From the IMG/VR virus record IMGVR_UViG_3300033072_000249, positions 1 through 64,000 of that record: a stretch of DNA of 64,000 bases; one strand, 5' to 3'. This document shows positions 1 through 64,000 of the stretch, piece by piece. The first letter of the stretch is position 1. Every line of letters starts with the position of its first letter. Made by a program: the position numbers and the translations under genes. Below the pieces are notes generated by a model. That model was not told the DNA's origin, did not search any database, and saw nothing but the letters and a program-made list of their open reading frames with translations. The stretch is from a virus. Taxonomy: Duplodnaviria > Caudoviricetes.

Positions 1-137
1 GTTGCCGCCGAACGCGAGGCATGCGCTGCTCTGGCGCAAGGGTACGCCGGTCAAGTGGGCGATGTAGCGTGGGCTGTGGCTGCTGCCATCCGAGGACGAG
101 GCAACGCAGCCATCGCGCAGCAGAAAGGTGGTGTGTG

Positions 138-443
138 ATGGGAGTAGACGTTCACGAGCTGCTGCGCGAAGCAGAAGCACAAAAGGCAGCACGCGCCGAG
201 CAACTGCCAACCGAGCAAGACTGCATCCGAATGATGGTGCAGTGCCGACTGCGCCTGATAGAGCTTGGGTGGATATCGGGTGAATACGCTCCGAAGGATG
301 GGACGGGTTTCGTCGGCATCAATGCCGGTTGGGCTGGCCCTGCTGAGTACCAGCACCTGGGTTCCGGTTTCTTCATTGCCGAGGGCGGTGATTGGTGGCC
401 TGCACCGCCACCACTTGTATTTCAGCAGAAAGGCGGTGTGTGA
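138..443 (+). CDS. hypothetical phage protein
   Basis: ATG at 138 after AAAGGTGG; TGATG coupling to the next ORF; typical codon bias. Confidence 0.75.
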   Translation: MGVDVHELLREAEAQKAARAEQLPTEQDCIRMMVQCRLRLIELGWISGEYAPKDGTGFVGINAGWAGPAEYQHLGSGFFIAEGGDWWPAPPPLVFQQKGGV

Positions 444-739
444 TGAACGCACCAAAACCATCCGCCCTGGGCTGCAACTACGAGGCCCCGACCTTCGGCG
501 CGCGCTACCCCGATGGAACCTGCATCGACGGCTATATGTGGGACTTGGACAGTGGCGACGGCGATGGGATGTTGGACAGCGGAGGCGATGAGCCCTGCCC
601 GTGGTGCAACACCGTCGAGTTTTTGGAGTGGAAGGGCCTCGCGCTTGCCGGGAATGCCCGTCAACGCCGGATTGCTCGTCGGGTAGAGGTCAAAAAGGTT
701 CGCGCTTGGGCGGAATCGCGGTCATCGTTCAAACCATAA
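443..739 (+). CDS. hypothetical phage protein (Cys/Asp-rich, CPWC motif)
   Basis: ATG overlaps upstream TGA; GARYPDGTCIDGYMWDLD..EPCPWCN. Confidence 0.8.
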   Translation: MNAPKPSALGCNYEAPTFGARYPDGTCIDGYMWDLDSGDGDGMLDSGGDEPCPWCNTVEFLEWKGLALAGNARQRRIARRVEVKKVRAWAESRSSFKP

Positions 740-750
740 AGGAGCCAGCC

Positions 751-1269
751 ATGAGTGAGCTGAAGCCGCTATTCGAGCTTGAAGGTCGCCCTGTCATGCG
801 AGGTCAAGAACTCCACATCGCCCCGTCGTACCACTGGCGCGCTGGAGCCAGGGCGAAGGTCGAACGGTTCCACAATGACGAAGAAGTGCAGCTTCGGTCG
901 GACAACGGGGCTGTGCCGACAGTTCCTGTCCGTGCGTTGTCATGGAGAGCACACCCCGACACGGTAGCAATGGAGCAGATGGCAGAGGCCGGCCTTGGCC
1001 GAGCATCCCAACGGGACTTGGCCGTGTGGAAGGCAGCCCGAGCACAGCCAGTGCAGGCCGCGCCACCAGCCGAGCAGCAAATCGAAGCAGCATGCGAAGC
1101 CGTGGCCAGCGCTCTGGGCGACGCCTACGACTGCGGCCGCCACTGGAGTGCCTGGAGCTACGGGACCATGGGTCCAGATGACTTCAGCCAGGTTTCCGAG
1201 GACGACGACCGCGTGCGCGAGATCACGCTGGCTGCCCTGGGCGCCGTGGGCCTGAAGGTGACGCCATGA
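751..1269 (+). CDS. hypothetical phage protein
   Basis: AAGGAG RBS before ATG 751; ATGA coupling downstream. Confidence 0.8.
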   Translation: MSELKPLFELEGRPVMRGQELHIAPSYHWRAGARAKVERFHNDEEVQLRSDNGAVPTVPVRALSWRAHPDTVAMEQMAEAGLGRASQRDLAVWKAARAQPVQAAPPAEQQIEAACEAVASALGDAYDCGRHWSAWSYGTMGPDDFSQVSEDDDRVREITLAALGAVGLKVTP

Positions 1270-1490
1270 TGGATGGGACTGCGACGACTGCCGCCGGCAT
1301 GGCTCAGGTGAGCCCGGAGCAGGTGATCAAAGCCATGCGCGAGCTGGAGCAGCTGCCGAGGCCGCTGTGGGTCTTGGTCTCGCCGGACGGCCGGGTGTGG
1401 GCCAACGACAATCCGGTCGAGCTGCTGCAGGTGCTGATGCCGTACCACCCGCTGCTTAAGCCGCCAGGGCTCGCTCCAGGCGGTCTCTGA
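1266..1490 (+). CDS. hypothetical phage protein
   Basis: Coupled at both ends in a gene chain. Confidence 0.7.
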   Translation: MMDGTATTAAGMAQVSPEQVIKAMRELEQLPRPLWVLVSPDGRVWANDNPVELLQVLMPYHPLLKPPGLAPGGL

Positions 1491-1876
1491 TGATCATCAT
1501 CGCCTGCGGAGGCCGGGACTACGCCGGCATCTACAACAAGATGCGCGTCAACCAGGCGCTGAACCTACTCCACGCGCAGAAGGGCATCGAGCTGCTGATC
1601 CACGGCGCGGCGCGCGGCGCTGACAGCCTGGCAGAGGAGTGGGCCAAGGTGCGCGGCATCCAGGCCGAGGCCTTCCCTGTGACGAAGGAGGACTGGATCA
1701 AGTACGGGAAGGGGGCTGGCCACCTGCGCAACAAGGCCATGCTCATCAGGCTAATGGACCGCGAGTTCCTTGGCCGCGACATCGGCGTGGTCGCCTTCCC
1801 GGGTGGACCCGGCACGGCCAACATGATCCAGCAGACGGAGGCCGCCGGGCTACTGGTGTGGAGGCCGTTCGGGTAA
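1490..1876 (+). CDS. SLOG-family (DUF2493/YspA-like) protein
   Basis: IIACGGRDY, LIHGAARGADSLA, GAGHLRNKAML, VVAFPGGPGTANM motifs. Confidence 0.9.
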   Translation: MIIIACGGRDYAGIYNKMRVNQALNLLHAQKGIELLIHGAARGADSLAEEWAKVRGIQAEAFPVTKEDWIKYGKGAGHLRNKAMLIRLMDREFLGRDIGVVAFPGGPGTANMIQQTEAAGLLVWRPFG

Positions 1877-1903
1877 TTCCCGACTGGTTTGTGTGGGAAT
1901 GGC

Positions 1904-1932
1904 TTGCAACATTTCGTTGGCTGGTCAATAAT
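1904..1932 (+). promoter_or_regulatory. sigma70-like promoter overlapped by a CAAC-N5-GTTG operator
   Basis: TTGCAA 1904-1909, 17-bp spacer, AATAAT 1927-1932; CAAC-ATTTC-GTTG at 1907-1919. Confidence 0.7.
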
Positions 1933-1963
1933 TTCTTCACAGCAACACAAACCGGAGATCGAA

Positions 1964-2344
1964 ATGACCGACAAGTCCTTCAACCAGTTTCACGCCAGCA
2001 ACGAGATCGTCGTCACCGGCACGAACCCTGAGAACGCCGACTACACGAACCCGCGCGGCGAGATCTACGGCTTCGCGGCTGTGGTCTACGCCGACAACAA
2101 CTTCGGCGATCGCCGCGTCACCCGTGTCGGCGTCTTCCACTCTGCTGGAGATGCAGACGCCGCCGCCGAGAAGGTCGCCGCCGCATTGACGGCCCGCTTC
2201 GAGAAGCTCGGCAAGCTCCCGGTCGGCTTCGACTCTTGGGCTACTGCCCGCCCGGCCTACGGATCTGATGCTTACATCGCCTACGGCGCCGACGACGATC
2301 TTGCGCTCGAGCGCCGCGAGGCCGAGGAAGAGGCCTGGGCCTGA
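1964..2344 (+). CDS. hypothetical early protein
   Basis: GGAG RBS, ATG 1964, strong GC3 bias. Confidence 0.85.
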   Translation: MTDKSFNQFHASNEIVVTGTNPENADYTNPRGEIYGFAAVVYADNNFGDRRVTRVGVFHSAGDADAAAEKVAAALTARFEKLGKLPVGFDSWATARPAYGSDAYIAYGADDDLALERREAEEEAWA

Positions 2345-2407
2345 GTCTTCATCGCACTGGCTACGGCCAGTCCAATGACGATTCCCCAACCCAAACAGGA
2401 GAAAACC

Positions 2408-2686
2408 ATGATCCTCAACCAAGCCCAAGCCGAAGCGGTTTACAGCGCGATGTGTGCGCTGAACAATGTGAGCGGCGTCATCAAGTGCCGAATTGACGCA
2501 ATCGAGGTGGTCGAGCACGCCAACCGTCTTGTTGTCGTGAATTCGGGTTGTGGGGCTGGATACCAAAGCGAACGCTACGAAGACCAAGCCGCCTTCGCCA
2601 CCGCCTACGGCCTGAACAGCGACGAGCCGCAGAGCGACGTGGCAGCTGCAGCCGGTGGCCTGACCCAGACCGCCATCGAGCGCTGA
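2408..2686 (+). CDS. hypothetical early protein
   Basis: CAGGAG RBS, ATG 2408. Confidence 0.8.
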   Translation: MILNQAQAEAVYSAMCALNNVSGVIKCRIDAIEVVEHANRLVVVNSGCGAGYQSERYEDQAAFATAYGLNSDEPQSDVAAAAGGLTQTAIER

Positions 2687-2722
2687 TTCCACCGCAGAGG
2701 CTCGCGCGTCGGGCCTCTCCAG

Positions 2723-2962
2723 TGAAATCGCAACAGGAACACATCATGATCACCTGGACCACGCAGACCAACGTCGATGGCGACCGCCATTACATCGCCA
2801 GCAACGGCGCCCGCGTGTACCTGCGCTGCAGCAAGCCGTTCGCCCGCGAGTGGGGTGTGCAGCTGCCTGGCTGGACCAGTGGTGATGGTGGTTTCCGCTC
2901 CATGAAGGAGGCCAAGGCCTTCGTCGAGCGCCAGGCCGACACCAACTGAAATCGCAACAGGA
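2723..2962 (+). repeat. 16-bp direct repeat TGAAATCGCAACAGGA preceding two consecutive start codons
   Basis: Exact copies at 2723-2738 and 2947-2962. Confidence 0.85.
2746..2949 (+). CDS. hypothetical early protein
   Basis: ATG 2746 after the repeat/RBS. Confidence 0.8.
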   Translation: MITWTTQTNVDGDRHYIASNGARVYLRCSKPFAREWGVQLPGWTSGDGGFRSMKEAKAFVERQADTN

Positions 2963-2969
2963 GATCAAC

Positions 2970-3206
2970 ATGGACGACAACTTGCCGCCGCCGCTGCGCA
3001 CTGGGAGCCTTTGCAGTGACTGCAATGGCGCCGGCGCTGATCGGGCTCGCACCCTGGATGCTCGTCGGCGTGGGCAGGCTGACCGTGGCTCGTACATCCA
3101 GTGCTGGACCTGCAACGGCAACGGCCTGGACCCGGCGGCCTACTTCCGGTGGTCGAGAAACCTGGCGGCCGGAGATGCCGTCCGTGCTGGCTTGGGCGCC
3201 AACTGA
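2970..3206 (+). CDS. small protein with DnaJ-type zinc-finger motifs
   Basis: CSDCNGAG and CWTCNGNG (CxxCxGxG twice). Confidence 0.75.
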   Translation: MDDNLPPPLRTGSLCSDCNGAGADRARTLDARRRGQADRGSYIQCWTCNGNGLDPAAYFRWSRNLAAGDAVRAGLGAN

Positions 3207-3277
3207 GCCCGCATCGCGCAGCGCCCGCCCAGGGTGTTGCCCAATGCGAGATTCTTCGCAGATCAAAGGAGTTGAAT

Positions 3278-3748
3278 ATGGGACTGCCCGAAAAATTGCT
3301 GGACATCCAGGGTCGCGTGAACAAGGTTGGCGAGGTCGCCCGTGGCCAGGCCTGGTTGGCCGCCAAGAACGCCGTCGACGTGGCGGAGGAGTTGATCAAA
3401 GAGGGTCGCAAGGCGCGCGCCGGCAACGCCGTCGTCGTGGCGCAGGACTTGGTCGAGAAGTTCGAGAAGACGAGCCCCGCCTCCTGCATTGACGAAGATG
3501 AATTGCTCGCCCGCGTCCGCGTCAGCGATCCGGAGGCTTACACCTGGATCGCGTGGGCACAAGGCATTATCAGCCAGGCATACGACCTCACCCAGGAGTT
3601 GATCACCTGGGACAACAACGACATGATCAGCATCGACCAGAGTGGCCCCCGCCTTACTGCCGAGCGCGACGCGGACGATGTCCTGAAGGAGTTCGGCGAG
3701 CTTGCCGAGGCCATCGAGATTGGCGGCCCCGTAAGGGCTGCATCGTGA
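3278..3748 (+). CDS. hypothetical phage protein
   Basis: AAGGAG RBS, ATG 3278. Confidence 0.8.
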   Translation: MGLPEKLLDIQGRVNKVGEVARGQAWLAAKNAVDVAEELIKEGRKARAGNAVVVAQDLVEKFEKTSPASCIDEDELLARVRVSDPEAYTWIAWAQGIISQAYDLTQELITWDNNDMISIDQSGPRLTAERDADDVLKEFGELAEAIEIGGPVRAAS

Positions 3749-4197
3749 GTACCGGCGCTGACGCCGAGTCGAGGCTCGGGATCGAGGCCCTCGGCTTGTC
3801 AAACAGGTCGAGAAACGTCTTGCGTAGGCACGGGATTGAGACGATCCAACAGCTTCTCAGTCGATCGCTGAAGAGTCTCCAGAAGCTCGATGGCTTTGGG
3901 GATAGGGCGACATGGGAGGTTTGCGGGGCCCTGCGTCGCCTTGGCTTCTCGCTCAATCCAGAGCCGGTCTCTGGCGTCAAGCCAAGTAAGGCCTCCGTCG
4001 CCTACCTGGAGCGACTCCGGGATGAGTTTGCCATACAGGCAATGGGCGCACTGATCGCTGAGCCACCATGGGGCGGAAGCCGCTCACTTGTCAGCTCGTG
4101 GGCCGATCGAAGTGGAGAGGGTCCAGGAACCCCAGATCGCTACGCCTTTGCGGCCTACGCCATGGCCGACGCCATGCTGAGAGCGAGGTCGAAATGA
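3745..4197 (+). CDS. RNA polymerase alpha-CTD-like domain fused to a common phage C-terminal motif
   Basis: GTGA coupling; IEALGLSNRSRNVLRRHGIETIQQLL..LQKLDGFGDRATWEV resembles alpha-CTD; C-terminal RDEFAIQAMGALI..AYAMADAMLRAR. Confidence 0.75.
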   Translation: MSTGADAESRLGIEALGLSNRSRNVLRRHGIETIQQLLSRSLKSLQKLDGFGDRATWEVCGALRRLGFSLNPEPVSGVKPSKASVAYLERLRDEFAIQAMGALIAEPPWGGSRSLVSSWADRSGEGPGTPDRYAFAAYAMADAMLRARSK

Positions 4198-4316
4198 CCT
4201 GGCCCTTCCCGCCGGCCGCCGGCCCGGCCCCATGGGCCGCGAAGCAGGTCAAGGAATATGAGCGGCAGCAGCGCGAGCAGCAGCCGGCAGCACCATTCAT
4301 CGAAAGAAACACATGA
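4194..4316 (+). CDS. small hypothetical protein
   Basis: ATGA coupling at both ends. Confidence 0.6.
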   Translation: MTWPFPPAAGPAPWAAKQVKEYERQQREQQPAAPFIERNT

Positions 4317-4717
4317 GCAAGATCAGTTACTACTGGCACTCAAGCAAGCCGACGAAGCCAGACGTCTACACCACCCGCCGAGGCGAATCCAAGTACCACA
4401 CACTGCGCTACTGGGATGGTGATCGCTGGTGGCAGATCGAGTACGGCGCCAGCATCCGTCGCGCCACCAAGCCATTTCAGTGGCCCAAGGGCTCGCGCAC
4501 CCGGTTCCCATCTGGCCTGTCCCGCTACCGCCTCACGATGGGTCTGCGCCGCATCAACGACCCGTTCCAGCGCGACATCTGGTGGGGTGAGCCATTCAAG
4601 GTGTTCGACCGCGAGGAGGTGCTGAAGTACCTGGTGAAGCAGGGCATCATCACCAAGGACTGGGAGACCACCTATCAACTGGAAATGCGGATCGCTGATC
4701 AGAAAGGCCTGCTGTGA
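4313..4717 (+). CDS. hypothetical phage protein
   Basis: Coupled ORF with typical codon bias. Confidence 0.8.
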   Translation: MSKISYYWHSSKPTKPDVYTTRRGESKYHTLRYWDGDRWWQIEYGASIRRATKPFQWPKGSRTRFPSGLSRYRLTMGLRRINDPFQRDIWWGEPFKVFDREEVLKYLVKQGIITKDWETTYQLEMRIADQKGLL

Positions 4718-5124
4718 GCACGAACGAAACCTGGAGCCAGGCCGACGAGGCGGCCTACAACGAGATGGTGGCGCGCCGCGACCGCGTTCTTGCCGCGCGC
4801 CGCATCGGTGTGGAAAGTGTGGTCGACACCTTTGCCTGCCCGGAGCTTGTGAAGGAGGTGCTCGTCGACTGGCTCATCCAGAACGCCGATGCTGTGCGCG
4901 ACGCCCTGAAGCCCTACGACAGCGGCGTGCGCGTCGCTGAGAGTCCGAAGGGGGACTGGAACAAGTGGGATGGCGGCGAGCTGCCGGTCCCGCGCGGCAC
5001 AGACGTTCATGTCCGCTACCGAGACGGCGAGTTGCGCATCGGCAGGGCTGGTGAGGCATACATGACGAGGTGGGCCCACAAGGGCGCCTCCGATGACATC
5101 GTGGCCTACCGGGTGCTGCCATGA
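4714..5124 (+). CDS. hypothetical phage protein
   Basis: GTGA coupling; C-terminal WNKWDGGELPVP..VHVRYRDG..DIVAYRV motif familiar from phage proteins. Confidence 0.8.
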   Translation: MSTNETWSQADEAAYNEMVARRDRVLAARRIGVESVVDTFACPELVKEVLVDWLIQNADAVRDALKPYDSGVRVAESPKGDWNKWDGGELPVPRGTDVHVRYRDGELRIGRAGEAYMTRWAHKGASDDIVAYRVLP

Positions 5125-5459
5125 GCGAGCCTACTCTGCGAGTCCATCGCTTCCACCCTGATCGCCTGGACCCGGTGACCGTCTACGTCGAGGAGATCCG
5201 GCCTGGCGCATCGCGCATCACTGTGCGGTGCTTTGCCAGAGCCTGGACGGCGTATTGGGGTGCCCACGGCCAGGAGAGCGTCGAGCGCTTCGTGTGCGGC
5301 TGCGATGCTGGTTACGTGGCTGACAACCTGCAGTGGGGCACCAACGGCTTGATGCTGAAAAGGTACGAAAAGCTCCAGCGCGAGTACCTGCTGCGCATCG
5401 TTCGCGGTATGCAGGCGCACTTCGCAACACTGAAGGAGGGCTCGGCATGCAAGTCTTGA
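5121..5459 (+). CDS. hypothetical phage protein
   Basis: ATGA coupling; DPVTVYVEE..ITVRCFARAWTAYWG. Confidence 0.8.
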   Translation: MSEPTLRVHRFHPDRLDPVTVYVEEIRPGASRITVRCFARAWTAYWGAHGQESVERFVCGCDAGYVADNLQWGTNGLMLKRYEKLQREYLLRIVRGMQAHFATLKEGSACKS

Positions 5460-5842
5460 AGGATTGGGCCCAGGCCGACCGAGACGCCTACGAAAGGCTG
5501 TGCGAGCATCGCGGCTGCACCTGCTTCATCAGCGCACCGTGCGTCTGCTGCACGCACCCGGGCAACCCGCTCAACCAAGAGAGCGACAACGAATGCTGGG
5601 AGGAGGTGTTTGACCTCGATGAGGCGTGCGAGAAGGCCATGGAGCGGATAAAGCGGCAGATCGATGCTTCAGTCCAGCGACACATTGATGAGGGCAGGGA
5701 GTTGGCCTACACCATCGGGTGCGGCATGTATGTGCGTCACATCCGCCTGGTTAAGATAGAGGTCGCCGCCCACGCTGCATGGAAGGAGTACCGAGTGCAG
5801 CGGAATCAGAAGTGGCTCAAGTCGCACGGTGTTGTTTTGTAG
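5447..5842 (+). CDS. hypothetical Cys-containing protein
   Basis: AAGGAGG RBS, ATG 5447; GCTCFISAPCVCCTHPGN. Confidence 0.75.
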   Translation: MQVLKDWAQADRDAYERLCEHRGCTCFISAPCVCCTHPGNPLNQESDNECWEEVFDLDEACEKAMERIKRQIDASVQRHIDEGRELAYTIGCGMYVRHIRLVKIEVAAHAAWKEYRVQRNQKWLKSHGVVL

Positions 5843-5845
5843 CAA

Positions 5846-5883
5846 CAACAAAAAGTGCGCGAAGCAACACTGCTGTGTATAAT
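5846..5883 (+). promoter_or_regulatory. promoter (-10 TATAAT) for the ncRNA/tRNA unit
   Basis: Perfect TATAAT at 5878-5883 in an AT-rich patch; no good -35; partial operator CAAC-AAAAA-GTGC at 5846-5858. Confidence 0.6.
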
Positions 5884-5889
5884 TCGCGC

Positions 5890-6445
5890 GCGCTGGGGCA
5901 TCGGGTATGCCGTGGGGTCTCACAGCCCCACCGCCAGCGCCAATTTGAACGGAGCGGCCACTCGAGGGTCGAGCTCGCTCTGAAGAAACACCTGTAGAGA
6001 GAAGAGACAGATCGGCGACATCGCGTAGATGGGCGCCGCCGATCAAGGTGCCGGCGGGCACTGATCCCGGTTGGAACACCGGGGCCACCAAGAAAGAGCG
6101 CGGGCGTGCAAAACTGCAACGGCCCATCGACAAGCTGGTAGTCCAGTCTGGAAGCTCGGTCCAGGTCGTGACAGGCGGGGCGTGGTTCGCTCTTTTTCTT
6201 GGTGGTGTACGCGAAAGCGGATGCTGCGCCGTCAGCAAGCATGGGTGTCCAGGTGCAATGCCTGGGACGAGGTGGAAGCCTGATTTAGATAGCGGTTCGA
6301 GTCCGCAGTGGCCGCCTTCAGTGCAGACGCAGCGAGTAGCGTGCGGCCTCAGTGCCAGCCCGGACGCGGGGCACCACAACCTTTTCTGCAGCACCTGCTG
6401 AGGCACTCGGTGGGCATGGCCTGGGGCATCCCGGGCGACAGCTGC
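5890..6445 (+). ncRNA. cluster of hairpin and tRNA-like structured elements
   Basis: No plausible ORF; successive stems ending GCCA (5942), ACCA (6090), ACCA (6376); T-arm GCGG-TTCGAGT-CCGC near 6293-6307. Confidence 0.55.
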
Positions 6446-6449
6446 ATCT

Positions 6450-6525
6450 TGTCCAGTAGCTCAGTTGGTAGAGCGCTCGACTGTTAATCGAGTGCGCGCT
6501 GGCTCGATGCCAGCCTGGACAGCCA
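6450..6525 (+). tRNA. tRNA-Asn(GUU) with encoded CCA
   Basis: 76 nt; acceptor TGTCCAG/CTGGACA; D arm TAGCTCAGTTGGTAGAGC; anticodon arm CTCGA-CTGTTAA-TCGAG; G73 plus CCA; atypical T loop CTCGATG. Confidence 0.95.
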
Positions 6526-6568
6526 AATACTCCGACTGCCTTGTTGGCGCAAGCCTCCCCAGTCGGCA

Positions 6569-6594
6569 GCCACCTTCGGGTGGCTTTTCTTTTT
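6569..6594 (+). terminator. intrinsic terminator
   Basis: GCCACC-TTCG-GGTGGC followed by TTTTCTTTTT. Confidence 0.9.
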
Positions 6595-6607
6595 CCAGGA
6601 GACGCTC

Positions 6608-6742
6608 ATGCGTTACGAAATTCGCTGGGCCAATGGCAGCTGGCGCCTGTTCGACGTCGACCAGTACACCACGGTGGAGCTGTTCTTCATCAAGCGCGAG
6701 GCCGACGCCGCCTGTGAGCGCGCCAACGGGGCCCGCCGGTGA
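6608..6742 (+). CDS. small hypothetical protein (44 aa)
   Basis: CAGGAG RBS, ATG 6608, GTGA coupling to lysozyme. Confidence 0.7.
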   Translation: MRYEIRWANGSWRLFDVDQYTTVELFFIKREADAACERANGARR

Positions 6743-7608
6743 TCAACCAGGCCGGCATCAGGCTGATCGAAGAGTACGAGTCGTACCGCGAGTTCGCCTA
6801 CCCAGACCCAGCCAGTGAGCTGGCGCGCGCCACCCGTGGCATGCGCCTGCGCTGGGGGTTCCGGCCAGCCAGGGAGATCCTGGCCGAGCTGCCGCCCGAG
6901 GTGGCCAGCCTGCCGGCCAAGCCCTGGACCTGCGGCATCGGCACCACCCATGGGGTGACGCCGGACACGCGCATGTCCCGCTCGGAGGCTGCAGGCCGCC
7001 TGATCGAGGAGCTCAAGGAGTTCGAGCGCGGCGTGCGTGAAGCATGCACGCGCCAGCCCAACGAGAACCAGCTGGCTGCAATGACCAGCCTGGCCTACAA
7101 CATCGGCCTGGGCTGGAAGGGCGCCACCAAGCCGAAGGGTGCCAAGGACGGGTTCCGGCAGTCGACGGTGTTGCGCGCACACAACAGGGGTGACGACCAG
7201 GCTGCGGCCCGCGCCTTCGGTCTGTGGAATAAAGCCAATGGTCGCGAGGAGCCGGGCCTGACCCGCCGCCGCGCCGCCGAGGGCTCGCTGTACCTCAAGC
7301 CGGTGGTTGCCCCGGTGGTGATCGGCGACGACTACGAGGTGGTCGAGGCCGAGGTGCCGGACATGCCGCAGTCGGTGGATGCTGAGCGCCCGATGACCGA
7401 GAGCTCCATCAACCGTGCCGGCGTCGTCGCCGGTGGCACTGCCGCCGTGGCCTCGGTCTCTGAGGTGGCCCGCACCGTCTCCGATGTGAAGTGGTCGCTG
7501 CAGAGCTTGGGCGACTGGTTGGTGCCGGCCCTGTTGGTGGTCACCATGTGCGCGGTTGGCTACTTGATCTACGAGCGCGTCAAGCAACGCCGAGGCGGGT
7601 GGGCATGA
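6739..7608 (+). CDS. endolysin, GH24 phage lysozyme with C-terminal hydrophobic extension
   Basis: GIRLIEEYES..AYPDP..WTCGIGTT, SLAYNIG, WNKANG..GLTRRRAAE; C-terminal TM-like PALLVVTMCAVGYLIY. Confidence 0.92.
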   Translation: MINQAGIRLIEEYESYREFAYPDPASELARATRGMRLRWGFRPAREILAELPPEVASLPAKPWTCGIGTTHGVTPDTRMSRSEAAGRLIEELKEFERGVREACTRQPNENQLAAMTSLAYNIGLGWKGATKPKGAKDGFRQSTVLRAHNRGDDQAAARAFGLWNKANGREEPGLTRRRAAEGSLYLKPVVAPVVIGDDYEVVEAEVPDMPQSVDAERPMTESSINRAGVVAGGTAAVASVSEVARTVSDVKWSLQSLGDWLVPALLVVTMCAVGYLIYERVKQRRGGWA

Positions 7609-7775
7609 AGGCCCTTGCCTCGCGCAAGTTCATCCTGGCCATGGTCTCTCTGGCCAGCGCCACCTGGCTGACCGCCGCCGGCTACATCGCCGATGGCGTG
7701 TACAGCGCCGTGGTCATCGCCACCGTGGGTGGATACCTGACCGCCAACGTGGTTCAGAAGAAGGTTTCCCCATGA
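7605..7775 (+). CDS. small two-TM protein, holin/antiholin candidate
   Basis: 56 aa, SRKF then two hydrophobic stretches, next to the endolysin. Confidence 0.65.
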   Translation: MKALASRKFILAMVSLASATWLTAAGYIADGVYSAVVIATVGGYLTANVVQKKVSP

Positions 7776-8380
7776 AGATCGCACTGAAGGCAATCGGCGC
7801 CATGTTGGACATGATCCCGAGCTGGATCTGGGCGCTGGTGTGCGCCGGCCTGCTGGCCACCAACGCCGCAAGCCTATCTCAGAACACCGATCTGAAGCTG
7901 GCCGTCAAGCACGAGAAGAGTCTGGTCGCTGACCAGAAAACGAAGACCGCTGAGCTGCGGTCGGAGTTCGACACATACAAGCGCGAGCAAGCCGACCAGC
8001 GCGCCGCTGATGAGGCCTCCGCCCGCAAGCGTGAGCGTGAACTGCAGGCCGCTGCTGATCAACAGAGGAGCAAGAAAGATGCTGAAATCAAACGTCTTCG
8101 CGATGATGTGCGCGGTCTTCGTTACGGGCTGCAATCACTTCCCTCCCGCCCCGCCCTCTCGGCCGGCGGTGGAGCAAGTGCAGCTGCCAGCGGTGACACG
8201 CCTTCCGGACAGTGTGGTGCTGCCGTCCTTTACCGAGAGGACGGGGAGCTTCTTGTCGACGAAGCAGAGCGCGCCGAAGAGATCCGAATCGAATACCTCA
8301 ACCTCTTCGACCTCTACCAACGCGCCCGACAAGCGCTGAGCACCACTGATGACCGACGAACAGCACCACAAAGTAACTGA
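7772..8380 (+). CDS. Rz: inner-membrane spanin (Rz-like)
   Basis: N-terminal TM, coiled coil, lysis-cassette position, embedded lipoprotein ORF. Confidence 0.8.
   Translation: MKIALKAIGAMLDMIPSWIWALVCAGLLATNAASLSQNTDLKLAVKHEKSLVADQKTKTAELRSEFDTYKREQADQRAADEASARKRERELQAAADQQRSKKDAEIKRLRDDVRGLRYGLQSLPSRPALSAGGGASAAASGDTPSGQCGAAVLYREDGELLVDEAERAEEIRIEYLNLFDLYQRARQALSTTDDRRTAPQSN
8079..8339 (+). CDS. Rz1: outer-membrane spanin lipoprotein (Rz1-like), embedded in Rz in the +1 frame
   Basis: GAGGAG RBS; signal peptide with lipobox VFVTGC; Pro-rich mature part. Confidence 0.85.
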   Translation: MLKSNVFAMMCAVFVTGCNHFPPAPPSRPAVEQVQLPAVTRLPDSVVLPSFTERTGSFLSTKQSAPKRSESNTSTSSTSTNAPDKR

Positions 8381-8723
8381 AGCCGTGAACGCTGCCAAGC
8401 TCGACCGGATCAACGACAACGTCGATGACCTGAAGAAGGCGGTGGGCGAGCTGACCAAGTCGGTCAACCGCCTCGCCATCATTGAGGAGCGCCAGGCCAC
8501 GACATCGGACAGCCTGGGCCGTGCCTTCAAGGAGATCGAGAAGCACGACAAACGGATCAACACCCTGGAACTGTCCCAGCCCATCCAGAAGCAGAGCTCC
8601 GACATCGTTCAGAAGACGGTGGCCATCATCCTGGCGGCAGTCATTGGTGCTGCGACCGGATCGGCGATCACCTCGCGCAAAGACCCGGTGCATATCCCGG
8701 GCCCAGTTCAAGGGGCCAAGTGA
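8349..8723 (+). CDS. coiled-coil protein with C-terminal TM (holin-like/lysis-associated)
   Basis: Heptad-rich body then VAIILAAVIGAATGSAI. Confidence 0.7.
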   Translation: MTDEQHHKVTEAVNAAKLDRINDNVDDLKKAVGELTKSVNRLAIIEERQATTSDSLGRAFKEIEKHDKRINTLELSQPIQKQSSDIVQKTVAIILAAVIGAATGSAITSRKDPVHIPGPVQGAK

Positions 8724-8935
8724 TGGAGCCGTACCAGATCCGCGTTGTCCAGGAGAAGCAGGAGCTCGACCAGAAGCTGGAGAAGCTGGTCACCTACCTG
8801 GACTCGGCGCACTTCGCGAGCCTGCCCACTGAGGAGAAGTGGCTCATGCGCGAACAGGCCCAGGTCATGGCCGCCTACAGCCGCATCCTTGGCTCGCGCA
8901 TCCAACGATTCAACCAACCGAAGGCGCCCGCATGA
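8720..8935 (+). CDS. crAss001_48-like small helical protein
   Basis: YQIRVVQEKQELDQKLEKL..LMREQAQVMAAYSRILGSRI. Confidence 0.7.
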   Translation: MMEPYQIRVVQEKQELDQKLEKLVTYLDSAHFASLPTEEKWLMREQAQVMAAYSRILGSRIQRFNQPKAPA

Positions 8936-9066
8936 CCCGACTGATCCTGATCCATAACGGCCACGCCGCCGTCTACGACGGCCGCGAGCAGAAGGCCATC
9001 TTCGAGACCCCCAACATCAACCGCGAGGACGTCGCTGTCCTCATCAACTTCAAGGAGTCCCCGTGA
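8932..9066 (+). CDS. small hypothetical protein
   Basis: ATGA and GTGA coupling at both ends. Confidence 0.55.
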   Translation: MTRLILIHNGHAAVYDGREQKAIFETPNINREDVAVLINFKESP

Positions 9067-9584
9067 GCAACATCATCAAACCCACCGTCGGCCGCAAGGT
9101 CTGGTATCGCCCCTCGAAATGGGATCGCGAAGGCCGTGGCGGCATGCAGGTCGCCTGCGATCAGTCGGATACGACCAAGTTTCAGCCGTTGGACGCCACC
9201 ATCATTGCAGTCTGGGGCGACCGCATGGTCAATGTGATGGTCACCGACATCATGGGGCGACAGTTCCCACTGACATCGGTCAAGCTGATGCAGGAGGGTG
9301 ACCTGTTCCCCGTGGATGCGAATGGCGAAAACACTGGCGGCTACGTCGAGTGGATGCCGTACCAGACCGGCCAGGCCCGCAAGGATGCCGCCATCGACCG
9401 CGCCATCATCGCCACCACGCCCATCGGCGCATCTCAGGCAGCCCCCATCCACATCGACGCATCGAACCCCTCGATCCCGCCCGCACCTGCTGTGGTGGCT
9501 CGCGGCTTCTCCCTGGACAGCGACGCTCCCCTGGTTGGCGCATGCGACCTGTCGGGCGAAGGCACTTGCGAGGCGTGCCAGTGA
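9063..9584 (+). CDS. conserved phage protein with C-terminal C-x7-CEACQ tail; paralog of 54377-55147
   Basis: MSNIIKPTVGRKVWY..LDATIIAVWGDRMVN; ends GACDLSGEGTCEACQ. Confidence 0.85.
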   Translation: MSNIIKPTVGRKVWYRPSKWDREGRGGMQVACDQSDTTKFQPLDATIIAVWGDRMVNVMVTDIMGRQFPLTSVKLMQEGDLFPVDANGENTGGYVEWMPYQTGQARKDAAIDRAIIATTPIGASQAAPIHIDASNPSIPPAPAVVARGFSLDSDAPLVGACDLSGEGTCEACQ

Positions 9585-9631
9585 TGGAAGGCTCTGGATA
9601 CGCTTTGACGATGGAAGGATGGGGCCTCTGA
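9584..9631 (+). CDS. 15-aa minigene A (MEGSGYALTMEGWGL)
   Basis: TGATG coupling at both ends; paralog at 9884 with synonymous divergence. Confidence 0.6.
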   Translation: MEGSGYALTMEGWGL

Positions 9632-9894
9632 TGCTGATCACCGGAGAGAAACAACCCCTGACCGAGCACCACCAGGCCGTCATCGGCCAGCTGCGCATGG
9701 CCACCACCGAGATCCTGCGCCTGCGTGGCCACGATCGTGAGGCGTCCGCCCTGGAGGCCAAAGTGCTGCGCTCCAACCCTGAAGCCGTCAAGTGGATGGA
9801 GCAGATGGAGAAGGACATCGCCACGGCTCTCACCGTGGGGCAGAGCATCACCCGGGCCCGCGCCCTGGAGGAGGACGACAGCCATGGCCTGTGA
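9631..9894 (+). CDS. hypothetical protein (87 aa)
   Basis: TGATG start at 9631; strong codon bias. Confidence 0.75.
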   Translation: MLITGEKQPLTEHHQAVIGQLRMATTEILRLRGHDREASALEAKVLRSNPEAVKWMEQMEKDIATALTVGQSITRARALEEDDSHGL

Positions 9895-9931
9895 AGGAAG
9901 TGGATGCGCCATCGAGGGTTGGGGTCTGTAA
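9884..9931 (+). CDS. 15-aa minigene B (MACEGSGCAIEGWGL)
   Basis: GGAGGAGG 9 nt upstream of ATG; paralog of minigene A. Confidence 0.6.
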   Translation: MACEGSGCAIEGWGL

Positions 9932-9946
9932 TGCGAGAAGGCTGGG

Positions 9947-10552
9947 ATGACTGAAAAGAAGTTCGTCGACTGGGAGCTGATCGAGCGCGACTACCGCGCC
10001 GGCCTGAAGACCATCCGCCAGATTGGCGAGGAGCATGGCGTCTCCCACACGGCAATCCAGAAGCGCGCCAAGAAGGACGAGTGGACCCGCGACATCGCAG
10101 AAAGGGTTCAGCAGCGAGCAAGAGATCTGGTTGCCAAGAAAGAGGTTTCCAAACAAGTTGCCACGGAGCGGAAGCTCACGGATATGGAAACCGTGCGCGA
10201 GTACAGCGAGGTGGTGTCCCGTGTTGACCTGCGTCAGCGCGAAGACGTGCAGATGGCTCTGGACAACGCCCTGGGCATGTTGCGGGAGCTGGTGGCCTTG
10301 GCTGACCCAAAGTTCCGCTCCATGCTCGAGTGGATGGCTGAGAACTTCGATGAGACGACCCCGGCCTTCAAGGATCGCGCCAACGAGACCTACCGCTACA
10401 TCATCGACATCGCCGGCCGCGTGAAGATGGCCAAGGATCTGGCCGCCGTTCACGGTGTGTATGTGCCCATGCAGCGCAAGATGTACCGCCTCGACGACGA
10501 CGATGCGAAGAAGAGCACGGTCGATGACCTGCTGGAGGCCATCGGCGCGTGA
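9947..10552 (+). CDS. terS: terminase small subunit
   Basis: N-terminal HTH DWELIERDYRAG..IRQIGEEHGVSHTAIQKRAKKDEW; directly upstream of TerL. Confidence 0.85.
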   Translation: MTEKKFVDWELIERDYRAGLKTIRQIGEEHGVSHTAIQKRAKKDEWTRDIAERVQQRARDLVAKKEVSKQVATERKLTDMETVREYSEVVSRVDLRQREDVQMALDNALGMLRELVALADPKFRSMLEWMAENFDETTPAFKDRANETYRYIIDIAGRVKMAKDLAAVHGVYVPMQRKMYRLDDDDAKKSTVDDLLEAIGA

Positions 10553-12066
10553 GCAAGTACAGCCCCGAGCAGATCGCCCGACTCAAGCAGCTGATCCAGG
10601 ACGACGAGGCCTACGGTGCCCACTGCCTGAAGGTGTTGGACAAGCAGGGCAACCTGGTCCCCTTCCTGTGGAACCGGGCCCAGCGCTACATCCACGCCCG
10701 CCTCGAGGAGCAGAAGGAGAAGAAGGGCTACGTCCGGGCCTTGATCCTGAAGGGTCGGCAGCAGGGTTGCTCCACCTACGTGGCGGCCCGCTACTACAAG
10801 CGCACCAGCACGAGCAAGGGCAAGCGCGCCTTCATCGTCTCGCACGAAGAGAAGTCGACGCAGAACCTGTTCAACATGGTGAAGCGGTACGACGACCACA
10901 ACCCGCTCGCGCCGACGAAGAAGGCATCCAACGCTCAGGAGCTGGTGTTCGGCCGCCTGGATGGCGGCTACAAGCTGGCCACCGCCGGCTCGCAGGACGT
11001 TGGTCGAGGCAACACCGCGCAGATGCTGCACGGCTCGGAGTTCGGGTTCTGGCAGAACGCCCAGAAGCACCTGGCCGGCATCGGCAACTCGATCCCGCTG
11101 GCTGAGGGCACCGAGATCATCCTCGAGTCCACGGCCAACGGCCTGGGCAACGCCTTCCACGAGATGTGGCAGGAGGCCGAGATGGGGCGCGGCGAGTACA
11201 TCGCCATCTTCGTGCCCTGGATGTGGCAGGACGAGTACCGGCTGCCGGTGCCCACCGACTTCGAGCTCGACGAGTCCGAGCAGAAGTACATGACCGCCCA
11301 CGGCTGCGACCTCGAGCAGATGGTGTGGCGCCGCGCCAAGATCGCCGAGTACGGCAAGGGCTTTGCGTGGCTGTTCGACCAGGAATACCCGGCCACTGCG
11401 GCCATGGCCTTCCAGACGTCGACGATGAACCCGCTGATCTCGCCGCAGGATGTGGCGGAGGCGGTGAACAGCAAGTACCGCGAGCGGCAGGGCCCACTGC
11501 TCATTGGCTGCGACCCAGCCGAGGAGGGCGCTGACCGCACGGCCATCGTGTTTCGCCAGGGTCGGACGGTGTTTCGCATCGAGTACCACGAGAAGAAGCG
11601 GCCAATGGAGGTCGCCGGCATCCTGGCCAAATACTGGACTGAGTTCAAGCCCGATGGCCTGTTCGTCGACAAGGGTGGCATCGGCGCCGGCATCGTGGAC
11701 CGACTGCGCGAGATGTACATCCCGCACATCGCGGTGAACTTCGGCTCCGGCGCCACGGACCCTGAGCTCTACGAGAACAAGCGCGCCGAGTGCTGGTGGC
11801 GGATGAAGGAGTGGGTCGAGGACCATCCCAACCGCTTGCCCAACGACGCGGCCCTGATCTCCGATCTGTGCGCGCCACAGCCGATGGAGACGAGCAAGAG
11901 GAAGCGGCTCCTGGAGTCGAAGAAGGACATGAAGAAGCGCGGCATCCGCTCACCAGACGGTGGTGATGCGTTGGCCGTGACCTTCGCTGAGTTTGTCGCC
12001 CCCGTCGGGGGTGGCTTGTTGGGCGGGTCATCCGCCCCTGCTGCGCCGACGACGGCCGGTTATTGA
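10549..12066 (+). CDS. terL: terminase large subunit
   Basis: ILKGRQQGCST ATPase motif, LHGSE, IILESTANG; nuclease IGCDPA..D and SPDGGDALA. Confidence 0.95.
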   Translation: MSKYSPEQIARLKQLIQDDEAYGAHCLKVLDKQGNLVPFLWNRAQRYIHARLEEQKEKKGYVRALILKGRQQGCSTYVAARYYKRTSTSKGKRAFIVSHEEKSTQNLFNMVKRYDDHNPLAPTKKASNAQELVFGRLDGGYKLATAGSQDVGRGNTAQMLHGSEFGFWQNAQKHLAGIGNSIPLAEGTEIILESTANGLGNAFHEMWQEAEMGRGEYIAIFVPWMWQDEYRLPVPTDFELDESEQKYMTAHGCDLEQMVWRRAKIAEYGKGFAWLFDQEYPATAAMAFQTSTMNPLISPQDVAEAVNSKYRERQGPLLIGCDPAEEGADRTAIVFRQGRTVFRIEYHEKKRPMEVAGILAKYWTEFKPDGLFVDKGGIGAGIVDRLREMYIPHIAVNFGSGATDPELYENKRAECWWRMKEWVEDHPNRLPNDAALISDLCAPQPMETSKRKRLLESKKDMKKRGIRSPDGGDALAVTFAEFVAPVGGGLLGGSSAPAAPTTAGY

Positions 12067-12075
12067 GGAAGCACC

Positions 12076-12279
12076 ATGGAAAACAAAGACCAAGACCAGT
12101 ACCTGGAAGCCTGGACCGAGGAAGACGAGAAGAAGGACGCCGACCCTGTCGTGTCCGCGGTGAGGGCTGCCCGCCAGGCCGACTCCGACGCCTTCTCCGA
12201 CGCCTTCAAGAACGACAAGTTCGAGGAGCCCAAGGAAGAGAAGAAGGCCGAGGACGAGAAGGAAAAGGAAAAGGCATGA
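12076..12279 (+). CDS. small acidic protein
   Basis: GAGG RBS; highly charged 67 aa. Confidence 0.65.
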   Translation: MENKDQDQYLEAWTEEDEKKDADPVVSAVRAARQADSDAFSDAFKNDKFEEPKEEKKAEDEKEKEKA

Positions 12280-12365
12280 GTGCGCTGAGCGTGATCCTCA
12301 TCCTGGCCGGCATCGCGTTCTACGTGGTGGCCGAGTGGCTTGATTGGAGTGTCGACGTATGTTGA
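12276..12365 (+). CDS. 29-aa membrane peptide
   Basis: ATGA coupling; single hydrophobic helix. Confidence 0.45.
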   Translation: MSALSVILILAGIAFYVVAEWLDWSVDVC

Positions 12366-12715
12366 AGGCCCCGGGTGACTTCGTCCTGGCGCTGATGAAT
12401 GCGCGCACCGTCGCGCACATCGCCCACCTGCAGTCCACCAGCTACGCGCAGCACGTCGCCCTGGGTGAGTTCTACGAGGGCCTGGTTCCCCTGATCGACT
12501 CATTCGCCGAGGCGTACCAAGGGCGCTATGGCTTGATCAAGTTCAACGCCGCCAGCTTCAAGCTGGAGCGCGACACATACGTGCTGCTGGATGGCGTGTG
12601 CTCCATGCTCGACGCCGCGCGCACCGAATGCAAACTGCCAGCGCTGCAGAACATCATCGACGAGATGGTGGCCCTCGCAGACTCGACTCGCTACAAGCTG
12701 AAAAACCTGGTCTAA
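12359..12715 (+). CDS. DUF5856-like ferritin/Dps-fold protein
   Basis: AHIAHLQSTSYAQHVALGEFYE..LIDSFAEAYQGRYG; LQNIIDEM. Confidence 0.75.
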   Translation: MLKAPGDFVLALMNARTVAHIAHLQSTSYAQHVALGEFYEGLVPLIDSFAEAYQGRYGLIKFNAASFKLERDTYVLLDGVCSMLDAARTECKLPALQNIIDEMVALADSTRYKLKNLV

Positions 12716-12752
12716 ACCATAGGCCGGCGCTCAGCAGTCAATAGAATCGCCC

Positions 12753-15071
12753 ATGTCCAACACCACCGACCAAGTCGAGTACACACTGGCGGCTGAGCAG
12801 GAGCTCGCCGCCGCGCCCGAACAGCAGTCGGCCCAGCTCGAGGCGCTCGGCACCAAGCTGATCATGGAGTTCGCCCAGGCCGAGGCCGATCGACTCCTGA
12901 CCGAGCAGCGCTGGCTGCGCGACCTGCGCCAGTACAAGGGTCAGTACGATCCTGAGACCGAGGTGATGATCGGGAAGAACCGCTCGAAGTCTTTTGTGCG
13001 CAAGACGCGCGTGAAGGTGAAGACGGCCGACTCCCGGGTGATGGACCTGCTTTTCCCTGCTGGCACAGAGAAGAATTGGGACATCGACAGCACGCCGGTG
13101 CCAACGCTGCCTGACGAGATCAAGCTCAAGCTGATCGATGTTCTGACCCGCGTCAATGGCGGCCAGCGGCCTGACCAGGAGGCTCTGGACAAGGCCTGCC
13201 TGGGCGTGGCCAAGACCGCCGCCAAGAAGATGGCCAAGGTGGTCGAGGACCAACTGGTCGAGGTGCGCTACAAGCTGGTGTCCAAGCAGGTTGTCCACTC
13301 TGGCCACCTGTACGGCACCGGTGTGCTCAAGGGCCCTCTGGTCGAGAAGAAGATCCGCGTCAAGTTCATCAAGGATGGTGGCAAGTGGGTGCAGCGCAGC
13401 GAGGAGTACGTGGTCCCGTTCGTGGACTTCGTGCCGCTGTGGCGCTTCTACCCCGACATGTCGGCCTCCACGCTGGAGATGTGCCGCTTCGTCTATGAGC
13501 GCCACCAGATGTCGCGCCACGATGTGGCTGACCTGGCGAACCGCAAGACCTTCGATGGCGTCAAGATCAAGGAATACATCGAGAGGAACCCCAACGGCTG
13601 CGTCAAGCTGAGGTACTTCGACAACGAGCTGAAGGTCATTGGCGATCGCTCCGCGAGCCAGGGTAAGCCAGGCGGCCAGTACGAAGTGCTCGAGCGCTGG
13701 GGCTGGCTCACCGGCAAGGAGTTGGAGGAGGTTGGGGTCACGATCCCCAAAGAGCGCATGCACGAGAGCTTCTTCTCGAACGTGTGGCTCCTGCCCGATG
13801 GCCAGGTCATCAAGGCTGTCCTGCAACCCATCAACGGCGTCACCTGGCCGTACCACCTCTACTACTTCGACAATGACGAGACCAGCATCTTCGGCGAAGG
13901 CTTGCCGATGATCATGCGCGACGAGCAGACCAACATCAACGCGGCGACCCGCCTGATGCTGGACAACGCCGCCATCACGTCGGGATCGATGCTGGAGGTC
14001 AACCCGCACCTGCTGCACCCGCTGACCAAGCCGGACGAGGTTTTCCCGTGGAAGGTGTGGCTGCGCAACCAGACGTCGCCTGGCGAGACCGCGGTCAAGG
14101 CTGTGACCATGCCCAACGGCCTGCAGCCGCTGATGGGCCTGAACTCGATGTTCGAGAACAACGCCGACGAGGTCAGCGCCATCCCGCGCTACATGACCGG
14201 AGAGAATGCCACCCAGGGGGCGGCCGGCACGAGCTCGGGCCTGTCCATGCTGATGGGCGCGGTCAACATCGTCATCAAGGACTTGATCACCAACTGGGAC
14301 GAGGGGATCACCCGCTCATTCATCACCGGCCTGTACCGGTGGAACATGCAGTTCAACGGCAACGACGAGATCAAGGGCGACTTCGATGTGAAGGCTCGCG
14401 GCACGGCGTCGCTGATCGCCAAGGAAGTGCGCGCACGCCAGCTCAACGAGTTCAGCGCCCTGACGGCCAACCCCATGGATGCGCCGTTTATCAACCGCCA
14501 CCGCCTGAACATCCTGCGTGCCGAAGCCAACGAGCTGTCCGACGTGGTTTACACCGAGGACGAGATCAAGGAGATGCAGGGCAGCGAACAGGCGCAGATG
14601 CAGCAGGCGCTGCAGCAGAAGATGCTGATGGCCCAGGTCGCGGAAGCCGAAGGCAAGGCAGCCAAGCTGATGGCTGACGCCAAGGTGATGCACATCCAGG
14701 CGGCCGAGAAGCTGGCCAACATCGACCTCATCGTGTCCAAGGCCATGGAGTCGAAGATGGCCACAGTGTTCGCCGCGCTGCAGGCGGCCGGCGTCGCGGT
14801 GACCAACCCGATGATCGCCCCTGCCGGCGACGAGCTCCTGCGCAGCGTGAACTTCAAGGACGCCACGCCAGACCCTGCGATCTCGCAGATCCTCGGCCAG
14901 CAGGTGCAGCGCCTGAGCGGTGGCCAGCCCGGCCCAGGCGGCCCTGGTGGGCAGCCACCTGGACCTGCGCAGCCAAATATGGCCCAGGCCCCAGGCCCTG
15001 ATCGCATCCCACCCATGACGGGCCAGGTTGGCATGCACGCCGGCATCGAGACCCCGGAGATTGACCAGTGA
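12753..15071 (+). CDS. portal protein
   Basis: 772 aa after TerL; portal-like central region, charged/Gln-rich C-terminal helix, Pro/Gly tail. Confidence 0.9.
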   Translation: MSNTTDQVEYTLAAEQELAAAPEQQSAQLEALGTKLIMEFAQAEADRLLTEQRWLRDLRQYKGQYDPETEVMIGKNRSKSFVRKTRVKVKTADSRVMDLLFPAGTEKNWDIDSTPVPTLPDEIKLKLIDVLTRVNGGQRPDQEALDKACLGVAKTAAKKMAKVVEDQLVEVRYKLVSKQVVHSGHLYGTGVLKGPLVEKKIRVKFIKDGGKWVQRSEEYVVPFVDFVPLWRFYPDMSASTLEMCRFVYERHQMSRHDVADLANRKTFDGVKIKEYIERNPNGCVKLRYFDNELKVIGDRSASQGKPGGQYEVLERWGWLTGKELEEVGVTIPKERMHESFFSNVWLLPDGQVIKAVLQPINGVTWPYHLYYFDNDETSIFGEGLPMIMRDEQTNINAATRLMLDNAAITSGSMLEVNPHLLHPLTKPDEVFPWKVWLRNQTSPGETAVKAVTMPNGLQPLMGLNSMFENNADEVSAIPRYMTGENATQGAAGTSSGLSMLMGAVNIVIKDLITNWDEGITRSFITGLYRWNMQFNGNDEIKGDFDVKARGTASLIAKEVRARQLNEFSALTANPMDAPFINRHRLNILRAEANELSDVVYTEDEIKEMQGSEQAQMQQALQQKMLMAQVAEAEGKAAKLMADAKVMHIQAAEKLANIDLIVSKAMESKMATVFAALQAAGVAVTNPMIAPAGDELLRSVNFKDATPDPAISQILGQQVQRLSGGQPGPGGPGGQPPGPAQPNMAQAPGPDRIPPMTGQVGMHAGIETPEIDQ

Positions 15072-15313
15072 TTGACTCCCTGCAGTTGCAGCGCGAGGCT
15101 GCCGACGCCCTGGTGGCTGTGCGCCAGTTCGGCATGGCCGAGTCGGTGCGCTCCATGGTCAAGTTGCTGAACGCCCTCGAGGCACAGTACCGGGCCGACT
15201 TCGAGAACGTGACCATCGAGAACCTGGTTCCTCTTCAGATCGCTCTCAAGCAGGTGGTCGCGCTGCGCCAGTCGATCACGGCCGAGCAGCACCTCGACCC
15301 AAAGATTCTTTGA
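15068..15313 (+). CDS. small head-associated hypothetical protein
   Basis: GTGA coupling to portal. Confidence 0.7.
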   Translation: MIDSLQLQREAADALVAVRQFGMAESVRSMVKLLNALEAQYRADFENVTIENLVPLQIALKQVVALRQSITAEQHLDPKIL

Positions 15314-15342
15314 GCCCCTCGCCATTTGGTGAGGACAGTCCC

Positions 15343-15365
15343 AAAGCCGGTTTCCCCGGCTTTTT
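15343..15365 (+). terminator. intrinsic terminator
   Basis: AAAGCCGG-TTTCC-CCGGC-TTTTT. Confidence 0.6.
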
Positions 15366-15390
15366 CCGCAGCCGGTAGAAAGGAAACCGC

Positions 15391-16395
15391 ATGGACCCGA
15401 AAGACGAGCAGAACGACTTGGCAGCCTACGCCGCCGCGTTCGATGAAGACATGATGCCACCTCGCGACGAAGAGGCTCCTGCTGGCGGCATCACGCCATC
15501 CAATGAGGATGCACCCGCACAGAGCGATGGCGCCACCGGCGGTGAGCCCGCTGCCGTCGTCCTGGCTGTCGCCGATGGCGAGCAGATCGAGCAGGCGCAG
15601 GGCGATGCGGCCGCTGACGCCACGACCACCACGGCCGACGAGGATCTCGACGACGCGCCTCTTGACCCCAAGGAAGAGCAGCGCCGCCGCAGCTGGGAGG
15701 GCCGACTGCGTGCCCGCGAAGCCGAGCTGGAGCGCAAGGAGGCCGAGCTGCGCACCAAGGGTGGCCAGGTCGAGATGCCGCGCGCCGAGTCTGGCGAGTC
15801 GGGTGAAAGCCAGCAGACCGAAGCCATGGAGCAGGCCGCAGACCAGCTGGCCGCCAGCGGCGACAAGGAGGGCGCAGAAGCTGTGGAGCAGGTGGCAGAG
15901 CAGGTGGAATCAGGCGAGCTGACTGCCGCCCAGGCCATGAAGATTCTGGCCGACGACTTCGGCGAGGACTTCGTGAAGCTGATCTCGACCATCGCTGGCG
16001 CCCAGGCCAAGGAGGCCGCCGGCAAGATCGCTCAGGAAGCCACGGGCCAGTTCGGACAGACCCTGGAGCAGGTGATCGGCAACATCGCCGACGACCGCGA
16101 GCGCGCGCACTTCGAGGCGATTGCCGACGCGCACCCCGACTTCTTGCAGGTCTCTGAGGCCCCCGAGTTCAACGAGTTCATCAAGCAGTACCCGGACGGC
16201 GAGCGCATTGCTGAAGGCGGCTCGGCGCGCGAGATCGTGAAGCTGCTGAGCAAGTTCAAGGAAGCCAGCAAGCCGGCGCCCACTGAGCCCGATCCCGCAC
16301 TGGATGCAGCCCAGGGCGTGCGCTCTGGCGGCATGCGACTCCCCGAGGCGCCGGTGAAGGCCGAAGGCTACGAGGACGCCTGGAACCAGTATTGA
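15391..16395 (+). CDS. capsid scaffolding protein (putative)
   Basis: Acidic, helical, between portal and MCP; HFEAIADAHPDF motif. Confidence 0.75.
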   Translation: MDPKDEQNDLAAYAAAFDEDMMPPRDEEAPAGGITPSNEDAPAQSDGATGGEPAAVVLAVADGEQIEQAQGDAAADATTTTADEDLDDAPLDPKEEQRRRSWEGRLRAREAELERKEAELRTKGGQVEMPRAESGESGESQQTEAMEQAADQLAASGDKEGAEAVEQVAEQVESGELTAAQAMKILADDFGEDFVKLISTIAGAQAKEAAGKIAQEATGQFGQTLEQVIGNIADDRERAHFEAIADAHPDFLQVSEAPEFNEFIKQYPDGERIAEGGSAREIVKLLSKFKEASKPAPTEPDPALDAAQGVRSGGMRLPEAPVKAEGYEDAWNQY

Positions 16396-16456
16396 TTGGC
16401 AGCAGAACGATTCCCTACCACGCGTCGTTCTGCCTGTCAAAAAAAGTGTTGTTTTC

Positions 16457-16487
16457 TTGCAAACTTTCGGTTTAGTCTGCATAGAAT
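16457..16487 (+). promoter_or_regulatory. putative promoter for the capsid transcript
   Basis: TTGCAA 16457-16462 and TAGAAT 16482-16487 (19-bp spacer) in an AT-rich patch. Confidence 0.5.
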
Positions 16488-16810
16488 CGCGCGCATGAAT
16501 GCAGCAGCCAACCAACTGAACGTGATGCCGGGCACAAGCGCCTGGGCAGCGTTGGCTTCTGTTTTCACCCGCTCTGCTAAGGCAGGCCATCTGCCTCACA
16601 GCCGGCGTCGCATGGTGCGCCGGATACCAATCACCAAGCACCTGGAGCACGACGAAGCAGTCGCGCATGACGCGAGTCGAGGACACGGCGCTGCCGCCCT
16701 CACCATGACTCACTTTGTGTCTGCACACGGCAAGGCGAAGTCAGAGGCTCCTTTTGGATGGCTGTCCACACAGCGATTGACAAACCGCCATTACGAAAGG
16801 AAACACTGAA

Positions 16811-17791
16811 ATGGCAACTGTCTACGGCGATATTTCGCCCCGTACCGCCGCCTACGCAGAAAAAGAACTGCTCAAGCGCGGCCTCCCGTTCCTGGTGATC
16901 GAGAAATTTGGTCAGGCCAAGCCCCTGCCCGAGAACTCGACCAAGGTGATGAAGTTCCGCCGCTACAACGCGCTGCCGAACACCCCCCAGGCCCTCACCG
17001 AAGGTGTGACCCCCACTGGCCAGAACCTGACTGTGACCGACGTCACGGCCACCCTGACCCAGTACGGCGACCGCGTGACGATCACCGACGTGATCCTCGA
17101 CACCCACGAAGACCAGACTCTGAACGAGGCTGTGTCCCTGCTGGGCGAACAGGCCGCGCAGATGATCGAGAAGATGCGCTTCGGCGTGCTGAAGGCCGGC
17201 ACCAACGTGCTGTACGCCAACGGCTCCGCCCGCAACGCGGTGAACACCGCCATCTCGATCACGCTGCAGCGTCGTGCTGTGCGCGCCCTGAAGCGTCAGA
17301 ACGCTCGCTTCATCACCTCCATCGTCCGCTCGACGCCCGCATACGGCACCGAGAACGTGGCTCCTGGCTTCGTCGCCCTGATCCACCCCGACCTGGAAGC
17401 TGATGTGCGCGGCCTGACCGGCTTCGTCCCCGCCGAAAAGTACGGCTCGATGACCCCCTGGGAAAACGAGCTGGGCAAGTGCGAGGACGTGCGCTACGTG
17501 TCGTCCACCATCTTCGAGGCCTGGCCTGATGCTGGTGGCGCGAAGGGCACCATGCTGTCCACGACCGGCACCTCCGCCGACGTGTACCCGGTGCTGTTCG
17601 TGGCCCGCGACGCCTACGCCATCATCGCGCTGAAGGGCATGTTCGCCCTGACCCCGATGGTCGTGAACCCGAAGCCCAGCGACAGCGACCCCCTGGCCCA
17701 GCGTGGCCACGTCGGCTGGAAGGCCATGCAGACCTGCGTGATCCTGAACGACGCCTGGATGGTTCGCGCCGAGGTCGCCGCCACCGCCTGA
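16811..17791 (+). CDS. major capsid protein, N4-gp56 family
   Basis: YGDISPRTAAYA..KFGQAKPLPENSTKVMKFRRY; SDPLAQRGHVGWK; strongest codon bias in the window. Confidence 0.95.
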   Translation: MATVYGDISPRTAAYAEKELLKRGLPFLVIEKFGQAKPLPENSTKVMKFRRYNALPNTPQALTEGVTPTGQNLTVTDVTATLTQYGDRVTITDVILDTHEDQTLNEAVSLLGEQAAQMIEKMRFGVLKAGTNVLYANGSARNAVNTAISITLQRRAVRALKRQNARFITSIVRSTPAYGTENVAPGFVALIHPDLEADVRGLTGFVPAEKYGSMTPWENELGKCEDVRYVSSTIFEAWPDAGGAKGTMLSTTGTSADVYPVLFVARDAYAIIALKGMFALTPMVVNPKPSDSDPLAQRGHVGWKAMQTCVILNDAWMVRAEVAATA

Positions 17792-17808
17792 TCTCTGATC
17801 GGGTGATG

Positions 17809-17845
17809 AGGGGTGCTCTGCCTTGTGTAGGGCACCCCTTTTTTT
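17809..17845 (+). terminator. intrinsic terminator after MCP
   Basis: 13-bp stem AGGGGTGCTCTGC/GTAGGGCACCCCT plus T run. Confidence 0.85.
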
Positions 17846-17866
17846 AACCAGCTTCGAGGAATCACC

Positions 17867-18397
17867 ATGAGCGATCTCAACAAACTCAGCGTCCAGGCAT
17901 TGATCAATGCTCTGGCCAACCGCTGCCACACGAAGGCCACCCTGGCCATCAACGCTGGCGGCGCCGCAACCATCAGCACCACGGGCACCACGACCTACAC
18001 CGTGGGCGGTGTGTTCAAGACCAAGGCTGCTCTGTCGGCCCAGTCGTTCGCCGCGACCCACCGCGCCGATGGCAAGCCTGTCACCACGGCCGACCCGCAG
18101 TACGTGCAGCCCATCAGCACCACCGTGATCTACGTGGTGGCCCTGAATGCTGCCGGCACCGTGGCCGTGGTCCAAGGCTCCTACGAAGGCCAGCAGCTGG
18201 TCTATGGCAGCGATCTGTCGAAGATCACGACCATGGGCGGCGGCGTGCCTGAGCTGCCATCCGGCTACGTGCCGATTGGCGCCGTGAAGGTTGTCACCAA
18301 CGACTCGACCACGTTCACGCCCGGCACGACCGCGCTGGATGCGGCTGGCCTGACCGTGACCTTCTTCGATCTGGCAGTTCTGCCGACGACTCTCTGA
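17867..18397 (+). CDS. putative capsid decoration protein
   Basis: Ala/Thr-rich, immediately after MCP. Confidence 0.65.
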   Translation: MSDLNKLSVQALINALANRCHTKATLAINAGGAATISTTGTTTYTVGGVFKTKAALSAQSFAATHRADGKPVTTADPQYVQPISTTVIYVVALNAAGTVAVVQGSYEGQQLVYGSDLSKITTMGGGVPELPSGYVPIGAVKVVTNDSTTFTPGTTALDAAGLTVTFFDLAVLPTTL

Positions 18398-18460
18398 TCC
18401 TCGTGGTCTGAGCGCTTCGCCCGGGTGCGCAATCCCGGGCAACTCCTGTGAGGACTTCCC

Positions 18461-18832
18461 ATGACTGACTCCACCATCACTTCCATCGACGACCCCGCAG
18501 CTGACGCCGCCGCCCAGACTGCCGCCACCGCCACCACCGCCACCAAGGGCGCGAAGGGTGTGAAGGCTGCTGCCACCAAGCAGGCTGCTGGCGCCAACGA
18601 AGCCGGCCTGACTGGTGAGCGCGTGACCATCACCATCCACTCTGGTGAAGGCTCTGCCGGCCGCGAGGACGTGCCCGTGTTCGTGAACGGCTTCGGCTTC
18701 CAGATCAAGCGCGGCAAGCCCGTCGAGGTGCCCGTCGAAGTGGTCGAGGTGCTGAAGAACGCCGTGACCACCCAGTACGAGAACGGCGAAGCCATCGACG
18801 TTCCTCGCTTCGCCTTCAGCGTCCACGGCTGA
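18461..18832 (+). CDS. conserved head-region protein
   Basis: VPVFVNG..IKRGKPVEVP..VVEVLKNA. Confidence 0.75.
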   Translation: MTDSTITSIDDPAADAAAQTAATATTATKGAKGVKAAATKQAAGANEAGLTGERVTITIHSGEGSAGREDVPVFVNGFGFQIKRGKPVEVPVEVVEVLKNAVTTQYENGEAIDVPRFAFSVHG

Positions 18833-18843
18833 TCGGGGGCTGA

Positions 18844-19620
18844 ATGCCGTCGTCCGTCCTCGTCAAAGACTTCCTGGAGCGGGTCTCGTCCCAGCTTCTG
18901 GATCTCGCGCCGCAGTTCGACCGCTGGTCTGAGACAGAGCTTGTCGATGCGACCAATGATGGTCAGCTTGTGCTGGCCAAGTACATGCCGCACACCTGCG
19001 CGAGGGTGGATGCCGTGAAGCTGTCTGCTGGCACGCGCCAGTACATCGGCTACATCCCGGCGGCCATGATCCTGCCAAGCGACGGCTCCAGCCCAACGGA
19101 CACCTACGGCGCAATGCTGCAGGGCGTCCACCGGTACATGGGCGTCAACGGCACGGCCCCTGGCAATGCGATCCGCATCGCCGACAAGGAGACGCTGGAC
19201 GCCGTGTCGCCCGACTGGCACACGAAGACCGGCACACCTCGGCAGTACACCTTCGACCCGCGCAATCCCAAGCACTTCTACGTCTCCCCAGGCGTGAAGC
19301 CTGGCGACAGCGTGTGGGTCGAGGTGTCGATGTTGGCTGACCCGCCCAAGATCCCCAACACGGGCAACCTGTACGGCAGCGCTAGCGCGTCAACCACGAA
19401 GCTGTCGATCGACGACCGCAACGTGGATGACCTGTTCCACTACGTGATGGCGCGGGCCAACCTGAAGGACGCAGAGTACGGCGGCAATGCCGCGCTGGCG
19501 TCGACCTACATCAACCTGTTCGTCGGAAGCGTGAATGCCCAGGTGGCCGCGCTCACTGGCGTGAACCCGAACCTGAAGACGCTGCCGCTCAACCCGGCTG
19601 CGCCTGCATCCGCGAGCTGA
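18844..19620 (+). CDS. head-tail adaptor-like protein (DUF6682-like)
   Basis: L.D....RWSETELVDATNDGQ N-terminal motif. Confidence 0.75.
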   Translation: MPSSVLVKDFLERVSSQLLDLAPQFDRWSETELVDATNDGQLVLAKYMPHTCARVDAVKLSAGTRQYIGYIPAAMILPSDGSSPTDTYGAMLQGVHRYMGVNGTAPGNAIRIADKETLDAVSPDWHTKTGTPRQYTFDPRNPKHFYVSPGVKPGDSVWVEVSMLADPPKIPNTGNLYGSASASTTKLSIDDRNVDDLFHYVMARANLKDAEYGGNAALASTYINLFVGSVNAQVAALTGVNPNLKTLPLNPAAPASAS

Positions 19621-19622
19621 GC

Positions 19623-20264
19623 ATGAAGGTCGATGACTTCCTGAAATTCGTGCTACCCGATGTGCCAGGCTGCCCCGACGACCTGGTGCGCCAGGCGATC
19701 ATGTTCACGGCGAACCGCTTCTGCATCGACACGCAGTGCATCGACGTGATCTCTGATCCGGTTCAGTTGCAGGCTGGCGTGCAGGACTACGACATGGACG
19801 TGCTGCCTGGCATGCAGGCCATTACGATCAAGAGTGTGTGGACACCGACGCGCGAGCTCACGCCGACCACGATGTCGGAGCTCAACCGCATGCTGCCCAA
19901 CTGGCAGACGGCCACGAGCAGCGATCCGTCGTTCTACAACATGGTCAAGGGCTTTGGCACGCTGACGGTGTACCCGATCCCGGCTGCACCCCTGGGTGCG
20001 CCGCTGACCTTCCATGCGGTGTACGCGCCGCTGCAGTTCGGCACGGTGATCCCTGACCTCCTGGTCAACTTCTACCTCGACACAATCGCTGCCGGCGCCA
20101 TTGCCCGGCTGATGATCACGCCAGGCCAGACGTGGAGCAATCCCCAGCTGGCCGTGGCCAACAAGTCCCTGTATGACGCCGGTGTGGTGAGCGCCAAGAT
20201 CGACGTCATGCACAACCGAGTGCCCGGGTCCATCCGTGTGCGTCCGCTCCGCTTTGGCGGGTAA
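19623..20264 (+). CDS. adaptor/tail tubular-like protein
   Basis: FVLPDVPGCPDDLVRQAI..FCIDT; position after the adaptor. Confidence 0.7.
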   Translation: MKVDDFLKFVLPDVPGCPDDLVRQAIMFTANRFCIDTQCIDVISDPVQLQAGVQDYDMDVLPGMQAITIKSVWTPTRELTPTTMSELNRMLPNWQTATSSDPSFYNMVKGFGTLTVYPIPAAPLGAPLTFHAVYAPLQFGTVIPDLLVNFYLDTIAAGAIARLMITPGQTWSNPQLAVANKSLYDAGVVSAKIDVMHNRVPGSIRVRPLRFGG

Positions 20265-20289
20265 TCGTTCTCCCTGAAAGGAAAACTCC

Positions 20290-20721
20290 ATGTCTGCTGC
20301 ATCCAACTACCTCGAGTCCGCACTGCTCGAGCACTTCCGTGGCACTCAGCTGCCGCTGCCTTCCGGCTTCCACATCGCGCTGCACACCGCAGATCCGACC
20401 GATGCCGGCACTGGCGCAACCGAGGTGCAGACCAGCGCCTGGCCCGCCTACGCTCGCCAGACCGTTGGCTCACCGCTGTCGTCCGCCTTCACCGCGTCTG
20501 CTGACGAAGCTGGTGGCGGCAAGCAGATCACCAACGCCAACACCATCAACTTCCCGGCCAACAACGGCGCGGGCGCTGTGGTGGTGACCCACTTCTCCGT
20601 GTGGGATGCATCGACTGGCGGCAACATGTGGTGGCACGCTCCGCTGGCCGCACCGAAGACCATCGACCCGACCGACATCTTCTCCGCGATCCCCGGCGCC
20701 CTGCGTCTGATCGTTCGCTGA
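20290..20721 (+). CDS. tail-associated structural protein
   Basis: MSAASNYLESALL..IALHTADP..YARQ..VTHFSVWDASTGGN. Confidence 0.75.
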   Translation: MSAASNYLESALLEHFRGTQLPLPSGFHIALHTADPTDAGTGATEVQTSAWPAYARQTVGSPLSSAFTASADEAGGGKQITNANTINFPANNGAGAVVVTHFSVWDASTGGNMWWHAPLAAPKTIDPTDIFSAIPGALRLIVR

Positions 20722-20724
20722 TAG

Positions 20725-21873
20725 ATGCTCAACGGCGCGCGCCTGAACACTCGCTCACTGAATGTGGGCGTGCGTCCGATCGCTGTTGCGCTGGCCGGCG
20801 ACACCATCTCCAACATCCTGGCTGATGGCTCGTTCCGGCGCACGCAGCGCGCATCCGGCGAGGCTGTTGCAGTCTGGGATGCCAAGTTCATTGGTGGCAA
20901 CCTGCGCTTCTTCGATGGCGCAGTTCACACAACCCTGATCACGGACTTCAGCTCGTCTGTGCGCCGCATCAGTTGGGGCGAGGGCGTGGTCAATGTTGCC
21001 GCCAGCCTCTACTACACCCGCACCATCAACTGGACCGGCGCAGCTCTCACGAGCATCCTGGCTGTGTCCGATGTGGGTGTGGTCTATGGTGAGGGCTCGT
21101 CCGTCATGCTGCCCTTGGCGGCACTCGACGGTACTCGAGCAAAGGTCGGCTTCAGCGACGCGATTGCGCTCACCCTGGGTGAGTTCCAGGCATCGGCCAT
21201 TCGCCGCCCGCTGACCAGCGACAACGGCGCCATTTCGCAGCTGGCTGCAGCTCTAGACTCTGCGCACATCAGCGGCGGCATCCGCTACGTCGACGGCTTC
21301 GCTGATGCGTATGCCTATCTCGATGTGGTCGACGCCGGCATGAAGCGCCAGGTGATCATCGGCTCGGCCGAGCTGCTGTTTGGCTCGAGCGCCTCTGGCC
21401 GCGCCGTGCGAAATGCAACTGGCGTGGGCACCATGGTCACGCTGACGTCGGGCGACTTCGGTGCAATCAGGCGGGCTGAGGGTTCCGGCGTCATCGCTCT
21501 TGGCGGCGACATGCAGGGCCTTGTGCTTGTGCCGGGCGACATGCCGGCGATCATCCACCTAAATGCCTCGATGACGGGATACGTGTACCGGCGCACCGCG
21601 CTGATGCAGGCAATCACCGAGGCTGCAGTGGATCTAACGCTGGTCCGCACGAAGCTGGGTGCAGGCGATGCGCCGCTGGTTGCCCTCATCTCGCTTGATG
21701 GTCGCCGCACGGCGATGGGTGCCGGTGAAGCGGTGGCAATCCTCAATGCCGAATCGACCGCCACCGACTACAATTTCACAGGCGAAGATGACGAGGCCGA
21801 AGTCTTCTTCCGCCCAGCCTCGACGCGAGAGTTCTCTCGCCCCGCAGCCATTCGAGAATGGAGGCGAGCATGA
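20725..21873 (+). CDS. putative tail/virion structural protein
   Basis: 382 aa Gly/Ala-rich beta-type sequence within the tail module. Confidence 0.65.
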   Translation: MLNGARLNTRSLNVGVRPIAVALAGDTISNILADGSFRRTQRASGEAVAVWDAKFIGGNLRFFDGAVHTTLITDFSSSVRRISWGEGVVNVAASLYYTRTINWTGAALTSILAVSDVGVVYGEGSSVMLPLAALDGTRAKVGFSDAIALTLGEFQASAIRRPLTSDNGAISQLAAALDSAHISGGIRYVDGFADAYAYLDVVDAGMKRQVIIGSAELLFGSSASGRAVRNATGVGTMVTLTSGDFGAIRRAEGSGVIALGGDMQGLVLVPGDMPAIIHLNASMTGYVYRRTALMQAITEAAVDLTLVRTKLGAGDAPLVALISLDGRRTAMGAGEAVAILNAESTATDYNFTGEDDEAEVFFRPASTREFSRPAAIREWRRA

Positions 21874-22151
21874 AGCTCGGCCAGTTCACAAAACAGCCAG
21901 GTGAGCGAATCAGCAACTCGATCACCTACATCGACGCACTCGACGTCGCCGACTACATCGAGACCATCGTCTCCTGCACGTCCACGCCGGCAGGCCTTGC
22001 TGCAACAGCTGGCCTGGCTGACAACGAGCGCGTCCGCATCTGGTACGAGGGTGGCACGTCTGGCGTTGACTACAAGGTCACCGTCGTGGTCACCACTCAC
22101 AATGGTGAGCGCTTCGAGGATGAGATCGTTTGCAAGGTTCGCGAGGTGTAA
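21870..22151 (+). CDS. fibre-tail adaptor-like protein
   Basis: FTKQPGE..VRIWYEGGTSGVDYKVTVVVTT..GERFEDE. Confidence 0.75.
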   Translation: MKLGQFTKQPGERISNSITYIDALDVADYIETIVSCTSTPAGLAATAGLADNERVRIWYEGGTSGVDYKVTVVVTTHNGERFEDEIVCKVREV

Positions 22152-22154
22152 AGC

Positions 22155-23390
22155 ATGAAGTGGAAGAACAACGCCTACTCGGTCCTTGCGAGCGGCATCA
22201 CCAACGTGGCAACGACCATCACGGTCTCGGCTGGCACCGGCTCCCGCTTTCCCTCCGATGACTTCCTGGTCACCCTGATCGGCTACGACGTCAACGGCAA
22301 TGAGAACGCCTGGGAGATCTGCTACTGCTCGAGCCGGTCCAGCGACACGCTGACCGTTGTGCGCGCCCAGGAGGGCACCACTGCTGTGGCATGGGCTGGC
22401 GCCACGCGCATTGAAGGCCGCGTGACTGCCGGCGCCGTGGGTGCGCTGGAGCCTTCGATCGCCGCTGGCACGACATCGCAATACTGGCGCGGTGACAAGA
22501 GCTGGCGCGACTTCTTCACGGACGTCCGGGCTACCGCGCTGACTGGGTTGAGCACAGCAACCAATGCTGTCATAACGGCGGCCGACACGGTCCTTGGCGC
22601 GCTTGGCAAGCTGCAGAAGCAGGTCTCGGACAACCTCAGCACCCTGACATCGCACACCGGGAACACGTCCAATCCACACGGCACAACAGCCGCGCAGGTA
22701 GGCGCCTTTCCTAGCGCTGGCGGGTCTCTGGCTGGAGATGTCACATTCACCGGCAATGGTCGCCGAATCAAGGGCCTCCTCAGTACCGCGACCGCCCTTG
22801 CTGACCGACTCTTCTTCCAGAGCGACACGGCCAACGGTAGTACCGATGTCGCCGCGGTCCCGAATGGGACATCGAACCGAGCTGGCTTTGGGGCACTGAA
22901 CTCCAGCGACACCACCAACCATAGCTTCTTCTCCTTCCTGGCCCTCGTTTCTGACATGCGGCTTTGGTCTGGAAAGGCCGGCACCGGCACGGTGTTGCCG
23001 ATGACCTTCTACACGGACAACTCGGAGCGCATGCGGATTGGTGCCAACGGCCACATCCAGGCGGCGCAGTCCATCGGCTTCACCTCCCAGTTCAACGCCG
23101 GCAACAGCGGCACGTCCATCACGATCGATTTCATCAATGGCCAGAAGCAGCTGTTGACCCTAACGGGCAACGCCACGGTGACGCTCGCATTCCCCGGGGT
23201 CGGCAATTACCAGCTCATCCTGACGCAGGACGCCACCGGCAGCCGAACGGTATCCTGGTCTGGCGTCACGCGCTACGTGGGCAGCGCCACGGCGCCAGCC
23301 ATCAACACGGCAGCAAGCACAAGCACTGTGGTGTCCATCTACTACGACGGCACCAATGTCTGGCTCGGCGCATCGAAGGTGAATGCCTGA
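22155..23390 (+). CDS. tail fibre protein
   Basis: NNAYSVLASGIT N-terminus, SQYWRGDKSW motif, ERMRI repeat, LILTQDATGSRTVSW C-terminal domain. Confidence 0.85.
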   Translation: MKWKNNAYSVLASGITNVATTITVSAGTGSRFPSDDFLVTLIGYDVNGNENAWEICYCSSRSSDTLTVVRAQEGTTAVAWAGATRIEGRVTAGAVGALEPSIAAGTTSQYWRGDKSWRDFFTDVRATALTGLSTATNAVITAADTVLGALGKLQKQVSDNLSTLTSHTGNTSNPHGTTAAQVGAFPSAGGSLAGDVTFTGNGRRIKGLLSTATALADRLFFQSDTANGSTDVAAVPNGTSNRAGFGALNSSDTTNHSFFSFLALVSDMRLWSGKAGTGTVLPMTFYTDNSERMRIGANGHIQAAQSIGFTSQFNAGNSGTSITIDFINGQKQLLTLTGNATVTLAFPGVGNYQLILTQDATGSRTVSWSGVTRYVGSATAPAINTAASTSTVVSIYYDGTNVWLGASKVNA

Positions 23391-23901
23391 TATGCCATCA
23401 GTCGATCTTGTCTGCACCTACGACTCGGCGAACAGCGATGCGTGGACCAGCGGCGCCAGCATCAGCGTAAACGACGGTACTTCCGCGTCCTTTACACAGT
23501 CGTCCGGTGTTTATGCAAAACTTGGTTTCACCACGGATGTTGCAACAGCACTCCCTGCGGGCGCCATTATTACCGCCGCTCAGCTAATAATAAAAATACG
23601 CACAACCGTGGCTGGAGCAGCACTGGTCTATATAAAAGATCCCGGAGGATTTGTTGACGGCGGTGCGTCGGTTGGCACGATTAACTTCAACTCAGCCACC
23701 TTAACCCTTTACACGGGGGCTGATGTTGGCGCAGAGCGTCCGGCAACTCTCGTGGCTGCAAACTGGTCATCGGGTGCATTCGTGCGGATGATTCAAACAT
23801 CCGGTTCTGCGCGCACATTCAACGTCGACTACCTATCCATTCGACTGACATACACGATGCCGGCGGCTGGCAACGCCATGTTTTTTGGGGAGAACTTCTG
23901 A
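23383..23901 (+). CDS. fibre-associated protein, AT-richer codon usage (receptor-binding candidate)
   Basis: Beta-rich 172 aa; visibly AT-shifted. Confidence 0.65.
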   Translation: MPDMPSVDLVCTYDSANSDAWTSGASISVNDGTSASFTQSSGVYAKLGFTTDVATALPAGAIITAAQLIIKIRTTVAGAALVYIKDPGGFVDGGASVGTINFNSATLTLYTGADVGAERPATLVAANWSSGAFVRMIQTSGSARTFNVDYLSIRLTYTMPAAGNAMFFGENF

Positions 23902-24506
23902 TGTTTTACGAACCATCAACGCATACTGAATTTGAATCTATTGATGCGTTCAAGCTCGCCTACAAGGACACATCGTTCGGCGACCTCTACACCGAGGCTG
24001 GACGCAATGAGGCTGGCCTCTTCATGATCATCGACTCGCCACCGGATCACGATCCGCTTGCCAACAGCCTTGTGCGCGGCGGCGTCGAGCTTGTCAATGG
24101 AAGCTACCGCCGACAGTACACGCTTGCCACAAGCGCCATGAGCATTGCCGAGGTGCGCGCAGCCATGGCCGCCAAGATCAAGGCCGTGCGTGATCGCAAG
24201 ACGCAGCTCGGCGGGTATCGGACCATGGGCAAGTGGTTCCACTCCGACACCTTCAGCCGGAGCCAGCAGCTTGGCCTGGTGATGATGGGTGCGAGCATCC
24301 CGGCTGGCCTAATGTGGAAGACGATGGATGGCAGCTACGTCGAAATGACGCAGGCCCTGGCCGCCTCCGTCTTCCAGGCTGCGGTCACGCAGGACGCGGC
24401 GCTGTTTGCGCACGCAGACCAGTTGATCGAGATCGTCAACACATCGCCATCTCCGGCGAGTGTCAACATCGAGGCCGGCTGGGCTGCAACCTACAACAAC
24501 ATCTGA
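23901..24506 (+). CDS. tail fibre assembly/chaperone (DUF4376-like C-terminus)
   Basis: IKAVRDRK..GG..WFHSDTFSRSQQLG..WKTMDGSYVEMT. Confidence 0.8.
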   Translation: MFYEPSTHTEFESIDAFKLAYKDTSFGDLYTEAGRNEAGLFMIIDSPPDHDPLANSLVRGGVELVNGSYRRQYTLATSAMSIAEVRAAMAAKIKAVRDRKTQLGGYRTMGKWFHSDTFSRSQQLGLVMMGASIPAGLMWKTMDGSYVEMTQALAASVFQAAVTQDAALFAHADQLIEIVNTSPSPASVNIEAGWAATYNNI

Positions 24507-24508
24507 CC

Positions 24509-24976
24509 ATGACCATCCAGCTCGCGCTCTACAAAGGCCCGCCGCGCGACGACTGGGCCCACACGCTGAGCCACTACGGCATCCGGGTGTGGACCTGGAG
24601 CAAGTGGTCCCATGCTGAGCTCGTCATCGATGGGGTGTGCTGGTCGTCCTCAGCTCGAGACGGCGGCGTGCGCCACAAGAAGATCGACCTGGCCAGCGGC
24701 CGCTGGGACGTCTTCGAGCTGGATCTTTCTGACGACGAGATCGCTCGAGCTCTGGCCTGGTTCGTAAAGAACAACGGCAAGGGCTACGACTACCTCAACA
24801 TCGGTCGCTTCGTGCTACCGATACTTGGCCAGGACCGCGATCGGTATGTGTGCTTCGAGTCCATCGGAGCGGCACTGTGCTTTGCTGGCGCGCACCGACT
24901 CACGGCCAACGACTTGTATGAGTGGGCCTTGCGGCGGCAGCCTCAAGCAGCACCTGAGGAGCAGCTGTGTCTGTAA
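24509..24976 (+). CDS. permuted papain-like (YaeF/YiiX-type) peptidase/amidase
   Basis: WSHAELVI, GYDYL and RYVCFESI give His-before-Cys order. Confidence 0.7.
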   Translation: MTIQLALYKGPPRDDWAHTLSHYGIRVWTWSKWSHAELVIDGVCWSSSARDGGVRHKKIDLASGRWDVFELDLSDDEIARALAWFVKNNGKGYDYLNIGRFVLPILGQDRDRYVCFESIGAALCFAGAHRLTANDLYEWALRRQPQAAPEEQLCL

Positions 24977-26922
24977 TCGGCAACCGAGTTTTCAGCGGGG
25001 AGATCCCGCGCACCGAGGAGCATCTGCTACCTCAAGGCAATGCCCAGCGCGCAGTTGACTGCGACTTTGCCAATGGCTCCATCAAGCCATTGCGGGGCGG
25101 CTTCCTCCTGCGCTCCATGGCCAACAACCCGGTGCGCGGCATCTTCACCGAGGACGGCATCAGCTTCTACACCTGGAGCTCTGAGGCGCAGGCTTACAGC
25201 AGCCCGGTGATCGATGACACCTTCAACCGCATGTACTTCCTTCTGCCGAGCCAGGGGACGTTCATGGCGGCAACGAAGTTGGGCATGGCCTTCAATGGCC
25301 CATCTCCATCAGCCGGCAACCAGTGGAAGGTTGGCGTGCCGCGCCCCACTGTTGCGCCGGCACTGGCCATTGGAACTCGCACCACAATCCCTGGCTACGA
25401 CGGCTCCACCGGCAAGGCCATCACGATGAAGGCGGACGTCTGGTGGGAAGATGCCACCGGCGTGGAGTTCTCTCGCGTCACGAACGTGCCGCTGGCTGAG
25501 ACGCTGGCGCTGCAGCAGTTCAAGTTCAGCCGTCCTGCCGAGCCCACCGGCGGTGAAGAGGGCGCGACGTACAAGCTGTGCGTGAGGTTTGCGGCAGTCG
25601 AGACAACGTCTGGCACTGAGGTCTTCTCGGTCACCCTCAGGGGCGAGACGTCGACGCGCATCAGCGCATTCCCGGGCGGCATCGAGGTCTACCTGAACCA
25701 GCTCACCGAAACACCCGAGGCGACCGTCACATTGAAGTGGGGTGTCGTCGAGACGCGGGCCTACGTCTACACCTACACCAACACTTGGAAAGAGGAGGGC
25801 GCGCCGTCGCCGGCCGAGACCATCTCGGTTACCTACATCCAGGACGTGATCCTTCAAGCCACACCGCCAGACTTCTCCGGCTACCGGCCAATGGAGGAGA
25901 TGAAGGTCTACCGGACCTTCGGCTCGAACTCGACTTACATCGAGATCGACTACGCGTCCACCGGCGCCAACATGGCCAAGGACTCCTCGTGGACGCCAAA
26001 GACCGGCGGCCAGGCACTGGAGAGCACAAACTGGACGCCGCCGCCTACCGGACTGCAGGGCTCTGAGCTGATGCCCAACGGATGGTTTGCCGCATTCAAA
26101 GGCAACACGCTGTACATGAGCGAGCCGTACCGACCGCACGCCTGGCCGTACAACATGACGTTCGCAAAATCGATCCGCGGCATCCGCGCCGGCCAACAGT
26201 CCTTGGTTGTGATCACGGCCGATGGCGTCTACATCGTTGCCGGCAATCACCCGTCGGCCGCCCAGCAGGTCAAGCTGTCCACGCCGCAACCAGGCATCGT
26301 GCAGCGCGGCATGGCCAATATCGATGGCGCAGTCGCCTACACCTCCAACGACGGCTTCGTCTTGGTGGATGGCACCAGCGCAAGCCCAGAGCTCAGCCAG
26401 GCCTTCTTCGATCGCCAGACCTGGCGTGACCGGTATGGGCAACACCTGTCGTCGATGGCCTTGGCCTACCACGATGGTGCAATGGTTGCAGCCTCGAGCG
26501 TCAATGAGGACAGCTTCATCATCCGGATGGACGACGGCACCAAGTCATTCACACGCATGAGTGAGCGCTTCGATGCGATGTTTCTGTTGCCGGTGAACGA
26601 TGCGCTCTACTACTCCCAGGGCAACGTCGTCTACCAGTTCCAGGGTGGCTCTCGGGGCTCGTTCGAGTGGTGGAGCCCGGACTACATCTTCCCTCGACAC
26701 GATGCCATGGGCGCCGGCTACATCCGCTGCGACGGCACGGTGAACCTCGAGGTGTTTGGTGATGGCCAGCTCCTCGCCACCAAGACCAACCTGACCACTG
26801 GCCACTTCCGGCTGTCAGGCCAGATCCCGCGCTGCCTGCGTTGGTCGTTCAAGCTGTACGGCACCGGCACGGTCTACGAGTGCTTCCTTGGTCGCTCGAT
26901 GATGGAGCTCCAGAATGTCTAA
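24967..26922 (+). CDS. tail protein (nozzle/stabilisation-like)
   Basis: 651 aa; ETRAYVYTY..EEGAPSP, LYMSEPYRPHAWP motifs. Confidence 0.8.
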   Translation: MSVIGNRVFSGEIPRTEEHLLPQGNAQRAVDCDFANGSIKPLRGGFLLRSMANNPVRGIFTEDGISFYTWSSEAQAYSSPVIDDTFNRMYFLLPSQGTFMAATKLGMAFNGPSPSAGNQWKVGVPRPTVAPALAIGTRTTIPGYDGSTGKAITMKADVWWEDATGVEFSRVTNVPLAETLALQQFKFSRPAEPTGGEEGATYKLCVRFAAVETTSGTEVFSVTLRGETSTRISAFPGGIEVYLNQLTETPEATVTLKWGVVETRAYVYTYTNTWKEEGAPSPAETISVTYIQDVILQATPPDFSGYRPMEEMKVYRTFGSNSTYIEIDYASTGANMAKDSSWTPKTGGQALESTNWTPPPTGLQGSELMPNGWFAAFKGNTLYMSEPYRPHAWPYNMTFAKSIRGIRAGQQSLVVITADGVYIVAGNHPSAAQQVKLSTPQPGIVQRGMANIDGAVAYTSNDGFVLVDGTSASPELSQAFFDRQTWRDRYGQHLSSMALAYHDGAMVAASSVNEDSFIIRMDDGTKSFTRMSERFDAMFLLPVNDALYYSQGNVVYQFQGGSRGSFEWWSPDYIFPRHDAMGAGYIRCDGTVNLEVFGDGQLLATKTNLTTGHFRLSGQIPRCLRWSFKLYGTGTVYECFLGRSMMELQNV

Positions 26923-28309
26923 GCGCGTCACCACGCTGCCGCCAACCATTGGGATCAAAGACCCTGAGGTGCGCCAGTTCCTGGATGCGCTGGTCAACGC
27001 CTGGGACCACCGCAGCGGCAACACCGACGCCGGGAGCCCCGACCGCTTCATCACGGCCGAGGAGTTTGAGAAGCTGGCCAGCAACTCGATCGCTGGCGTA
27101 TTTGCCGATGCCATGAGTGGCGCAGGCATTGGCACCGGCACCGGCAGCGGTGGCCAGGCCACGACGGTGGCGGACATGATTCGGTCACTCTCCGACGAGA
27201 TCAAGCGCAGCCTCCTCTACCAGCTGCTGGGCACCGAGTACGGATCGATCGACGTGTCTTCTCTGCAGGCCCGTGTCAATGCCGCATTCAACAATGCGAA
27301 CACGCTGTTCCTCCAGGAGAAGACCGAGCGCGAGAGCCAGTACGAGTCGATGACGGAGCAGATCAACATTCAGGCGTCTCGAATTCAGGCGTCTGAGGCC
27401 GCCATCGTCTCCGAGGCCACCACCAGGACGAACAAGGACAACGCCCTGGCAAGCGCCATCAACACGATGTGGGCGAAGATCGGCGGCAGCGCCGCGGTCA
27501 TCCAGGATGGTCAGCTCGCATCCGTCACGCCGAGCGCTGTCCAGGCCACCAAGTGGGACCAGGTGCAGGTTGCATTGCGCGACCCAAACACCGGCACAGT
27601 CTCATCGACGTCGATCAAGCAGGAGCTCAACAGCTACATCAACAGCGCGGATGGCAAGTTCAACTCGATCTACAGCGTCCGAGCAGAGATCACCCAGGAC
27701 GGGCGCACGATCGTTGGCGGCTTCGGCTTGGCGGCTGTCGGCGGCGCCAACGGAGGTCAGGGTCCGAGCATCGACTTCGGTGTGCGCGCAGACAAGTTCT
27801 GGGTCGGGAGCCCGTCTGGCGTAGGGGACATCCCGTTCATCATCCAGGGCGGCAACACCTACATCAAGACCGCGTTCATTGCTGATGCGACCATTGACAC
27901 GCTGAAGCTCACCGGCGGCTCGGTCACCTCGATGTCCTATGGCAACACGAGCAACCGCAACGTGGGCGCCGGCTCCGAGATTGTCGCGTGCCAGGCCACC
28001 GTCAACATGGCGGCGAATGCGTCCGGCGTCGTGGTCACGGCGACTGCAACCTGCGGCCCCGTTGGCAGTGACTCCGCCACCGGTTGGCTCACGCTTCGTC
28101 GCACCAACGGGACGATGATCGGGTTCACGGCGTTCTCGATGATCGGCGGCTCTCAGTTCTCGGCATGCGTCACCGGTTTCGATCCGACGCCGCAGCCAGG
28201 CCTGAATACCTACCTCCTGATCGTCGGCAACCCCACCGGCGGCCCCGGTGCAAACACGGCCATGTACGTCCAGGTGGCGTCCATCACAGCAACTGGCGGC
28301 AAGCGATGA
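26915..28309 (+). CDS. tail tip/fibre protein with DUF1983-like domain
   Basis: GGFGL..FGVRADKFWVG..PFIIQGGNTYIKTAFIADATI. Confidence 0.8.
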   Translation: MSKRVTTLPPTIGIKDPEVRQFLDALVNAWDHRSGNTDAGSPDRFITAEEFEKLASNSIAGVFADAMSGAGIGTGTGSGGQATTVADMIRSLSDEIKRSLLYQLLGTEYGSIDVSSLQARVNAAFNNANTLFLQEKTERESQYESMTEQINIQASRIQASEAAIVSEATTRTNKDNALASAINTMWAKIGGSAAVIQDGQLASVTPSAVQATKWDQVQVALRDPNTGTVSSTSIKQELNSYINSADGKFNSIYSVRAEITQDGRTIVGGFGLAAVGGANGGQGPSIDFGVRADKFWVGSPSGVGDIPFIIQGGNTYIKTAFIADATIDTLKLTGGSVTSMSYGNTSNRNVGAGSEIVACQATVNMAANASGVVVTATATCGPVGSDSATGWLTLRRTNGTMIGFTAFSMIGGSQFSACVTGFDPTPQPGLNTYLLIVGNPTGGPGANTAMYVQVASITATGGKR

Positions 28310-28722
28310 AGCACTTTGTTTTCTGCGACAACACGGGCGAGGTCTTCAGCACGATCTCGTGCCAGGTCGGCGTTGTGCCGCCGCCGCCGCCAGGCATGCG
28401 CGCGGTTGAGGTTGACCGCCAGGTCATGGCGTCCGACGTCTACGTCAAGGGTGACGTGGTCAAGTTCAAGTCGCCAATGCCATCGACCAATCACAAGTTC
28501 GATGTCACCAAGGAGAAGTGGCTCCTCGACGAGGTTGCTGCGTGGCAGGCTGTTCGGCGCACGCGGGACCAGGCCATCGCCAAGACCGATTGGGTCGTCC
28601 TCCCTGATGTGAGCATGTCGACGGAGAAGAAGCAGGCCTGGCTGGACTACCGTCAGGCCTTGCGCGATGTGACCTCGCAGCCTGACCCTGTCAACATCTC
28701 TTGGCCAAAAGCCCCGTCCTGA
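28306..28722 (+). CDS. tail fibre assembly chaperone
   Basis: VRRTRDQAIAKTDWVVLPD..WLDYRQALRDVTSQP..ISWPKAP. Confidence 0.85.
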   Translation: MKHFVFCDNTGEVFSTISCQVGVVPPPPPGMRAVEVDRQVMASDVYVKGDVVKFKSPMPSTNHKFDVTKEKWLLDEVAAWQAVRRTRDQAIAKTDWVVLPDVSMSTEKKQAWLDYRQALRDVTSQPDPVNISWPKAPS

Positions 28723-28725
28723 CCC

Positions 28726-28753
28726 CAACAAAATGTTGTTTCGGGGCTACAAT
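28726..28753 (+). promoter_or_regulatory. CAAC-N5-GTTG operator plus -10 TACAAT upstream of the ejection-protein operon
   Basis: CAAC-AAAAT-GTTG 28726-28738; TACAAT 28748-28753. Confidence 0.65.
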
Positions 28754-28782
28754 CTCGCGCGCGTGAGAGCGCTGGAGGCCCC

Positions 28783-29220
28783 ATGGAACAACCCGTCACG
28801 AAGAGAAACCTGCGGCTGCTGACGCCAGCGCAGTTTCGTGACGCCTGGCCGACGCTGCGCAACATGCTCCTCCCAGTCGAGGATCACTGCAATGGTGAGC
28901 TGCTGGTCGAAGACGTGCCTCGCCTCGTGGATGAGCGCAAGGCATTCGTGCTCGTGATGTTCGAGGGCTCGTCGCTGATCCTGGTTGGCGTGATGGAGAT
29001 CATCACCTATCCGCGCAAGACCGTCATGAACACGATCATGATGGCTGGGCGCGGATCTCGATACCTCTTCACAGACTGCCGCGACGCTGTGGCCGCCATT
29101 GCAACCACCCTCGGCGCGAGCTGCATTCGCGGCTACGTCCGACCCTCTGTTTCCCGCCTGCTTCGGCAGTCCACGCCGCGCGCTCGCGAGGTGTATTCCA
29201 TCGTGGAGATCGACCTGTGA
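28783..29220 (+). CDS. GNAT-like protein preceding internal virion proteins
   Basis: GGAGG RBS; beta-alpha pattern, MAGRGSR and CIRGYVRP; position typical of podophage acetyltransferase-like genes. Confidence 0.55.
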   Translation: MEQPVTKRNLRLLTPAQFRDAWPTLRNMLLPVEDHCNGELLVEDVPRLVDERKAFVLVMFEGSSLILVGVMEIITYPRKTVMNTIMMAGRGSRYLFTDCRDAVAAIATTLGASCIRGYVRPSVSRLLRQSTPRAREVYSIVEIDL

Positions 29221-30653
29221 TCATCAGGACCAAATTCAACGGCTATGCGGCCGACGGCACCCGGCGCTACTTCAAGGGTGGCGGCGGTGTGAAGTACGAC
29301 AACCTGGAGCAGCTGTACGCGATTCAGGCGGAGCAGGCGAAATCCTTGATGGATCAAGCCAACGCCAACGTCTACCCGGCTTACAACTCGCTGCTCGAGG
29401 AGGCCAAGAACACCGGCTCTCAGGCCAACCAAGAGATCGCCGCCGGTCGTGCTGGCGCTGATGTGGTAGCCGCGCAGGGTGGCGCCAAGAAGCAGCTCGA
29501 GCAGCAGCTCTCGTCGATGGGCGTCAACCCCAACGACCAGAAGTTCGCCAACACCATGGCGGCCATGGATCTGGACGCGGCCGCACAGAAGGCTTCGGCA
29601 ATGACGGGCGCTCGCGACAAGACCCGCGACCTCGGCTTTGCCAAGCTGACCGACACGGTCAACGCCGGCATGGGCATCGGCTCCAACGCGGTGGCCGCCC
29701 TGAACTCCGCTGGCGGCATGGCCAGCAACATCGCCGGCCTGCAGCAGCAAGGCCAGGCCAACCGCGACGCCAACCTCGGCAACATCGCCGCCCTGGGCAC
29801 GCGCCTGCTGATGAACAAGGGCGGCCTGGTGCCGAAGAGCTGCAGCAAGCAAGTCAAGGGCTACAACCGTGGCGGCATCATCGGCGCCATGCAGGGCGTG
29901 AAGGCTGCACCTCCACCCTCTGGCGCCACCGCCCCATCGCCTCTGTCGCGTGCCGCATCGCAGGTTGCGACCGGTGGCACCCCTGGCGCTGGCAAGGCAA
30001 TCGAGACCGTGGGCAACCTGGTCGGCAAGGTAGCCCCAGAGGCCGGCAACAGCATCAGCTCGTTCGGCACTGGCCTGCGCTTGGGTGACAAGGCTCAGCC
30101 GGCGATCGATGCCTACAAGGCCGCATCCGCTGGCACCGAGGCCGCCACTGCTGCCACCGCGGGTGCTGAGGCTGGGACGGCCGCTGCCGCCGGCGCAGAA
30201 GCTGCAGGAACCGCTGCAGCAGGTGCAGAGGCTGCCGGCGCCGCCGCAGCTGGCGCCGAGGCCGCTGGTGCCGCTGCCGCTGGCGCCGAGGCTGCTGGCG
30301 CAACGGCAACCGCCATGGGTGCCGGCTCCGCCATCGGCAGCGCACTGTCCGTGGCCATGCCGTGGATTGGTGGGGCGATGCTCATCGGCAGCGCGCTCGA
30401 CCTGTTTGCTGATGGCGGCGAAGTCAAGGCTCACAAGATCGGCGGCCAGCAGGGCGGTGACGGTGTGGCTGAGAGTGACACCGGCGGCAAGGTCGATGGG
30501 CCTGGCGGCCCGAAGGAGGACAAGGTGCTGGCCCGCCTGTCGCCCGGCGAGTTCGTCATGCCGGTGGCCACCGTCAAGATGTACGGCCTGGAGCGCCTCG
30601 AGAAGATGCGCAAGCTCGGCCTGCGTCACGAAAAACAACTCGGAATTCGTTGA
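29217..30653 (+). CDS. putative DNA pilot/ejection protein
   Basis: N-terminal leader ending YFKGGGG; Ala/Gly-rich; C-terminal GKVDGPGGPKEDKVLARLSPGEFV. Confidence 0.7.
   Translation: MIIRTKFNGYAADGTRRYFKGGGGVKYDNLEQLYAIQAEQAKSLMDQANANVYPAYNSLLEEAKNTGSQANQEIAAGRAGADVVAAQGGAKKQLEQQLSSMGVNPNDQKFANTMAAMDLDAAAQKASAMTGARDKTRDLGFAKLTDTVNAGMGIGSNAVAALNSAGGMASNIAGLQQQGQANRDANLGNIAALGTRLLMNKGGLVPKSCSKQVKGYNRGGIIGAMQGVKAAPPPSGATAPSPLSRAASQVATGGTPGAGKAIETVGNLVGKVAPEAGNSISSFGTGLRLGDKAQPAIDAYKAASAGTEAATAATAGAEAGTAAAAGAEAAGTAAAGAEAAGAAAAGAEAAGAAAAGAEAAGATATAMGAGSAIGSALSVAMPWIGGAMLIGSALDLFADGGEVKAHKIGGQQGGDGVAESDTGGKVDGPGGPKEDKVLARLSPGEFVMPVATVKMYGLERLEKMRKLGLRHEKQLGIR
30162..30311 (+). repeat. five tandem 30-nt (10-aa, GAEAAGAAAA-like) repeats
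   Basis: Repeat visible in the translation; codons diversified. Confidence 0.85.
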
Positions 30654-30661
30654 GGTAACAC

Positions 30662-32431
30662 ATGGGACTCGGAGCACTCGGAGCAATCGCTGGCGGCATC
30701 AACCGCGGCATGGACTGGGCCCAGCGGGACCAGGAGATCGAAGACCAACGCAAATTCCGCGAGGAGGACCGCGAGTACCAGCGGGGCATTCGCGGCTTCC
30801 AGCAGAAGCAGCAACAGCGGCAGACCGACCAGTGGGCCAAGGATGACCAGTTCCAGCAGGACCAGGCTGCCATCCCGAATGTGGGCGCCGTTAAGGCAAT
30901 CAAAGACACGGACCTCGGCCCCGAGCAGGTCAAGCAAACCGAGTCTGGATACGCTCGAGATCTCGGCAATGCGCTGAAGAAAAAAGGCGACACCGAGGGC
31001 GCGCTGAAGAGTTGGAAGTGGGCCGATGAGGCTGCATCCAAGGCTGCCGCCAACGCCGTCATCGGCCGCCTGTCTGGCCTTCCTCGCAGTGGTGCAGACC
31101 TGCAGCGTCTTGTCCAAGAGATTGGCGCTGGCGTGGATGCCGACGAGAGCCCGGTGGGCATCGACTACAAGAACGTCCGCAAGAACCCGGACGGCAGCGT
31201 CACCGTGCGTGCGTTCAACAAGAACAGTGGCTTTGGCGACGACATCACCGTTAACTCCATCGACGACCTCAAGGAGAAGATGACCTGGCACTACGCGCCG
31301 GACTATGCGCGCGCCCAGGCGGCAGAGCGCGCCAAGCAGCAGGCCGAGATCGCCAAGGAGAACATCAAGCCCATCAACACCCCAGCCGGCGGCGTGACCA
31401 CGCTGCGCAATCCGGATGGCTCGGTGCGCGAAACGATTCGCAACACCAATGGCTTGATCAACATGGGCACCGACGAGAACCCGCAGTGGGTGCGGCCCGG
31501 CGCGTCTGGCACTGGCGCCAGCTCCAGCACAGGCAAGGGTGCCAAGGTTGACGACCCCGTCAAGAATGCGGCCGACATCGTTCGTGAGCAGGCAACCAAG
31601 GGCAGTGCTCCGCTGAACTCGACGCAGATCTCTGACGCTGAGCTTCGTGCCGCTCAGATTGCCGCCCGCGGCGTCCCAGCGTATGTGGCGGCCAACGTGG
31701 CCATCAAGGTTGCACAAGACCCGACGCTGCTCAAGCCGCGCCTCGACCCAAGGACCGGCCTCATCGAGAACGTCTACGAAGACGGTGCCGTCGGCCAGGT
31801 GGTGGTTGATCGCGACGTCGCGACCGCCCGCAACCCGAAAGGCATGACGAAGGATCAGTTGCAGGGCTTCGCCAAGCAGGTGGTCACCAGCGTCAGCAAC
31901 CCTGAGGCCCAGAAGAACCTGGTCGCCGCAGCGTTCGATCCTGAAGCTCGCCGCAAGGTTGAAGACCAGCTGACCGCTGAGATCGGTAAGCAGTTCGACC
32001 AGATGCTGCAGGCCAACCCGAACGCCAAGGCATCCATTGATGCTCAGCGCAACGCGACCGTGAAGAGCTCGCTCGAGGCCCTGGGCCGAAAGCTGGACCT
32101 GATCAACGGCCACTACCCCAAGCCGCAGGTCAGCAACCCGACGCCAAAGGTCGACACCACGCGCGGCAGCGTTGGTGGCATCAACCCCAGCCGCTTCGCC
32201 GGCAAGTCGCCTCGCGAGATCGATCAGATGGTGGCGCAGGAGTCTCGAGATTTCCGTGCGCAGAACAAGCGGATGGTGCTCGATTCGGCCGCCGCCGCGC
32301 GCGACCCGGACATCATTCGACTCAACGCCGAGAAGGAAGCTGCACTGCGCGCTGGCAAGCCAGTCATCGCCAACGCGAAGATCGAAGAGATCAAGAAGAT
32401 CCAGGCCGAGCGCCACATGGTTCAGCGATAA
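30662..32431 (+). CDS. putative internal virion/ejection protein
   Basis: MGLGALGAIAGGINRG start, Gln-rich helix, position between pilot and giant genes. Confidence 0.7.
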   Translation: MGLGALGAIAGGINRGMDWAQRDQEIEDQRKFREEDREYQRGIRGFQQKQQQRQTDQWAKDDQFQQDQAAIPNVGAVKAIKDTDLGPEQVKQTESGYARDLGNALKKKGDTEGALKSWKWADEAASKAAANAVIGRLSGLPRSGADLQRLVQEIGAGVDADESPVGIDYKNVRKNPDGSVTVRAFNKNSGFGDDITVNSIDDLKEKMTWHYAPDYARAQAAERAKQQAEIAKENIKPINTPAGGVTTLRNPDGSVRETIRNTNGLINMGTDENPQWVRPGASGTGASSSTGKGAKVDDPVKNAADIVREQATKGSAPLNSTQISDAELRAAQIAARGVPAYVAANVAIKVAQDPTLLKPRLDPRTGLIENVYEDGAVGQVVVDRDVATARNPKGMTKDQLQGFAKQVVTSVSNPEAQKNLVAAAFDPEARRKVEDQLTAEIGKQFDQMLQANPNAKASIDAQRNATVKSSLEALGRKLDLINGHYPKPQVSNPTPKVDTTRGSVGGINPSRFAGKSPREIDQMVAQESRDFRAQNKRMVLDSAAAARDPDIIRLNAEKEAALRAGKPVIANAKIEEIKKIQAERHMVQR

Positions 32432-32440
32432 TCACCGCAT

Positions 32441-35400
32441 ATGTACGAAGACCTGATCGTCCCCGCCGGCGGATCGTTGCCGGCCACCACCAGTCCATCG
32501 GCAAACCCTGCACCGGCCGGCGGCAACGTCGAGTCTTTCGTGCAGACCTATTTGCCTTTGGCTCAGAAGGTTTCCGAGAAGACTGGTGTGGCCCCCGAGT
32601 CGCTGCTGGGGCAGTGGGGTCTCGAGACCGGATGGGGTAAGAGCGTCATCCCTGGCACCAACAACCTGGGCAACATCAAGGATGTGACCCGCAAGGGGCC
32701 GGTGGCGGTTGACAACATGACGAAGTCGTCTGACTCGTACATGGCATTCGAGACCCCCGATCAGTTCGGCGACCACTACGTCGGTCTGCTGGGTCGCCGC
32801 TACAAGACCGCAATGGGTGCTGGCGATGACTCGCAGAAGTTCTTCACCGAGCTCAAGCGCAGCGGCTACGCCGAAGACCCGGGCTACATCCAGAAGGGTG
32901 TGAACGCCGCCAACATGGTGGCAAAGGTGCTGGGCGGCGAGGGCCGCCAGATGACCACTGTTCGCGATCCGCAGGCTGCCGCACCAGCGCCTGGTGGCGA
33001 ATACTTCATGCCCCAGCGCGGCGTGTATGCCGACCTGATCGTGCCACCCGAGCCTCGCTCGTTTGGCGAGGCCGCTGCTGATACAGCCCTCGGCGCCGCA
33101 TCCGGCGTGGTGCAGGGCGTGGGCCTGCTGGCCAATGTGGCAGGCGCAGATAACCCTGTGTCCCGTGGTGCCAGCGAGATCTCACAGAGCCTGATGGGCA
33201 TGCAGTCTCCGCAGCGCCAGGCCGAGCGCGCCGCTCGCGCCGACACCATCCGCGCAGCCGAGGAAACGGGCAGCACCTGGGAGGAGATCAAGGCCAACGT
33301 GGGCGGCTTCCTTGAGGCCCCCGTCGAGACCACACTCAATGCCCTGGGCACCAGCGCCCCGACCATCCTGACCGCATTCATTCCCGGCCTGGGCCAAGCT
33401 GGCGCTGCACGCCTGATTCTGCAGGGTGCGCTGGGTGCCGCCCAGGGCGCTGGCGCGGTGAAGGGATCGATCTACGAGTCGGTGGAGCGCAAGCTGGTCG
33501 AGAGTGGCCTGTCGAAAGATGAGGCAGCCAAGATCGCTGCCGGCGCGCAAGCCTACGACAGCGAGAACGGTGGCAACATCGCGGCCGGCGCCATCCTCGG
33601 AGCTGCCGCGGGCACGACCGGTATCGAGGCGATGCTCAGCAAAGCGATGGGTGGCAACGCTGCAGCTCGTGGCTTGTTGGCTCGCGCCGGCATTGGCGTC
33701 GCAACGGAGGCCCCCGTCGAAGGCGCTCAAGGCGGGCAGGAGCGCTACGCCTCCAACGTCGCCCTACAGAACGAGGGGTTCGATGTCCCCACCTTCCAGG
33801 GCGTTGCAGGCCAGGCCGCCGGTGAGGCCGTCGCCAGCGCACCTGGTGGCGCCGCATTCGGCGCGCTCACACCGCCGGGCCCTGTGCCTGCGCCGATCCC
33901 GCCCGAGCTGCAGCCGGTTGCAGACAAGGCCGCCGAACCCAACAGCCCACTGTCCAAGGCCGCCATGGCCGGCGTGCAGACCGGCGCCGCTCAGGCTGCA
34001 TTGCAGCCTGCAGCGCCCCAGGTGGACCCGATGCAGCGCCTGGCCGAGCTCGAGGCCATCGGCAAAGACAAGCCGGCGCAACAGGTCACCGACGAAGCAG
34101 GCAACCCGCTGACCGCCCCTGGCGAGCGCGGCCGCTTCTTCACCGCCGAAGAGAAGGCTGAATACGACCAGCTCAAGGCCCTGCGTGACTCAACCCCCGG
34201 CATGACGCCGGAGGATCGCGACCAAGTCCAGCAGGCTGAAGTCTCGCAGCGCGACGAGATCCTGGAGCGCGTGACCGAGATCCGTGAGCTGCTGCGCGTG
34301 CCTGGCGCGCTGGATAGCCTGCGCGCCGAGGGCGCACCCACCACGGTGCAGAAATTCCTGGGCGACCTGGCTACCGCCGCCAGCAAGTCCGCATCGCCCG
34401 CTGTGCGTGAGCAGGCCCTGAACCGCGCCGAGATGGCGGCCGAGGTCGCCGGCCTGCAGCTGCAGCGCCGCGACGACATGCCGCGCTCGCAGACCAATGA
34501 GCGGACTGGCCCGCCCACCCGGGCAGACCAGGCTGCCGGCATGGTGACATCCACGGCAGGCATCTCGGCCGATGAGCGCGTCGAGGCGCTGCAGGCCATC
34601 GCAGCCTACCGCAATCCCAACCTGCCCGCCGGCACGCGCCAGGCCGCGCTGAATCGCGCGCTGGAGATCGTTGGCCGCGCCCAGGCTCCCCGGGGTACGC
34701 CGTCCGATCGTCAGACGCCGGCAGTCCTGGACGAGATCCCGCCGCAGCCCAACACGCCCGAGTGGTTCGAGGCTGAGGCCAAGCGTCGCGAGGAGGGCGC
34801 ATGGCAGTTCCGCCAGCTTGGCTACGACGACGAGGCCGACGCGCTGCTGGCAGAGATTGACCCGCTGCTCGAGGCCGCCGCGTCCGCGCGCGCTGGAGAG
34901 CTCGGCATGGAGGACTCGGCGGCCGAGGGTGATGGCATTGCTTCGCCCGTTGCGCAACAAACAGTTGACCAGGCAACCGCCGGTTTGCCGCGCGCACCAA
35001 TTGCCCCTGAGGATGTCAGTCGCCCAGCAGAAGAGCGCACCGCCGCGCGCCGCAAGCGCCGTGGCCAGTTCCGCCAGCTCGCCGACCTGGGCTTCGAGAC
35101 CGTGGAGCGTGATGGCGACGGCTTCGTGCTGCGCAACGCTAAGACGGGTCAGGCGGTGACCCTGGAGTCTGCGGCTGATGCGCAGCTGGCACGCATGGCC
35201 ATCAAGGACGCCGTCGATGCCAAGGCCCACACCGCGGCAGCGAGCCCGCTGAACGATCGCAAGGAGCCCACCGAGGGTCAGATCCGCGCCGGCAACTACA
35301 AGAAGTCGGACGTGATCGAGATGAACGGCGTCAAGGTCGTCATCGAGAACCCGCGCGGCAGCGTGCGCCGTGGCGTGGGCGCTGATGGCAAGCCTTGGGA

Positions 35401-38400
35401 AACCGAGATGAAGCACCACTACGGCGAGATCGTCGGCACCGAGGGTGCTGATGGCGACCGCGTGGATGTTTTCATCGGTAGCCGCCCGGACAGCAACCGC
35501 ATCTTCATCGTCGACCAGGTCAACGAGGATGGCTCGTTCGATGAGCACAAGGTGGTGTTCGGCGCCACCAGCGAGGCTGACGCGCGAAAGACCTACCTCG
35601 ACAACTACGAGAAGGGCTGGACTGGCCTGGGTTCCATCAAGGAGATGGCTCAGCCCGACTTTGTCCAGTGGGTCAAGTCTCGTGCCGCGAAGAAGCCCGC
35701 ATCCGAGAGTGAGATCGGCACCTTCACGGTCACCAGCGACGGCAAGACCTACACACTGCGTTCCGTCGCCGTGGATGGCATGCCAGCTGCCGCCGACTCG
35801 GCTGCGCGCGGCGAGCGCGGCCAGCGCATCACCAAGAACCAGGCACTCCTGCTCAAGGGTCTGGCCGGCTTCTTCGGCAAGGACGTGGTCTTCTTCTCCG
35901 ACCCGGAGAACAAGGTCAACGCCGACGGCTTCATCAAGCCCGGCGACAACGTCACGCTCTACATCAACGAGCGTTCCGGCATTTCGCCGCTGGCAGTGTT
36001 CGGCCACGAGCTGATGCACCTGCTGAAGCTCGATAACCCTGTGGCCTATGCCGCCATCGAGAAGGTGGTGCGCGATCGCGTGGCAGACCCCAAGGGTTTC
36101 CGCGCCGACTACGAAGGCAAGAAGCGCGACGACGCCAAGGATGGCGACCTCAGCTCTGCCGAGCTCGAGGAGCTGATCAGCGACCTCAACGGCAACCTGA
36201 TGGGCGACGCTGCATTCTGGAAGTCGGTGTTCGATGAGATCCAGGGCGCCGCCGGCAAGGAAGCCAAGGGCATCATCGCCCAGCTGCAGGCATTCCTGCA
36301 GCGCATGCTGGACGGCGCGGTTGCCGCGTTCAAGGGTCAGCCCACCTTCAAGGCTGACGGCTTCATCAAGGACGCCGACGCTGTGCGCGCCGCGTTCCGC
36401 ACAGGCCTGGCGCAGTGGGCTCAGTCCCAGGGCATCACCAAGGCGGCCATGCAGGGTGAGCTCCTGCGCGCCGAGAAGAAGCTGGGCGACGTCAAGAAGT
36501 CGACGCCTCGGCCGACCGATGGCCTCACGGTCACCGGCTACCACTTCAGCAAGCAGCCGCGCACGCTGCTGACCACGGGCTTCTTCGGCACCGGCCTGCA
36601 GGGCAGCGACCGCGAGCAGATCATGGCTCACCCGGATCGCCGCCTGCGTGAGCGCCTGTCGTTCTATGCGAACAAGGGCACCGGCGTGCGCCCCGAGTCT
36701 GGTGTTGGCGGCATCGCCCACAAGGCCGAGCTCACCAACATCTACGACTCCGACGCCGACATGAAGCGCCTGAAGGAAGGGCGCGATCGCCGCGGCTTCG
36801 AGTCGGCTGTGATCAACGTCGGCTACTCGGGCTACCTGTCCCGCCTCGAGGGCAGCCAGCCAGCCCAGGTGATCCTGCTGGGCCGCCAGACCGTCACCCC
36901 TGAGGTGCTGGGCCCTCGCAACCAGATCGACGACGCACCGCTGGTGCCGGCGAAGCAGCAGCGCCCGATGAACCTGGGCGACAAGATCCTGGCCAACAAA
37001 GCCCTGCCGGCCGGCAAGATGCCGCCGCAGACCTGGGCCAAGATCCTGATGGCCACCATGCCCGAGGAGGCAGCCCAGCTGCTGGACGTCGGCGCCCTGG
37101 GCACCAAGGACGTCTACAAGGACGAGCTGGTCCGCATGATCCGCGAGGCCAGTGGCGACATCAAGAAGTCCGCCGCCCGCGCCAAGAGCGAATTCGCCGA
37201 GGTCGAGGCCAAGTACAAGGACACCGACCAGTGGCTCAAGGCTCCGAACGGCGCCAAGACCAACCTGAACCAGCGCCAGTGGGTGCAGGTCCGCACACCG
37301 GCGTTCAAGAAGTGGTTCGGCGACTGGGAGGCCGCGGCCGCCAAGGGCGGCGTGTGGGCCAGCAACGACGTCTCCAAGGCGGTCGACGAGAACGGCGAGC
37401 CGCTGGTGGTCTACCACGGCACCGACAAGGGTGGCTTCTCGGAGTTCAAGGAGCCCGGTGGCACGAAGCGCGGCGACCTCGGCATCTTCACCACGCCGAA
37501 TCGGTGGATGGCATCCAGCTACGTCCGCAAAGGTCGAGCGGGAGCTATCACAGAAGACAAGCTGCAGCCACAGGATGCCGAGATCAAGGATCTCGGGTTC
37601 TCGTTGCCAAATGGAAACCGCTGGGTTCTGAGTCTCGATGGAGGCAAGCGTCAGTCCTACTACGAGACCGAGGAGGCTGCACAAGACGCGCTCGAGTCGA
37701 TGGGTGGCGAAAAGACGTCTGGCGTCTACGCCCTGTTCCTCAACATCCGCGACCCGAACGAGTCTGACTTCGAGGGCGCACTGTGGAGTGGTGAGCGGCC
37801 GGACCAATACCAGGTCCGCAACGAGGATGGCGAGAACATCGAGTGGGATGGTCGAATCTACTTCGACCTCGAGACTGCGCAGCGCCTGGCCGACGAGAAC
37901 GAGGGCGCCGAGGTGGAGCCGGCCGACGACCGCTTCGAGACCACCGACGATGTGGTCAAGGACGCCCGCCGCTATGATAACGACGGCGCCATTATTCGCA
38001 ACGTCATCGACGATGGCGGTGGCGGTGGCGGCTACGACCTTGAGCCCAGCGACGTCTTCGTTGCCCTTGATCCAAGCCAGCTGAAGAGCGCCGACTTCAA
38101 CGGCGGCGAGTTCAGCGCAGACAGCGACGACATCCGCAAGAGCGAGAAGCGCGAGTACAAGCTGGACATTGAGCGCGAGAGCCGCGTCAAAAGCAAGGCT
38201 GTCCGCATGCTCCCGGAAGAGCTGGCAGCGATCGACGCCGACGCCAAGAAGCTGGGCCTGTCAACTGTTCAGGTCAAGTCCATCATCGACAGCGCCAAGG
38301 CAACCAAGCGTCAGTACCCCGCCTCCGAGGGTTGGGCTCCGATCTCTGTTGTCGGTGTCAACGTCAAGAAAGACGACGACGGAAACCAGATTGCTGGCAC

Positions 38401-41299
38401 CGAGGAGCCGAAGTTCAAGGAGATCTCCTACGGCTTCAACGTCACCCCTGGCAAGACTCGCGCATCGCCGAAGATGGACACCGAGCTCGCAGGCAAGGTG
38501 GCCAAGAAGTTCGAGCAGCTGATCCTCGAGATCTACGACCGGGCACAGTCTGGCGATAAGAACGCGCAGATCATCGTCGGCCATCAGACCTGGTATCGCA
38601 ACGTGGCCGAGGTGCTGCGCCGTGAGTACGGCGCCACGGGCGACATGCTGGCTGACCTGCTGGGCGCCACGTCGCCCAACACTCCGGTCGACACGAACTG
38701 GAAGTTCTCCATCGACATCATGCGCCGCTTTGTGCGCGGCGACTTCGATGAGCAGCTGGAGAAGTTCTCGCAGTTCGTTGAGCGCGGTGGCGACCCGTCG
38801 AAGTACCCGGCTGCCGACAAGATCCGCCAGATCAGCGGCAAGCTGTACGGCATGAACTCGACCAACGCCATGAAGGCACTGGTCGACATGTGGCGCGTGA
38901 TCGAGCCCGGCCAGGCGCCCAAGGCGCGCAACTTCGCATTGAACCTGATCGGCCAGTCCAATATGGCCACCATCGACGTGTGGGCTGCCCGCATGCTGCG
39001 CCGCGCCGCCAACATGGTGCGTGGCGTCAAGCTGCCTCGCATCCCGCCTGCTGCAGAGACCGGCGTCACCGGCAACTGGAATGCCGATGGCACCAAGGTC
39101 ACCGGCGAGTTCGGCTTCGGTGCCGAGGTCATGCAGATGGTCTCAGATTCGCTGGACAAGCGTGGCATCAAGGTGTCGCCGCCTGACCTCCAGGCCATCG
39201 CCTGGTTTGCTGAGAAGGAGCTCTGGGGTCAGAAGGGCTGGACCACCAAGACCGGCGAGGGTGGCTCCTTCGAGGAAAACATCGAGGCCACACCGGTGGA
39301 GCGCTACCTGGCCGGCTGGAGCATCCAGCAAGGCGAGAAGCGCCCCGATGAAGGCGAGTCCAGCATGGCCCAGGCGCGGGTGATGTCGATGCTGGTTGGC
39401 GACGACACCGTCCTAGCCGCCCGGGTGCTGCCGACCTATGGCCTGTATGGCGGCACCATTGAGGCCTCATTCGATACTGAATGGACTGCCCAGAAGGGCA
39501 AGCACGATCCGACCATGGTGATGGCCGAGATCGCGAAGCTGGCCCAAGAAAACAACCAGTGGGACATCTTCGTGTCTCGTGTGGTACAGCCTGGCGAGGA
39601 CAACCCGAACGCCCGCCCAGGCGTCGAGATCTACTTCCGCGACAGGAAGTCGCTCGACCAGGCCATGCCAGTTTTGGAGCGCTTCACCTCGCGCGGCCAG
39701 GATGGCTTTACAATGGCGGTGGACCCGCGAGCCAAGCGAAAAGGCTTGGACGACCAAGAGTTTATTGGCGTCCGCCTGCAGTACGTGCCCGAGATCTCGA
39801 TGCGCTGGGATGACACTCTCCGCGATGAGATCCTGAAGCCCGGAGCTGCCGACAAGATCCTCGGCGAGAAGCGTCAGCTCCTCCACGAGATCGCGCGCGA
39901 AGTTCGCTCCATGGATGGCGTGGCCTTTGCGGCCATGCAGCAGTACGACACGGTTGTCGTCGGAAAGGAAAGCTACGATGAGTACATTGATCGAGCAACT
40001 GAGGAAGGACGTCAGGGAGCTCGAGCGCAAGCATGGTTCGGACGACCCGTACGTCAAGGACTTGAAGGAGCAGCTGCGCGCCTCCGAGGCGAACGCCGGC
40101 AAGTCGACCGAGGAGGTTTACAAGATGCAGGCGACGCAGTTCAAGCCGACCCTGCCGGACGAGCCGATGCGCGAGCAATTCTCGACGCAGGAGGAGTTCG
40201 ACGAAGCCCGAGCCGGGTGGATGCATCGGGTCGGAAAGATCAAGGCTCTGGGCGCGAAGAAGACGGGAGCCTGAAGGGTTTGCCGCGCGACTTCAAGGTC
40301 GCCGGCATCGACATCCGCGCCAGCCACTGGGCACCCGCCGAGGCTGTAGCGCGCAAGTACATGGAGGGCGCCGGCCTCGAATACCGGCCGCCAACCCAGT
40401 ACGCCAAGGTCGACAAGGAGCGTGCCGCGCGCATCGCTGCCGAGTACGACCGGATGAAGCACGACCCGCAGAACCCCATGGTCAAGGCCGCCTACAAGGC
40501 CCTGGCCAAGGAGACGATCGCCCAATACAAGGCTGTGATCGACAGTGGCCTCGAGGTCGAGTTCATCGACTTTGCCGTCCAGGGAGACCCCTACGCCGCC
40601 AGCCCACGCCTGGCCACCGAGGACGTGCGCAACAACAACCACATGTGGGTGTTCAGCACACGCGATGGCTTTGGCTCCAACGCAGACTTCGACCCTGAGG
40701 ACAATCCGCTCCTGGCAGAGACGGAGTTCATGATCAGTGGCCAGCGCGCCCTGGTGAATGACCTGTTCCGCGTGGTCCACGACTACTTCGGCCACGTCAA
40801 GGAAGGCGTCGGCTTCCGGGCCGACGGCGAGGAAAACACCTGGCGCGCGCACAGCTCGATGTTCAGCCCGCTGGCCCAGCGCGCACTGACCACCGAGACC
40901 CGCGGCCAGAACAGCTGGGTGAACTACGGCCCCCACGGCGAGAAGAACCGCACCGCCTCCGCTGGCGACACGATCTTCGCCGACCAGAAGACCGGGTTGC
41001 TGCCGCTGTGGGTGAGCGAAGAGGGGCGCTACGACGACATCACAAAGTCGCCCGCTCGAGTGGATGACGACGAGATCACCGTTACGATCGGTGACGATGC
41101 GCCGGCCGCGCCGCAAGCCCCCACATCCAAGGACGAGGTGACCGCTCAGGAAGCCAAGGGCAAGAGTGTCACCTACGACGTCGAGGTCGAGGACACCGGC
41201 GAGACCGCCAAGATGACGGTCGACGCTGGCCAAGCCCTGGCCGACTACGACGAGCGGATCGACACCATGAAGAAACTGTTGGAGTGCCTGAAGAAATGA
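32441..41299 (+). CDS. giant polyvalent internal virion protein 1 (2952 aa)
   Basis: Glucosaminidase (QWGLETGWG..NNLGNIK), InPase-like (GNYKK..IENPRGS..HYGEI..DGDRVDVFIG), zincin HELMH, ART-like VYHGT module, HhH-glycosylase-like TIDVW..DLQAIAW, HDYFGH..GEE domain. Confidence 0.92.
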   Translation: MYEDLIVPAGGSLPATTSPSANPAPAGGNVESFVQTYLPLAQKVSEKTGVAPESLLGQWGLETGWGKSVIPGTNNLGNIKDVTRKGPVAVDNMTKSSDSYMAFETPDQFGDHYVGLLGRRYKTAMGAGDDSQKFFTELKRSGYAEDPGYIQKGVNAANMVAKVLGGEGRQMTTVRDPQAAAPAPGGEYFMPQRGVYADLIVPPEPRSFGEAAADTALGAASGVVQGVGLLANVAGADNPVSRGASEISQSLMGMQSPQRQAERAARADTIRAAEETGSTWEEIKANVGGFLEAPVETTLNALGTSAPTILTAFIPGLGQAGAARLILQGALGAAQGAGAVKGSIYESVERKLVESGLSKDEAAKIAAGAQAYDSENGGNIAAGAILGAAAGTTGIEAMLSKAMGGNAAARGLLARAGIGVATEAPVEGAQGGQERYASNVALQNEGFDVPTFQGVAGQAAGEAVASAPGGAAFGALTPPGPVPAPIPPELQPVADKAAEPNSPLSKAAMAGVQTGAAQAALQPAAPQVDPMQRLAELEAIGKDKPAQQVTDEAGNPLTAPGERGRFFTAEEKAEYDQLKALRDSTPGMTPEDRDQVQQAEVSQRDEILERVTEIRELLRVPGALDSLRAEGAPTTVQKFLGDLATAASKSASPAVREQALNRAEMAAEVAGLQLQRRDDMPRSQTNERTGPPTRADQAAGMVTSTAGISADERVEALQAIAAYRNPNLPAGTRQAALNRALEIVGRAQAPRGTPSDRQTPAVLDEIPPQPNTPEWFEAEAKRREEGAWQFRQLGYDDEADALLAEIDPLLEAAASARAGELGMEDSAAEGDGIASPVAQQTVDQATAGLPRAPIAPEDVSRPAEERTAARRKRRGQFRQLADLGFETVERDGDGFVLRNAKTGQAVTLESAADAQLARMAIKDAVDAKAHTAAASPLNDRKEPTEGQIRAGNYKKSDVIEMNGVKVVIENPRGSVRRGVGADGKPWETEMKHHYGEIVGTEGADGDRVDVFIGSRPDSNRIFIVDQVNEDGSFDEHKVVFGATSEADARKTYLDNYEKGWTGLGSIKEMAQPDFVQWVKSRAAKKPASESEIGTFTVTSDGKTYTLRSVAVDGMPAAADSAARGERGQRITKNQALLLKGLAGFFGKDVVFFSDPENKVNADGFIKPGDNVTLYINERSGISPLAVFGHELMHLLKLDNPVAYAAIEKVVRDRVADPKGFRADYEGKKRDDAKDGDLSSAELEELISDLNGNLMGDAAFWKSVFDEIQGAAGKEAKGIIAQLQAFLQRMLDGAVAAFKGQPTFKADGFIKDADAVRAAFRTGLAQWAQSQGITKAAMQGELLRAEKKLGDVKKSTPRPTDGLTVTGYHFSKQPRTLLTTGFFGTGLQGSDREQIMAHPDRRLRERLSFYANKGTGVRPESGVGGIAHKAELTNIYDSDADMKRLKEGRDRRGFESAVINVGYSGYLSRLEGSQPAQVILLGRQTVTPEVLGPRNQIDDAPLVPAKQQRPMNLGDKILANKALPAGKMPPQTWAKILMATMPEEAAQLLDVGALGTKDVYKDELVRMIREASGDIKKSAARAKSEFAEVEAKYKDTDQWLKAPNGAKTNLNQRQWVQVRTPAFKKWFGDWEAAAAKGGVWASNDVSKAVDENGEPLVVYHGTDKGGFSEFKEPGGTKRGDLGIFTTPNRWMASSYVRKGRAGAITEDKLQPQDAEIKDLGFSLPNGNRWVLSLDGGKRQSYYETEEAAQDALESMGGEKTSGVYALFLNIRDPNESDFEGALWSGERPDQYQVRNEDGENIEWDGRIYFDLETAQRLADENEGAEVEPADDRFETTDDVVKDARRYDNDGAIIRNVIDDGGGGGGYDLEPSDVFVALDPSQLKSADFNGGEFSADSDDIRKSEKREYKLDIERESRVKSKAVRMLPEELAAIDADAKKLGLSTVQVKSIIDSAKATKRQYPASEGWAPISVVGVNVKKDDDGNQIAGTEEPKFKEISYGFNVTPGKTRASPKMDTELAGKVAKKFEQLILEIYDRAQSGDKNAQIIVGHQTWYRNVAEVLRREYGATGDMLADLLGATSPNTPVDTNWKFSIDIMRRFVRGDFDEQLEKFSQFVERGGDPSKYPAADKIRQISGKLYGMNSTNAMKALVDMWRVIEPGQAPKARNFALNLIGQSNMATIDVWAARMLRRAANMVRGVKLPRIPPAAETGVTGNWNADGTKVTGEFGFGAEVMQMVSDSLDKRGIKVSPPDLQAIAWFAEKELWGQKGWTTKTGEGGSFEENIEATPVERYLAGWSIQQGEKRPDEGESSMAQARVMSMLVGDDTVLAARVLPTYGLYGGTIEASFDTEWTAQKGKHDPTMVMAEIAKLAQENNQWDIFVSRVVQPGEDNPNARPGVEIYFRDRKSLDQAMPVLERFTSRGQDGFTMAVDPRAKRKGLDDQEFIGVRLQYVPEISMRWDDTLRDEILKPGAADKILGEKRQLLHEIAREVRSMDGVAFAAMQQYDTVVVGKESYDEYIDRATEEGRQGARAQAWFGRPVRQGLEGAAARLRGERRQVDRGGLQDAGDAVQADPAGRADARAILDAGGVRRSPSRVDASGRKDQGSGREEDGSLKGLPRDFKVAGIDIRASHWAPAEAVARKYMEGAGLEYRPPTQYAKVDKERAARIAAEYDRMKHDPQNPMVKAAYKALAKETIAQYKAVIDSGLEVEFIDFAVQGDPYAASPRLATEDVRNNNHMWVFSTRDGFGSNADFDPEDNPLLAETEFMISGQRALVNDLFRVVHDYFGHVKEGVGFRADGEENTWRAHSSMFSPLAQRALTTETRGQNSWVNYGPHGEKNRTASAGDTIFADQKTGLLPLWVSEEGRYDDITKSPARVDDDEITVTIGDDAPAAPQAPTSKDEVTAQEAKGKSVTYDVEVEDTGETAKMTVDAGQALADYDERIDTMKKLLECLKK
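34955..34967. promoter_or_regulatory. CAAC-N5-GTTG site inside giant gene 1
   Basis: CAAC-AAACA-GTTG in a locally AT-richer patch. Confidence 0.4.
39978..40274 (+). CDS. 98-aa gene nested in the +1 frame of giant gene 1
   Basis: GGAAAGGAAAG upstream of ATG; nested frame carries the genome's GC3 bias while the host frame becomes A/T-ending. Confidence 0.8.
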   Translation: MSTLIEQLRKDVRELERKHGSDDPYVKDLKEQLRASEANAGKSTEEVYKMQATQFKPTLPDEPMREQFSTQEEFDEARAGWMHRVGKIKALGAKKTGA

Positions 41300-41706
41300 A
41301 GCGCAAAGTCAAGTCAGCATCCGACCTGAAGCGCCTGGCACTTCAGACCGGCGCGTCCGTCGAGATGGGTGGCGGCCGCTTCAACACCAGCATGGAGCGC
41401 GCGCGGCCTGAGCCCACAACTCCACCGCCGCCTCCCGTTGTGGTCGTCGCGCCCGTTGAGGCTCCGCAGCCTGCGCCGGCCCCGCAGCCGATCAGTCACA
41501 CCGAGCAGATCCAGGTCAACCTGGACATGGGCCCCGTGGCCGATGCCGTCAACAAGGGGAACGAGCGCATCACCGAGGTGATCACCGAATCCCTGAAGCA
41601 GTTGCATGTTCCAGCCCAGGGCCAGAAGCCGTGCAGCTGGATCTTCACCATCAAGCGCGACACCAGGGGCTTCATTGAGTCCGTGGAAGCCGCTCCAAAA
41701 CAGTGA
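41296..41706 (+). CDS. hypothetical protein with Pro-rich linker
   Basis: ATGA coupling to giant gene 1. Confidence 0.75.
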   Translation: MKRKVKSASDLKRLALQTGASVEMGGGRFNTSMERARPEPTTPPPPPVVVVAPVEAPQPAPAPQPISHTEQIQVNLDMGPVADAVNKGNERITEVITESLKQLHVPAQGQKPCSWIFTIKRDTRGFIESVEAAPKQ

Positions 41707-41744
41707 CTTGGCGGTAGAATCCGCCCGAAATTTTTGAGAGGTCA

Positions 41745-41954
41745 ATGATGCTGCAGGCAATCACTGGGACGCTGGCGCTGATCGATGTGAACACGGAGTC
41801 TCCCAAGGTCTTCTGGCGCGGCAGTCAGCTCGCCGTCCAGGCGGTCTCCGTCGTCGAGCGGAAGGTTTTTCTGCGTGTGAAGCGCGGCACCTTCCCGGTT
41901 GACTTGATCGCAGACCTGCGGTCCAACGAGGTTGAAGTTCGGGAGGTTGCATGA
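41745..41954 (+). CDS. small hypothetical protein
   Basis: GAGAGG RBS; TAGAAT at 41715-41720 upstream. Confidence 0.65.
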   Translation: MMLQAITGTLALIDVNTESPKVFWRGSQLAVQAVSVVERKVFLRVKRGTFPVDLIADLRSNEVEVREVA

Positions 41955-42184
41955 GCACATTTCTTTTGATCGTCCCAGATGGCTGGAGCGAGATGGCCGA
42001 CGCGCAAGCGTTTGTTGATCTGCACACCGAAGCCCAGTTGCTCGACTTGCTCAGCTACGGCAACCTCGCAGCAATCGAGGCCATGCTGCAGGACGGCGGC
42101 GTGATCGCACCGGACGCAGCCATGGCCGACTTCCGCATGTTCCGCGATGGCGATGTCTACCGCGTCTGGTATCGGGTGGGATAA
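41951..42184 (+). CDS. small hypothetical protein
   Basis: GGAGG RBS, ATGA coupling. Confidence 0.7.
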   Translation: MSTFLLIVPDGWSEMADAQAFVDLHTEAQLLDLLSYGNLAAIEAMLQDGGVIAPDAAMADFRMFRDGDVYRVWYRVG

Positions 42185-44464
42185 GTGCCGGCAATTCGTG
42201 ATGCCACTTTTGCCTATGAGTCGGTGACGACAGATGGGGGTCTGACGATCCCCATGTGCGCCTACGAGGCGGGCGACCTGCTGTTTGCATTTCTTGTTGG
42301 CGACACCGGCACGCCAACCGTTGGGACCACCGGAAGTCCTGCTGCCTGGAATCAGTTATTCCAGCGCGTCAACACTTGTTCGCTGACTGTTTTGTGGCGC
42401 TACGCCACGGCGAGCGAGCCAGATCTCGTTATGACAGCCTCCGTCAACGAGACATACTCCGGCTGCCTCGTTGCTGTGCGAGATGTCTTCCAGGGCTACA
42501 CCAGTGGCTCGCCGCCAGTATTTTCGCAGACAACGTCAACCGGCACAAAGATCGCACTCCCAACGATCACCACCACCACCAACGACTCGCTGGTGCTTGC
42601 GGTAATTTCGAGTGCAGCAGCTTCGTCATTCTCGTTTGTCGAGGACGCCCTGCAAGACCTGATTAAGGTCGACGGCGCGGCCGAGGGTCTTGGCGTTGGC
42701 TGGTTCTTCAAGAAGGTGGCTGGGCTTACGACGGCCTACAACGCAGCCTCTATGTCAAGCCAGGCCGGCGGCAAGGCTGTGATTGAGGTTCGAGCACCTG
42801 CTGGTGGAGCGGCTGTCATCCCCGCCTACCCGGTTTCCGACAGCTCCATCTTCTTGAGTCCATCCCCGGGCATTGCTTACGACGGCAACACGGCCATCGC
42901 GGCGACGGCGGATACAAACTTTGGCACCAGCATTGGCGGCAAGACATGCAATGATGCAACTGTGACCGCCGCGGTCGCAGACATTGGCATCGACAGGGAT
43001 GCCTTTCAGTCTTTCGCTGGCGTAACCAATGCCGCCTCAACGACCGCCATCTCTGGCGCAGAGGCTGTTGTTGCTGCCTCCAGGTACAACGTCGGGAGTC
43101 GCAACATCCTGTGCCACTTCCGGCACGCGGCTCCATCATCGAATCAGCGCCTTTCGCCAATCTCATCAGGCCGAGGCATCTGGTTTGGCATGCGCTCCGG
43201 CGCAACTGCTGGCACGAACTGGAAGGTGTGGCAGGTGCATGGCGCTGATGCTCCAATGCCGCCAGGCAACACGCGCCCCATCATCATCAATGCCGCAAGC
43301 ACGGACACGATCGCAACCTCTGGGGCTCTCTCGAGCTCAGATGTCCAGGCTTATGGATTCTGGGTTTCCGGTCTTGGCGCCCTCACAAACCAAGCCGCCT
43401 TCGGACCCATGTGGGCCATGGATACCACGGTGCTTTCTGGCGGCGTCGCAGATGAGCCGGTTGATGTTCCATCGATTGTGCAGGCCGCAGCACTCAACAA
43501 GGTGCGCTACTCCTCGCAACTGCAGGGTGCAAACCAAATGCTGTGTCTTCAGGCCATCCAGTTTGGCGACGGCGGAACCAACCCAATCTATCTCAAGGTC
43601 AATGGCGCGGCCGTCGAGTTCCCGAGCAAGAAGAACACGGCAAAGAAGCTGGTCAACTACAACGGAACAGATGACTCGATTGGCTGGACCTTCTACCCAG
43701 GAGCATCGGATACCATTGACTTGGCGGGAACGGCCTTTGCATCGGCGTCAAAGTACCACTGGCGCGTTCACCCCAGCGCCTCAGCCAGCGCGACCTACAA
43801 CTTCAGCGGCGTAGCACTCAACGGCGCAGGCGATGTTCAGTTGCGCGCCGTGACCACGTTCTCCGGCATGAGCTTCAACGGATGCCCGACGATCACGACA
43901 AACGGCGCCGCCATCAGTGGCTGCTCCTTCAGTGATTCGACGGCACTGTGCGCCAGCCCAGCCGCAGCGGCGGCAATCAGCGACAGCGATTTCACCAGTG
44001 GCGGGGCCGGTCACGCCATCCAGATCGGCGGCACGGCAGCCAACATCACACTCAGTGGCTTGACGTTCTCCGGCTACGCAAGCGCCAACGGATCGACCGG
44101 CAACGAGGCCATCTACGTCAATATCGCCAGTGGCACGGTGAACATCACAATCAGCGGCGGTGACACGCCGAGCATCCGCACTGCCGGCGCGACGGTGAAT
44201 GTGATCTCCGGTGCAACGGTGACCTTCACCGGCCTGCCGGTCGGGACCGACATCGTCATCCTGACTGCGGGCACGTCGACCATCCTGCAGCAGGTGGATC
44301 AGCACCCGAGCTCCAGCTACCCATGGGGCTACTCGGGTACGCCGACCGTTGATGTTGGCTTCCTGAAGCCAGGCTTCAAGCCGCGCTACCTTCGCAACCT
44401 GGCGCTTGGCGCCTCTGATTCCTCAATCCCCGTCGAGCTTCAGGCCGACCTTGCCTATCAGTAA
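42185..44464 (+). CDS. large beta-rich structural/adhesin-like protein
   Basis: 759 aa Ala/Gly/Ser/Thr-rich; beta-helix-like repeats in the C-terminal third. Confidence 0.75.
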   Translation: MPAIRDATFAYESVTTDGGLTIPMCAYEAGDLLFAFLVGDTGTPTVGTTGSPAAWNQLFQRVNTCSLTVLWRYATASEPDLVMTASVNETYSGCLVAVRDVFQGYTSGSPPVFSQTTSTGTKIALPTITTTTNDSLVLAVISSAAASSFSFVEDALQDLIKVDGAAEGLGVGWFFKKVAGLTTAYNAASMSSQAGGKAVIEVRAPAGGAAVIPAYPVSDSSIFLSPSPGIAYDGNTAIAATADTNFGTSIGGKTCNDATVTAAVADIGIDRDAFQSFAGVTNAASTTAISGAEAVVAASRYNVGSRNILCHFRHAAPSSNQRLSPISSGRGIWFGMRSGATAGTNWKVWQVHGADAPMPPGNTRPIIINAASTDTIATSGALSSSDVQAYGFWVSGLGALTNQAAFGPMWAMDTTVLSGGVADEPVDVPSIVQAAALNKVRYSSQLQGANQMLCLQAIQFGDGGTNPIYLKVNGAAVEFPSKKNTAKKLVNYNGTDDSIGWTFYPGASDTIDLAGTAFASASKYHWRVHPSASASATYNFSGVALNGAGDVQLRAVTTFSGMSFNGCPTITTNGAAISGCSFSDSTALCASPAAAAAISDSDFTSGGAGHAIQIGGTAANITLSGLTFSGYASANGSTGNEAIYVNIASGTVNITISGGDTPSIRTAGATVNVISGATVTFTGLPVGTDIVILTAGTSTILQQVDQHPSSSYPWGYSGTPTVDVGFLKPGFKPRYLRNLALGASDSSIPVELQADLAYQ

Positions 44465-44476
44465 AGGACCAGCACC

Positions 44477-45853
44477 ATGGCCAAACTTACCAGCAAAGCC
44501 TCACTCAACGTAGGCACCGAAATCGTCATCGACGAGAGCGCCAAGACGATCCAGCTGGTCGCCGCCGGCAACCTCGTCGCCAAGGATGGCGTCACCCTCC
44601 AGGCCGTCTACTCGAAGCTGGTGGACCTGTGGGCCACTGCGAGCTACCAGGACAGCCCGTTCCCGATGTACGCCATCGACGCGCTGTCGGGCCAGTTCCA
44701 GATCGGCACGGACGGCGCGACATTCTCCGGCTGGACCTGGCTGAACGACACGACGCGCAACATGCTGCGCGATGGCGGCTGGTCGGAATACTCCGCCGCC
44801 GGCGTTCTGCTGCGCCAGTACGCAGGCTTCGTCGGCCTGGGCTCTGTGAGCTCCGGAGCGCAGCCCTACTACCACCTGGCCACCACCGACGCGCCTACCA
44901 ACTTCCCCTTCACCGACCAGTTCAACGCTGGCGTGCAGGTGTACGGCGACGCGACCAATGGCAACTTCGACAAGCGCACCTACGCCAAGACGTTCGTGCG
45001 CGAGTATGGCAAGAAATTCAAGTCGTCCGTCCTGGCTGACACCGGCGCTACCGGCACCGGCGCCAACAAGGTCAACTTCCTGATCTCGAACGAAGACGAC
45101 CTGAAGATCACCAACCTACTGGGCACCGACCAGGGCGCAGCCGATGCGGCCATGTCAACCGGCGTCTACGCCGGCATCACCATCGCCTACTACAGCGCGA
45201 ACCAGACCCGCACCATTGCCGGCGTCTCGCGCAACTTCAAGATCATCATCGAGGGCAACGGCGGCACCCTGGAGCAGATCTACGCGAAGGTGCAGTACCT
45301 GCTTCGCCAGAACAGCAACATCAACACCGGCGGCACGGCCGGTTCGGTGACCGGGAAAACCGCCGATGACCTGCTGACCTTCGTGGGTGACACGCTGGAG
45401 ACGGCCACCTCCGTCTACATCGACGACGTCTTGTCGGCCGACTCCAACCGCGTCAAGTTCAAAGACGACGGCGGCACCTTCCGTGAGAACCTATTCGAGG
45501 CCGCCGGCACGATCACCTTCAACGCGCCGCTGGTTGGCGCTGGCTCCAGCTACCGCCTGATGTTCAGCGCCCCTCCGGGCGCCGGAAACGACTACGGCGA
45601 GGCGGGCGCCATCACCGTCAACAACGCGGCCGGCACGCCGATCGCCGGCACCATCAGCTCGTCGAGCATCGCATTCACCTACGACTACGACGGCAATACC
45701 CAGGGCGGGTTCTCCGCCGGCACGGAGCGCCCTGTGACGCTTATCGGCATCCGTCCTGGGTCTGGCAAGTTTGTGGTTGCCACCGGCACGCTGACCCGCA
45801 GTAAGAGCATCTCCCTGTCCTTGGTGGCAGAGCAGGACCGCGTTTACGCATAA
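44477..45853 (+). CDS. putative structural protein
   Basis: AAGGA RBS; strong codon bias; DGVTLQAVYSKL..FPM motif. Confidence 0.75.
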   Translation: MAKLTSKASLNVGTEIVIDESAKTIQLVAAGNLVAKDGVTLQAVYSKLVDLWATASYQDSPFPMYAIDALSGQFQIGTDGATFSGWTWLNDTTRNMLRDGGWSEYSAAGVLLRQYAGFVGLGSVSSGAQPYYHLATTDAPTNFPFTDQFNAGVQVYGDATNGNFDKRTYAKTFVREYGKKFKSSVLADTGATGTGANKVNFLISNEDDLKITNLLGTDQGAADAAMSTGVYAGITIAYYSANQTRTIAGVSRNFKIIIEGNGGTLEQIYAKVQYLLRQNSNINTGGTAGSVTGKTADDLLTFVGDTLETATSVYIDDVLSADSNRVKFKDDGGTFRENLFEAAGTITFNAPLVGAGSSYRLMFSAPPGAGNDYGEAGAITVNNAAGTPIAGTISSSSIAFTYDYDGNTQGGFSAGTERPVTLIGIRPGSGKFVVATGTLTRSKSISLSLVAEQDRVYA

Positions 45854-45856
45854 CCG

Positions 45857-46372
45857 ATGGCCATCTCGATCGACCCGGCGGCCAAGAGGATCGTGCTGGA
45901 CAGCACGTCCGTGTCCGCGACCGCAATTTACGCTGCATGGGTGGACTGGGTCGCGACATCGGACAATGCGAAATACCTGCCGGCGTTTCGCTCTGTGGGT
46001 GGCGATGATCTCGGTGATGGCATCTCGATCCCGCCCTACTACTTCCTACTGAACGGCTGGCGCGTCAGGCCCATGGAGGCCGATCAGACCCTGGTCATCA
46101 CGGGCAACCTATTCGTTGATGGCGGCGGAGATCCCATTGTTCCAACGCTGGGGTCGTTCAATGTCCTCGTGAAGTCCGTTGTTCCGGTGCAGGCTCAGGG
46201 CATCAGCACGAGCGGGTCCACTGGGCCGAGCGCTGAGAGCATTGCTGCCGCCGTTCTGGCATCGCTGCAGGCCACACGCCTGCCGGTCAACACCGTCGAG
46301 ATGAACGGCGCCGACGTCATCGGCAATGGATCTGAGGCTGATCCGTGGCGGGGCGCAGGTGTTCTCCCATAA
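45857..46372 (+). CDS. putative structural protein
   Basis: IYAAWVDW..NAKYLPAFRSVGGD..YFLLNGWR motif. Confidence 0.75.
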   Translation: MAISIDPAAKRIVLDSTSVSATAIYAAWVDWVATSDNAKYLPAFRSVGGDDLGDGISIPPYYFLLNGWRVRPMEADQTLVITGNLFVDGGGDPIVPTLGSFNVLVKSVVPVQAQGISTSGSTGPSAESIAAAVLASLQATRLPVNTVEMNGADVIGNGSEADPWRGAGVLP

Positions 46373-46619
46373 GTCGTTCAGTCGGAAGTCGTTCGCGCCT
46401 GAATCCTGGGCGCCGTTCACCATCGTCCTGCCGCCGGCTCCACCCCCGGAGATTGTTGGCACCGGTGGCGGCGCCGCAGCTGGCGTGGCCGGCTACAAAC
46501 TTCCATCTGCACTCGAGTACGAAAGCGACATTCGAGCTGAGATAATCCGAGAAGACGAAGAAATCCTGACGGTCATCATGAGTGCCGTCACAAGTGGAGC
46601 ATTGAAATGGGTGCATTGA
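46359..46619 (+). CDS. small hypothetical protein
   Basis: Likely GTG start 46359; overlaps both neighbours. Confidence 0.6.
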   Translation: MFSHKSFSRKSFAPESWAPFTIVLPPAPPPEIVGTGGGAAAGVAGYKLPSALEYESDIRAEIIREDEEILTVIMSAVTSGALKWVH

Positions 46620-49600
46620 AACTGACGGCGTGCATGAAGGTCGTCTCGAAGATGGGCGAGATGGACCAGGAGTCCTTGCTCGAGCGGCTAGACCGCTACA
46701 CCGCCGACGGCGTTCCGAAGGACCGCGCGCAGGTGATGGCCGCCGCGGACACTCTGGCCGAGCTCCAGGATGAGCGCCGCGAGTTCATGCGCCTGCTGCG
46801 CGAGCAGCACCCGCAGCTGTTCGTGGTGACCAACGTCATCCCCGAGGACCAGGACGTCGACCCGGATGCGCCGGACATCCAGCGCAGCCCCGGCCGCAGC
46901 GAGGAAGAGATCGCGGTCGCCAGGGCTGATGGCTGGACCATTGCCGACAACGACCTGCCGTCACGAGAGGCAGCGGAGCGCATCGTCAAGCTGCGCACCA
47001 AGGGCAACAGTGTCGTCAAGCCGATGCCCGCCTGGCAAGAGGCCGAGGTGCGTGTTGTCGAGAGCGACAACCCAGGCCTCTGGTCAATTGAGGTCCGCAA
47101 TCCTGGCATCCAGCGCAGCCCCGCACGCGACATCACAGACACCCCTGAGTTCAAACGCTGGTTCGGTGACTCCAAGGTGGTTGACGAGAAGGGCGCACCG
47201 CTCGAGGTCTATCACGCAACTGGCGCCAAGTTCAATGCGTTCGACCCGGGCAAGACGGGGTCTAACTACCCATCCTACGCAAAGCGTGGGTTCTTCTTCT
47301 ACCGCTCCCAGCAAAGCGCGACCGAGCGCGCATACGAGTTCGGCAGCAACGCCAGGCTGAAGCGCGTCTATTTGAGCCTGCAGAACCCACTCGTCGTCAC
47401 GGCTCGATCGAAGGGATCTGCCGAGGAGTGGTTTGACCGAAACAATCAGACCCTCTACTCGCGCGCCGAGAAGGCTGGCTCTGACGGCATCATCGTCAAG
47501 GTCAATCCTGACTCTAACGATTATGCGGCGGAGGAGATCTTCATCGCATTCGAGCCGACGCAGATCAAAAGCTCTCGCGGCAACAATGGTCAGTTCGACT
47601 CCAGCAACGCAGACATTACGCGCAGTCCGGCGCGCCAGACGGAGACGCCTGAGTTCAAAGAGTGGTTTGGCGACTCGGTGATGACCGAGGATGGTCGACC
47701 CGGCGGCGAGCCAATGACCCTCTACCACGGCGGCTTCAATTTCGCCGATGCTCCGACCGGCAAGGCCGTTCCCAAGACCGGCAATCGTGGCTCGCTCGGC
47801 GTCGGCTTTTACATGACGCCAGACCAATCAAGGGCCCAGGAGTATGCCGACGAAAACGATGGCGTTGTGACACAGGTCTACGTCCGCATGAATCGTCCGC
47901 TGGAGATTCGCATTGGTCGCGGGCAAGATCCCATGATTGAGGCCCTGGTTGAGCTTGGCATGCCGCGCGGCAAGGCCGAAACCAAAGTCGAGAGCGCCTA
48001 CGAAAAATACGGCTACATCGGTAGCGAGGTGAAGAAGCTGGCCCTCGATGCTGGCTATGACGGCCTGATCGAGTACATCGATGGCCGCATGTCGGAGGTC
48101 GTTGCCTGGACTCCCACCCAGGTGAAGTCTGCCACCGACAACGATGGCCAGTTCAGTTGGAATCCTGACATCCGTCGAAGCTCGGCGCGCAGCCCATCCG
48201 CGATCTTCGGCCGCGACATCGCGCCAGTCGCCATCAAGGCCTACAAGTCACTGTCTCCTCGCGCAAAAGGAATCATTGACGGCTGGAATGTGAACTGGTC
48301 CATGGGTCAAGGCAAGCTGCGCGACAGCGATGCGTTCGCCGAGGTCATGGCCGCCTACGAACCCGTGCGCGAGAAGCTGCGCCAGGTCTACGGCGACACC
48401 ATTCCGGCGTACCGCGGAGAGCAGCGCGATGGCAATGAGAGCGAAGGCGACCGCTTCCTGTTCTCCTGGACGCCAATGCGCGAGATCGCCACCAGCTTCG
48501 CTGTGAACCGGCGTGGCGGCATGCCTCCCGAGATCCCGCAGTCCAAGGTTGACGAGCAGATCGAGGCCTACCGCAAGACCGGCATCGCGCGCCTGAATGG
48601 CTACAAGTTCGTGCGCCAAGACCCGAAGGACTGGGAGCCTGACGGCCCGGACTACTACCATATCTACTGGCGCGGCGAGATGCAGACCGACGGCGACGAC
48701 ATCGCCCAGGCCCTGCAGTCCGAGAAGGCTGAGCGCGATGAGTACATTGCCACGTTGCGCGAGAAGGGTAAGCTGTACACCGCCAACATCCCGGTCGACT
48801 CGGTGGCCTTCATTCCGGTCGGCGTCAACCTGACCGAGCCTGAGTTCGTGGCCGAGTACAACCCGCGCAAGGATGAGGCTCAGGAGGTCAAGTTCAGCCC
48901 GGCGCGCAACGACATGGGCTTCTACAGCGCCCTGGCCAAGGGCGTTGAAGACATGCAGACCAAGGCGGCTCCGGCCGGCGCCTGGAAGACCCAGATCAAG
49001 GGCCTGGTGAACAAGGGCCAGGTCAAGCAGGACGAGATCGAGTGGTCGGGCCTCGAGGACTTCCTCGACCTGCAACAGGGCAAGGTCACCAAGGACCAGA
49101 TCCTCAAATACCTGCGCGGCAACGGCGTCCAGGTGGAGGAGGTGACCCTTGGAGCAACAGGCCTCGACGACGTCGGCGAGATGTATGTCGACGAAGCCAA
49201 CGACTATGGCGATGAATGGGCCGTCTTCACCGAGGAGGGCGGCATCATCGGCGGCACCTACTCGACACAGGAGGAGGCTGAGGACGCCATGGCGTCGATG
49301 TCACAGGATCTGCCATCGAAGTACAGTAAGTACACCCTGCCCGGCGGCGAGAACTACCGCGAGGTGTTGCTGACGCTGCCGGAGCTGCCTGTCAGTACGG
49401 CCGGGTGGACTGCCAAGGAGAAAGAGGGCGACCTTGCAAGCGGCCCAATCTGGGAGGTGCGAGACGAAAACGGTAGGCGGGTTCTCGGGGTTCCGAAGGA
49501 GAATGTCCCGACTGCAGAGCAGGCCATCAAGCGCGCCGCATCGATGGAGCGCAGCAACCCCAAGAACTACAAGTCCAGTCACTGGGACCAGAAGAACATC

Positions 49601-52600
49601 GTCGCCCACATCCGCGTCAAAGACCGCGCCGATGCCGATGGCAAGCGCGTGCTGTTCGTCGAAGAGATCCAGTCGGACTGGGGGCAGGAGGGGAAGAAGA
49701 ATGGCGTCGTCAAGAGCTACAAGCCAGATGAGGTCCAGCCCATCAGTGCCGTCGAGGCTGGCAAGATGACCGCGGCGGACGAGGAGCTGTTCTGGCACTT
49801 CAAGACTCCAGACAACGTCTTCTCGATCCCCAAGTCTAAGTACGCAGACCGCGAAGCGGCTCGCGACTACATCATCCGCGAGAAGAAGATCAACTCCGGC
49901 GGCGTGCCGGATGCTCCATTCATTGGCAAAACCGACGGCTGGCTCAACCTCGCCCTCAAGCGCGTCATCGCCATGGCGGTGGACGGCGGCTACGACGCGG
50001 TGGCGTTCGTCAATGGCGACCAGTCTGCTGACCACTACGACCTGAGCAAGCGGGTTGCAAAAGTCACCTACAACATCAACAAGAACTCCATCTCGGCATA
50101 CGCAGATGACAGGCCCGGAGCGCAGTCAATCTTCACCCGCGCCGCGTCGGAAGATGAGCTTCCTGACATCATCGGCAAAGAAGTGGCCGACCGCTTGATC
50201 AGTGCTGAGCCAAACCCGAATGGCTTGAAGATTCTTCGCGGACTCGACCTCAAAGTCGGCGGCGAAGGCATGAGGGCCTTCTACGACAAGATCGTCCCCA
50301 ACGCCGTGAAGGCTCTGCTTAAGAAGACGGGTGGCGGGCAGTTGGAAATGGTGAGCATCCCGAACCCTGAAGGCACGGGCCGCACGATGGAGGTCAGCCG
50401 CAGCCCCATGTTTGGCGGCGGCCGAGAGACCATCGCCATTGCTGATGAGCCCCCACTGCAGCAGCCAGGCTTCACTATCACCGACGCCATGCGCGAGAAG
50501 GTCTCGACCGAAGGTCTGCCGCTGTTCAGCCGCAAGCGCGACGTCACCGAGACGCCTGAGTTCAAGGCCTGGTTTGGCGACAGCAAAGTGGTCGATGATG
50601 AGGGTCGGCCCATGGTCGTCTACCACGGCACCGTGGTTCGCCAAGACACCGACCGCGTGAAGAGCATGGGCGACATCCGGGCTTTCGATAGGATGTTCAC
50701 GACCCAGTTCCGCAAGCCATCTCTGGACACTGTTGGCAGCTGGTTCAGCACCAACCCTGGCGACGGCGGAGCTGAGATGTACTCCGGCCGAGGTCAAGGC
50801 AGCGTCATCTACCCAGCCTACCTTTCCATCCAGAACCCACAGGTCACAACTTTCCAGCTCATGCAGCGCCGCGCGCGCCTGCTGGCCAACGGAAAAGATG
50901 ATGGCCGCCAGATCGGCGCCGAAGAGGTGGCCGCCTACCGAAAGTGGCTGCAGGACACTGGCAAGGATGGCGTCAAGATCGAGGGTAGCGGCAACGACGA
51001 CTCGACCGAGTTCGACAACCAGGTGGCCTGGATCGCACTCGAGCCGGAGCAGATCAAGAGCGCCACAGGCAACCGTGGCACCTTTGAACCCAACGACGTG
51101 GACATCACCCGCTCGCCTGGCCGAACCGCCACCGGTGCAGCATGGGACTCGCCCAGCGTCGAGAAATTCGATGACCTGGTCTACAAGCTGCAGGACAAGC
51201 TGGTCGACACGAAGCGGGTGGTCGAGGCCATCAAGACCGCCAGCGGCTCCATCGCAGACGACCTGAACGTCTACCTCCAGGAGGAGCTCTACCACGGCCG
51301 CGCCGCGAAGCGCACCGAGGACTTCGTGAACATGGAGCTCAACCCACTCATCGAGCAGATGGCCAGGGACGGCCTGAAGCTCGAGGATGTCGAGGAGTTC
51401 ATGCACGCTCGCCACGCGCCAGAGGCTAACGCCGTCATCGCCCAGCGCAACCCGGGCGTGGCTGAGCTCCAGGACGGCGGCTCCGGTATGAAGACGGCGG
51501 ACGCCCTGCAGTACATGGCAACCCTGCCGGCCGACCTGAAGCAGAAGCTCGAGGCCGCCACCATCAAGGTCGACGCCATCATCGCCAAGACCCGCGAGCT
51601 GTACGTTGACTACGAGCTCGAGTCGCGCGACACCGTGGATGCCTGGGGCCGCGTGTTCCAGCACTACATCCCCCTGATGCGCGAGGACAAGGACGGCAAC
51701 GGAAGTCCCGGCCTGGGCCAGGGCTTCAGCGTCAAGGGCAAGGAAACCAAGGGCCGCACCGGCTCGACCCGCAAGGTCGTCGACATCATGGCGAACATCG
51801 CCATGCAGCGCGAGAGGGCCATCGTGCGCGGCGAGAAGAACCGCGTCAGCCAGGCGCTGGTGGGCCTGGCCACGGCCAACCCCAACGAGGGCTTCTGGCA
51901 GGTCGATGAGGTGCCCACCGAGCGCGTCTTCAACGAGAAGACTGGCTTGGTCGAGGACCGCGTGGACCCCCTGTACAAGAGTCGCGAGAACGCCGTCATC
52001 GCCAAGATCAAGGGTGCCGACGGCAAAGTGAAGGAGCACGCGGTCCTGTTCAACGAGGAAGACCCGCGCGCTCTGCGCATGGCCCAGGCCCTGAAGAATC
52101 TGGATGCCAACCAGATCGAGGGCCTGCTCGGTGTCAGCGCCAAGATCACACGCTACTTCGCCGCCATCAACACGCAGTACAACCCCGTGTTTGGCGCTGT
52201 CAACTTGGTGCGCGACGTGCAGGGTGCGCTGCTCAACCTGAGCTCCACCCCACTGGCTGGCGACCAGGCCAAGATCGGCCGCTACACCATGTCCGCCCTG
52301 CGCGGCATCTACGCCGATGCGCGCGCCGCACGCAAGGGCAACAACCCGACTTCGCAGTGGGCAGCGCTGTGGGATGAGTTCCAGGAGGCGGGCGGCCAGA
52401 CTGGCTACCGCGACCTGTTCGCCACCAGCGCAGACCGTGCAGAGGCCATCAAGAGCACGCTGAACCCAGACGCCTGGGCTGACAGCCGCCTGGGTAAGAT
52501 CTTCACCGCCAACGGCGCGCTGAAGGTGCCCATGGCCCAGGCCAAGCGCGGCGCCGGCTGGATCTTCCAGTGGCTGAGCGACTACAACTTGGCGATGGAA

Positions 52601-53830
52601 AACGGTGTGCGCCTGGCGGCCTACAAGGCGGGCCTCGAGAAGGGCCTGTCGAAGGAGCAGGCAGCCAGCGCAGCCAAGAACATCACGGTCAACTTCAACC
52701 GCAAGGGCCAGGTCAGCCAGCAGGCTGGCGCGATGTACGCCTTCTTCAACGCCTCGCTGCAGGGCACGGCCCGCCTGGGCCAGACTCTGTTCGATATGGA
52801 GCCTGGCAAACCCAAGACCATCCGCTTGAGCTCGACCGGAAAGAAGATCGTCTACGGCGGCATCATGCTGGGATCGATCCAGGCTCTGGCCCTGGCGGCT
52901 GCAGGCTTCAATGACGATGACCCGCCCGAGTTCGCCCGCGAGCGCGGCCTGATCATCCCGATTGGTGGCAAGAAGTACCTCACGATCCCGATGCCCCTGG
53001 GATTCCATGTGATCCCCAACATCGGCCGCATCGCCACCGAGTTCGCACTGAGCGGCTTCAAAGATCCGCACGAGCGCGCACTGTCGCTGGCCAGCCTGTT
53101 CGCCGACACGTTCAACCCGATCGGCAACTCGGGCCTGTCCATGCAGACCCTGGCGCCCACCGCGCTGGACCCGCTGGTGGCGCTGACCGAGAACCGTGAC
53201 TGGACTGGAAAGCCGATCGCTCGCGAGTCAAGAAACCCGGCAATCCCCGGCCACGCCCTGGGCCGTGACACCGCTAGCTCCATCGCCAAGCTCCTGTCTG
53301 AAGGCATCAACACCCTGTCCGGCGGCAACAAGTACGTGGCCGGCGTGTTCAGCCCAACCCCGGACCAGATCGACTACCTGCTGGGCCAGGTCACCGGCGG
53401 CGTCGGCCGTGAACTGTCCAAGGTGGAACAGACCGTGCTGGCCACGGCGCGCGGCGAAGACCTGCCGACCTACAAGGTGCCGCTGGTTGGCCGCTTCGTT
53501 GGCGACGCGAAGAGTCAGGCCAGCGAGGGCGCCGCCTTCTATGCCAACACCGAGCGCCTGAACAAGCTCGAGACCGAGATCAAGGGCCTGGAGAAGGATG
53601 GCAAGCGCGCCGAAGCTGCCGAGCTGCGCCGCAACAGCAGCGAGGCCTACCTGATCACAGTGGCCAACCAGGCCGAGCGCCAGATCCAGCGCCTGCGCAG
53701 CGAGAAGCGTGAGCTGGTGAAGGCCGGCGCGCCGCGCGAGCAGGTGAAGGCTGTCGAGGAGCGCATCACCGCGGTGATGGCCCGCCTCAACCGCGCAGCC
53801 GAGGCGCTACGCGAGAAGCAGGAAGGCTGA
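46607..53830 (+). CDS. giant polyvalent protein 2 (2407 aa): multiple ART-like modules, EEIQSDW domain, LPD38-like C-terminus
   Basis: Three TPEFKxWFGDS..YHG/A..QIKS modules, one YRG..SWT..E module, FVEEIQSDWGQ, DDDPPEF..IIPI..YLTIPMPLGF. Confidence 0.92.
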   Translation: MGALKLTACMKVVSKMGEMDQESLLERLDRYTADGVPKDRAQVMAAADTLAELQDERREFMRLLREQHPQLFVVTNVIPEDQDVDPDAPDIQRSPGRSEEEIAVARADGWTIADNDLPSREAAERIVKLRTKGNSVVKPMPAWQEAEVRVVESDNPGLWSIEVRNPGIQRSPARDITDTPEFKRWFGDSKVVDEKGAPLEVYHATGAKFNAFDPGKTGSNYPSYAKRGFFFYRSQQSATERAYEFGSNARLKRVYLSLQNPLVVTARSKGSAEEWFDRNNQTLYSRAEKAGSDGIIVKVNPDSNDYAAEEIFIAFEPTQIKSSRGNNGQFDSSNADITRSPARQTETPEFKEWFGDSVMTEDGRPGGEPMTLYHGGFNFADAPTGKAVPKTGNRGSLGVGFYMTPDQSRAQEYADENDGVVTQVYVRMNRPLEIRIGRGQDPMIEALVELGMPRGKAETKVESAYEKYGYIGSEVKKLALDAGYDGLIEYIDGRMSEVVAWTPTQVKSATDNDGQFSWNPDIRRSSARSPSAIFGRDIAPVAIKAYKSLSPRAKGIIDGWNVNWSMGQGKLRDSDAFAEVMAAYEPVREKLRQVYGDTIPAYRGEQRDGNESEGDRFLFSWTPMREIATSFAVNRRGGMPPEIPQSKVDEQIEAYRKTGIARLNGYKFVRQDPKDWEPDGPDYYHIYWRGEMQTDGDDIAQALQSEKAERDEYIATLREKGKLYTANIPVDSVAFIPVGVNLTEPEFVAEYNPRKDEAQEVKFSPARNDMGFYSALAKGVEDMQTKAAPAGAWKTQIKGLVNKGQVKQDEIEWSGLEDFLDLQQGKVTKDQILKYLRGNGVQVEEVTLGATGLDDVGEMYVDEANDYGDEWAVFTEEGGIIGGTYSTQEEAEDAMASMSQDLPSKYSKYTLPGGENYREVLLTLPELPVSTAGWTAKEKEGDLASGPIWEVRDENGRRVLGVPKENVPTAEQAIKRAASMERSNPKNYKSSHWDQKNIVAHIRVKDRADADGKRVLFVEEIQSDWGQEGKKNGVVKSYKPDEVQPISAVEAGKMTAADEELFWHFKTPDNVFSIPKSKYADREAARDYIIREKKINSGGVPDAPFIGKTDGWLNLALKRVIAMAVDGGYDAVAFVNGDQSADHYDLSKRVAKVTYNINKNSISAYADDRPGAQSIFTRAASEDELPDIIGKEVADRLISAEPNPNGLKILRGLDLKVGGEGMRAFYDKIVPNAVKALLKKTGGGQLEMVSIPNPEGTGRTMEVSRSPMFGGGRETIAIADEPPLQQPGFTITDAMREKVSTEGLPLFSRKRDVTETPEFKAWFGDSKVVDDEGRPMVVYHGTVVRQDTDRVKSMGDIRAFDRMFTTQFRKPSLDTVGSWFSTNPGDGGAEMYSGRGQGSVIYPAYLSIQNPQVTTFQLMQRRARLLANGKDDGRQIGAEEVAAYRKWLQDTGKDGVKIEGSGNDDSTEFDNQVAWIALEPEQIKSATGNRGTFEPNDVDITRSPGRTATGAAWDSPSVEKFDDLVYKLQDKLVDTKRVVEAIKTASGSIADDLNVYLQEELYHGRAAKRTEDFVNMELNPLIEQMARDGLKLEDVEEFMHARHAPEANAVIAQRNPGVAELQDGGSGMKTADALQYMATLPADLKQKLEAATIKVDAIIAKTRELYVDYELESRDTVDAWGRVFQHYIPLMREDKDGNGSPGLGQGFSVKGKETKGRTGSTRKVVDIMANIAMQRERAIVRGEKNRVSQALVGLATANPNEGFWQVDEVPTERVFNEKTGLVEDRVDPLYKSRENAVIAKIKGADGKVKEHAVLFNEEDPRALRMAQALKNLDANQIEGLLGVSAKITRYFAAINTQYNPVFGAVNLVRDVQGALLNLSSTPLAGDQAKIGRYTMSALRGIYADARAARKGNNPTSQWAALWDEFQEAGGQTGYRDLFATSADRAEAIKSTLNPDAWADSRLGKIFTANGALKVPMAQAKRGAGWIFQWLSDYNLAMENGVRLAAYKAGLEKGLSKEQAASAAKNITVNFNRKGQVSQQAGAMYAFFNASLQGTARLGQTLFDMEPGKPKTIRLSSTGKKIVYGGIMLGSIQALALAAAGFNDDDPPEFARERGLIIPIGGKKYLTIPMPLGFHVIPNIGRIATEFALSGFKDPHERALSLASLFADTFNPIGNSGLSMQTLAPTALDPLVALTENRDWTGKPIARESRNPAIPGHALGRDTASSIAKLLSEGINTLSGGNKYVAGVFSPTPDQIDYLLGQVTGGVGRELSKVEQTVLATARGEDLPTYKVPLVGRFVGDAKSQASEGAAFYANTERLNKLETEIKGLEKDGKRAEAAELRRNSSEAYLITVANQAERQIQRLRSEKRELVKAGAPREQVKAVEERITAVMARLNRAAEALREKQEG

Positions 53831-54142
53831 GTAGAGCGTGGCCCCGATGGCCATCAGCGCCATCCCGGCCCACGCTCCTACCAGCAGTAGCTTCCAGAGG
53901 TCTTCGTGCATGTGGCCAATGGCCAGGCAGAAGGCGATAAAAAGAATGGCGACAAATAGCATCGCCGATTCTACAGACCTGCCAACGATTACGTGTGGCT
54001 GTTTGTGTGGCTGATTCGTCTCGCGACCACGGCCGCGCACCTGGCCCGAATTGGCTATGGCCTGCAGCGTGACGGGATGAACCCCGAGGAAGGCGGCCGC
54101 CTCCTCGAGGGACAGGGATGCAGCTGCAGGCGTGGCGATCAC
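53807..54142 (-). CDS. HTH (excisionase-like) segment fused to two TM helices
   Basis: GTG 54142 after upstream TGA; LSLEEAAAFLGVHPVTLQAIANSG then hydrophobic C-terminus. Confidence 0.5.
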   Translation of the reverse strand: MIATPAAASLSLEEAAAFLGVHPVTLQAIANSGQVRGRGRETNQPHKQPHVIVGRSVESAMLFVAILFIAFCLAIGHMHEDLWKLLLVGAWAGMALMAIGATLYSAFLLLA

Positions 54143-54143
54143 G

Positions 54144-54380
54144 TCAGTTGCCGGCTTCTCGAATAGCGCTTGCCGGCAGCCACCGCCCATCCGACTTCTG
54201 CACCATGCAGCCGGCGCCCCACCGGTACTCAGCCTTCATGCCTGAGTCCTTCCACTTGTCCTCGCAGGCGTGTTCATCCACGGCTCTCACCATTGTTGTA
54301 GTGATGAAAACCACGCCGATTATTACGCCCAGGATGGTTGCGACCTCGATCCCGAGTCCGCCGCGCTGCCGCGTCATCAC
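54144..54380 (-). CDS. small membrane-anchored protein
   Basis: N-terminal TM; CEDKW..YRWGAGCMV. Confidence 0.7.
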   Translation of the reverse strand: MMTRQRGGLGIEVATILGVIIGVVFITTTMVRAVDEHACEDKWKDSGMKAEYRWGAGCMVQKSDGRWLPASAIREAGN

Positions 54381-55147
54381 AGCTTCGCCTTATGGAGTGG
54401 CGCGCCATGCATCCTGACGCACGCTCTGACGGCCTCGAACAGCGAGGCTGGGCCCGGGTTGGAGGTGTTGAAGATGATGGTCCCGTATGGCTCACCATCG
54501 AGCTCGCCATGGCAGGCAGACATCTCGGCGCCAATCTTCTTGCAGCCTGCTGCGGCCACCATGGCCCCGACATCAATCTCGTTGACGCCACCGTCATCGA
54601 TGCCAGCCTCTTCTCGAGCCTTGAGGTGCTGCGTTGTGAATGCAAGGGAGGCATTCGCGGTGATGTCTCGCACGCGGAAGACGGAGACCATGAACTTCTC
54701 GCCATCGACCTCCACAATGTTCGACAGATAGTCTTCGTTCGTATCGGCCAGCTGCTCAGCCAGAGCAATCTCGTGCTCATCCGACTCATCATCCTTGGAG
54801 ACACCCATCATCTCATCGAGTAGTTTCTGGATGCTGGTCTGAGCCTCATCGATCGCGTCGACCGCGGCTTGCTTGCGCTCATGGCTGTCCGGCCACTTGC
54901 AGTAGCTACCCATCAGGTGGACATCACTGGGCTGCACCAGGGGAACACTGTTGATGGCAAATCGATTGCCAACGTGGTCGGTGACATCGAGGTTGACCAT
55001 CCGGTCGTTCCAGACGTAGACCACAGTCGCATCCATGGCCTGCGATGCTTTGATGACCTTGGGCTGCTCGCCTTGCAGGAACGTGGCATTTTCGTCGTGG
55101 AAATACCACACCTTGTTGCCGACCTCGGGGTTGATGATGTTGCTCAT
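54377..55147 (-). CDS. two-domain protein; N-terminal domain paralogous to 9063-9584
   Basis: MSNIINPEVGNKVWY..MDATVVYVWNDRMVN. Confidence 0.8.
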   Translation of the reverse strand: MSNIINPEVGNKVWYFHDENATFLQGEQPKVIKASQAMDATVVYVWNDRMVNLDVTDHVGNRFAINSVPLVQPSDVHLMGSYCKWPDSHERKQAAVDAIDEAQTSIQKLLDEMMGVSKDDESDEHEIALAEQLADTNEDYLSNIVEVDGEKFMVSVFRVRDITANASLAFTTQHLKAREEAGIDDGGVNEIDVGAMVAAAGCKKIGAEMSACHGELDGEPYGTIIFNTSNPGPASLFEAVRACVRMHGAPLHKAKL

Positions 55148-55163
55148 TGCTTGCTTTCGTGAA

Positions 55164-55430
55164 TCACCGGCTACCGGCCGGCGCGGGTTCTGTTGGCTTG
55201 CGAAACCAGGCCGCATCAATTTTTCCGCCGTTGATCTGCGTGGACATGTGAACCGGCGGATCAACGACGTAGACCACCTTGCTCTGAGAATACTTCGTTC
55301 GGAACCTGGCTGTGATGCGGTGCCTGGTCCACTGGCCGGCGTAAGGCGTTTCCACCTCATCGCCGACCTTGAAGTCCAGGCATTCGGGCACCGTCTTGCG
55401 GTGCCAACCGCAACAGTCAGCTGCCCTCAC
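55164..55430 (-). CDS. hypothetical protein (start uncertain)
   Basis: FKVGDEV..IDAAWFR; between RdgC and the next gene. Confidence 0.55.
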   Translation of the reverse strand: MRAADCCGWHRKTVPECLDFKVGDEVETPYAGQWTRHRITARFRTKYSQSKVVYVVDPPVHMSTQINGGKIDAAWFRKPTEPAPAGSR

Positions 55431-56319
55431 CGCCCAGCTCCTTGAGCTCGCCGCCCAAGACCTCGATCAGGTTGGGCACCAACCGGCGCAACTCACCGGT
55501 GGCGATGGTCACATCAGCATCGAAGCTAGACTTGTCTTCCTTGCTCACGCCATCGAACACGGTCTCGAGGTAGTCGACCTTCTTCAGCACCATGGACTCG
55601 GTCAGCGTGAACACCACGCGGCCCTGCCAGTTCAGGGCCAGCTTCGTCGGCAGCTTGCCCTGCTTGATGTGGTCCTTGATCTCATCGATGTCCAGGCTGT
55701 GGCGGTTGTACTTCACCACCGCCCGGTCTTCACCGGTCGACTTGAGTTCGCACTCCTGCTCGATCTGGAACTCGTCCTGGGACTCTCCATCCAGCAGCCA
55801 CGACGCCATGGCGCTCTGCGGCGTGGTGTTGGTGTTGAGCATGCGCGGCGCGAAGTTTGCGTCGGCCGCCACCAGGGCGGTGATCACCTCGTCTGCACGG
55901 CCCTGGTTCGATGCATCCAGGTACAGCATTCCGCCATCGATGTCGATCCACACCTTGACAGATGCAAACTTCGAGAAGGCGTTCGGCAGCAGCTGCAGCT
56001 TTGCGTCCTCGCGGATGTCGCGCATCTCCTTCTTCCCGGGCTTGCGGCCGGTCTGCTGCTCGATGTTGGTAGCCATCTCGTCAGCCTTGCGGCGGACCTC
56101 GTCAGTCGGCACGGCGCGCGTCTCGATGCGGTACTCCAGGATCGCCTGGCCACCCACGCTCTCGATGAGAAGTCCATGGCCCTCATGGCGCGGCGACACG
56201 AAGCCGGACGACTTTTCCTGCGACTTGCCGGCCGGCACGAATGCGATCAGGCCTTGCTCGAGCGCCTCGATGTTGATGCCGTTGGCACCCAGGGAGTAGA
56301 TGCGCAGATTTTTGAACAT
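55417..56319 (-). CDS. rdgC: recombination-associated protein RdgC
   Basis: MFKNLRIY, SSGFVSP, LLPNAFSK, DEFQIEQECELKS, PTKLALNW, FDADVTIATGEL. Confidence 0.95.
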   Translation of the reverse strand: MFKNLRIYSLGANGINIEALEQGLIAFVPAGKSQEKSSGFVSPRHEGHGLLIESVGGQAILEYRIETRAVPTDEVRRKADEMATNIEQQTGRKPGKKEMRDIREDAKLQLLPNAFSKFASVKVWIDIDGGMLYLDASNQGRADEVITALVAADANFAPRMLNTNTTPQSAMASWLLDGESQDEFQIEQECELKSTGEDRAVVKYNRHSLDIDEIKDHIKQGKLPTKLALNWQGRVVFTLTESMVLKKVDYLETVFDGVSKEDKSSFDADVTIATGELRRLVPNLIEVLGGELKELGGEGS

Positions 56320-56321
56320 GT

Positions 56322-56429
56322 TTAGCCTTCTTTCTTGATGATTTTCTGCAGGCGCTCCTGCATCGCGAGCTTCTGCTCGTGAGCCTTGGCGCCAAACTCA
56401 ACCGCCTCGTTGAACGTCTTCTCGTCCAT
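56322..56429 (-). CDS. 35-aa hypothetical protein
   Basis: CAGGAG RBS, ATG 56429. Confidence 0.55.
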   Translation of the reverse strand: MDEKTFNEAVEFGAKAHEQKLAMQERLQKIIKKEG

Positions 56430-56455
56430 TTGAAACTCCTGAAAAACGAGCCTTT

Positions 56456-56506
56456 ACTGTAGCAGAAAAAGTTGGCGCAAGAACAGATTGTTGTTTTTGC
56501 GCCAAC
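56456..56506 (-). promoter_or_regulatory. promoter/operator region with 10-bp inverted repeat
   Basis: -10 TACAGT 56456-56461 abutting GCAG-AAAAA-GTTG; GAAC-AGATT-GTTG 56481-56493; GTTGGCGCAA/TTGCGCCAAC at 56471 and 56497. Confidence 0.6.
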
Positions 56507-56511
56507 CGTTT

Positions 56512-57066
56512 TCAGCCGAGGTTGAACACCTGGTATGCGGTCACGCCGCGCCAGGCGACGTCGCGCGCGGCCTTGATGTCCTCGCCGCCGGAGCGGTACT
56601 TCACCTTCACCAACTGGTCGTCCAGCACCTCGGTCGGCTTCGACGTGAAGCCCATCACGTTGACCCACGGCGCGGCCAGGATCTGGTTGCGCGGCGCCGC
56701 CTTGGTGAGTTGGATGTTGCCCAACCCGGGTGAGCCAATGACGCTGATCCCAGTGAGGTCTGGACCAGCGGCCAGGTCGATGCCGAACAGTTTGGCGGTG
56801 CCGGCCTGCAGTTTTGCAGCGTCCTCGGCGCGCATCTCCTGCCAGCGGTGCAGTGTGTCGATCGCCTCCTGGATGTCCTTGTCGACGTCCTTGTGCCCCC
56901 GGCCGCCGGCCACCAGCAGCTTCTTGATGGCGTGGCCCAGCTTCTGGTCGGTGATCGCGAACAGCTCGAGCACGCGGTAGACGTCGATGGTCTTCAGGTG
57001 CTCGACGCTCTTGAAGTAGTGGCTGTGCTTGCGTTGCTCTTTCGCAACAGATGGGTAAGACATCAT
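56512..57066 (-). CDS. conserved phage protein (DUF3310-related N-terminus)
   Basis: HSHYFK..IDVYRVLELF..GHAIKKLLVAGGRGHKD..KDIQEAIDTL. Confidence 0.75.
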   Translation of the reverse strand: MMSYPSVAKEQRKHSHYFKSVEHLKTIDVYRVLELFAITDQKLGHAIKKLLVAGGRGHKDVDKDIQEAIDTLHRWQEMRAEDAAKLQAGTAKLFGIDLAAGPDLTGISVIGSPGLGNIQLTKAAPRNQILAAPWVNVMGFTSKPTEVLDDQLVKVKYRSGGEDIKAARDVAWRGVTAYQVFNLG

Positions 57067-57275
57067 CTTGATTTCGCTTTCCGGGCGCGCCAGCAGCTGG
57101 CGCAGACCCACTTGGTTGGGGACAGCTCGATGCCGCCGGACGGGTCTTTGGGACCGCAGCCCGGCGTCGAGCACTGCTTCAGCGGACGGTCGCTCTTGGG
57201 GCTCCCGTCCAGCTTCGGCGGCTCTTGCAGGCTGCGGAACATCAGACGCAGTCCGCCAGACTCGGCGCCTCCCAT
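57063..57275 (-). CDS. small Zn-binding hypothetical protein
   Basis: CSTPGC and CASCW. Confidence 0.55.
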   Translation of the reverse strand: MGGAESGGLRLMFRSLQEPPKLDGSPKSDRPLKQCSTPGCGPKDPSGGIELSPTKWVCASCWRARKAKSR

Positions 57276-57772
57276 CCTGGGCGCTTGCCGATCTTCCCGC
57301 CTGGCAGGATCACCGGCACGCCGTCGACGAACTTGTCGTCATTGGCGTCCAGCACCTTCTTGTCGGCCTTGTTCTTGTCGAAGCCGGCGAAGTAGGCTAC
57401 GCCGTTGCCGGTCACATCCAAGTCGCACAGCGCGTCGAGGATGGCCTCGCGATCGTGGAACTCGACCGAGAACTGCCCCTGCTTCAGGCCCGTGGCCACC
57501 AGGTCCAGGATCATGGCCGCCTCGATCAGCACGTTCGAGATGGCGCCGGTCGGCGAGCCCAGAGAGATGGCGCGCAGGAACTCGGTGAACTCTTCGATGT
57601 GGCAGCCCGTCTGGACCGACAGGTTTTCCTTTGTCTTCTCCTTGCCGGCCGTGGCCAGCCAGGCGGAGACGCGATCGAAGTTGGTGAGGGCTGCGGCCAA
57701 GCCGGAGCGGAAGCCGTCGGCTGAGGCGGTGGCCATGTCGGCGGCAAAGAATTGGGGTGTTTCAGTGGTCAT
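57242..57772 (-). CDS. MazG-like/PRA-PH-type NTP pyrophosphohydrolase
   Basis: EEFTEF, EAILDALCDLDVTGNG, VLDANDDKF, GKIGKRPGW.AP.L. Confidence 0.85.
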   Translation of the reverse strand: MTTETPQFFAADMATASADGFRSGLAAALTNFDRVSAWLATAGKEKTKENLSVQTGCHIEEFTEFLRAISLGSPTGAISNVLIEAAMILDLVATGLKQGQFSVEFHDREAILDALCDLDVTGNGVAYFAGFDKNKADKKVLDANDDKFVDGVPVILPGGKIGKRPGWEAPSLADCV

Positions 57773-57778
57773 GATGAT

Positions 57779-57994
57779 TCAGCGGATGGTGGCGATTCCG
57801 ACGCGGCGCTTCTCGGCCTGGCGCACCAGCTTGGCGCCAGCGTGCCGGGGCTTGCCAGGGGTGCGGCTGCGGGAGCGGCTGCCGGTGTAGTCCATCGGCA
57901 GCGGGGGTGCGCCGAATTTGAGCGCCGGCAGGGCGCCGATGCCCATCATGGCAGCTGCCGCCGCCAGGAATGAGCCCTTGTTCAAGGTTCCCAT
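57779..57994 (-). CDS. small basic hypothetical protein
   Basis: CAGGAG RBS. Confidence 0.6.
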   Translation of the reverse strand: MGTLNKGSFLAAAAAMMGIGALPALKFGAPPLPMDYTGSRSRSRTPGKPRHAGAKLVRQAEKRRVGIATIR

Positions 57995-58021
57995 GGATTT
58001 CTCCTGAAGTTGATGAGGTGT

Positions 58022-58540
58022 TCAGTGTACAACAATTTGTTGATCTGTGAGCGGTTTGTTGCTCATGGACAACTGTCGTTCGTACTCGCGGTGCTCCTCG
58101 TGGAGCTGAGCGTGGTGCTTCGTGCAGAGCCAGACGACATCGAGCGGCGCGCTGTAGTCCGGGTGGTGACCCTCGACCTCGAGCTCGCCGCAGATGTGGC
58201 ATGGCTGCTTGGTGAGGCGGCCGTCGCGGATGGCGTTGTTGACGGCGATCTGGGCCTTGCGTCGTACTCTGTTGCTCGCGGCCCACTTCTTCTTAGCCTG
58301 CGCAACAGATTCTCGATAAGCATTTGTCTCTTGATACGCCAGGCGGGCAGCAACCCGATCTGGGTTCTTGCCGCGCTTGCGGTCATAGGCCTGGTAGTAG
58401 TCCTTACGAGCCTCTCTGTTCGCCTTGACATCTGCCTTTGTGCATTCCTTGCACTTCGCCATCTTCCCGTCGGAAGACTTGGCGAAGGCATAGAACGCAT
58501 CAAGCGGCTTTTCGCAAAGGCACTTGGTGCAGGCTTTCAT
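58022..58540 (-). CDS. HNH endonuclease-like protein with Zn ribbon
   Basis: CTKC..CKEC; PCHICG..EGHHPDYS.PLDVVWLCTKHHAQLH. Confidence 0.85.
   Translation of the reverse strand: MKACTKCLCEKPLDAFYAFAKSSDGKMAKCKECTKADVKANREARKDYYQAYDRKRGKNPDRVAARLAYQETNAYRESVAQAKKKWAASNRVRRKAQIAVNNAIRDGRLTKQPCHICGELEVEGHHPDYSAPLDVVWLCTKHHAQLHEEHREYERQLSMSNKPLTDQQIVVH
58024..58042 (-). promoter_or_regulatory. -10 TACACT abutting a CAAC-N5-GTTG operator
   Basis: agtgta 58024-58029; CAAC-AATTT-GTTG 58030-58042; same architecture as 62680. Confidence 0.65.
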
Positions 58541-58554
58541 TGACGCATCAATGA

Positions 58555-59100
58555 TTAAAAAGGTATATCTTCCGAGTCATCGAACCCATCCGCCGCAGGA
58601 GCCTGGCGCTGCTGCGGAGCCTGGCGCTGCTGGCCCTGCCGCGGTGCGCCGCCTTGCTGGCCGCCACCGTAGCCACCACGGCCACCCTGGTTGACCTGCT
58701 GGCGCTGTTGGCCACCGTTCCCAGTTCCCCGCGGGGAATTCCCGGAGCTCCCACGGGAATCGCCACCCTGCCCACCCTGCTGCGGCGAGCTGGCGAACTC
58801 GATGTTTGAAATGGCTCCAACCATTTTGGTGCCGGTGGCGCCGTCGCGCGTCTCATAGGTCTCGATGTGAACGTCGTCGATCACGACGAACACCTGCGTG
58901 CCCTTGAGCAGGTACTGGGCCAGGGCTTCAGCGCGCTTGTTCCAGATGGAGGCTTCGACCCACTGTGTGGGCTTGTTGCCGTCTTCTCCCTTGCGGCCGT
59001 AGTTGAATGCCAGCGAGACGTTCGCGACTGCGTCGTTGTTCGCGGTGTAGCGGAGCTCGACATCGCGGCCGATGCGCCCCAGTCCAATCAATTGCGCCAT
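58555..59100 (-). CDS. ssb: single-stranded DNA-binding protein
   Basis: GRIGRDVELRYT, Gly/Gln tail, FDDSEDIPF end. Confidence 0.95.
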   Translation of the reverse strand: MAQLIGLGRIGRDVELRYTANNDAVANVSLAFNYGRKGEDGNKPTQWVEASIWNKRAEALAQYLLKGTQVFVVIDDVHIETYETRDGATGTKMVGAISNIEFASSPQQGGQGGDSRGSSGNSPRGTGNGGQQRQQVNQGGRGGYGGGQQGGAPRQGQQRQAPQQRQAPAADGFDDSEDIPF

Positions 59101-59110
59101 GACAATTCCT

Positions 59111-59320
59111 TTAGTAAAAACCAGCCAAGAGATTGCAGGCATTCGACAGCTTGGCCAGACTGTTCGGTGCCTTCAGGGCCTTGTTGGCCTTGTCGACTGC
59201 GTCCTTGTAGGCAACGGAGCGTTGGTACGACCCGTTGTTGACGCTTGGCGGGACCGTCTTGAGCATCTGCTCGATCCGCTCCCGGTAGTGTTTTGCCTGC
59301 TCGGCGTCGGCCTTGCTCAT
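59111..59320 (-). CDS. hypothetical protein
   Basis: ATGA coupling at 59320. Confidence 0.65.
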   Translation of the reverse strand: MSKADAEQAKHYRERIEQMLKTVPPSVNNGSYQRSVAYKDAVDKANKALKAPNSLAKLSNACNLLAGFY

Positions 59321-59571
59321 GATTTCAGCTGCCGGTAGTTGTTGCACGAGCCCATCCTTTTCACTGCGAAGCCGTGCAGCTTGCAGCGCAGATTTTTCTC
59401 CACTCCGTGGATCTTGACGCTGAATTGCTGCTGAGCGCTCGCGGCGTTGCGCTTCTGCATCCAGGTTGGCAACGCCAACTCGGTCGAGAACTCAAGGCAG
59501 TTAGAGCACACCGGCAGCAAGGCTTTGTCCTTGTAGCCGCACGCGGCCTTGGCTTCGGACACCTTACTCAC
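59317..59571 (-). CDS. hypothetical Cys-containing protein
   Basis: GTGA coupling; CSNC..RCKLHGFAVKRMGSC. Confidence 0.7.
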   Translation of the reverse strand: MSKVSEAKAACGYKDKALLPVCSNCLEFSTELALPTWMQKRNAASAQQQFSVKIHGVEKNLRCKLHGFAVKRMGSCNNYRQLKS

Positions 59572-59771
59572 GCCAGCACCCCGGTGCGCTGCGCGTTCTT
59601 GTAGGCCTTCTTGAGCTGCAGATGCATCGAGCGCACGCTCAGCGGCTCGTTGACGACGCGGTAGTGGCCCTTGACCTTGGCCACCTTCAGCTCGCGATCG
59701 ACGACGTGCTTGTCGCCAGCCATCTCTTCGCGCGCCATGCGGCGCAGTGCTTTGGCTTTTTTCTGGTTCAT
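59568..59771 (-). CDS. small basic hypothetical protein
   Basis: ATGA coupling; MNQKKAKALRR. Confidence 0.7.
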   Translation of the reverse strand: MNQKKAKALRRMAREEMAGDKHVVDRELKVAKVKGHYRVVNEPLSVRSMHLQLKKAYKNAQRTGVLA

Positions 59772-60046
59772 CGAACGAACTCCTCTTTGTTGACAATGAC
59801 GCGGTAACGGTAGAGTCCGTTGCCCATGTATTCCTTTTCGACGGCGTGGCCGCCGAATCGCTGCTTGCGCAGGTGACGAAGCTGGGCGCTGATACTGGCT
59901 GCAGGATCTCCGGTCTCCCTGGAGATCTGGTCCAGCGTCTTCCATGTGCCGCCACTCATCACATTCCACACACGGAGCAGCTGCCCCGTGAGTCGCACAT
60001 CATCTCGGGCTGGGTTGTAGTCCGAACCGTCGAAGCGGGCGCTCAT
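59768..60046 (-). CDS. winged-HTH-like DNA-binding protein
   Basis: WKTLDQISRETGDPAASISAQLRHLRK..GGH.VEK..GLYRY. Confidence 0.75.
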   Translation of the reverse strand: MSARFDGSDYNPARDDVRLTGQLLRVWNVMSGGTWKTLDQISRETGDPAASISAQLRHLRKQRFGGHAVEKEYMGNGLYRYRVIVNKEEFVR

Positions 60047-60702
60047 TTGCGGGCCTCGATGATGCGGCGAATCTTCTCGGCGCGCCCCTGCATCGCATCG
60101 ACCTTGGACTTCACCTCACCCAGGAAGCGAGTCATCTCAGTGTGCAGTTCGGAGAGTCGCTTCTCGTCCCGCTTGACCACCACGATGTGCAGCTGCAGCT
60201 CTGGCGGGAAGTCGGGGTTCCAGCTGACGAAGTACCAGCGGTCGTTGCCGGTGACATACATGCCGCCATGAACTTGCCACTCGTATTCGTCAGGTGGCTG
60301 GTCGACCAGGTCAAGGTAGCGCAGGTGTGTGTCGGCATCCGGGCTCTTGATCTCAAGGCCGGATTTCTCGCCCAGGATGATGCCATCCGGCGACGCACCG
60401 CACCTAAGGAAGGCATGCTTCATGAAGCCTACCTCCTGGACGATCTTGCCGGTCTCAGCCTCGAAGGCCATCCGCGCGAACGGCTCACGCTCGACACCAC
60501 GATCCATGGCCGCCGACTTGCCACCCTTGACAAGCGGCTTGCCGGTGAGGATCTCGGTGGCCAGGTGATCGATGTACTTCTGGCGCGTCACAGATGGAGC
60601 GCCGCCGCGACCCTTGGTCATGATGTCGCCGTACCGCGACGCGCTCGCATACCCAGCACGATCAGCAAACCAGGCATCGGAGCCCTGAACAATATCAGAC
60701 AT
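60043..60702 (-). CDS. YqaJ/lambda-exonuclease family protein
   Basis: VQGSDAWFADRAG..SAS, GASPDG, LEIKSP, YEWQVHGGM..WYFVSWNP. Confidence 0.93.
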   Translation of the reverse strand: MSDIVQGSDAWFADRAGYASASRYGDIMTKGRGGAPSVTRQKYIDHLATEILTGKPLVKGGKSAAMDRGVEREPFARMAFEAETGKIVQEVGFMKHAFLRCGASPDGIILGEKSGLEIKSPDADTHLRYLDLVDQPPDEYEWQVHGGMYVTGNDRWYFVSWNPDFPPELQLHIVVVKRDEKRLSELHTEMTRFLGEVKSKVDAMQGRAEKIRRIIEARK

Positions 60703-61597
60703 CGGTAGCCTCCAGCTTCACCTTCTTGCTCATCACGGCCTGCTTGAATGCGGTGTAGCCACCCTTGTCGCGAGCCTCTTCTGCGGCCTTGGCACCCTTG
60801 CGCCAAACGGCCTCGAGATCCTTTACCGTCTTCGAGTTCTCGACCTGTTCGGTGAATGCCTTCAGGTCAAAAACGATCTTTTGCGGCGGCGCATCATCAC
60901 CCACCAGACCCTCTTCGCCATCGACGTTGAGGTGGTGAATGGCCTGGTCCAAGCGATCGGTCTTGGGCCACATCTTCGACGCGCGCTTGATGATCGTCTT
61001 CTTGATCATCTCTCCCTCGTCGGTAACCCACGGGCACTTCTTCTGCTTGTCGATCCAGGCCTTCCATGCCGAGGATCGATCGCGGATGTCATAGACGTCG
61101 GTAATCGACATGGTGTCGGTGAGGTAGTCGCCATCAGCGGTCTTGGCCACGCAGTACACGCCGATGATCTGGCCTCGGCCGTCACCGAATGGCTCGAAGT
61201 CGTGCGTTGGCAGCTTGTCGATTCCGTTCATGCGGAAGACGTCCGCCCGGCGCACCAGCTCCGCCTTGACCCACTTGACCGAGCCGCTGGCGATGGCCAG
61301 TTCTATGAGCCCGATGTAGCTGATGTCCAGGCAGATGCGGCCGTCGCGCGGCACCAGGTAGGCCTGCTTCTTCGCTGGGTTCAGCGACAGCCCGATGGCT
61401 GCCAGGTTGGTCACCGCGTTCACCACCGACTGGCGGTTGCTGACCGCCAGCTTCAGTGCGTAGTCGTTGTTGCCCAGCACCTGCAGCGCGAACTCGGCCT
61501 CGCGCTCGAACTTGATCGAGCGGTCGGACAGGACGCTGTTGAAGGTCGGGGCAAGGCCGTAGATGTCGGCCTCGATCAACTGCAAAGCGTTTGACAT
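60695..61597 (-). CDS. recT: RecT-family recombinase
   Basis: [43 protein letters not shown]. Confidence 0.92.
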
Positions 61598-61599
61598 GC

Positions 61600-62649
61600 T
61601 CAGACTCCAAAGGCGATGTCTTCGCCAGCCTTGACGATGTAGCGCTTGGCCACGGCCTCATCGACGCCAAAGAAGCTGGCCACAGCTGCGACGATGCGGT
61701 CGGTGCTTGGGATCGTGTCATCCACCAGCTGAGCCGGATCAGCGAACTGCACAGCCGACTCGGCAGCGGGGGCGGGCGCCGCAGCTTCCTGTGCAGCCCA
61801 AGACTCGGTTGCGGGGTTGATCGGCTCACCCTTGTGCAGGCTTTCGATCACGCCATCTGGAACCCACTCGGCATCCTCCTGGGCGGCGGCGTCGCTGACG
61901 GCCGGGCTTGCGGCAGGCGCCTCGACAGGAGTCGGGGCGGGCGCTGCAGCGCCGGAGGCGGCTGCCAGTTGAGCCTTCAGTCGCTCGATCTCAGCTCGAG
62001 CCTCGGCCATTTCCTTCTCAAGCGCTCGGGCCTTCTCAGCCTCTTCGGCCACGAGCTCCAGGCGCTGCGCCTCACGGAGCAGGGCGGCCGCGCCGGTGTC
62101 GCGGATGTGCGTCGCCTCGGCCAGGAACTCCTCGAAGTCCTGCGTCGTCACGACCTTGCTCTGCAGTGTGTCGGCCTGGCCGCGCAGGATTGCAGCGCTC
62201 GAGCGCGGATCGATGTCACCCAGGGCGCGCAGCGCATCCAGGCGGGCGCGGATGCCGTCGATGCGGGCTTGCTCCTTCTCGGCGGCCTCCTGCTTCTCGC
62301 GCTCCTTGCGCTCTTCCTCGGCCGTGATCTGCGCATCGATCGGGGTCTCGATGAGTTTGATCGCCTCGGTGATGCGAGCAGCCTCCGAGTTCAAAGTCTT
62401 CTGCGCGGCAGCGATGCGCGACGCTTCGGCCTTGCGGATGTGCTCGACCTTGAAGCGCACTTCGCGGATCACGGCACGGGCCTTCTTGGCCTGGTCCATG
62501 CCCTTGGGGATGGTCACGTCGTAGACCACGTTGCCGTAGGTCTCCTTCAGCTTGGCCAGGCCCTTCTCGACGCGCGTCAGATCCCTGACCGCCAGCGCGA
62601 TCAAGGTGTTTTTTTGCGGCTCGGCGCCGCCTGCGGTTTGCTCTTCCAT
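61600..62649 (-). CDS. coiled-coil early protein
   Basis: CAGGAG RBS, ATG 62649; long charged helix. Confidence 0.8.
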   Translation of the reverse strand: MEEQTAGGAEPQKNTLIALAVRDLTRVEKGLAKLKETYGNVVYDVTIPKGMDQAKKARAVIREVRFKVEHIRKAEASRIAAAQKTLNSEAARITEAIKLIETPIDAQITAEEERKEREKQEAAEKEQARIDGIRARLDALRALGDIDPRSSAAILRGQADTLQSKVVTTQDFEEFLAEATHIRDTGAAALLREAQRLELVAEEAEKARALEKEMAEARAEIERLKAQLAAASGAAAPAPTPVEAPAASPAVSDAAAQEDAEWVPDGVIESLHKGEPINPATESWAAQEAAAPAPAAESAVQFADPAQLVDDTIPSTDRIVAAVASFFGVDEAVAKRYIVKAGEDIAFGV

Positions 62650-62679
62650 GTGTAACTCCTGTGGTGGTTGAGTGAGTGC

Positions 62680-62708
62680 AGTGTACAACAAAAAGTTGGA
62701 GCACCAAC
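62680..62708 (-). promoter_or_regulatory. early leftward promoter with CAAC-N5-GTTG operator
   Basis: -10 TACACT 62680-62685; CAAC-AAAAA-GTTG 62686-62698. Confidence 0.7.
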
Positions 62709-62739
62709 AAAAAAATTGCCAGCGTTGCGCCGGCACCAC

Positions 62740-62763
62740 AAAAGAAAACCCGGTCGCCCGGGT
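62740..62763 (-). terminator. intrinsic terminator closing the ncRNA array
   Basis: Minus strand ACCCGG-GCGA-CCGGGT-TTTCTTTT. Confidence 0.8.
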
Positions 62764-62882
62764 GTGTTGGTTGATGATGCAGCCCGGCCAAATCCACCGG
62801 TAGGTATGCCGCCCGAGACCGCTCCCTTGCCTTATCGACTGGGTTGCGGAAGTGTCGCCTGGTCGATAACTCCAGGCACTAC

Positions 62883-63001
62883 ACCATCACATCAGCGGGC
62901 AGGACTCAAACCTGCATCCCCAGCCTGCCGGCCCTGCTCTATCAACCCTGCCGGGCGCACGTCCCCGTGCATTTACATTGAGCTACCGCTGGTGTGATGG
63001 T
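62883..63001 (-). ncRNA. tRNA-like element with extended acceptor stem
   Basis: CAGCGG/CCGCTG, TAGCTCA D-arm start, T arm GCAGG-TTTGAGT-CCTGC. Confidence 0.6.
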
Positions 63002-63136
63002 CCACGTCTTTCCGTGGTGTCACCCAGCCTTACGGCGCAGCTTCTCAGACTGCTGATAGCGCAGGGTTTCGCGTTGGTCGTTGATGGTGGCTCACAGTGT
63101 GGTGGCTGTGATTTACCCGGCCCTGTTGACCGACCC

Positions 63137-63666
63137 CCATCAAGGGTGTCGACTGGTTGTTGTTGGCAGGTCTCAGGCTCGTTCACAACCCGACCTGGCT
63201 GCCACAGTCGACACGCTTGATGGTTGATGCTGGTTGAGGCGGGACGCGAGGAATCGAACCTCTTTATGCCGGCCGGCACACCAGTTCTCCCCACTTCAGC
63301 AGCCATCAAGGCGGCGCCCTATCGAGGTAGCCTATGCGTTTTTGCAGCCGGACCTGATGTTGCGGTTCCCGGCACTTGGTAGGTACGCCGTCTTGATGGT
63401 CCCCGTCTTTCCGGGGTGTCAGAGCCAGCTTGTGGCGCTGTACTCATGCCACAGATGGCGGCAGGGAGTGCGCCTACCGACTCAACCGCTCAGCTACACC
63501 CGTTGTGAAGAGATGCTGGGCGCTGCCTTGACGACAGATCGGCCAATCGCTGAGAGGTGCCTTCGATGCACTGTACCGCCATCAAGTGTGATGACTGCCG
63601 AAGAAGTGCGGGCGGCTGTTAGGCTTACACACCCGCAAAACACATTGCAGTCACCACGCTTGATGG
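63137..63666 (-). repeat. three CCATCAAG...CTTGATGG stem modules
   Basis: 63137-63223, 63303-63399, 63579-63666. Confidence 0.85.
63231..63298 (-). ncRNA. tRNA-like minihelix ending ACCA
   Basis: TGAAGTGGGG/TCCCGCCTCA stem, T arm GAGG-TTCGATT-CCTC. Confidence 0.45.
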
Positions 63667-63831
63667 CCCTGCCGAGGCAGGTCACCAAGGAGAGTTTTTC
63701 AATCCTCTCTGCCCCAGAGCCTTGGGCCTTGCCGGCGTGCCTGGCATGAATCGCGGTTCGTAGGTTACTCGGCCCTGTCCGACGAATCGGCACTGTCCTT
63801 TCGCGTCTCCGCTATCTTGCACTGCACTCTT

Positions 63832-63904
63832 TGATACGCCAGGCCGGAATCAAACCGACTCTGCACCGCTTGAACGGCGCCGTGCTTCAACACACTCCAG
63901 GCGC
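63832..63904 (-). ncRNA. degenerate tRNA-like cloverleaf
   Basis: 7-bp acceptor with one mismatch, 4-bp D stem, 6-bp stem with TTCAAG loop, T arm GTCGG-TTTGATT-CCGGC, 3' ATCA. Confidence 0.55.
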
Positions 63905-64000
63905 GGCCGCGTGCGCTTCAAGACGCACACGGTTGATCATCAAGTGTGTTGGCTGGCTCAGACCGCCGGGCAGGTGATGGCTAACCACCCGGCATGCATA

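Follow-up and report, generated by a model that had tools for sequence, protein, structure and literature searches.

Paired fifteen-codon frames ahead of a phage terS gene are most likely RBS-rich junctions of a swapped cassette rather than a conserved pair of peptide genes

Results

Genes and small frames upstream of terS

The stretch of DNA analysed here (the window) comprises the first 64,000 nucleotides of a virus record of 85 kb with 63% GC. Among GenBank phage records, terS alone was matched, at 75% identity. Relatives were found via terS homologues; the contigs identified in this way share the gene order of the window (lysozyme, small genes, a sequestin-like gene, ORF173, ORF87/115, terS and terL). 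In the window, the following features lie between ORF173 and terS:

9063–9584, plus strand: ORF173, with a phrog_2293-type N-terminal domain, a Pro/Ala linker and the Cys tail GACDLSGEGTCEACQ before the stop, which overlaps the ATG of minigene A (TGATG).
9584–9631, plus strand: minigene A, 15 codons encoding MEGSGYALTMEGWGL and a stop, built of a tandem pair of SD-like units, ATGGAAGG, at positions 9584 and 9611.
9614–9618, plus strand: SD-like GAAGG within A, 12 nt before the ORF87 ATG (anti-SD duplex −8.4 kcal/mol).
9631–9894, plus strand: ORF87, 87 aa; relatives have an 87-aa or a 114/115-aa form, differing in the N-terminal segment.
9867–9874, plus strand: GGAGGAGG within ORF87, 9 nt before the ATG of minigene B (anti-SD duplex −12.1 kcal/mol); relatives show GGAAGAGG here.
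9884–9931, plus strand: minigene B, encoding MACEGSGCAIEGWGL and a stop; its first 11 nt overlap the end of ORF87, the remainder lies in a window-specific insert, and it ends in TAATG.
9895–9936, plus strand: the window-specific insert of 42 nt, a putative A-like junction copy separating the ORF87 stop from the conserved terS RBS.
9904–9954, plus strand: an alternative small frame, MRHRGLGSVMREGWDD and a stop, with AAGGA at 5 nt from its ATG; the final 8 codons are those of mini-ORF C.
9931–9954, plus strand: mini-ORF C, 7 codons (MREGWDD) and a stop, opened by the ATG of B's TAATG.
9937–9949, plus strand: RBS and start of terS, GAAGGCTGGGATG; the same unit precedes terS in contig L096 and other genes in G001/L082 and L069.
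9947–10552, plus strand: terS, the terminase small subunit (phrog_1206, E 3.7e-46).

The original prediction had placed two conserved, translationally coupled 15-codon minigenes on either side of an 87-aa ORF ahead of terS. Both frames are present and flank ORF87 as claimed. Their junctions were verified in the sequence: A is bounded by TGATG twice, at the 5′ end with the stop of ORF173 and at the 3′ end with the start of ORF87 (9631), and B has its SD GGAGGAGG at 9 nt and ends in TAATG. The predicted coupling into terS stands only in part. The TAATG is real, but its ATG opens the 7-codon C and not terS, whose own ATG (9947) falls inside the frame of C and has a GAAGG 5 nt before it, also within C. 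The frame at 9904–9954 has a better SD spacing than B.

The genes around these frames were also compared with their homologues. The Cys tail of ORF173 ([AV]CD[LMI]S..(0-3)C[ED][AS]CQ-stop; window 9530–9584) is optional in the family but well conserved where present, in about 24/120 homologues (among them L006, L070–L081 and L096), and a tail of this type sometimes stands behind a Gp49-like domain (PF13876). ORF87 had no Pfam or PHROG match and is hence without a functional lead; its family is tiny: a set of 1.84 billion cluster representatives contained a single real one (P0121). Comparing window 9631–9700 with L070 3645–3790 and L096 2501–2640, we found that both ORF87 forms begin with the same four codons (M[LV]IT) and share 65 residues at the C-terminus, and that the 114/115-aa form carries an extra Cys/His-containing N-terminal segment (e.g. 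GCAHKERCF), with the exchange point just past the junction. Further upstream, at 8720–8935 and immediately before the variable cassettes, lies a 71-aa protein matching Pfam PF21825 (crAss001_48-related / Sequestin, E 1.8e-18) that all relatives keep.

Likeness of A and B at the DNA level

After the Met, 10 residues of A and B match when two in-frame gaps are allowed, and 7 of these use different codons (GGC/GGA, TCT/AGT, GCT/GCC, GAA/GAG, GGA/GGT, GGC/GGT, CTC/CTG); A stops with TGA and B with TAA. The A–B pair has the top score (47) when the 20,841 pairs of stop-proximal 15-mers less than 1 kb apart in the window are ranked, and this score was reached in 5/250 Markov-1 randomised windows (about 2%). 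At the DNA level, no other part of the window matches the A region better than the B region does, a score equalled in 0.35% of shuffles. A generic direct-repeat finder did not list A/B among its top families, and the similarity is seen only with gapped alignment. The DNA alignment runs from the codon that ends the upstream gene (GCCAGTGA / GCCTGTGA) as far as one base beyond the downstream ATG (ATGC).

The likeness of A and B is thus real and beyond chance, but it is not limited to the peptide frame, since the DNA alignment runs past the ends of the ORFs and prefers a 4-nt gap. Under this DNA-optimal alignment, the pairing of Ser TCT with AGT, one of the synonymous differences on which selection for the peptide had been argued, is lost.

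Reiterated RBS-like units

In these peptides every "EGxG" is encoded by GAR GGN NNN GGN, in which an SD-like GARGG precedes a spacer that ends in GG (GARGGNNNNGG). Five GARGG-type units lie at 9587, 9614, 9893, 9914 and 9937. For the form GARGGNTGGG, 5 matches were counted in the window where 1.4 would be expected, three of them in 9614–9946, and its longer form with a stop/start overlap occurs in the whole genome only at A and B. Overall, 400 nt of this region contain 8 SD-like sites, compared to a mean of 3.1 (2.5x the window average). An 18-nt RBS/start unit, GARGGNTGGGATGRCTGA, is found once per genome and at non-homologous junctions in the relatives: it precedes terS in the window and L096, precedes a 135-aa gene in G001/L082, and in L069 follows ORF173. 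In L082, the junction motif occurs where no mini-ORF start exists.

We also searched for such sequences beyond the clade. A degenerate pattern, EGSG[YC]A-x(1-3)-EGWG, gave 0 matches in IMG/VR; in JGI metagenomes and GTDB genomes, all of its matches were repeats or due to chance. A general phage motif "EGWGL-stop" was rejected: the 32 IMG/VR matches are about the chance expectation, and none has EGSG upstream. Contig L094, which looked similar to the A/B element, proved to be unrelated. Of the exact IMG/VR matches to EGWG[LF]-stop with an ATG overlap, 11/32 close long, unrelated ORFs that are coupled to a following gene, which marks an EGWG[LF] C-terminus as a common outcome of an SD combined with a stop/start overlap. 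As a separate observation, four IMG/VR contigs (L044, L051, L058, L065) encode proteins of 700–830 aa in which a diverged low-complexity region is followed by a conserved C-terminus, [GS]FAREGWGL or TREGWGL, and all four are stop/start-coupled to a conserved gene of 94–110 aa (MARPSESAEQLRERIL...); these ends may reflect a linear motif at the C-terminus or, alternatively, a constraint from the RBS.

Minigene A in related contigs

The reading frames are not kept across homologous loci: A is kept only in L070–L074 and B in no relative examined. Five related contigs (L070, L071, L072/73, L074) keep A at its full 15 codons, bounded by TGATG on either side. In L069, the relative closest in backbone (96% identity in terS, 99% in ORF173), A is replaced by MEGWDD and a stop, followed by a 39-aa ORF, and TGATG is still present at the ends of this collapsed form; this arrangement is consistent with a 27-nt deletion between the two internal ATGGARGG repeats of A. 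Contigs L096–L099 are without A, and a CEACQ-tailed ORF173 is joined there to a 76%-identical ORF114 by TGA-GCCAGGAT-ATG, a junction that holds no mini-ORF.

The comparison of A covered five distinct sequences from six loci (L072 and L073 are identical). In its own frame, A shows 5 synonymous third-position events against 1 conservative one (Leu/Val); the two remaining frames give 1:5 and 0:6. Given that 29/135 possible single changes in A are synonymous, our own arithmetic yields P ~0.002 for at least five of six, a value based on six events only in one closely related, recently exchanged module (94–98% identical). Of the variable sites, 4/6 lie within or adjoin GARGG units. On this substitution pattern, A is probably translated, and some amino-acid constraint is allowed.

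Minigene A as a relic of an ORF173-type C-terminal tail was considered and rejected, with 0/120 homologues ending in EGWGL; in other phages, the next gene follows directly on the tailed ORF173 homologues. Inspection of the ORF173–A junction by eye revealed no slippery heptamer for a frameshift fusion.

Minigene B as an insert ahead of the terS RBS

Minigene B is absent from all relatives examined (L069–L074, L082, L096–L099, L075/76, L107 and the P0003 contig). In L069–L074 and L096–L099, ORF87/114/115 stops 5–11 nt before terS, and in the P0003 contig the gap from the upstream gene to terS is 5 nt only; other relatives carry different genes upstream of terS (HNH, T5orf172, the 135-aa gene). 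L096 reads CAT GGG CTG TGA TGAAGGCTGGGATGGCTGAA, and the window reads CAT GGC CTG TGA, then the 42-nt insert (9895–9936), then GAAGGCTGGGATGACTGAA. From this comparison, the terS RBS is conserved and B is an insert ahead of it. The insert itself aligns to A.

The start of B has another source. Its Met comes from CAT-G and its first Cys from CTG-TGA read as TGT, both at the 3′ end of ORF87, and the Leu-stop codons of ORF87 (CTG TGA) are present in all relatives. In L096, the end of ORF114 and the terS RBS alone give "MGCDEGWDG" and a stop, so that M, C and EGW can arise as by-products. Read from these sequences, the ATG and first Cys of B derive from the end of ORF87 and not from an ancestor common with A.

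The C-terminal redox tail of the class I ribonucleotide reductase (RNR) large subunit is CESGACKI in E. coli NrdA. A resemblance of B to such a tail (CEGxxCxI) had been proposed, and CEGSGCAI does share the C-x4-C followed by x-I. Unlike the RNR tail, however, B continues for 7 more residues after the Cys pair, which is therefore not C-terminal, takes its first Cys from the CTG TGA overlap and is not conserved. The RNR large subunit (PF02867) was not found in the 85-kb genome, with control genomes positive, and the comparison fails.

Mosaic ancestry of the A–ORF87 segment

Identity to two relatives differs along the locus. ORF173 is 97–99% identical to L069 and 72–77% to L071, and terS is 94% identical to L069 and 81% to L071. 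For the segment in between, L071 matches A, the N-terminal part of ORF87 and its C-terminal part at 94%, 93% and 98%, respectively, and L069 gives no full-length match for A and the N-terminal part and 93% for the C-terminal part. The profile changes over at about 9584 and between 9894 and 9947. These differing identities indicate that the segment from A to ORF87 is a cassette of different ancestry, with A at its left breakpoint and the B insert at its right.

The region of the packaging genes appears to be a hot spot for mobile elements. In relatives whose terS is about 70% identical (L107–L111, ENA contig ERZ27275305), a T5orf172/MUG113 (GIY-YIG-like) or HNH_3 endonuclease gene lies directly upstream of terS (about 1990–2504 in L107). 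The L107 terL has 770 aa compared to 505, and an intein or another insertion may be present.

Discussion

Both frames are most likely RBS-rich junction DNA at the ends of a swapped cassette rather than a conserved pair of peptide genes. More specifically, and with somewhat better than even confidence, we propose that A is a ribosome-relay mini-cistron at a cassette junction, that B is a diverged copy or scar of such a junction, and that RBS-like units join the cassettes. Under this proposal, the variable region from the lysis genes to terS would consist of small gene cassettes joined by a reiterated unit, namely GARGG, 4–6 nt ending in GG(G), and then an ATG or a stop/start overlap. Minigene A would form the 5′ junction of the A–ORF87 cassette: ribosomes ending ORF173 at its TGA would restart on the overlapping ATG of A, read its 15 codons carrying GAAGG, terminate at TGATG and restart on ORF87, leaving the peptide as a by-product. 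Minigene B would be a diverged copy of an A-type junction at the 3′ recombination breakpoint of the cassette, its frame open by chance through the CAT-G in ORF87, and it may hand ribosomes via the 7-codon C to terS, which would keep the coupling across the insert.

The relay proposal is favoured by the breakpoints at A and B, by the density of SD-like sites and by a substitution pattern in A that fits translation. Some observations count against it. The 12-nt spacing from GAAGG to the ATG of ORF87 is long for an SD, and relatives join the same genes without a mini-ORF, so that a relay would be dispensable. Moreover, the 5:1 ratio goes beyond what an open frame and an SD alone would demand, which hints at amino-acid constraint. 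That ratio is an argument for A, and possibly B, as a functional 15-residue peptide (EGSGxA..EGWGL) under purifying selection, for example a packaging or lysis regulator or perhaps a partner of the ORF173 Cys tail; the top-ranked A–B peptide similarity and the fact that both A/B indels are in frame point the same way. We nevertheless regard such a peptide as quite unlikely. The same ratio comes from a small sample of one recently exchanged module, and DNA-level constraint on the GARGG units, in or next to which most of the variable sites lie, could mimic synonymy. In addition, B occurs in no relative examined and takes its N-terminus from the ORF87 overlap, A is absent or collapsed where the flanking genes persist, and three degenerate whole-collection scans gave no homologue. 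The inference of peptide selection in the original prediction thus agrees with the pattern within A but not with an A/B likeness that extends past the ORF ends, and a conserved twin pair does not fit the relatives. The narrower version, in which A is a true micropeptide, MEGSGYA[LV]TMEGWGL, that is under purifying selection and moves with the ORF87/115 cassette, and B is a recently acquired paralogue, we consider very unlikely; if true, the micropeptide could act on packaging initiation or with the redox-like ORF173 Cys tail.

It is also possible, though doubtful in our view, that A and B are neutral recombination scars of duplicated RBS fragments with no effective translation, their open frames being incidental at 63% GC, where stop codons are rare. 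The position of both frames at mosaic breakpoints would suit this explanation, as would the junction motif of L082 and the relatives that dispense with both. However, all five copies of A have an exact TGATG at either end, which also persists in the collapsed L069 form, the substitution bias is confined to the frame of A, and a ribosome terminating ORF173 sits right on the ATG of A. A ribosome-arrest or attenuation leader for ORF87 and terS, acting through EGWGL-stop, has only its position upstream of coupled genes and the common C-terminal pentapeptide on its side and appears highly improbable. Neither a stalling motif nor RNA structure was found for the stalling leader once suggested: no stable or conserved structure was detected at the locus (folding z-scores +0.2, −0.5, +1.5 and +0.2), and Rfam gave no match at E ≤ 1. 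Furthermore, the stops differ (TGA and TAA), L069 has DD in place of GL, and the motif is absent in L096–L099. We know of no arrest motif that resembles EGWGL-stop.

The proposed ribosome relay has parallels in described systems. TGATG and TAATG (−1 spacing) are an enriched coupling motif, and short ORFs with ribosome delivery as their sole proposed role have been described (PMC12548453). The layout of A resembles the leader cistron of the bicistronic design (BCD; PMC5995908), that is, a short ORF with a stop overlapping the next start and, putatively in A, an internal SD for the next gene. In contrast to BCD, A is natural, lies between two genes rather than in a 5′ leader and has a stop/start overlap with the upstream gene as well; its SD-like site lies at 12 nt from the ATG, and its coupling is predicted. 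Recombination between diverged sequences is discussed as a source of phage mosaicism in an earlier account (PMC2327257). Like phage mosaic boundary sequences, short stretches held in common at which modules are exchanged, A and B stand at the breakpoints of a swapped cassette and the 18-nt unit recurs at different junctions, whereas the units here are RBS-like and can also be read as mini-ORFs. We infer that RBS-like units may promote recombination.

This locus is a cautionary case for the search for phage micropeptides: the in-frame reading of reiterated SD-like units yields "conserved" Gly/Glu/Trp peptides whose differences look synonymous. For annotation, A should be entered as a probable coupling ORF, and B not as a gene. 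If the relay holds, A would be a natural counterpart of the synthetic bicistronic design, and accessory cassettes could enter ahead of terS with translational coupling intact.

Follow-up and report, generated by a model that had tools for sequence, protein, structure and literature searches.

In Bacillus subtilis, comS is nested out of frame inside srfAB, and its product regulates competence through MecA/ClpCP. The Rz1 gene of phage lambda is an embedded +1-frame spanin gene; its product, a lipoprotein of the outer membrane, has a signal peptide and a lipobox Cys. The immunity genes of polymorphic toxin systems (CdiI of CDI systems and those of Rhs/T6SS and colicin systems) are separate, nonoverlapping open reading frames (ORFs) downstream of the toxin domain. 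The locus described here is a small gene in the +1 frame of a giant phage gene. Like comS, it is a small gene that has a separate start, occupies a shifted frame of a giant multimodule gene, and is cotranscribed with that gene. However, comS has no link to the surrounding surfactin synthetase module, whereas the protein described here is predicted to bind the adjoining domain; the arrangement also recurs across numerous lineages of phages, and what the host frame encodes at this place is a disordered linker, not an enzyme module. As in Rz/Rz1, a phage gene is complete within the +1 frame of a larger gene, and the interaction of the Rz and Rz1 products has its counterpart here in a predicted binding, but the host gene of Rz1 encodes a 153-residue spanin whereas the host gene here encodes a 2,952-residue cargo protein, and there is no sequence similarity between the systems. 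The 98-residue product contains no Cys and no hydrophobic segment, at the N terminus or elsewhere, and an identity as an Rz1-type o-spanin was rejected on these grounds. With immunity proteins the small protein shares its encoding beside an effector domain, its co-inheritance with that domain on domain shuffling, a binding that is here predicted, and the existence of orphan free-standing copies; it differs in being nested in another frame, with the binding module upstream of its partner. No sequence or family match to polymorphic-toxin immunity proteins was found.

The window that was analyzed is a stretch of 64,000 nucleotides, positions 1 to 64,000 of IMG/VR record IMGVR_UViG_3300033072_000249, and its parent record is a complete 85-kb phage. 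The giant gene combines many unrelated effector-type domains in one polypeptide, the hallmark of a polyvalent protein. Pfam matches were obtained for glucosaminidase (2.7e-16), InPase (9.6e-50), ART-PolyVal (1.3e-14), and DUF7178 (4.1e-09), and the protein has further domains without any Pfam family match. With its InPase, ART-PolyVal, and lysozyme-type domains, the host gene is typical of the polyvalent proteins of phages and conjugative elements (Iyer et al. 2017, PMC5512222). The words "overlapping," "frameshift," and "linker" are absent from that paper, and the single passage with "reading frame" and the two with "nested" deal with other matters. Our literature search found no paper on this nested small gene. 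The features of the locus are listed in Table 1.

TABLE 1 Features of the nested locus, numbered from the first nucleotide of the window
Feature	Position	Strand	Evidence
Giant gene, 2,952 codons, polyvalent virion or cargo protein	32441..41299	+	ORF list, translation, Pfam
Upstream uncharacterized domain, about aa 2281-2518 of giant protein	39281..39994	+	tblastn, start contexts
Shine-Dalgarno-like GGAAAGGAAAG	39962..39972	+	5-8 nt upstream of ATG 39978; equivalents precede homolog starts
Nested small gene, 98 codons + TGA	39978..40274	+	+1 frame of 32441-41299 ORF; GC3 switch, purifying selection, homologous clusters
N module, residues 1-57, helical hairpin, motif MSTLIE.L...LE.KHGSD.PYVKDLKEQLRA	39978..40148	+	alignment, AF2
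Arg/Gly/Asp/Ala-rich linker, ~86 residues, giant-frame reading	39995..40252	+	translation, pN/pS, recoding test
C module, residues 56-94, extended PxxP stretch + long helix; predicted contact surface	40143..40259	+	alignment, HMM, complex model
Downstream enzyme-like domain (RE.DGSL.GLPR ... HDYFGH ... GFRxxGEEN ... TETRGQNSW)	40253..41050	+	relatives, alignment, AF2

Because the nested ORF is contained entirely in a larger, differently framed ORF on the same strand, it is an embedded overlapping gene. An earlier note on this DNA had claimed a purine-rich ribosome-binding site, an ATG at 39978, and a TGA at 40272 to 40274, and all of these are present in the sequence; local RNA folding, as predicted, leaves the Shine-Dalgarno-like motif unpaired. 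The same note had claimed that the nested frame uses the usual codons while the codons of the giant frame are aberrant, and third-position GC content (GC3) does leave the giant frame for the +1 frame here. In 120-nucleotide segments from 39941 to 40180, GC3 is 0.35 to 0.42 in the giant frame and 0.88 to 0.95 in the +1 frame, while the giant frame has values of 0.75 to 0.97 elsewhere in the giant ORF. Over 39978 to 40274 as a whole, giant-frame GC3 drops from 0.8 to 0.9 down to 0.35 to 0.42, and that of the +1 frame climbs to 0.88 to 0.97. This is the sole frame switch of GC3 across both giant ORFs of the window. Translation bore out the low-complexity Arg/Gly/Asp linker that had been proposed for the large frame; that frame stays open, yet the linker peptide is not conserved as a protein. 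The small gene had also been expected to be invisible to annotation, and the GenBank phage records that carry it annotate the giant coding sequence only.

All 47 matches to a hidden Markov model of the C module lie in the +1 frame of an open giant ORF, just before the downstream domain. These copies represent 34 distinct sequences with GC contents of 40 to 69%, from phages and two bacterial genomes, and consist of +1 ORFs of 43 to 145 codons inside open frames of 503 to 2,955 codons. Weaker C-module-like +1 ORFs were also present in phages with 36 to 37% GC. The start codon of the homologs is ATG or rarely GTG, with GGAG or AAGGAG 5 to 9 nucleotides upstream. Homologs of the small protein (E ≤ 1e-3) formed 80 representative clusters of 43 to 201 amino acids, most of which align from residue 1, and the shortest form is 43 amino acids long; the family is found in phages of Proteobacteria and Cyanobacteria. 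It is absent from Pfam and PHROGs, and the lack of a Pfam match also sets it apart from TnpV; the downstream domain is likewise absent from Pfam. The stand-alone homologs which the earlier note had proposed as a check exist (L103 to L105, L101, L109, and L111) and are under purifying selection, with pN/pS of 0.14 to 0.54. So do homologs nested after the same domain: when nested, the N module is always directly 3′ of the upstream domain and the C module always directly 5′ of the downstream domain. This co-occurrence of module and adjoining domain is strict by position, and it is confounded by physical linkage. Disruption of the nested frame in homologs, which would have spoken against the gene, was seen in none of the 47 copies, all of which lack a +1-frame stop within the small gene.

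Selection was assessed in both frames. Between the window and its relative L002, the flanks differ at 38 to 46% of giant-frame third positions, while 10 of 150 sites differ over positions 39978 to 40127; the first 37 residues of the +1 protein are identical there and the giant-frame peptide is altered. In the last third of the small ORF, the two sequences show 10, 7, and 10 differences by codon position, with no clear frame-specific pattern. Over the whole nested ORF, Nei-Gojobori pN/pS in the +1 frame ranged from 0.12 to 0.91, and 20 of 21 pairs were below 0.8; the giant frame gave 0.48 to 3.2. The pair L073/L083 was the exception, its value being higher in the +1 frame (0.91) than in the giant frame (0.48). 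The corresponding ranges for the N module were 0.17 to 0.85 and 0.66 to 1.9. These values point to purifying selection on the nested-frame protein. The giant frame was assessed by synonymously recoding the small protein with each locus's own codon usage and scoring whether the giant frame remained open. It did so in 0 to 0.5% of trials in seven of the nine loci with 40 to 48% GC, and in 0.55% and 2.1% in the remaining two. For the window, the figure was 14%. Summed over 34 related sequences, log10 P was −51. Since the giant frame is so seldom open by chance, the host frame is kept by selection as well.

Other origins of the +1 peptide have to be weighed against these data. It is very improbable that programmed +1 frameshifting yields a shorter isoform of the giant protein ending in this peptide, or that the peptide begins a separate product which then shifts −1 to enter the downstream domain. 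Frameshifting is common in phages, the +1 frame of the window is open for 47 codons 5′ of the nested ATG, and some copies have Lys-rich AAR runs near the 3′ end. However, at least six loci (L085, L094, L092, L054, L024, and L027) have a +1-frame stop directly before the start, free-standing homologs start at the same Met, the nested stop is not at a fixed position with respect to the domain, and an X_XXY_YYZ heptamer near the 3′ end was found in 4 of 32 distinct sequences, with no conserved slippery site. The stops that abut the ATG, together with the GGAG-type ribosome-binding sites, are evidence against frameshifting, and a programmed-frameshift product was rejected; the small gene appears to have its own translation start, with start codon and ribosome-binding site. 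A pair of compensated frameshift mutations in a formerly in-frame segment of the giant protein could in principle switch the frame locally with the large ORF still open, and assembly errors would be a similar case, but the probability of either is negligible: the relatives examined, which come from independent samples and assemblies, all show the same +1 offset, the peptide is in the giant frame in none of the copies, and it has start signals and free-standing homologs of its own. An assembly error or chance ORF was thereby ruled out, as the giant frame is open in the relatives that carry the same +1 ORF.

The stretch might instead be a fossil, an older small gene which was swallowed by gene fusion and is no longer expressed or useful, its signature not yet decayed, so that the giant frame alone matters. 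The small gene does look older than the linker in its codon usage and free-standing relatives, it has been lost at some loci, and the mixed pattern of differences from L002 in its last third is consistent with this reading. We nevertheless regard it as improbable, because motif, start codon, and Shine-Dalgarno sequence are kept among phages that range from 40 to 69% in GC content and are saturated with changes at the DNA level (pS up to 0.9), pN/pS is below 1 in the +1 frame for nearly all pairs, and decay should have brought +1-frame stops. By its coding signature and the selection on it, the interval from 39978 to 40274 is a real, selected gene in the +1 frame, with the large frame staying open.

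The small protein consists of two modules, each of which borders on a different domain of the giant protein. In the AF2 model, the N module has helices at residues 4 to 19, 24 to 38, and 44 to 51. The conserved end of the upstream domain, VVGKE(S/N)YDEYIDR, also encodes the ribosome-binding site and start codon of the small gene. This domain is 51 to 90% identical in L002, L003, L097, L107/108, L110, and L112 (tblastn), and each of these matches ends 1 or 2 nucleotides before the small-gene start. The C module has the alignment motif LP..P.REQF.TQEEFEEA..GW..RVGRIK and a modeled helix at residues 71 to 96. The downstream HDYFGH domain has 196 IMG/VR relatives, and its alignment has 33 invariant columns that include His, Asp, Glu, and Arg. 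The domain gave no Pfam match at E ≤ 0.1 and no match to a PDB sequence, and structure comparison found no convincing similarity of fold (best Foldseek E, 0.35; best VIA Z, 2.9, with an rmsd of 3.2 over 55 aligned residues).

Complex models of the small protein with the downstream domain gave ipSAE values of 0.86, 0.86, and 0.84, and the best of three controls gave 0.01; the ipSAE mark was attained by 58 of 80 solved complexes and 2 of 110 mismatched pairs, counts which are approximate since the alignments were self-made. The runs share at least 88% of contacts, and the partner pLDDT is at least 70. The modeled interface comprises residues 56 to 65 and 73 to 94 of the small protein, including invariant P60, P63, E76, A77, and W81, and on the domain it includes invariant Y107, P111, T129, G132, G134, N162, R166, G180 to R182, E186, and Q212. 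The structural model that had been suggested as a check therefore predicts binding to a neighboring domain, the downstream one, and the likeliest contact is between the C module and a conserved face of that domain. A binding partner might also be a required subunit, folding chaperone, or activator, a piece supplied in trans and possibly copackaged. The C-module helix is modeled against invariant core residues of the domain, which would suit a structural complement equally well; self-immunity would be of little use to a lytic phage; and the small gene is cotranscribed and lies immediately 5′ of the domain, so that its product would be available as the domain leaves the ribosome. This alternative deserves attention but is rather unlikely, as about one-third of the IMG/VR loci with the downstream domain have no C module in any frame and actinophages have the domain alone, without the small gene. 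The partner is therefore not universally needed, and the domain can adopt its fold, and presumably function, by itself; in AF2, the lone domain is folded confidently (pLDDT, 85.9).

The earlier note had read the small gene as a candidate immunity gene that follows an uncharacterized domain, as polymorphic-toxin immunity genes follow toxin domains. Its N module is indeed located 3′ of the upstream domain, but the predicted binding module is directly 5′ of its partner domain in 47 of 47 copies, and the immunity reading is only partly supported. The proposal that effector modules travel with an overprinted antidote gene holds insofar as the gene travels with the neighboring domains and the large frame is open. 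The direction of overprinting is probably the reverse: the codons of the small gene are those normal for the genome and the gene has free-standing relatives, whereas codon usage in the linker is aberrant and its pN/pS is about 1 or higher. The linker therefore looks younger and would have been written over an older small gene.

Taken overall, the stretch is dual coding, with selection on both frames, and the small gene is probably the older reading, its product probably being a partner or inhibitor of the downstream domain. The binding is predicted in silico, and we infer both that the role is inhibitory or immunity-like and in what order the two readings arose. In the giant frame, 39978 to 40274 would encode a disordered interdomain linker, and in the +1 frame an independently initiated 98-residue helical protein whose two modules are each tied to the adjoining domain. 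The small protein would be a cognate, co-inherited partner of the downstream domain, made from the same mRNA, and we consider an inhibitor or holding factor the most likely form of such a partner. Its task in the producing cell may be to keep that domain soluble or quiet; alternatively, it may neutralize the same domain arriving from a superinfecting phage. Against such a role stand the loci and actinophages that have the domain alone, and also the free-standing copies in bacterial-looking contigs, which adjoin unrelated envelope genes. The small gene would have come first, and the giant gene may have arisen by fusion of the flanking domain genes via the −1 frame of the small gene.

It is possible, though we put this forward with considerable doubt, that the linkers of polyvalent proteins in phages and plasmids are a general hiding place for shifted-frame genes encoding partners, either neutralizers or holders, of adjacent effector domains. 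A domain and its linker-encoded partner would then form one recombination cassette, and abutting cassettes, as at this locus, would fuse their partner modules into a single nested ORF. Free-standing bacterial copies might be captured antidotes, and if they blunt an injected effector, they would represent a new type of antiphage defense.

The giant polyvalent gene of this phage, whose IMG/VR record is a complete 85-kb genome of 63% GC, encloses a small open reading frame (ORF) in its +1 frame. The earlier note had described the start, ribosome-binding site, frame, codon switch and linker of this arrangement, and the sequence, its translation and a plot of third-position GC agreed with that description in every detail. 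Third-position GC in the giant frame is 0.75 to 0.97 across the giant ORF except over 39941-40180, where it is 0.35 to 0.42 and that of the +1 frame climbs to 0.88 to 0.95. In the rest of the window, no true gene has a comparable switch; this holds for the second giant ORF (46541-53830) too. Over the nested stretch, the giant frame encodes a linker rich in Arg, Gly, Asp, and Ala. The final ~50 residues of the giant protein (41144-41296) form a separate small unit behind a 30-residue low-confidence spacer; it is predicted to consist of two strands and a long helix (pLDDT 74 to 84), and a sequence search with it returned only chance-level ubiquitin matches (E values of 0.3 to 0.9).

Features of the nested arrangement in the window and of free-standing homologues on other contigs
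Feature	Location	Strand	Description
Giant ORF	32441-41299	+	2,952-residue polyvalent protein; glucosaminidase, InPase, ART-PolyVal, and DUF7178 domains
Nested ORF	ATG 39978 to TGA 40272-40274	+	98 codons, +1 frame of giant ORF
Shine-Dalgarno motif GGAAAGGAAAG	39962-39972	+	Precedes nested ATG
Upstream domain	39281-39994		Uncharacterised part of giant protein
Downstream (HDYFGH) domain	40253-41050		Uncharacterised part of giant protein
Free-standing 100-aa homologues with both modules	L103:3001-3303, L104:1662-1964, L105:3001-3303		Bacterial-looking contigs up to 105 kb

The nested ORF recurs in related loci, mostly IMG/VR contigs. In L002 (84% amino acid identity) and in L003 (65% identity over residues 1 to 62, with a GTG start), a giant ORF that stays open again carries it in its +1 frame. 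Further copies were sought with the C-terminal motif by local tblastn and then with a hidden Markov model (HMM), the loci having been retrieved with the downstream domain or with that motif. The HMM gave 47 matches, equivalent to 34 distinct sequences from loci of 40 to 69% GC, and every one was an ORF of 43 to 145 codons in the +1 frame of an open frame of 503 to 2,955 codons, directly 5' of the downstream domain. The presence of the same +1 ORF inside an open giant frame in all 47 copies rules out a compensated pair of frameshifts or an assembly error; the earlier note had named disruption of the nested frame in homologs as evidence against its reading, and all 47 were intact. A weaker, C-module-like +1 ORF stands at the equivalent place in phages of 36 to 37% GC, and an equivalent arrangement is present in Paraburkholderia saeva and in one Polynucleobacter genome. 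The expectation that such a gene would be invisible to standard annotation held, as GenBank phage records carrying the arrangement annotate the giant coding sequence alone; annotations of cultured phages thus miss a gene, one example being Planktothrix phage Pag-Yong1, which has a weak C-module match. Long same-strand overlapping genes of bacteria and phages are regarded as rare, and gene callers are built to discard them. A tblastn search of the small protein against phage and plasmid collections gave no match. In the P. saeva locus (L117:4184-5877), two ORFs come after the 1,061-codon host gene that contains the nested C module, and the first looks ParB-like by eye; this context fits a prophage, or an element of plasmid-like or integrative type, better than a lytic phage.

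Both frames of the nested stretch are under selection. In 300-nt windows up to 40874, 38 to 46% of giant-frame third positions and 2 to 12% of first and second positions differ between the flanks of the window copy and those of L002. Over bases 39978-40127, only 10 of 150 sites differ; they alter the giant-frame peptide, but the +1 protein is the same in both over its first 37 residues. Nei-Gojobori pN/pS for the nested ORF in the +1 frame is 0.12 to 0.91 (below 0.8 in 20 of 21 pairs), and for the same bases in the giant frame it is 0.48 to 3.2, mostly at least 0.85. For the N module (residues 1 to 57), the values are 0.17 to 0.85 in the +1 frame versus 0.66 to 1.9 in the giant frame. Two further nested copies (L054 and L037) share 18 identical +1 residues (DFPSQEEYEEAKAFFLHR) and differ at 5 of the 18 giant-frame residues. 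Each small protein was also synonymously recoded with the codon usage of its own locus, and the openness of the giant frame was scored. For nine loci of 40 to 48% GC, the giant frame stayed open in 0 to 0.55% of trials (eight loci) or 2.1% (the ninth); for the last 58 codons of the window copy, it did so in 14%. The summed log10 probability was −51 over 34 sequences, a value that overstates independence since the sequences are related. The low +1 pN/pS and the recoding result together show that the small-protein sequence is protected and that stops are actively kept out of the giant frame, and these sequence comparisons point to genuine dual coding of bases 39978-40274. The giant-frame peptide GVRRSPSR (40181-40204) was considered as a selected junction motif and rejected: it is an off-frame reading of the bases that encode the +1 peptide EEFDEARA, and relatives do not conserve it as such, the giant-frame D-A-G-G-V-R-(R/G)-(S/G) being TQEEF(E/D)EA read one base earlier.

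The small frame could in principle be entered or left by programmed −1 or +1 frameshifting, or be translated from a start of its own. A +1-frame stop abuts the start in six loci (L085, L094, L092, L054, L024, and L027), and in the first of these, the 43-codon nested ORF consists exactly of a TAA immediately followed by ATG...TAG. An X_XXY_YYZ heptamer near the 3' end occurs in 4 of 32 distinct sequences, and none is conserved. Stops directly before starts and the lack of a conserved slippery heptamer make a frameshift very unlikely, and the most economical view is that the small frame is initiated independently on the giant mRNA. Homologues start with ATG, occasionally GTG, with a motif of the GGAG or AAGGAG type 5 to 9 nt upstream; in copies with an N module, the Shine-Dalgarno motif and ATG are encoded within VVGKENYDEY, the conserved C terminus of that domain which lies upstream. 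Around the start, neither a promoter-like site of the small gene's own nor an unusual RNA structure was found, and the local fold leaves the Shine-Dalgarno motif unpaired.

An exhaustive search without profiles, covering 1.84 billion representatives, recovered 80 clusters at E values of ≤1e-3, and for 21 clusters the E value was ≤1e-10. Small proteins (43 to 201 aa) make up nearly all of the 80; most align from residue 1, and all are metagenomic and unnamed or labeled "hypothetical protein"; Pfam, PHROGs, and the ESM Atlas hold no family for the small protein. With at least 34 distinct nested copies, these 80 protein clusters and a range of 40 to 69% GC, this is a deep and well-sampled dual-frame family. 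Two modules can be distinguished, an N module with the motif MSTLIE.L...LE.KHGSD.PYVKDLKEQLRA and a C module (residues 56 to 94) with the motif LP..P.REQF.TQEEFEEA..GW..RVGRIK, in which P, P, F, E, A, and W are invariant. N-only, C-only, and N+C proteins all occur, some with other leading or trailing modules. Nested N modules always begin 1 to 2 nt past the end of an upstream-domain homologue, and nested C modules always end where the downstream domain starts. An AF2 model built with the family alignment (pLDDT 82.3) has helices at residues 4 to 19, 24 to 38, and 44 to 51, a flexible connector, and a long helix at 71 to 96.

The downstream domain has 33 invariant columns, including HDYFGH, GFRxxGEE, and TETRGQN, and its AF2 model is confident (pLDDT 85.9). 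It matched nothing in Pfam at E values of ≤0.1, nothing in the PDB by sequence, and only unnamed viral clusters in the ESM Atlas; fold searches gave nothing convincing (best Foldseek E value, 0.35; best VIA Z score, 2.9, with an rmsd of 3.2 over 55 aligned residues). A likeness to minigluzincin zymogens was discarded because the VIA-align Z scores of 2.6 to 2.7 are within noise and the HDYFGH spacing differs from HExxH. The domain is widespread, with 196 IMG/VR matches in addition to cyanophages and an Octadecabacter virus, and the GenBank labels of the enclosing genes vary ("lysin," "RelA/SpoT," "crystallin motif protein"). Bixzunavirus mycobacteriophages and Streptomyces phage Dagobah encode it as a stand-alone gene; the small genes adjoining the stand-alone domain in actinophages (Dagobah gp89, Rizal gp103) have no similarity to the C module.

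Complex prediction of the small protein with residues 1 to 265 of the downstream domain gave ipSAE values of 0.86, 0.86, and 0.84, and the best of three controls reached 0.01. Of 80 solved complexes, 58 score this high, and so do 2 out of 110 mismatched pairs; these counts are rough since custom alignments were used. The runs share at least 88% of contacts, and partner pLDDT is at least 70. No similar complex is known, so the score is unlikely to stem from a solved structure that the predictor had memorised. On the small-protein side, the modelled interface is exactly the C module (residues 56 to 65 and 73 to 94, including the invariant P60, P63, E76, A77, and W81), and the N module is left free; on the domain side, it comprises residues 100 to 114, 126 to 137, 162, 166, 180 to 186, 212, and 228 to 238, many of them invariant. 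The model supports binding of the small protein to the downstream domain, and because of it we regard the small protein as a putative binding partner, cognate to the domain beside it, and most likely as a holding or inhibitory factor. The main rival is that it is a required subunit or chaperone of that domain. The earlier note had placed a candidate immunity gene after the upstream domain and proposed complex modeling with neighboring domains. A contact with a neighboring domain was indeed predicted, but the predicted partner is the downstream one. Predicted binding, co-inheritance, and orphan copies are in keeping with a possible immunity role, but the domain occurs without the small gene in about one-third of loci and in actinophages, and the geometry differs from that of polymorphic toxin systems in that the partner gene here sits upstream of its domain. 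If predicted correctly, this is the first interaction partner for a widespread phage domain that has no assigned function or fold. The small proteins are a new family, embedded in a new class of host gene, and their physical link to the neighboring domain is a predicted one.

The search for homologs that the earlier note had proposed found copies nested beside the same domains and also free-standing ones. The latter include L101, L109, and L111 in addition to the three in the table; in all of these the −1 frame is closed, and pN/pS of 0.14 to 0.54 indicates clear purifying selection. The three tabulated copies lie between an outer membrane beta-barrel (OMP_b-brl) gene and a DUF4156 lipoprotein gene, with an HTH_3 regulator and a DUF805 membrane protein nearby and any polyvalent gene far away, and could be captured orphans. 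The +1 frame has free-standing relatives, the normal codon usage of the genome, and normal protein-like sequence; in the giant-frame segment, codons are aberrant, complexity is low, and pN/pS is ~1 or more. By these usual criteria for overlapping genes, we infer that the small gene is the older reading and the linker the newer one, which would reverse the direction implied by the "overprinted antidote" of the earlier note. The genes for the flanking domains may have fused through the −1 frame of the small gene, creating the linker; at high third-position GC that frame rarely contains stops, and selection has since kept it open. Rz1 within Rz and comS within srfAB are precedents for nested genes with the same architecture. 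Full-text literature searches turned up no account of genes nested in polyvalent proteins, and in the polyvalent-protein paper (Iyer et al. 2017, PMC5512222) the words "overlapping," "frameshift," and "linker" are absent; "reading frame" occurs there in one passage and "nested" in two, all on other matters. The predicted binding makes it testable how giant injected multi-effector proteins stay in check or assemble, how shuffling can move effector cassettes along with their partners, and how the fusion of genes can write a new frame on top of an existing older one, opposite in direction to classical overprinting.

Several loci depart from the common arrangement. A different +1-frame module, the alternative ETEEDGIRAEALRRL module with the motif …PETEEDxIRAEALRRLxVRRLL…, is nested before a variant downstream domain at L038:3520-4000 and in L075 and L071 and also occurs in small proteins P0007 and P0010. 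The variant domain (start at 4001) begins LAPLxGxPS…GPDPRLVEVAERYA, and partner-module type seems to track domain type. On a 1.5-kb contig (L111:204-1172), a 195-aa protein with a C-module-like motif is followed in tandem by a 107-aa N+C protein, neither of them nested, which could be an unfused arrangement. In three low-coverage contigs (L098:519-1002, L099:423-1236, and L100:1205-1886), where sequencing errors are possible, the upstream domain is reduced to its last 20 to 60 residues and the small gene is intact; in L100 the downstream domain appears frameshifted, and in L099 the small gene adjoins a fragment that by eye resembles the C-terminal part of a HipA kinase.

Follow-up and report, generated by a model that had tools for sequence, protein, structure and literature searches.

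A strand-specific family of long RNA hairpins around variable cargo in non-coding phage arrays, with a tentative reading as RNase III-type punctuation

An array of long hairpins in an uncultured phage belongs to a real, strand-specific family of RNA structures that occurs in many phages, is unannotated and is absent from Rfam 15. The window analysed here, a stretch of 64,000 nucleotides, comprises bases 1–64000 of an IMG/VR record of 84,996 bp (IMGVR_UViG_3300033072_000249, here G000), which has 62.6% G+C and is complete according to CheckV. The stems of the family may be RNase III-type punctuation and at the same time stability handles that hold variable cargo RNAs, a reading that we put forward tentatively. 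Here, we will describe the modules and their relatives, and then weigh this reading against its rivals and compare the array with known systems.

Four modules lie within the window, all on the minus strand. Module A (62884–63000) is a hairpin of 117 nt with the base helix CCAUCACA/UGUGAUGG, a C.A contact at position 9 and six further pairs. The other three share the base CCAUCAAG/CUUGAUGG: module B (63137–63223, 87 nt) has C.C at position 9 and a 10-bp upper helix, GUGUCGACUG/CAGUCGACAC; module C (63303–63399, 97 nt) has A.C, a short upper helix of 5–6 pairs and a branched interior; and module D (63579–63666, 88 nt) has C.A, an 11-bp upper helix that contains GACUG/CAGUC and includes one G.U, and an apical part of 48 nt. 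The preliminary description had placed four stems at these coordinates, each with a basal helix of 8 bp, position 9 unpaired and 5–11 further pairs on the minus strand, and all of these elements, including the individual contacts, were confirmed. A fifth module, E (UCAUCAAG/CUUGAUGA, C.A at position 9, same strand), occupies window positions 63937–64000 and is cut by the window end; in full it spans genome positions 64023–63937. Its first pair is a compensatory change, U-A for C-G, and it carries U.G and U-A at positions 17 and 18. Upstream of it lies a degenerate, short sixth copy (UUCACCAAG...CUUGGUGAA).

These stems are far from what chance would produce. When the 1.69-kb region was shuffled 300 times with dinucleotide composition preserved, hairpins of this design (eight Watson-Crick pairs, a non-Watson-Crick contact at position 9 and five further pairs) appeared with a mean of 0.02 and a maximum of one, as compared with the four observed. 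Each of the four modules also folds more stably than its own shuffled versions, with z-scores from -3.4 to -7.1 (-5.8 for module B; -7.1 for module D, at -46.7 kcal/mol). A covariance model built from 15 modules, R1, scores the window modules at 22–62 bits (27.9 for A, on the minus strand only; 60.6 for B; 22.4 for C; 62.1 for D, against 43.2 on the plus strand), and module E at 67 bits in L001.

The interiors had been described as unrelated, which is correct to the extent that no common apical motif was found when one was sought among the modules. Between related phages, in contrast, an interior can be kept: both the stem and the interior of module E are conserved, with compensatory changes, at positions 4904–4989 of L002, a relative found through the adjacent 349-amino-acid protein (48% amino-acid identity). 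Module A likewise has a homologue in L002 (5310–5444), and its cargo is tRNA-like, with a 6-bp acceptor-like helix, a D-like arm with an insert and the T arm GCAGG-UUUGAGU-CCUGC, and without an anticodon loop. L138, a mis-binned contig from a phage close to G000, holds a near-identical copy of module B in which a U-A pair has become U.G. The interiors were also searched for complementarity, as had been suggested, against the phage's own genome, where the longest matches (10–14 nt) did not exceed those of shuffled controls.

Several small elements, all on the minus strand, sit beside the modules. A 22-nt hairpin with a GAAAGA loop, UGACA-CCCCG-GAAAGA-CGGGG-A (63400–63421), lies directly 5' of module C, and a second one, whose stem CCACG/CGUGG represents a compensatory change, directly 5' of module A (63001–63022); the corresponding place before module D is taken by a small hairpin, CCUGCC-UC-GGCAGG, followed by one G (63667–63681). 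The 22-mer beside module C recurs without change in over 119 viral contigs whose G+C varies widely, where it precedes tRNAs, U-runs or a module, whereas a literature search with its sequence returned only unrelated primer matches. Across the family, 33 of 35 modules are preceded by a small hairpin that ends within 0–2 nt of the 5' arm, as compared with 31% of random positions, a count to be read with the fact that many loci had been collected through the GAAAGA hairpin itself; the two modules that lack it are module B of G000 and the one in L007. Two tRNA-like elements are interspersed. One (63827–63904) lies between modules E and D and has an L002 homologue that ARAGORN labels 'tRNA-???'; the other, a minimal element between C and B (63239–63294), consists of an acceptor-like helix and the T arm GAGG-UUCGAUU-CCUC and gives a sub-threshold match of 19.6 bits to the tRNA-Sec model.

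The family was extended along two routes. An exact pattern derived from the arms (10 + 10 fixed bases) retrieved eight further viral contigs, seven of which continue into a 9–10-bp helix that the pattern does not demand. The same pattern found 91 stretches in 185,579 bacterial species genomes, and only three of the 80 matches examined fold alike, the remaining 77 having arisen by chance or in coding sequence, as with a gene conserved in Massilia and Rhodoferax; the scan serves as a chance control. The three that do fold are two modules in L138 and one in L150, a contig of a Chloroflexia MAG. Loci collected through the GAAAGA hairpin yielded many more modules with variant base helices, bringing the family table to 35 modules from 23 sequence records. 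The homologous array of L002 arranges these stems in another order, and real genes for tRNA-Gln and tRNA-Arg lie among them.

The 35 modules define the stem in detail. Positions 1–6 read C, C/U, A, U/A, C, A and are paired with U-G-A/U-U-G-G, and these six positions of the base helix are invariant across phages of 38–68% GC, although the invariance was imposed in part by our own search patterns. Positions 7 and 8 covary (A-U, C-G or U-A at 7; G-C, A-U, U-A or C-G at 8). At position 9, a non-pair is present in 25 modules (C.A in 10, C.C in 10, A.C in three, U.U in one and C.U in one), seven of which are also unpaired at position 10 and thus have a 2 × 2 loop at 9–10; the other 10 modules run through without interruption. 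The earlier claim that the mismatch is conserved therefore holds within the CCAUCAAG subclass and fails for those 10, and the non-pair is a common, not a defining, feature. Positions 11–15 are paired, with several pair types each, and positions 15–19 tend towards G-C, A-U, U.G or C-G, U-A and G-C, so that the 10-bp upper helix ends in G-A-Y-U-G/C-A-G-U-C. In an alignment of 15 sequences, 13 of the 18 stem pairs have changes in both partner bases, with 98.5% of cells paired; the latter figure follows in part from choosing modules for their pairing, whereas the compensatory changes and the pattern-scan control do not. None of 500 shuffles reaches any of the covariation measures, and all slid registers collapse. 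The apical parts, 23–104 nt long, have no shared motif, and three modules carry a T-loop and a tRNA-like fold. The idea of a conserved handle around variable cargo, put forward in the preliminary description, is thus supported by a stem that covaries across 23 records, by apical parts free of common motifs and by occasional tRNA-like cargo.

The covariation also bears on another origin of the arms, in which the inverted repeat would be a by-product of tandem tRNA-like genes that share the acceptor stem GAUGGUG/CACCAUC, with the modules as mere spacers between them. The tRNA-Asn of P1 has exactly this acceptor stem, and several arrays end in a T-arm-like hairpin followed by CACCAUCAACC. Set against this, the supposed spacers extend as covarying 10-bp helices past the common motif, that acceptor stem is not common to the 154 tRNAs of the collected loci, and no tRNA lies within 1.5 kb of 27 out of 39 modules. 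Covariation beyond position 8 largely refutes this origin, which we consider extremely improbable.

The assignment of the modules to the minus strand, which had been based on the tRNA-like parts and the terminator, was borne out by several lines of evidence, the three terminators on that strand (see below) among them. The minus-type strand has more G.U pairs than the other (52 versus 34 in the whole stem; 30 versus 9, by our own count, at positions 10–19), and position 17, with its conserved U.G, would show C.A if read from the opposite strand. The covariance model scores 15–30 bits higher on the minus-type strand, also for sequences outside the model. The real tRNAs of the relatives are co-oriented with the modules in 11 of 12 cases, and in L002 and L138 tRNA-Gln starts one base after the 3' arm of a module. 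On the plus strand, three of the four window modules would have a G.U pair at position 9, as had been noted; as the RNA is on the minus strand, position 9 is a true non-pair, mostly C.A or C.C.

The array fills a gene-free stretch that runs on the minus strand from about genome position 64430 to 62695, of which about 1.65 kb have no ORF support. Upstream of it, past the window end, lie a frameshifted gene for an XRE-type repressor and, near genome positions 64400–64365, a promoter-like element, TTGTTG-18-TATACT; a consensus promoter scan found no sigma-70 sites in the array region. Three tandem intrinsic terminators (62695–62763, minus strand) close the non-coding unit. They are followed on the same strand by the first protein gene, which encodes the 349-amino-acid protein of unknown function (61600–62649), and then by the genes for RecT and a YqaJ exonuclease, while on the opposite side genes for a replication initiator and a DnaC-like loader point rightward. 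Given the terminators, and the RecT and exonuclease genes ordered one way and the replication genes the other, the stretch heads the early-left recombination operon, as its leader or as a non-coding unit of its own, and transcription of the modules on the minus strand within a polycistronic non-coding early transcript is the best reading. ARAGORN and Rfam revealed no genuine tRNA or tmRNA in the array region, Rfam 15 covariance models, those of Y RNA/YrlA, STnc100 and tRNA among them, gave no match there at the gathering score and only chance-level matches at E<=10, and BLAST searches with the array and with one module found no match among cultured phages and E. coli genomes. There are only hints of a Burkholderiales host: family members occur in two of 151 Burkholderiales genomes, L003 has a Burkholderiales-2 RNA match above the gathering score, and L010 has a sub-threshold match to an anti-hemB-like small RNA.

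The position of the array would also allow a different kind of role, in cis, in which competing CCAUCA/UGAUGG pairings in the leader of the early-left operon would control folding, read-through of the three terminators or RNA insulation. Every array is placed between an early promoter region and the first ORF and is closed by terminators, and each UGAUGG arm can pair with the next CCAUCA downstream, be it a free CCACCAUCAAC or the next 5' arm. Thus, an unpaired CCACCAUCAAC motif at 63080–63090 (minus strand) can pair with the UGAUGG of the 3' arm of module B and replace B's 5' arm, module A has an alternative partner in CAUCAUCAACC near 62780, and upstream of module E CUUGAUGACC...GGUCAUCAAG competes with E's base. 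The module hairpins, however, with 19 bp and -40 to -47 kcal/mol, are far more stable than the alternatives of 6–9 bp, five to seven copies per array exceed what a switch needs, and a switch between alternative pairings does not require the conserved upper helix with its UA/UG box. We regard a leader switch of this kind as quite unlikely.

The arms are, in addition, recombination joints at the DNA level. A wastewater variant joins the start of module D to the start of module E, with 358 nt missing and 11 shared bases at the joint, and L138 differs both by a 200-nt insertion (tRNA-Gln and a module) at the 3' arm of D and, from the 3' arm of B to that of A, by the replacement of a cassette. Recombination at the arms explains the shuffled module order between relatives, and the likeness to repeat-spacer arrays that had been proposed holds loosely in this sense, cassettes being exchanged at the arms, with no closer fit. 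With RecT encoded by the phage, these breakpoints may reflect no more than recombination between repeats. Taken further, the arms could matter mainly as DNA homologies or single-strand hairpin joints for cassette exchange, RNA structure being secondary. The three independent rearrangements break exactly at arms, homologous modules are ordered differently in G000 and L002, and the phage encodes both RecT and an exonuclease, all of which favours such a role. But repeats of any kind attract recombination, and breakpoints at arms do not show selection for it; moreover, covariation in the variable upper helix and the conserved U.G wobble speak for a structure that is transcribed, as do the strand asymmetry and the shared orientation with tRNAs and terminators. 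An integron-type core site is absent. A role mainly in DNA exchange is very unlikely in our view. A combined version would give one stem two jobs, as an RNA to which a dimeric protein that reads double-stranded RNA would dock in a sequence-specific way and as DNA joints that swap diverse cargo RNAs, such as tRNA mimics and small RNAs, among unrelated phages, in the manner of an integron-like cassette system for non-coding RNAs, with the stem perhaps also acting as a cleavage-resistant titrator of RNase III early in infection; the titration part is suggested by G-C at the pair beside the predicted scissile bond. The combined version strikes us as distinctly improbable.

The RNase III reading does not account for the invariant base, as this enzyme normally needs no set sequence of the CCAUCA kind. 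In its favour is the shape of the stem. Its 8+1+10 positions, paired in nearly all of the 35 modules, form a rod of about 19 bp, in keeping with the two-turn helix (20–22 bp) of an E. coli-type RNase III substrate, and the small 5' hairpin could stack on this rod and extend the helix to about 24 bp. The rod has a rough two-fold symmetry, with both strands beginning C-N-R-U-C and ending G-A-Y-K-G, and is thus suited to a dimeric reader of double-stranded RNA.

According to the text of Pertzev & Nicholson 2006 (PMC1540722), the E. coli RNase III target is an 11-bp helix with distal, middle and 4-bp proximal boxes; the distal box consists of UA and then UG, of which UG is stringent, 11 and 10 base pairs away from the scissile bond; a non-Watson-Crick pair adjoins the cleavage site in T7 R1.1, and G-C at the pair beside the scissile bond is a catalytic antideterminant. 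With box register and polarity taken from that text, the UA/UG distal box falls at positions 18/17 of the modules. U-A is present at position 18 in 21 of 35 modules, and position 17 is U.G in 15 and C-G in nine; U.G(17) and U-A(18) occur together in 13, as compared with at most one in any other register. Modules B and D have C-G/U-A at 17/18, and module E has U.G/U-A. In contrast, the pairs at positions 11–8 do not follow the proximal box (G-C, A-U/U-A, A-U, A-U/U-A), a consensus that is that of E. coli and from which the host enzyme may differ. G-C occupies position 8 in 23 of the 35 modules and position 10 in 14 of them, and position 9 is mostly a non-pair. Together with the off-consensus proximal box, the 10 mismatch-free modules speak against the RNase III reading.

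In the mechanism that we propose, the rod would be recognized by a dimeric host RNase III, with U-A/U.G at 18/17 as distal box, and this box would set the scissile bonds some 10–11 bp lower, adjoining the position-9 non-pair. The 5' arm would be cut between positions 7 and 8 and, given a 2-nt overhang, the 3' arm between 6' and 5', that is, between CUU and GAUGG. Such cuts would separate cargo hairpins, tRNAs and tRNA-like RNAs from one another, as the T7 early-mRNA signals do, and would leave a five-base leader on the next RNA (tRNA-Gln in L002 and L138), which RNase P could trim. Alternatively, RNase III might bind the rod without cutting it, as the G-C at position 8 would be a catalytic antideterminant. 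The enzyme would have to come from the host, since the phage encodes no RNase III, double-stranded RNA-binding domain (dsRBD) or Ro protein, searches of G000 and G001 having revealed neither an RNase III nor a dsRBD protein. A 161-nt metatranscriptome contig spans module E and its flanks uncut and its ends match no stem, although this is an assembled contig and the public runs are mostly probably DNA. Of the processing determinants that had been suggested, RNase III thus gains indirect support, from the rod, the distal box, the members in lambda and P1 and the dicBF site described below, whereas RNase P finds no support for rod-type stems.

The fixed base could instead point to a handle for another sequence-specific RNA-binding factor of host or phage, or to a stabilizing scaffold, with the apical loops as stable small RNAs, similar to Y RNA and Ro, and no part for RNase III. 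The six invariant positions, shared by phages across so wide a range of GC, suggest base-specific reading, the variable cargo is itself kept between relatives (e.g. module E and L002), and three modules have tRNA-like cargo. A candidate protein was not found, however, the only common neighbour being the YqaJ exonuclease; G000 and G001 are without TROVE/Ro, dsRBD or RNase III proteins, the Rsr motif GNCGAA is absent, and the invariance owes something to the search patterns, as stated above. A handle of this type, without RNase III, is possible but unlikely.

If the stems are RNase III sites, they would form a large and recognizable class of punctuation in phage genomes, through which non-coding RNA operons, those of lambda and P1 included, could be annotated and split into mature products. 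Many of these would be tRNA mimics or small RNAs with no known function, and they would come first in the order of expression during infection. Exchange exactly at the arms would further offer a mechanism by which phages shuffle their non-coding RNA genes.

Among known systems, two can be set aside. The arms read CCATCAAG/CTTGATGG and not the attC core RYYYAAC/GTTRRRY of integrons with its extrahelical bases, and the cassettes are non-coding RNAs of 80–200 nt rather than ORFs. Bacterial Y RNAs (YrlA/Yrn1; Chen et al. 2014, PMC4201824) resemble the modules in having a terminal stem of 5' and 3' ends with a conserved interruption and an otherwise variable remainder, as well as a tRNA-like domain in some cases; here, such a domain is found in module A and in L036, and most modules have no tRNA-like part. 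G000 and G001 gave no TROVE/Ro match (E<=1), the Rsr motif GNCGAAN0-1G is absent from the arms and there is no Rfam match. The leader-trailer stems of bacterial rRNA operons are similar in that paired flanks enclose a cargo released by RNase III, in a precursor that also holds tRNAs, but the cargo there is rRNA, as compared with 25–100 nt here, where many successive copies share one stem sequence.

Closer likenesses come from phages. The RNase III signals of T7 early mRNA (R1.1 etc.; PMC1540722) are likewise hairpins between the units of a polycistronic phage transcript, and share with the modules a lower stem, an upper stem of some 10–11 bp with UA/UG and, by the predicted scissile bond, a small non-Watson-Crick interruption. 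They differ in having a simple loop and no invariant base sequence and in separating mRNAs, whereas the modules have a fixed CCAUCA/UGAUGG base, a variable, structured cargo of 25–100 nt between non-coding units and a proximal box off the E. coli consensus. In prophage Qin, RNase III creates the 3' end of the 72-nt DicF (PMC9438474; Faubladier et al. 1990 as summarised there), and by our own count from the annotated dicF start this end falls inside a helix of about 22 bp, GUGAAUUUUGUGAUG.../...CAUCACAAAAUUCA. This dicF-dicB helix, part of a prophage early operon with much non-coding RNA, has a branched cargo inside it and contains GUGAUG/CAUCAC, then UGAAUGCGGCUGAGCGCA, like UGAAUGCGCAGGCUGAUGCGC after the modules here; the motif UGAAUGCG...GCUGA that follows it is the same as after the modules. 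Its polarity is reversed, with UGAUG on the 5' arm and CAUCA on the 3' arm, it has no central mismatch and R1 does not match it, and it is an analogue in a related array, not a family member. A covariance scan of E. coli K-12 gave nothing with strict filters and, with filters off, a weak hairpin of 13.8 bits upstream of dicF.

The hairpins in the late leader of lambda and the ban-operon leader of P1, on the other hand, belong by the covariance model to the family itself. R1 matches a P1 ban-leader hairpin with 27 bits, on one strand, and lambda 44788–44861, just after tR', with 17.4 bits as compared with 6.7 on the other strand; a one-strand covariance match, which we took as the family test, was obtained for the window modules, P1 and lambda. 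Neither hairpin is annotated in its record, and one P1 copy lies under a CDS on the opposite strand. The two P1 hairpins (69065–69143 and 69726–69825) have eight positions, then a non-pair at 9 and an upper helix of 10 bp, and the second has C.A at position 9 and the 3' flank AAUGCACAGGCUGAU in common with the modules here. The lambda hairpin has U.U at position 9 and, as in the modules, U.G/U-A at 17/18; across lambda and P1, these two positions are U.G/U-A or C-G/U-A. Their base sequence is CAACAGG or CACUACAA instead of CCAUCAAG, and their hosts are enterobacteria. In lambda, RNase III processing sites in the late transcript are the subject of a 1988 paper, according to its title as cited in PMC7547250.

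Natural variants of the array, the run of minus-strand RNA hairpin modules (A-E) that share the base helix CCAUCA/UGAUGG and carry variable apical cargo, differ by entire cassettes, and their breakpoints lie exactly at the stem arms, the two strands of the common stem. A wastewater contig carries a 358-nt deletion from the start of module D to the start of module E (genome 63579-63938; L001 1579-1938 in the coordinates of the source phage locus), and a close relative, the mis-binned phage contig L138, shows one insertion and one replacement of cassettes (748-1634). In one of the other collected loci, L036, the module at 11612-11745 holds a near-canonical tRNA body as cargo, with the acceptor stem GGGUCGG/CCGACCC, which the 8-bp base helix prolongs, and normal D and T arms; its anticodon loop is replaced by a 3-nt loop, it has a 55-nt extra region and CCA is absent. 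In the interval separating modules E and D, two segments, namely a tRNA-like element with U.U in the acceptor stem (window 63827-63904) and CUGGGGCAGAGAGGAUUGAAAAACUCUCCUUGGUGA (about 63690-63745), show 74% identity to the homologous array of the related phage L002, far exceeding that of the flanking protein genes, and are probably further conserved RNAs.

The UGAUGG arms have possible alternative partners in free CCACCAUCAAC and CAUCAUCAACC motifs (window 63080-63090 and about 62780) and in a CUUGAUGACC...GGUCAUCAAG hairpin (L001 2014-2048). The arrays of L002, L005, L008 and L010 end in a hairpin, followed by CACCAUCAACC and a terminator.

A 22-nt GAAAGA-loop hairpin (UGACACC-N-CG-GAAAGA-CG-N-GGA) lies on the minus strand at window 63400-63421 and 63001-63022, recurs in the viral contig loci L012-L130 and has exact matches in, at the least, more than 119 IMG/VR contigs. 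These range from AT-rich to GC-rich, with 20 bases constant across such different phages and covariation at the stem pair (N/N). It is found 2-7 nt 5' of tRNA 5' ends, terminator-like ahead of U-runs, or immediately 5' of a module, and belongs to no Rfam family; the sequence CGGAAAGAC is presumably identical to 23S rRNA around A2058.

Just past the window end, a minus-strand gene for an XRE-type helix-turn-helix repressor (L001 2434-2620; genome 64434-64620) is interrupted where its reading frame slips by one base, after MKVGQQIQVRMEQLG. In phage P1, a plus-strand family hairpin with C.A at position 9 and the 3' flank AAUGCACAGGCUGAU (P1 69726-69825; L131 9727-9826) falls within plp, a CDS annotated on the minus strand as a putative lipoprotein; this ORF call may warrant re-examination.

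A Burkholderiales-2 RNA match above the Rfam gathering score lies beside the L003 array on its opposite strand (7535-7611, minus), and sub-threshold anti-hemB-like small RNAs with a CUUUCCUCCCU loop close the arrays of L010 (11068-11141, minus) and, likewise, L005. Both likenesses are a hint that the host belongs to the Burkholderiales and that the cargo includes anti-Shine-Dalgarno small RNAs.
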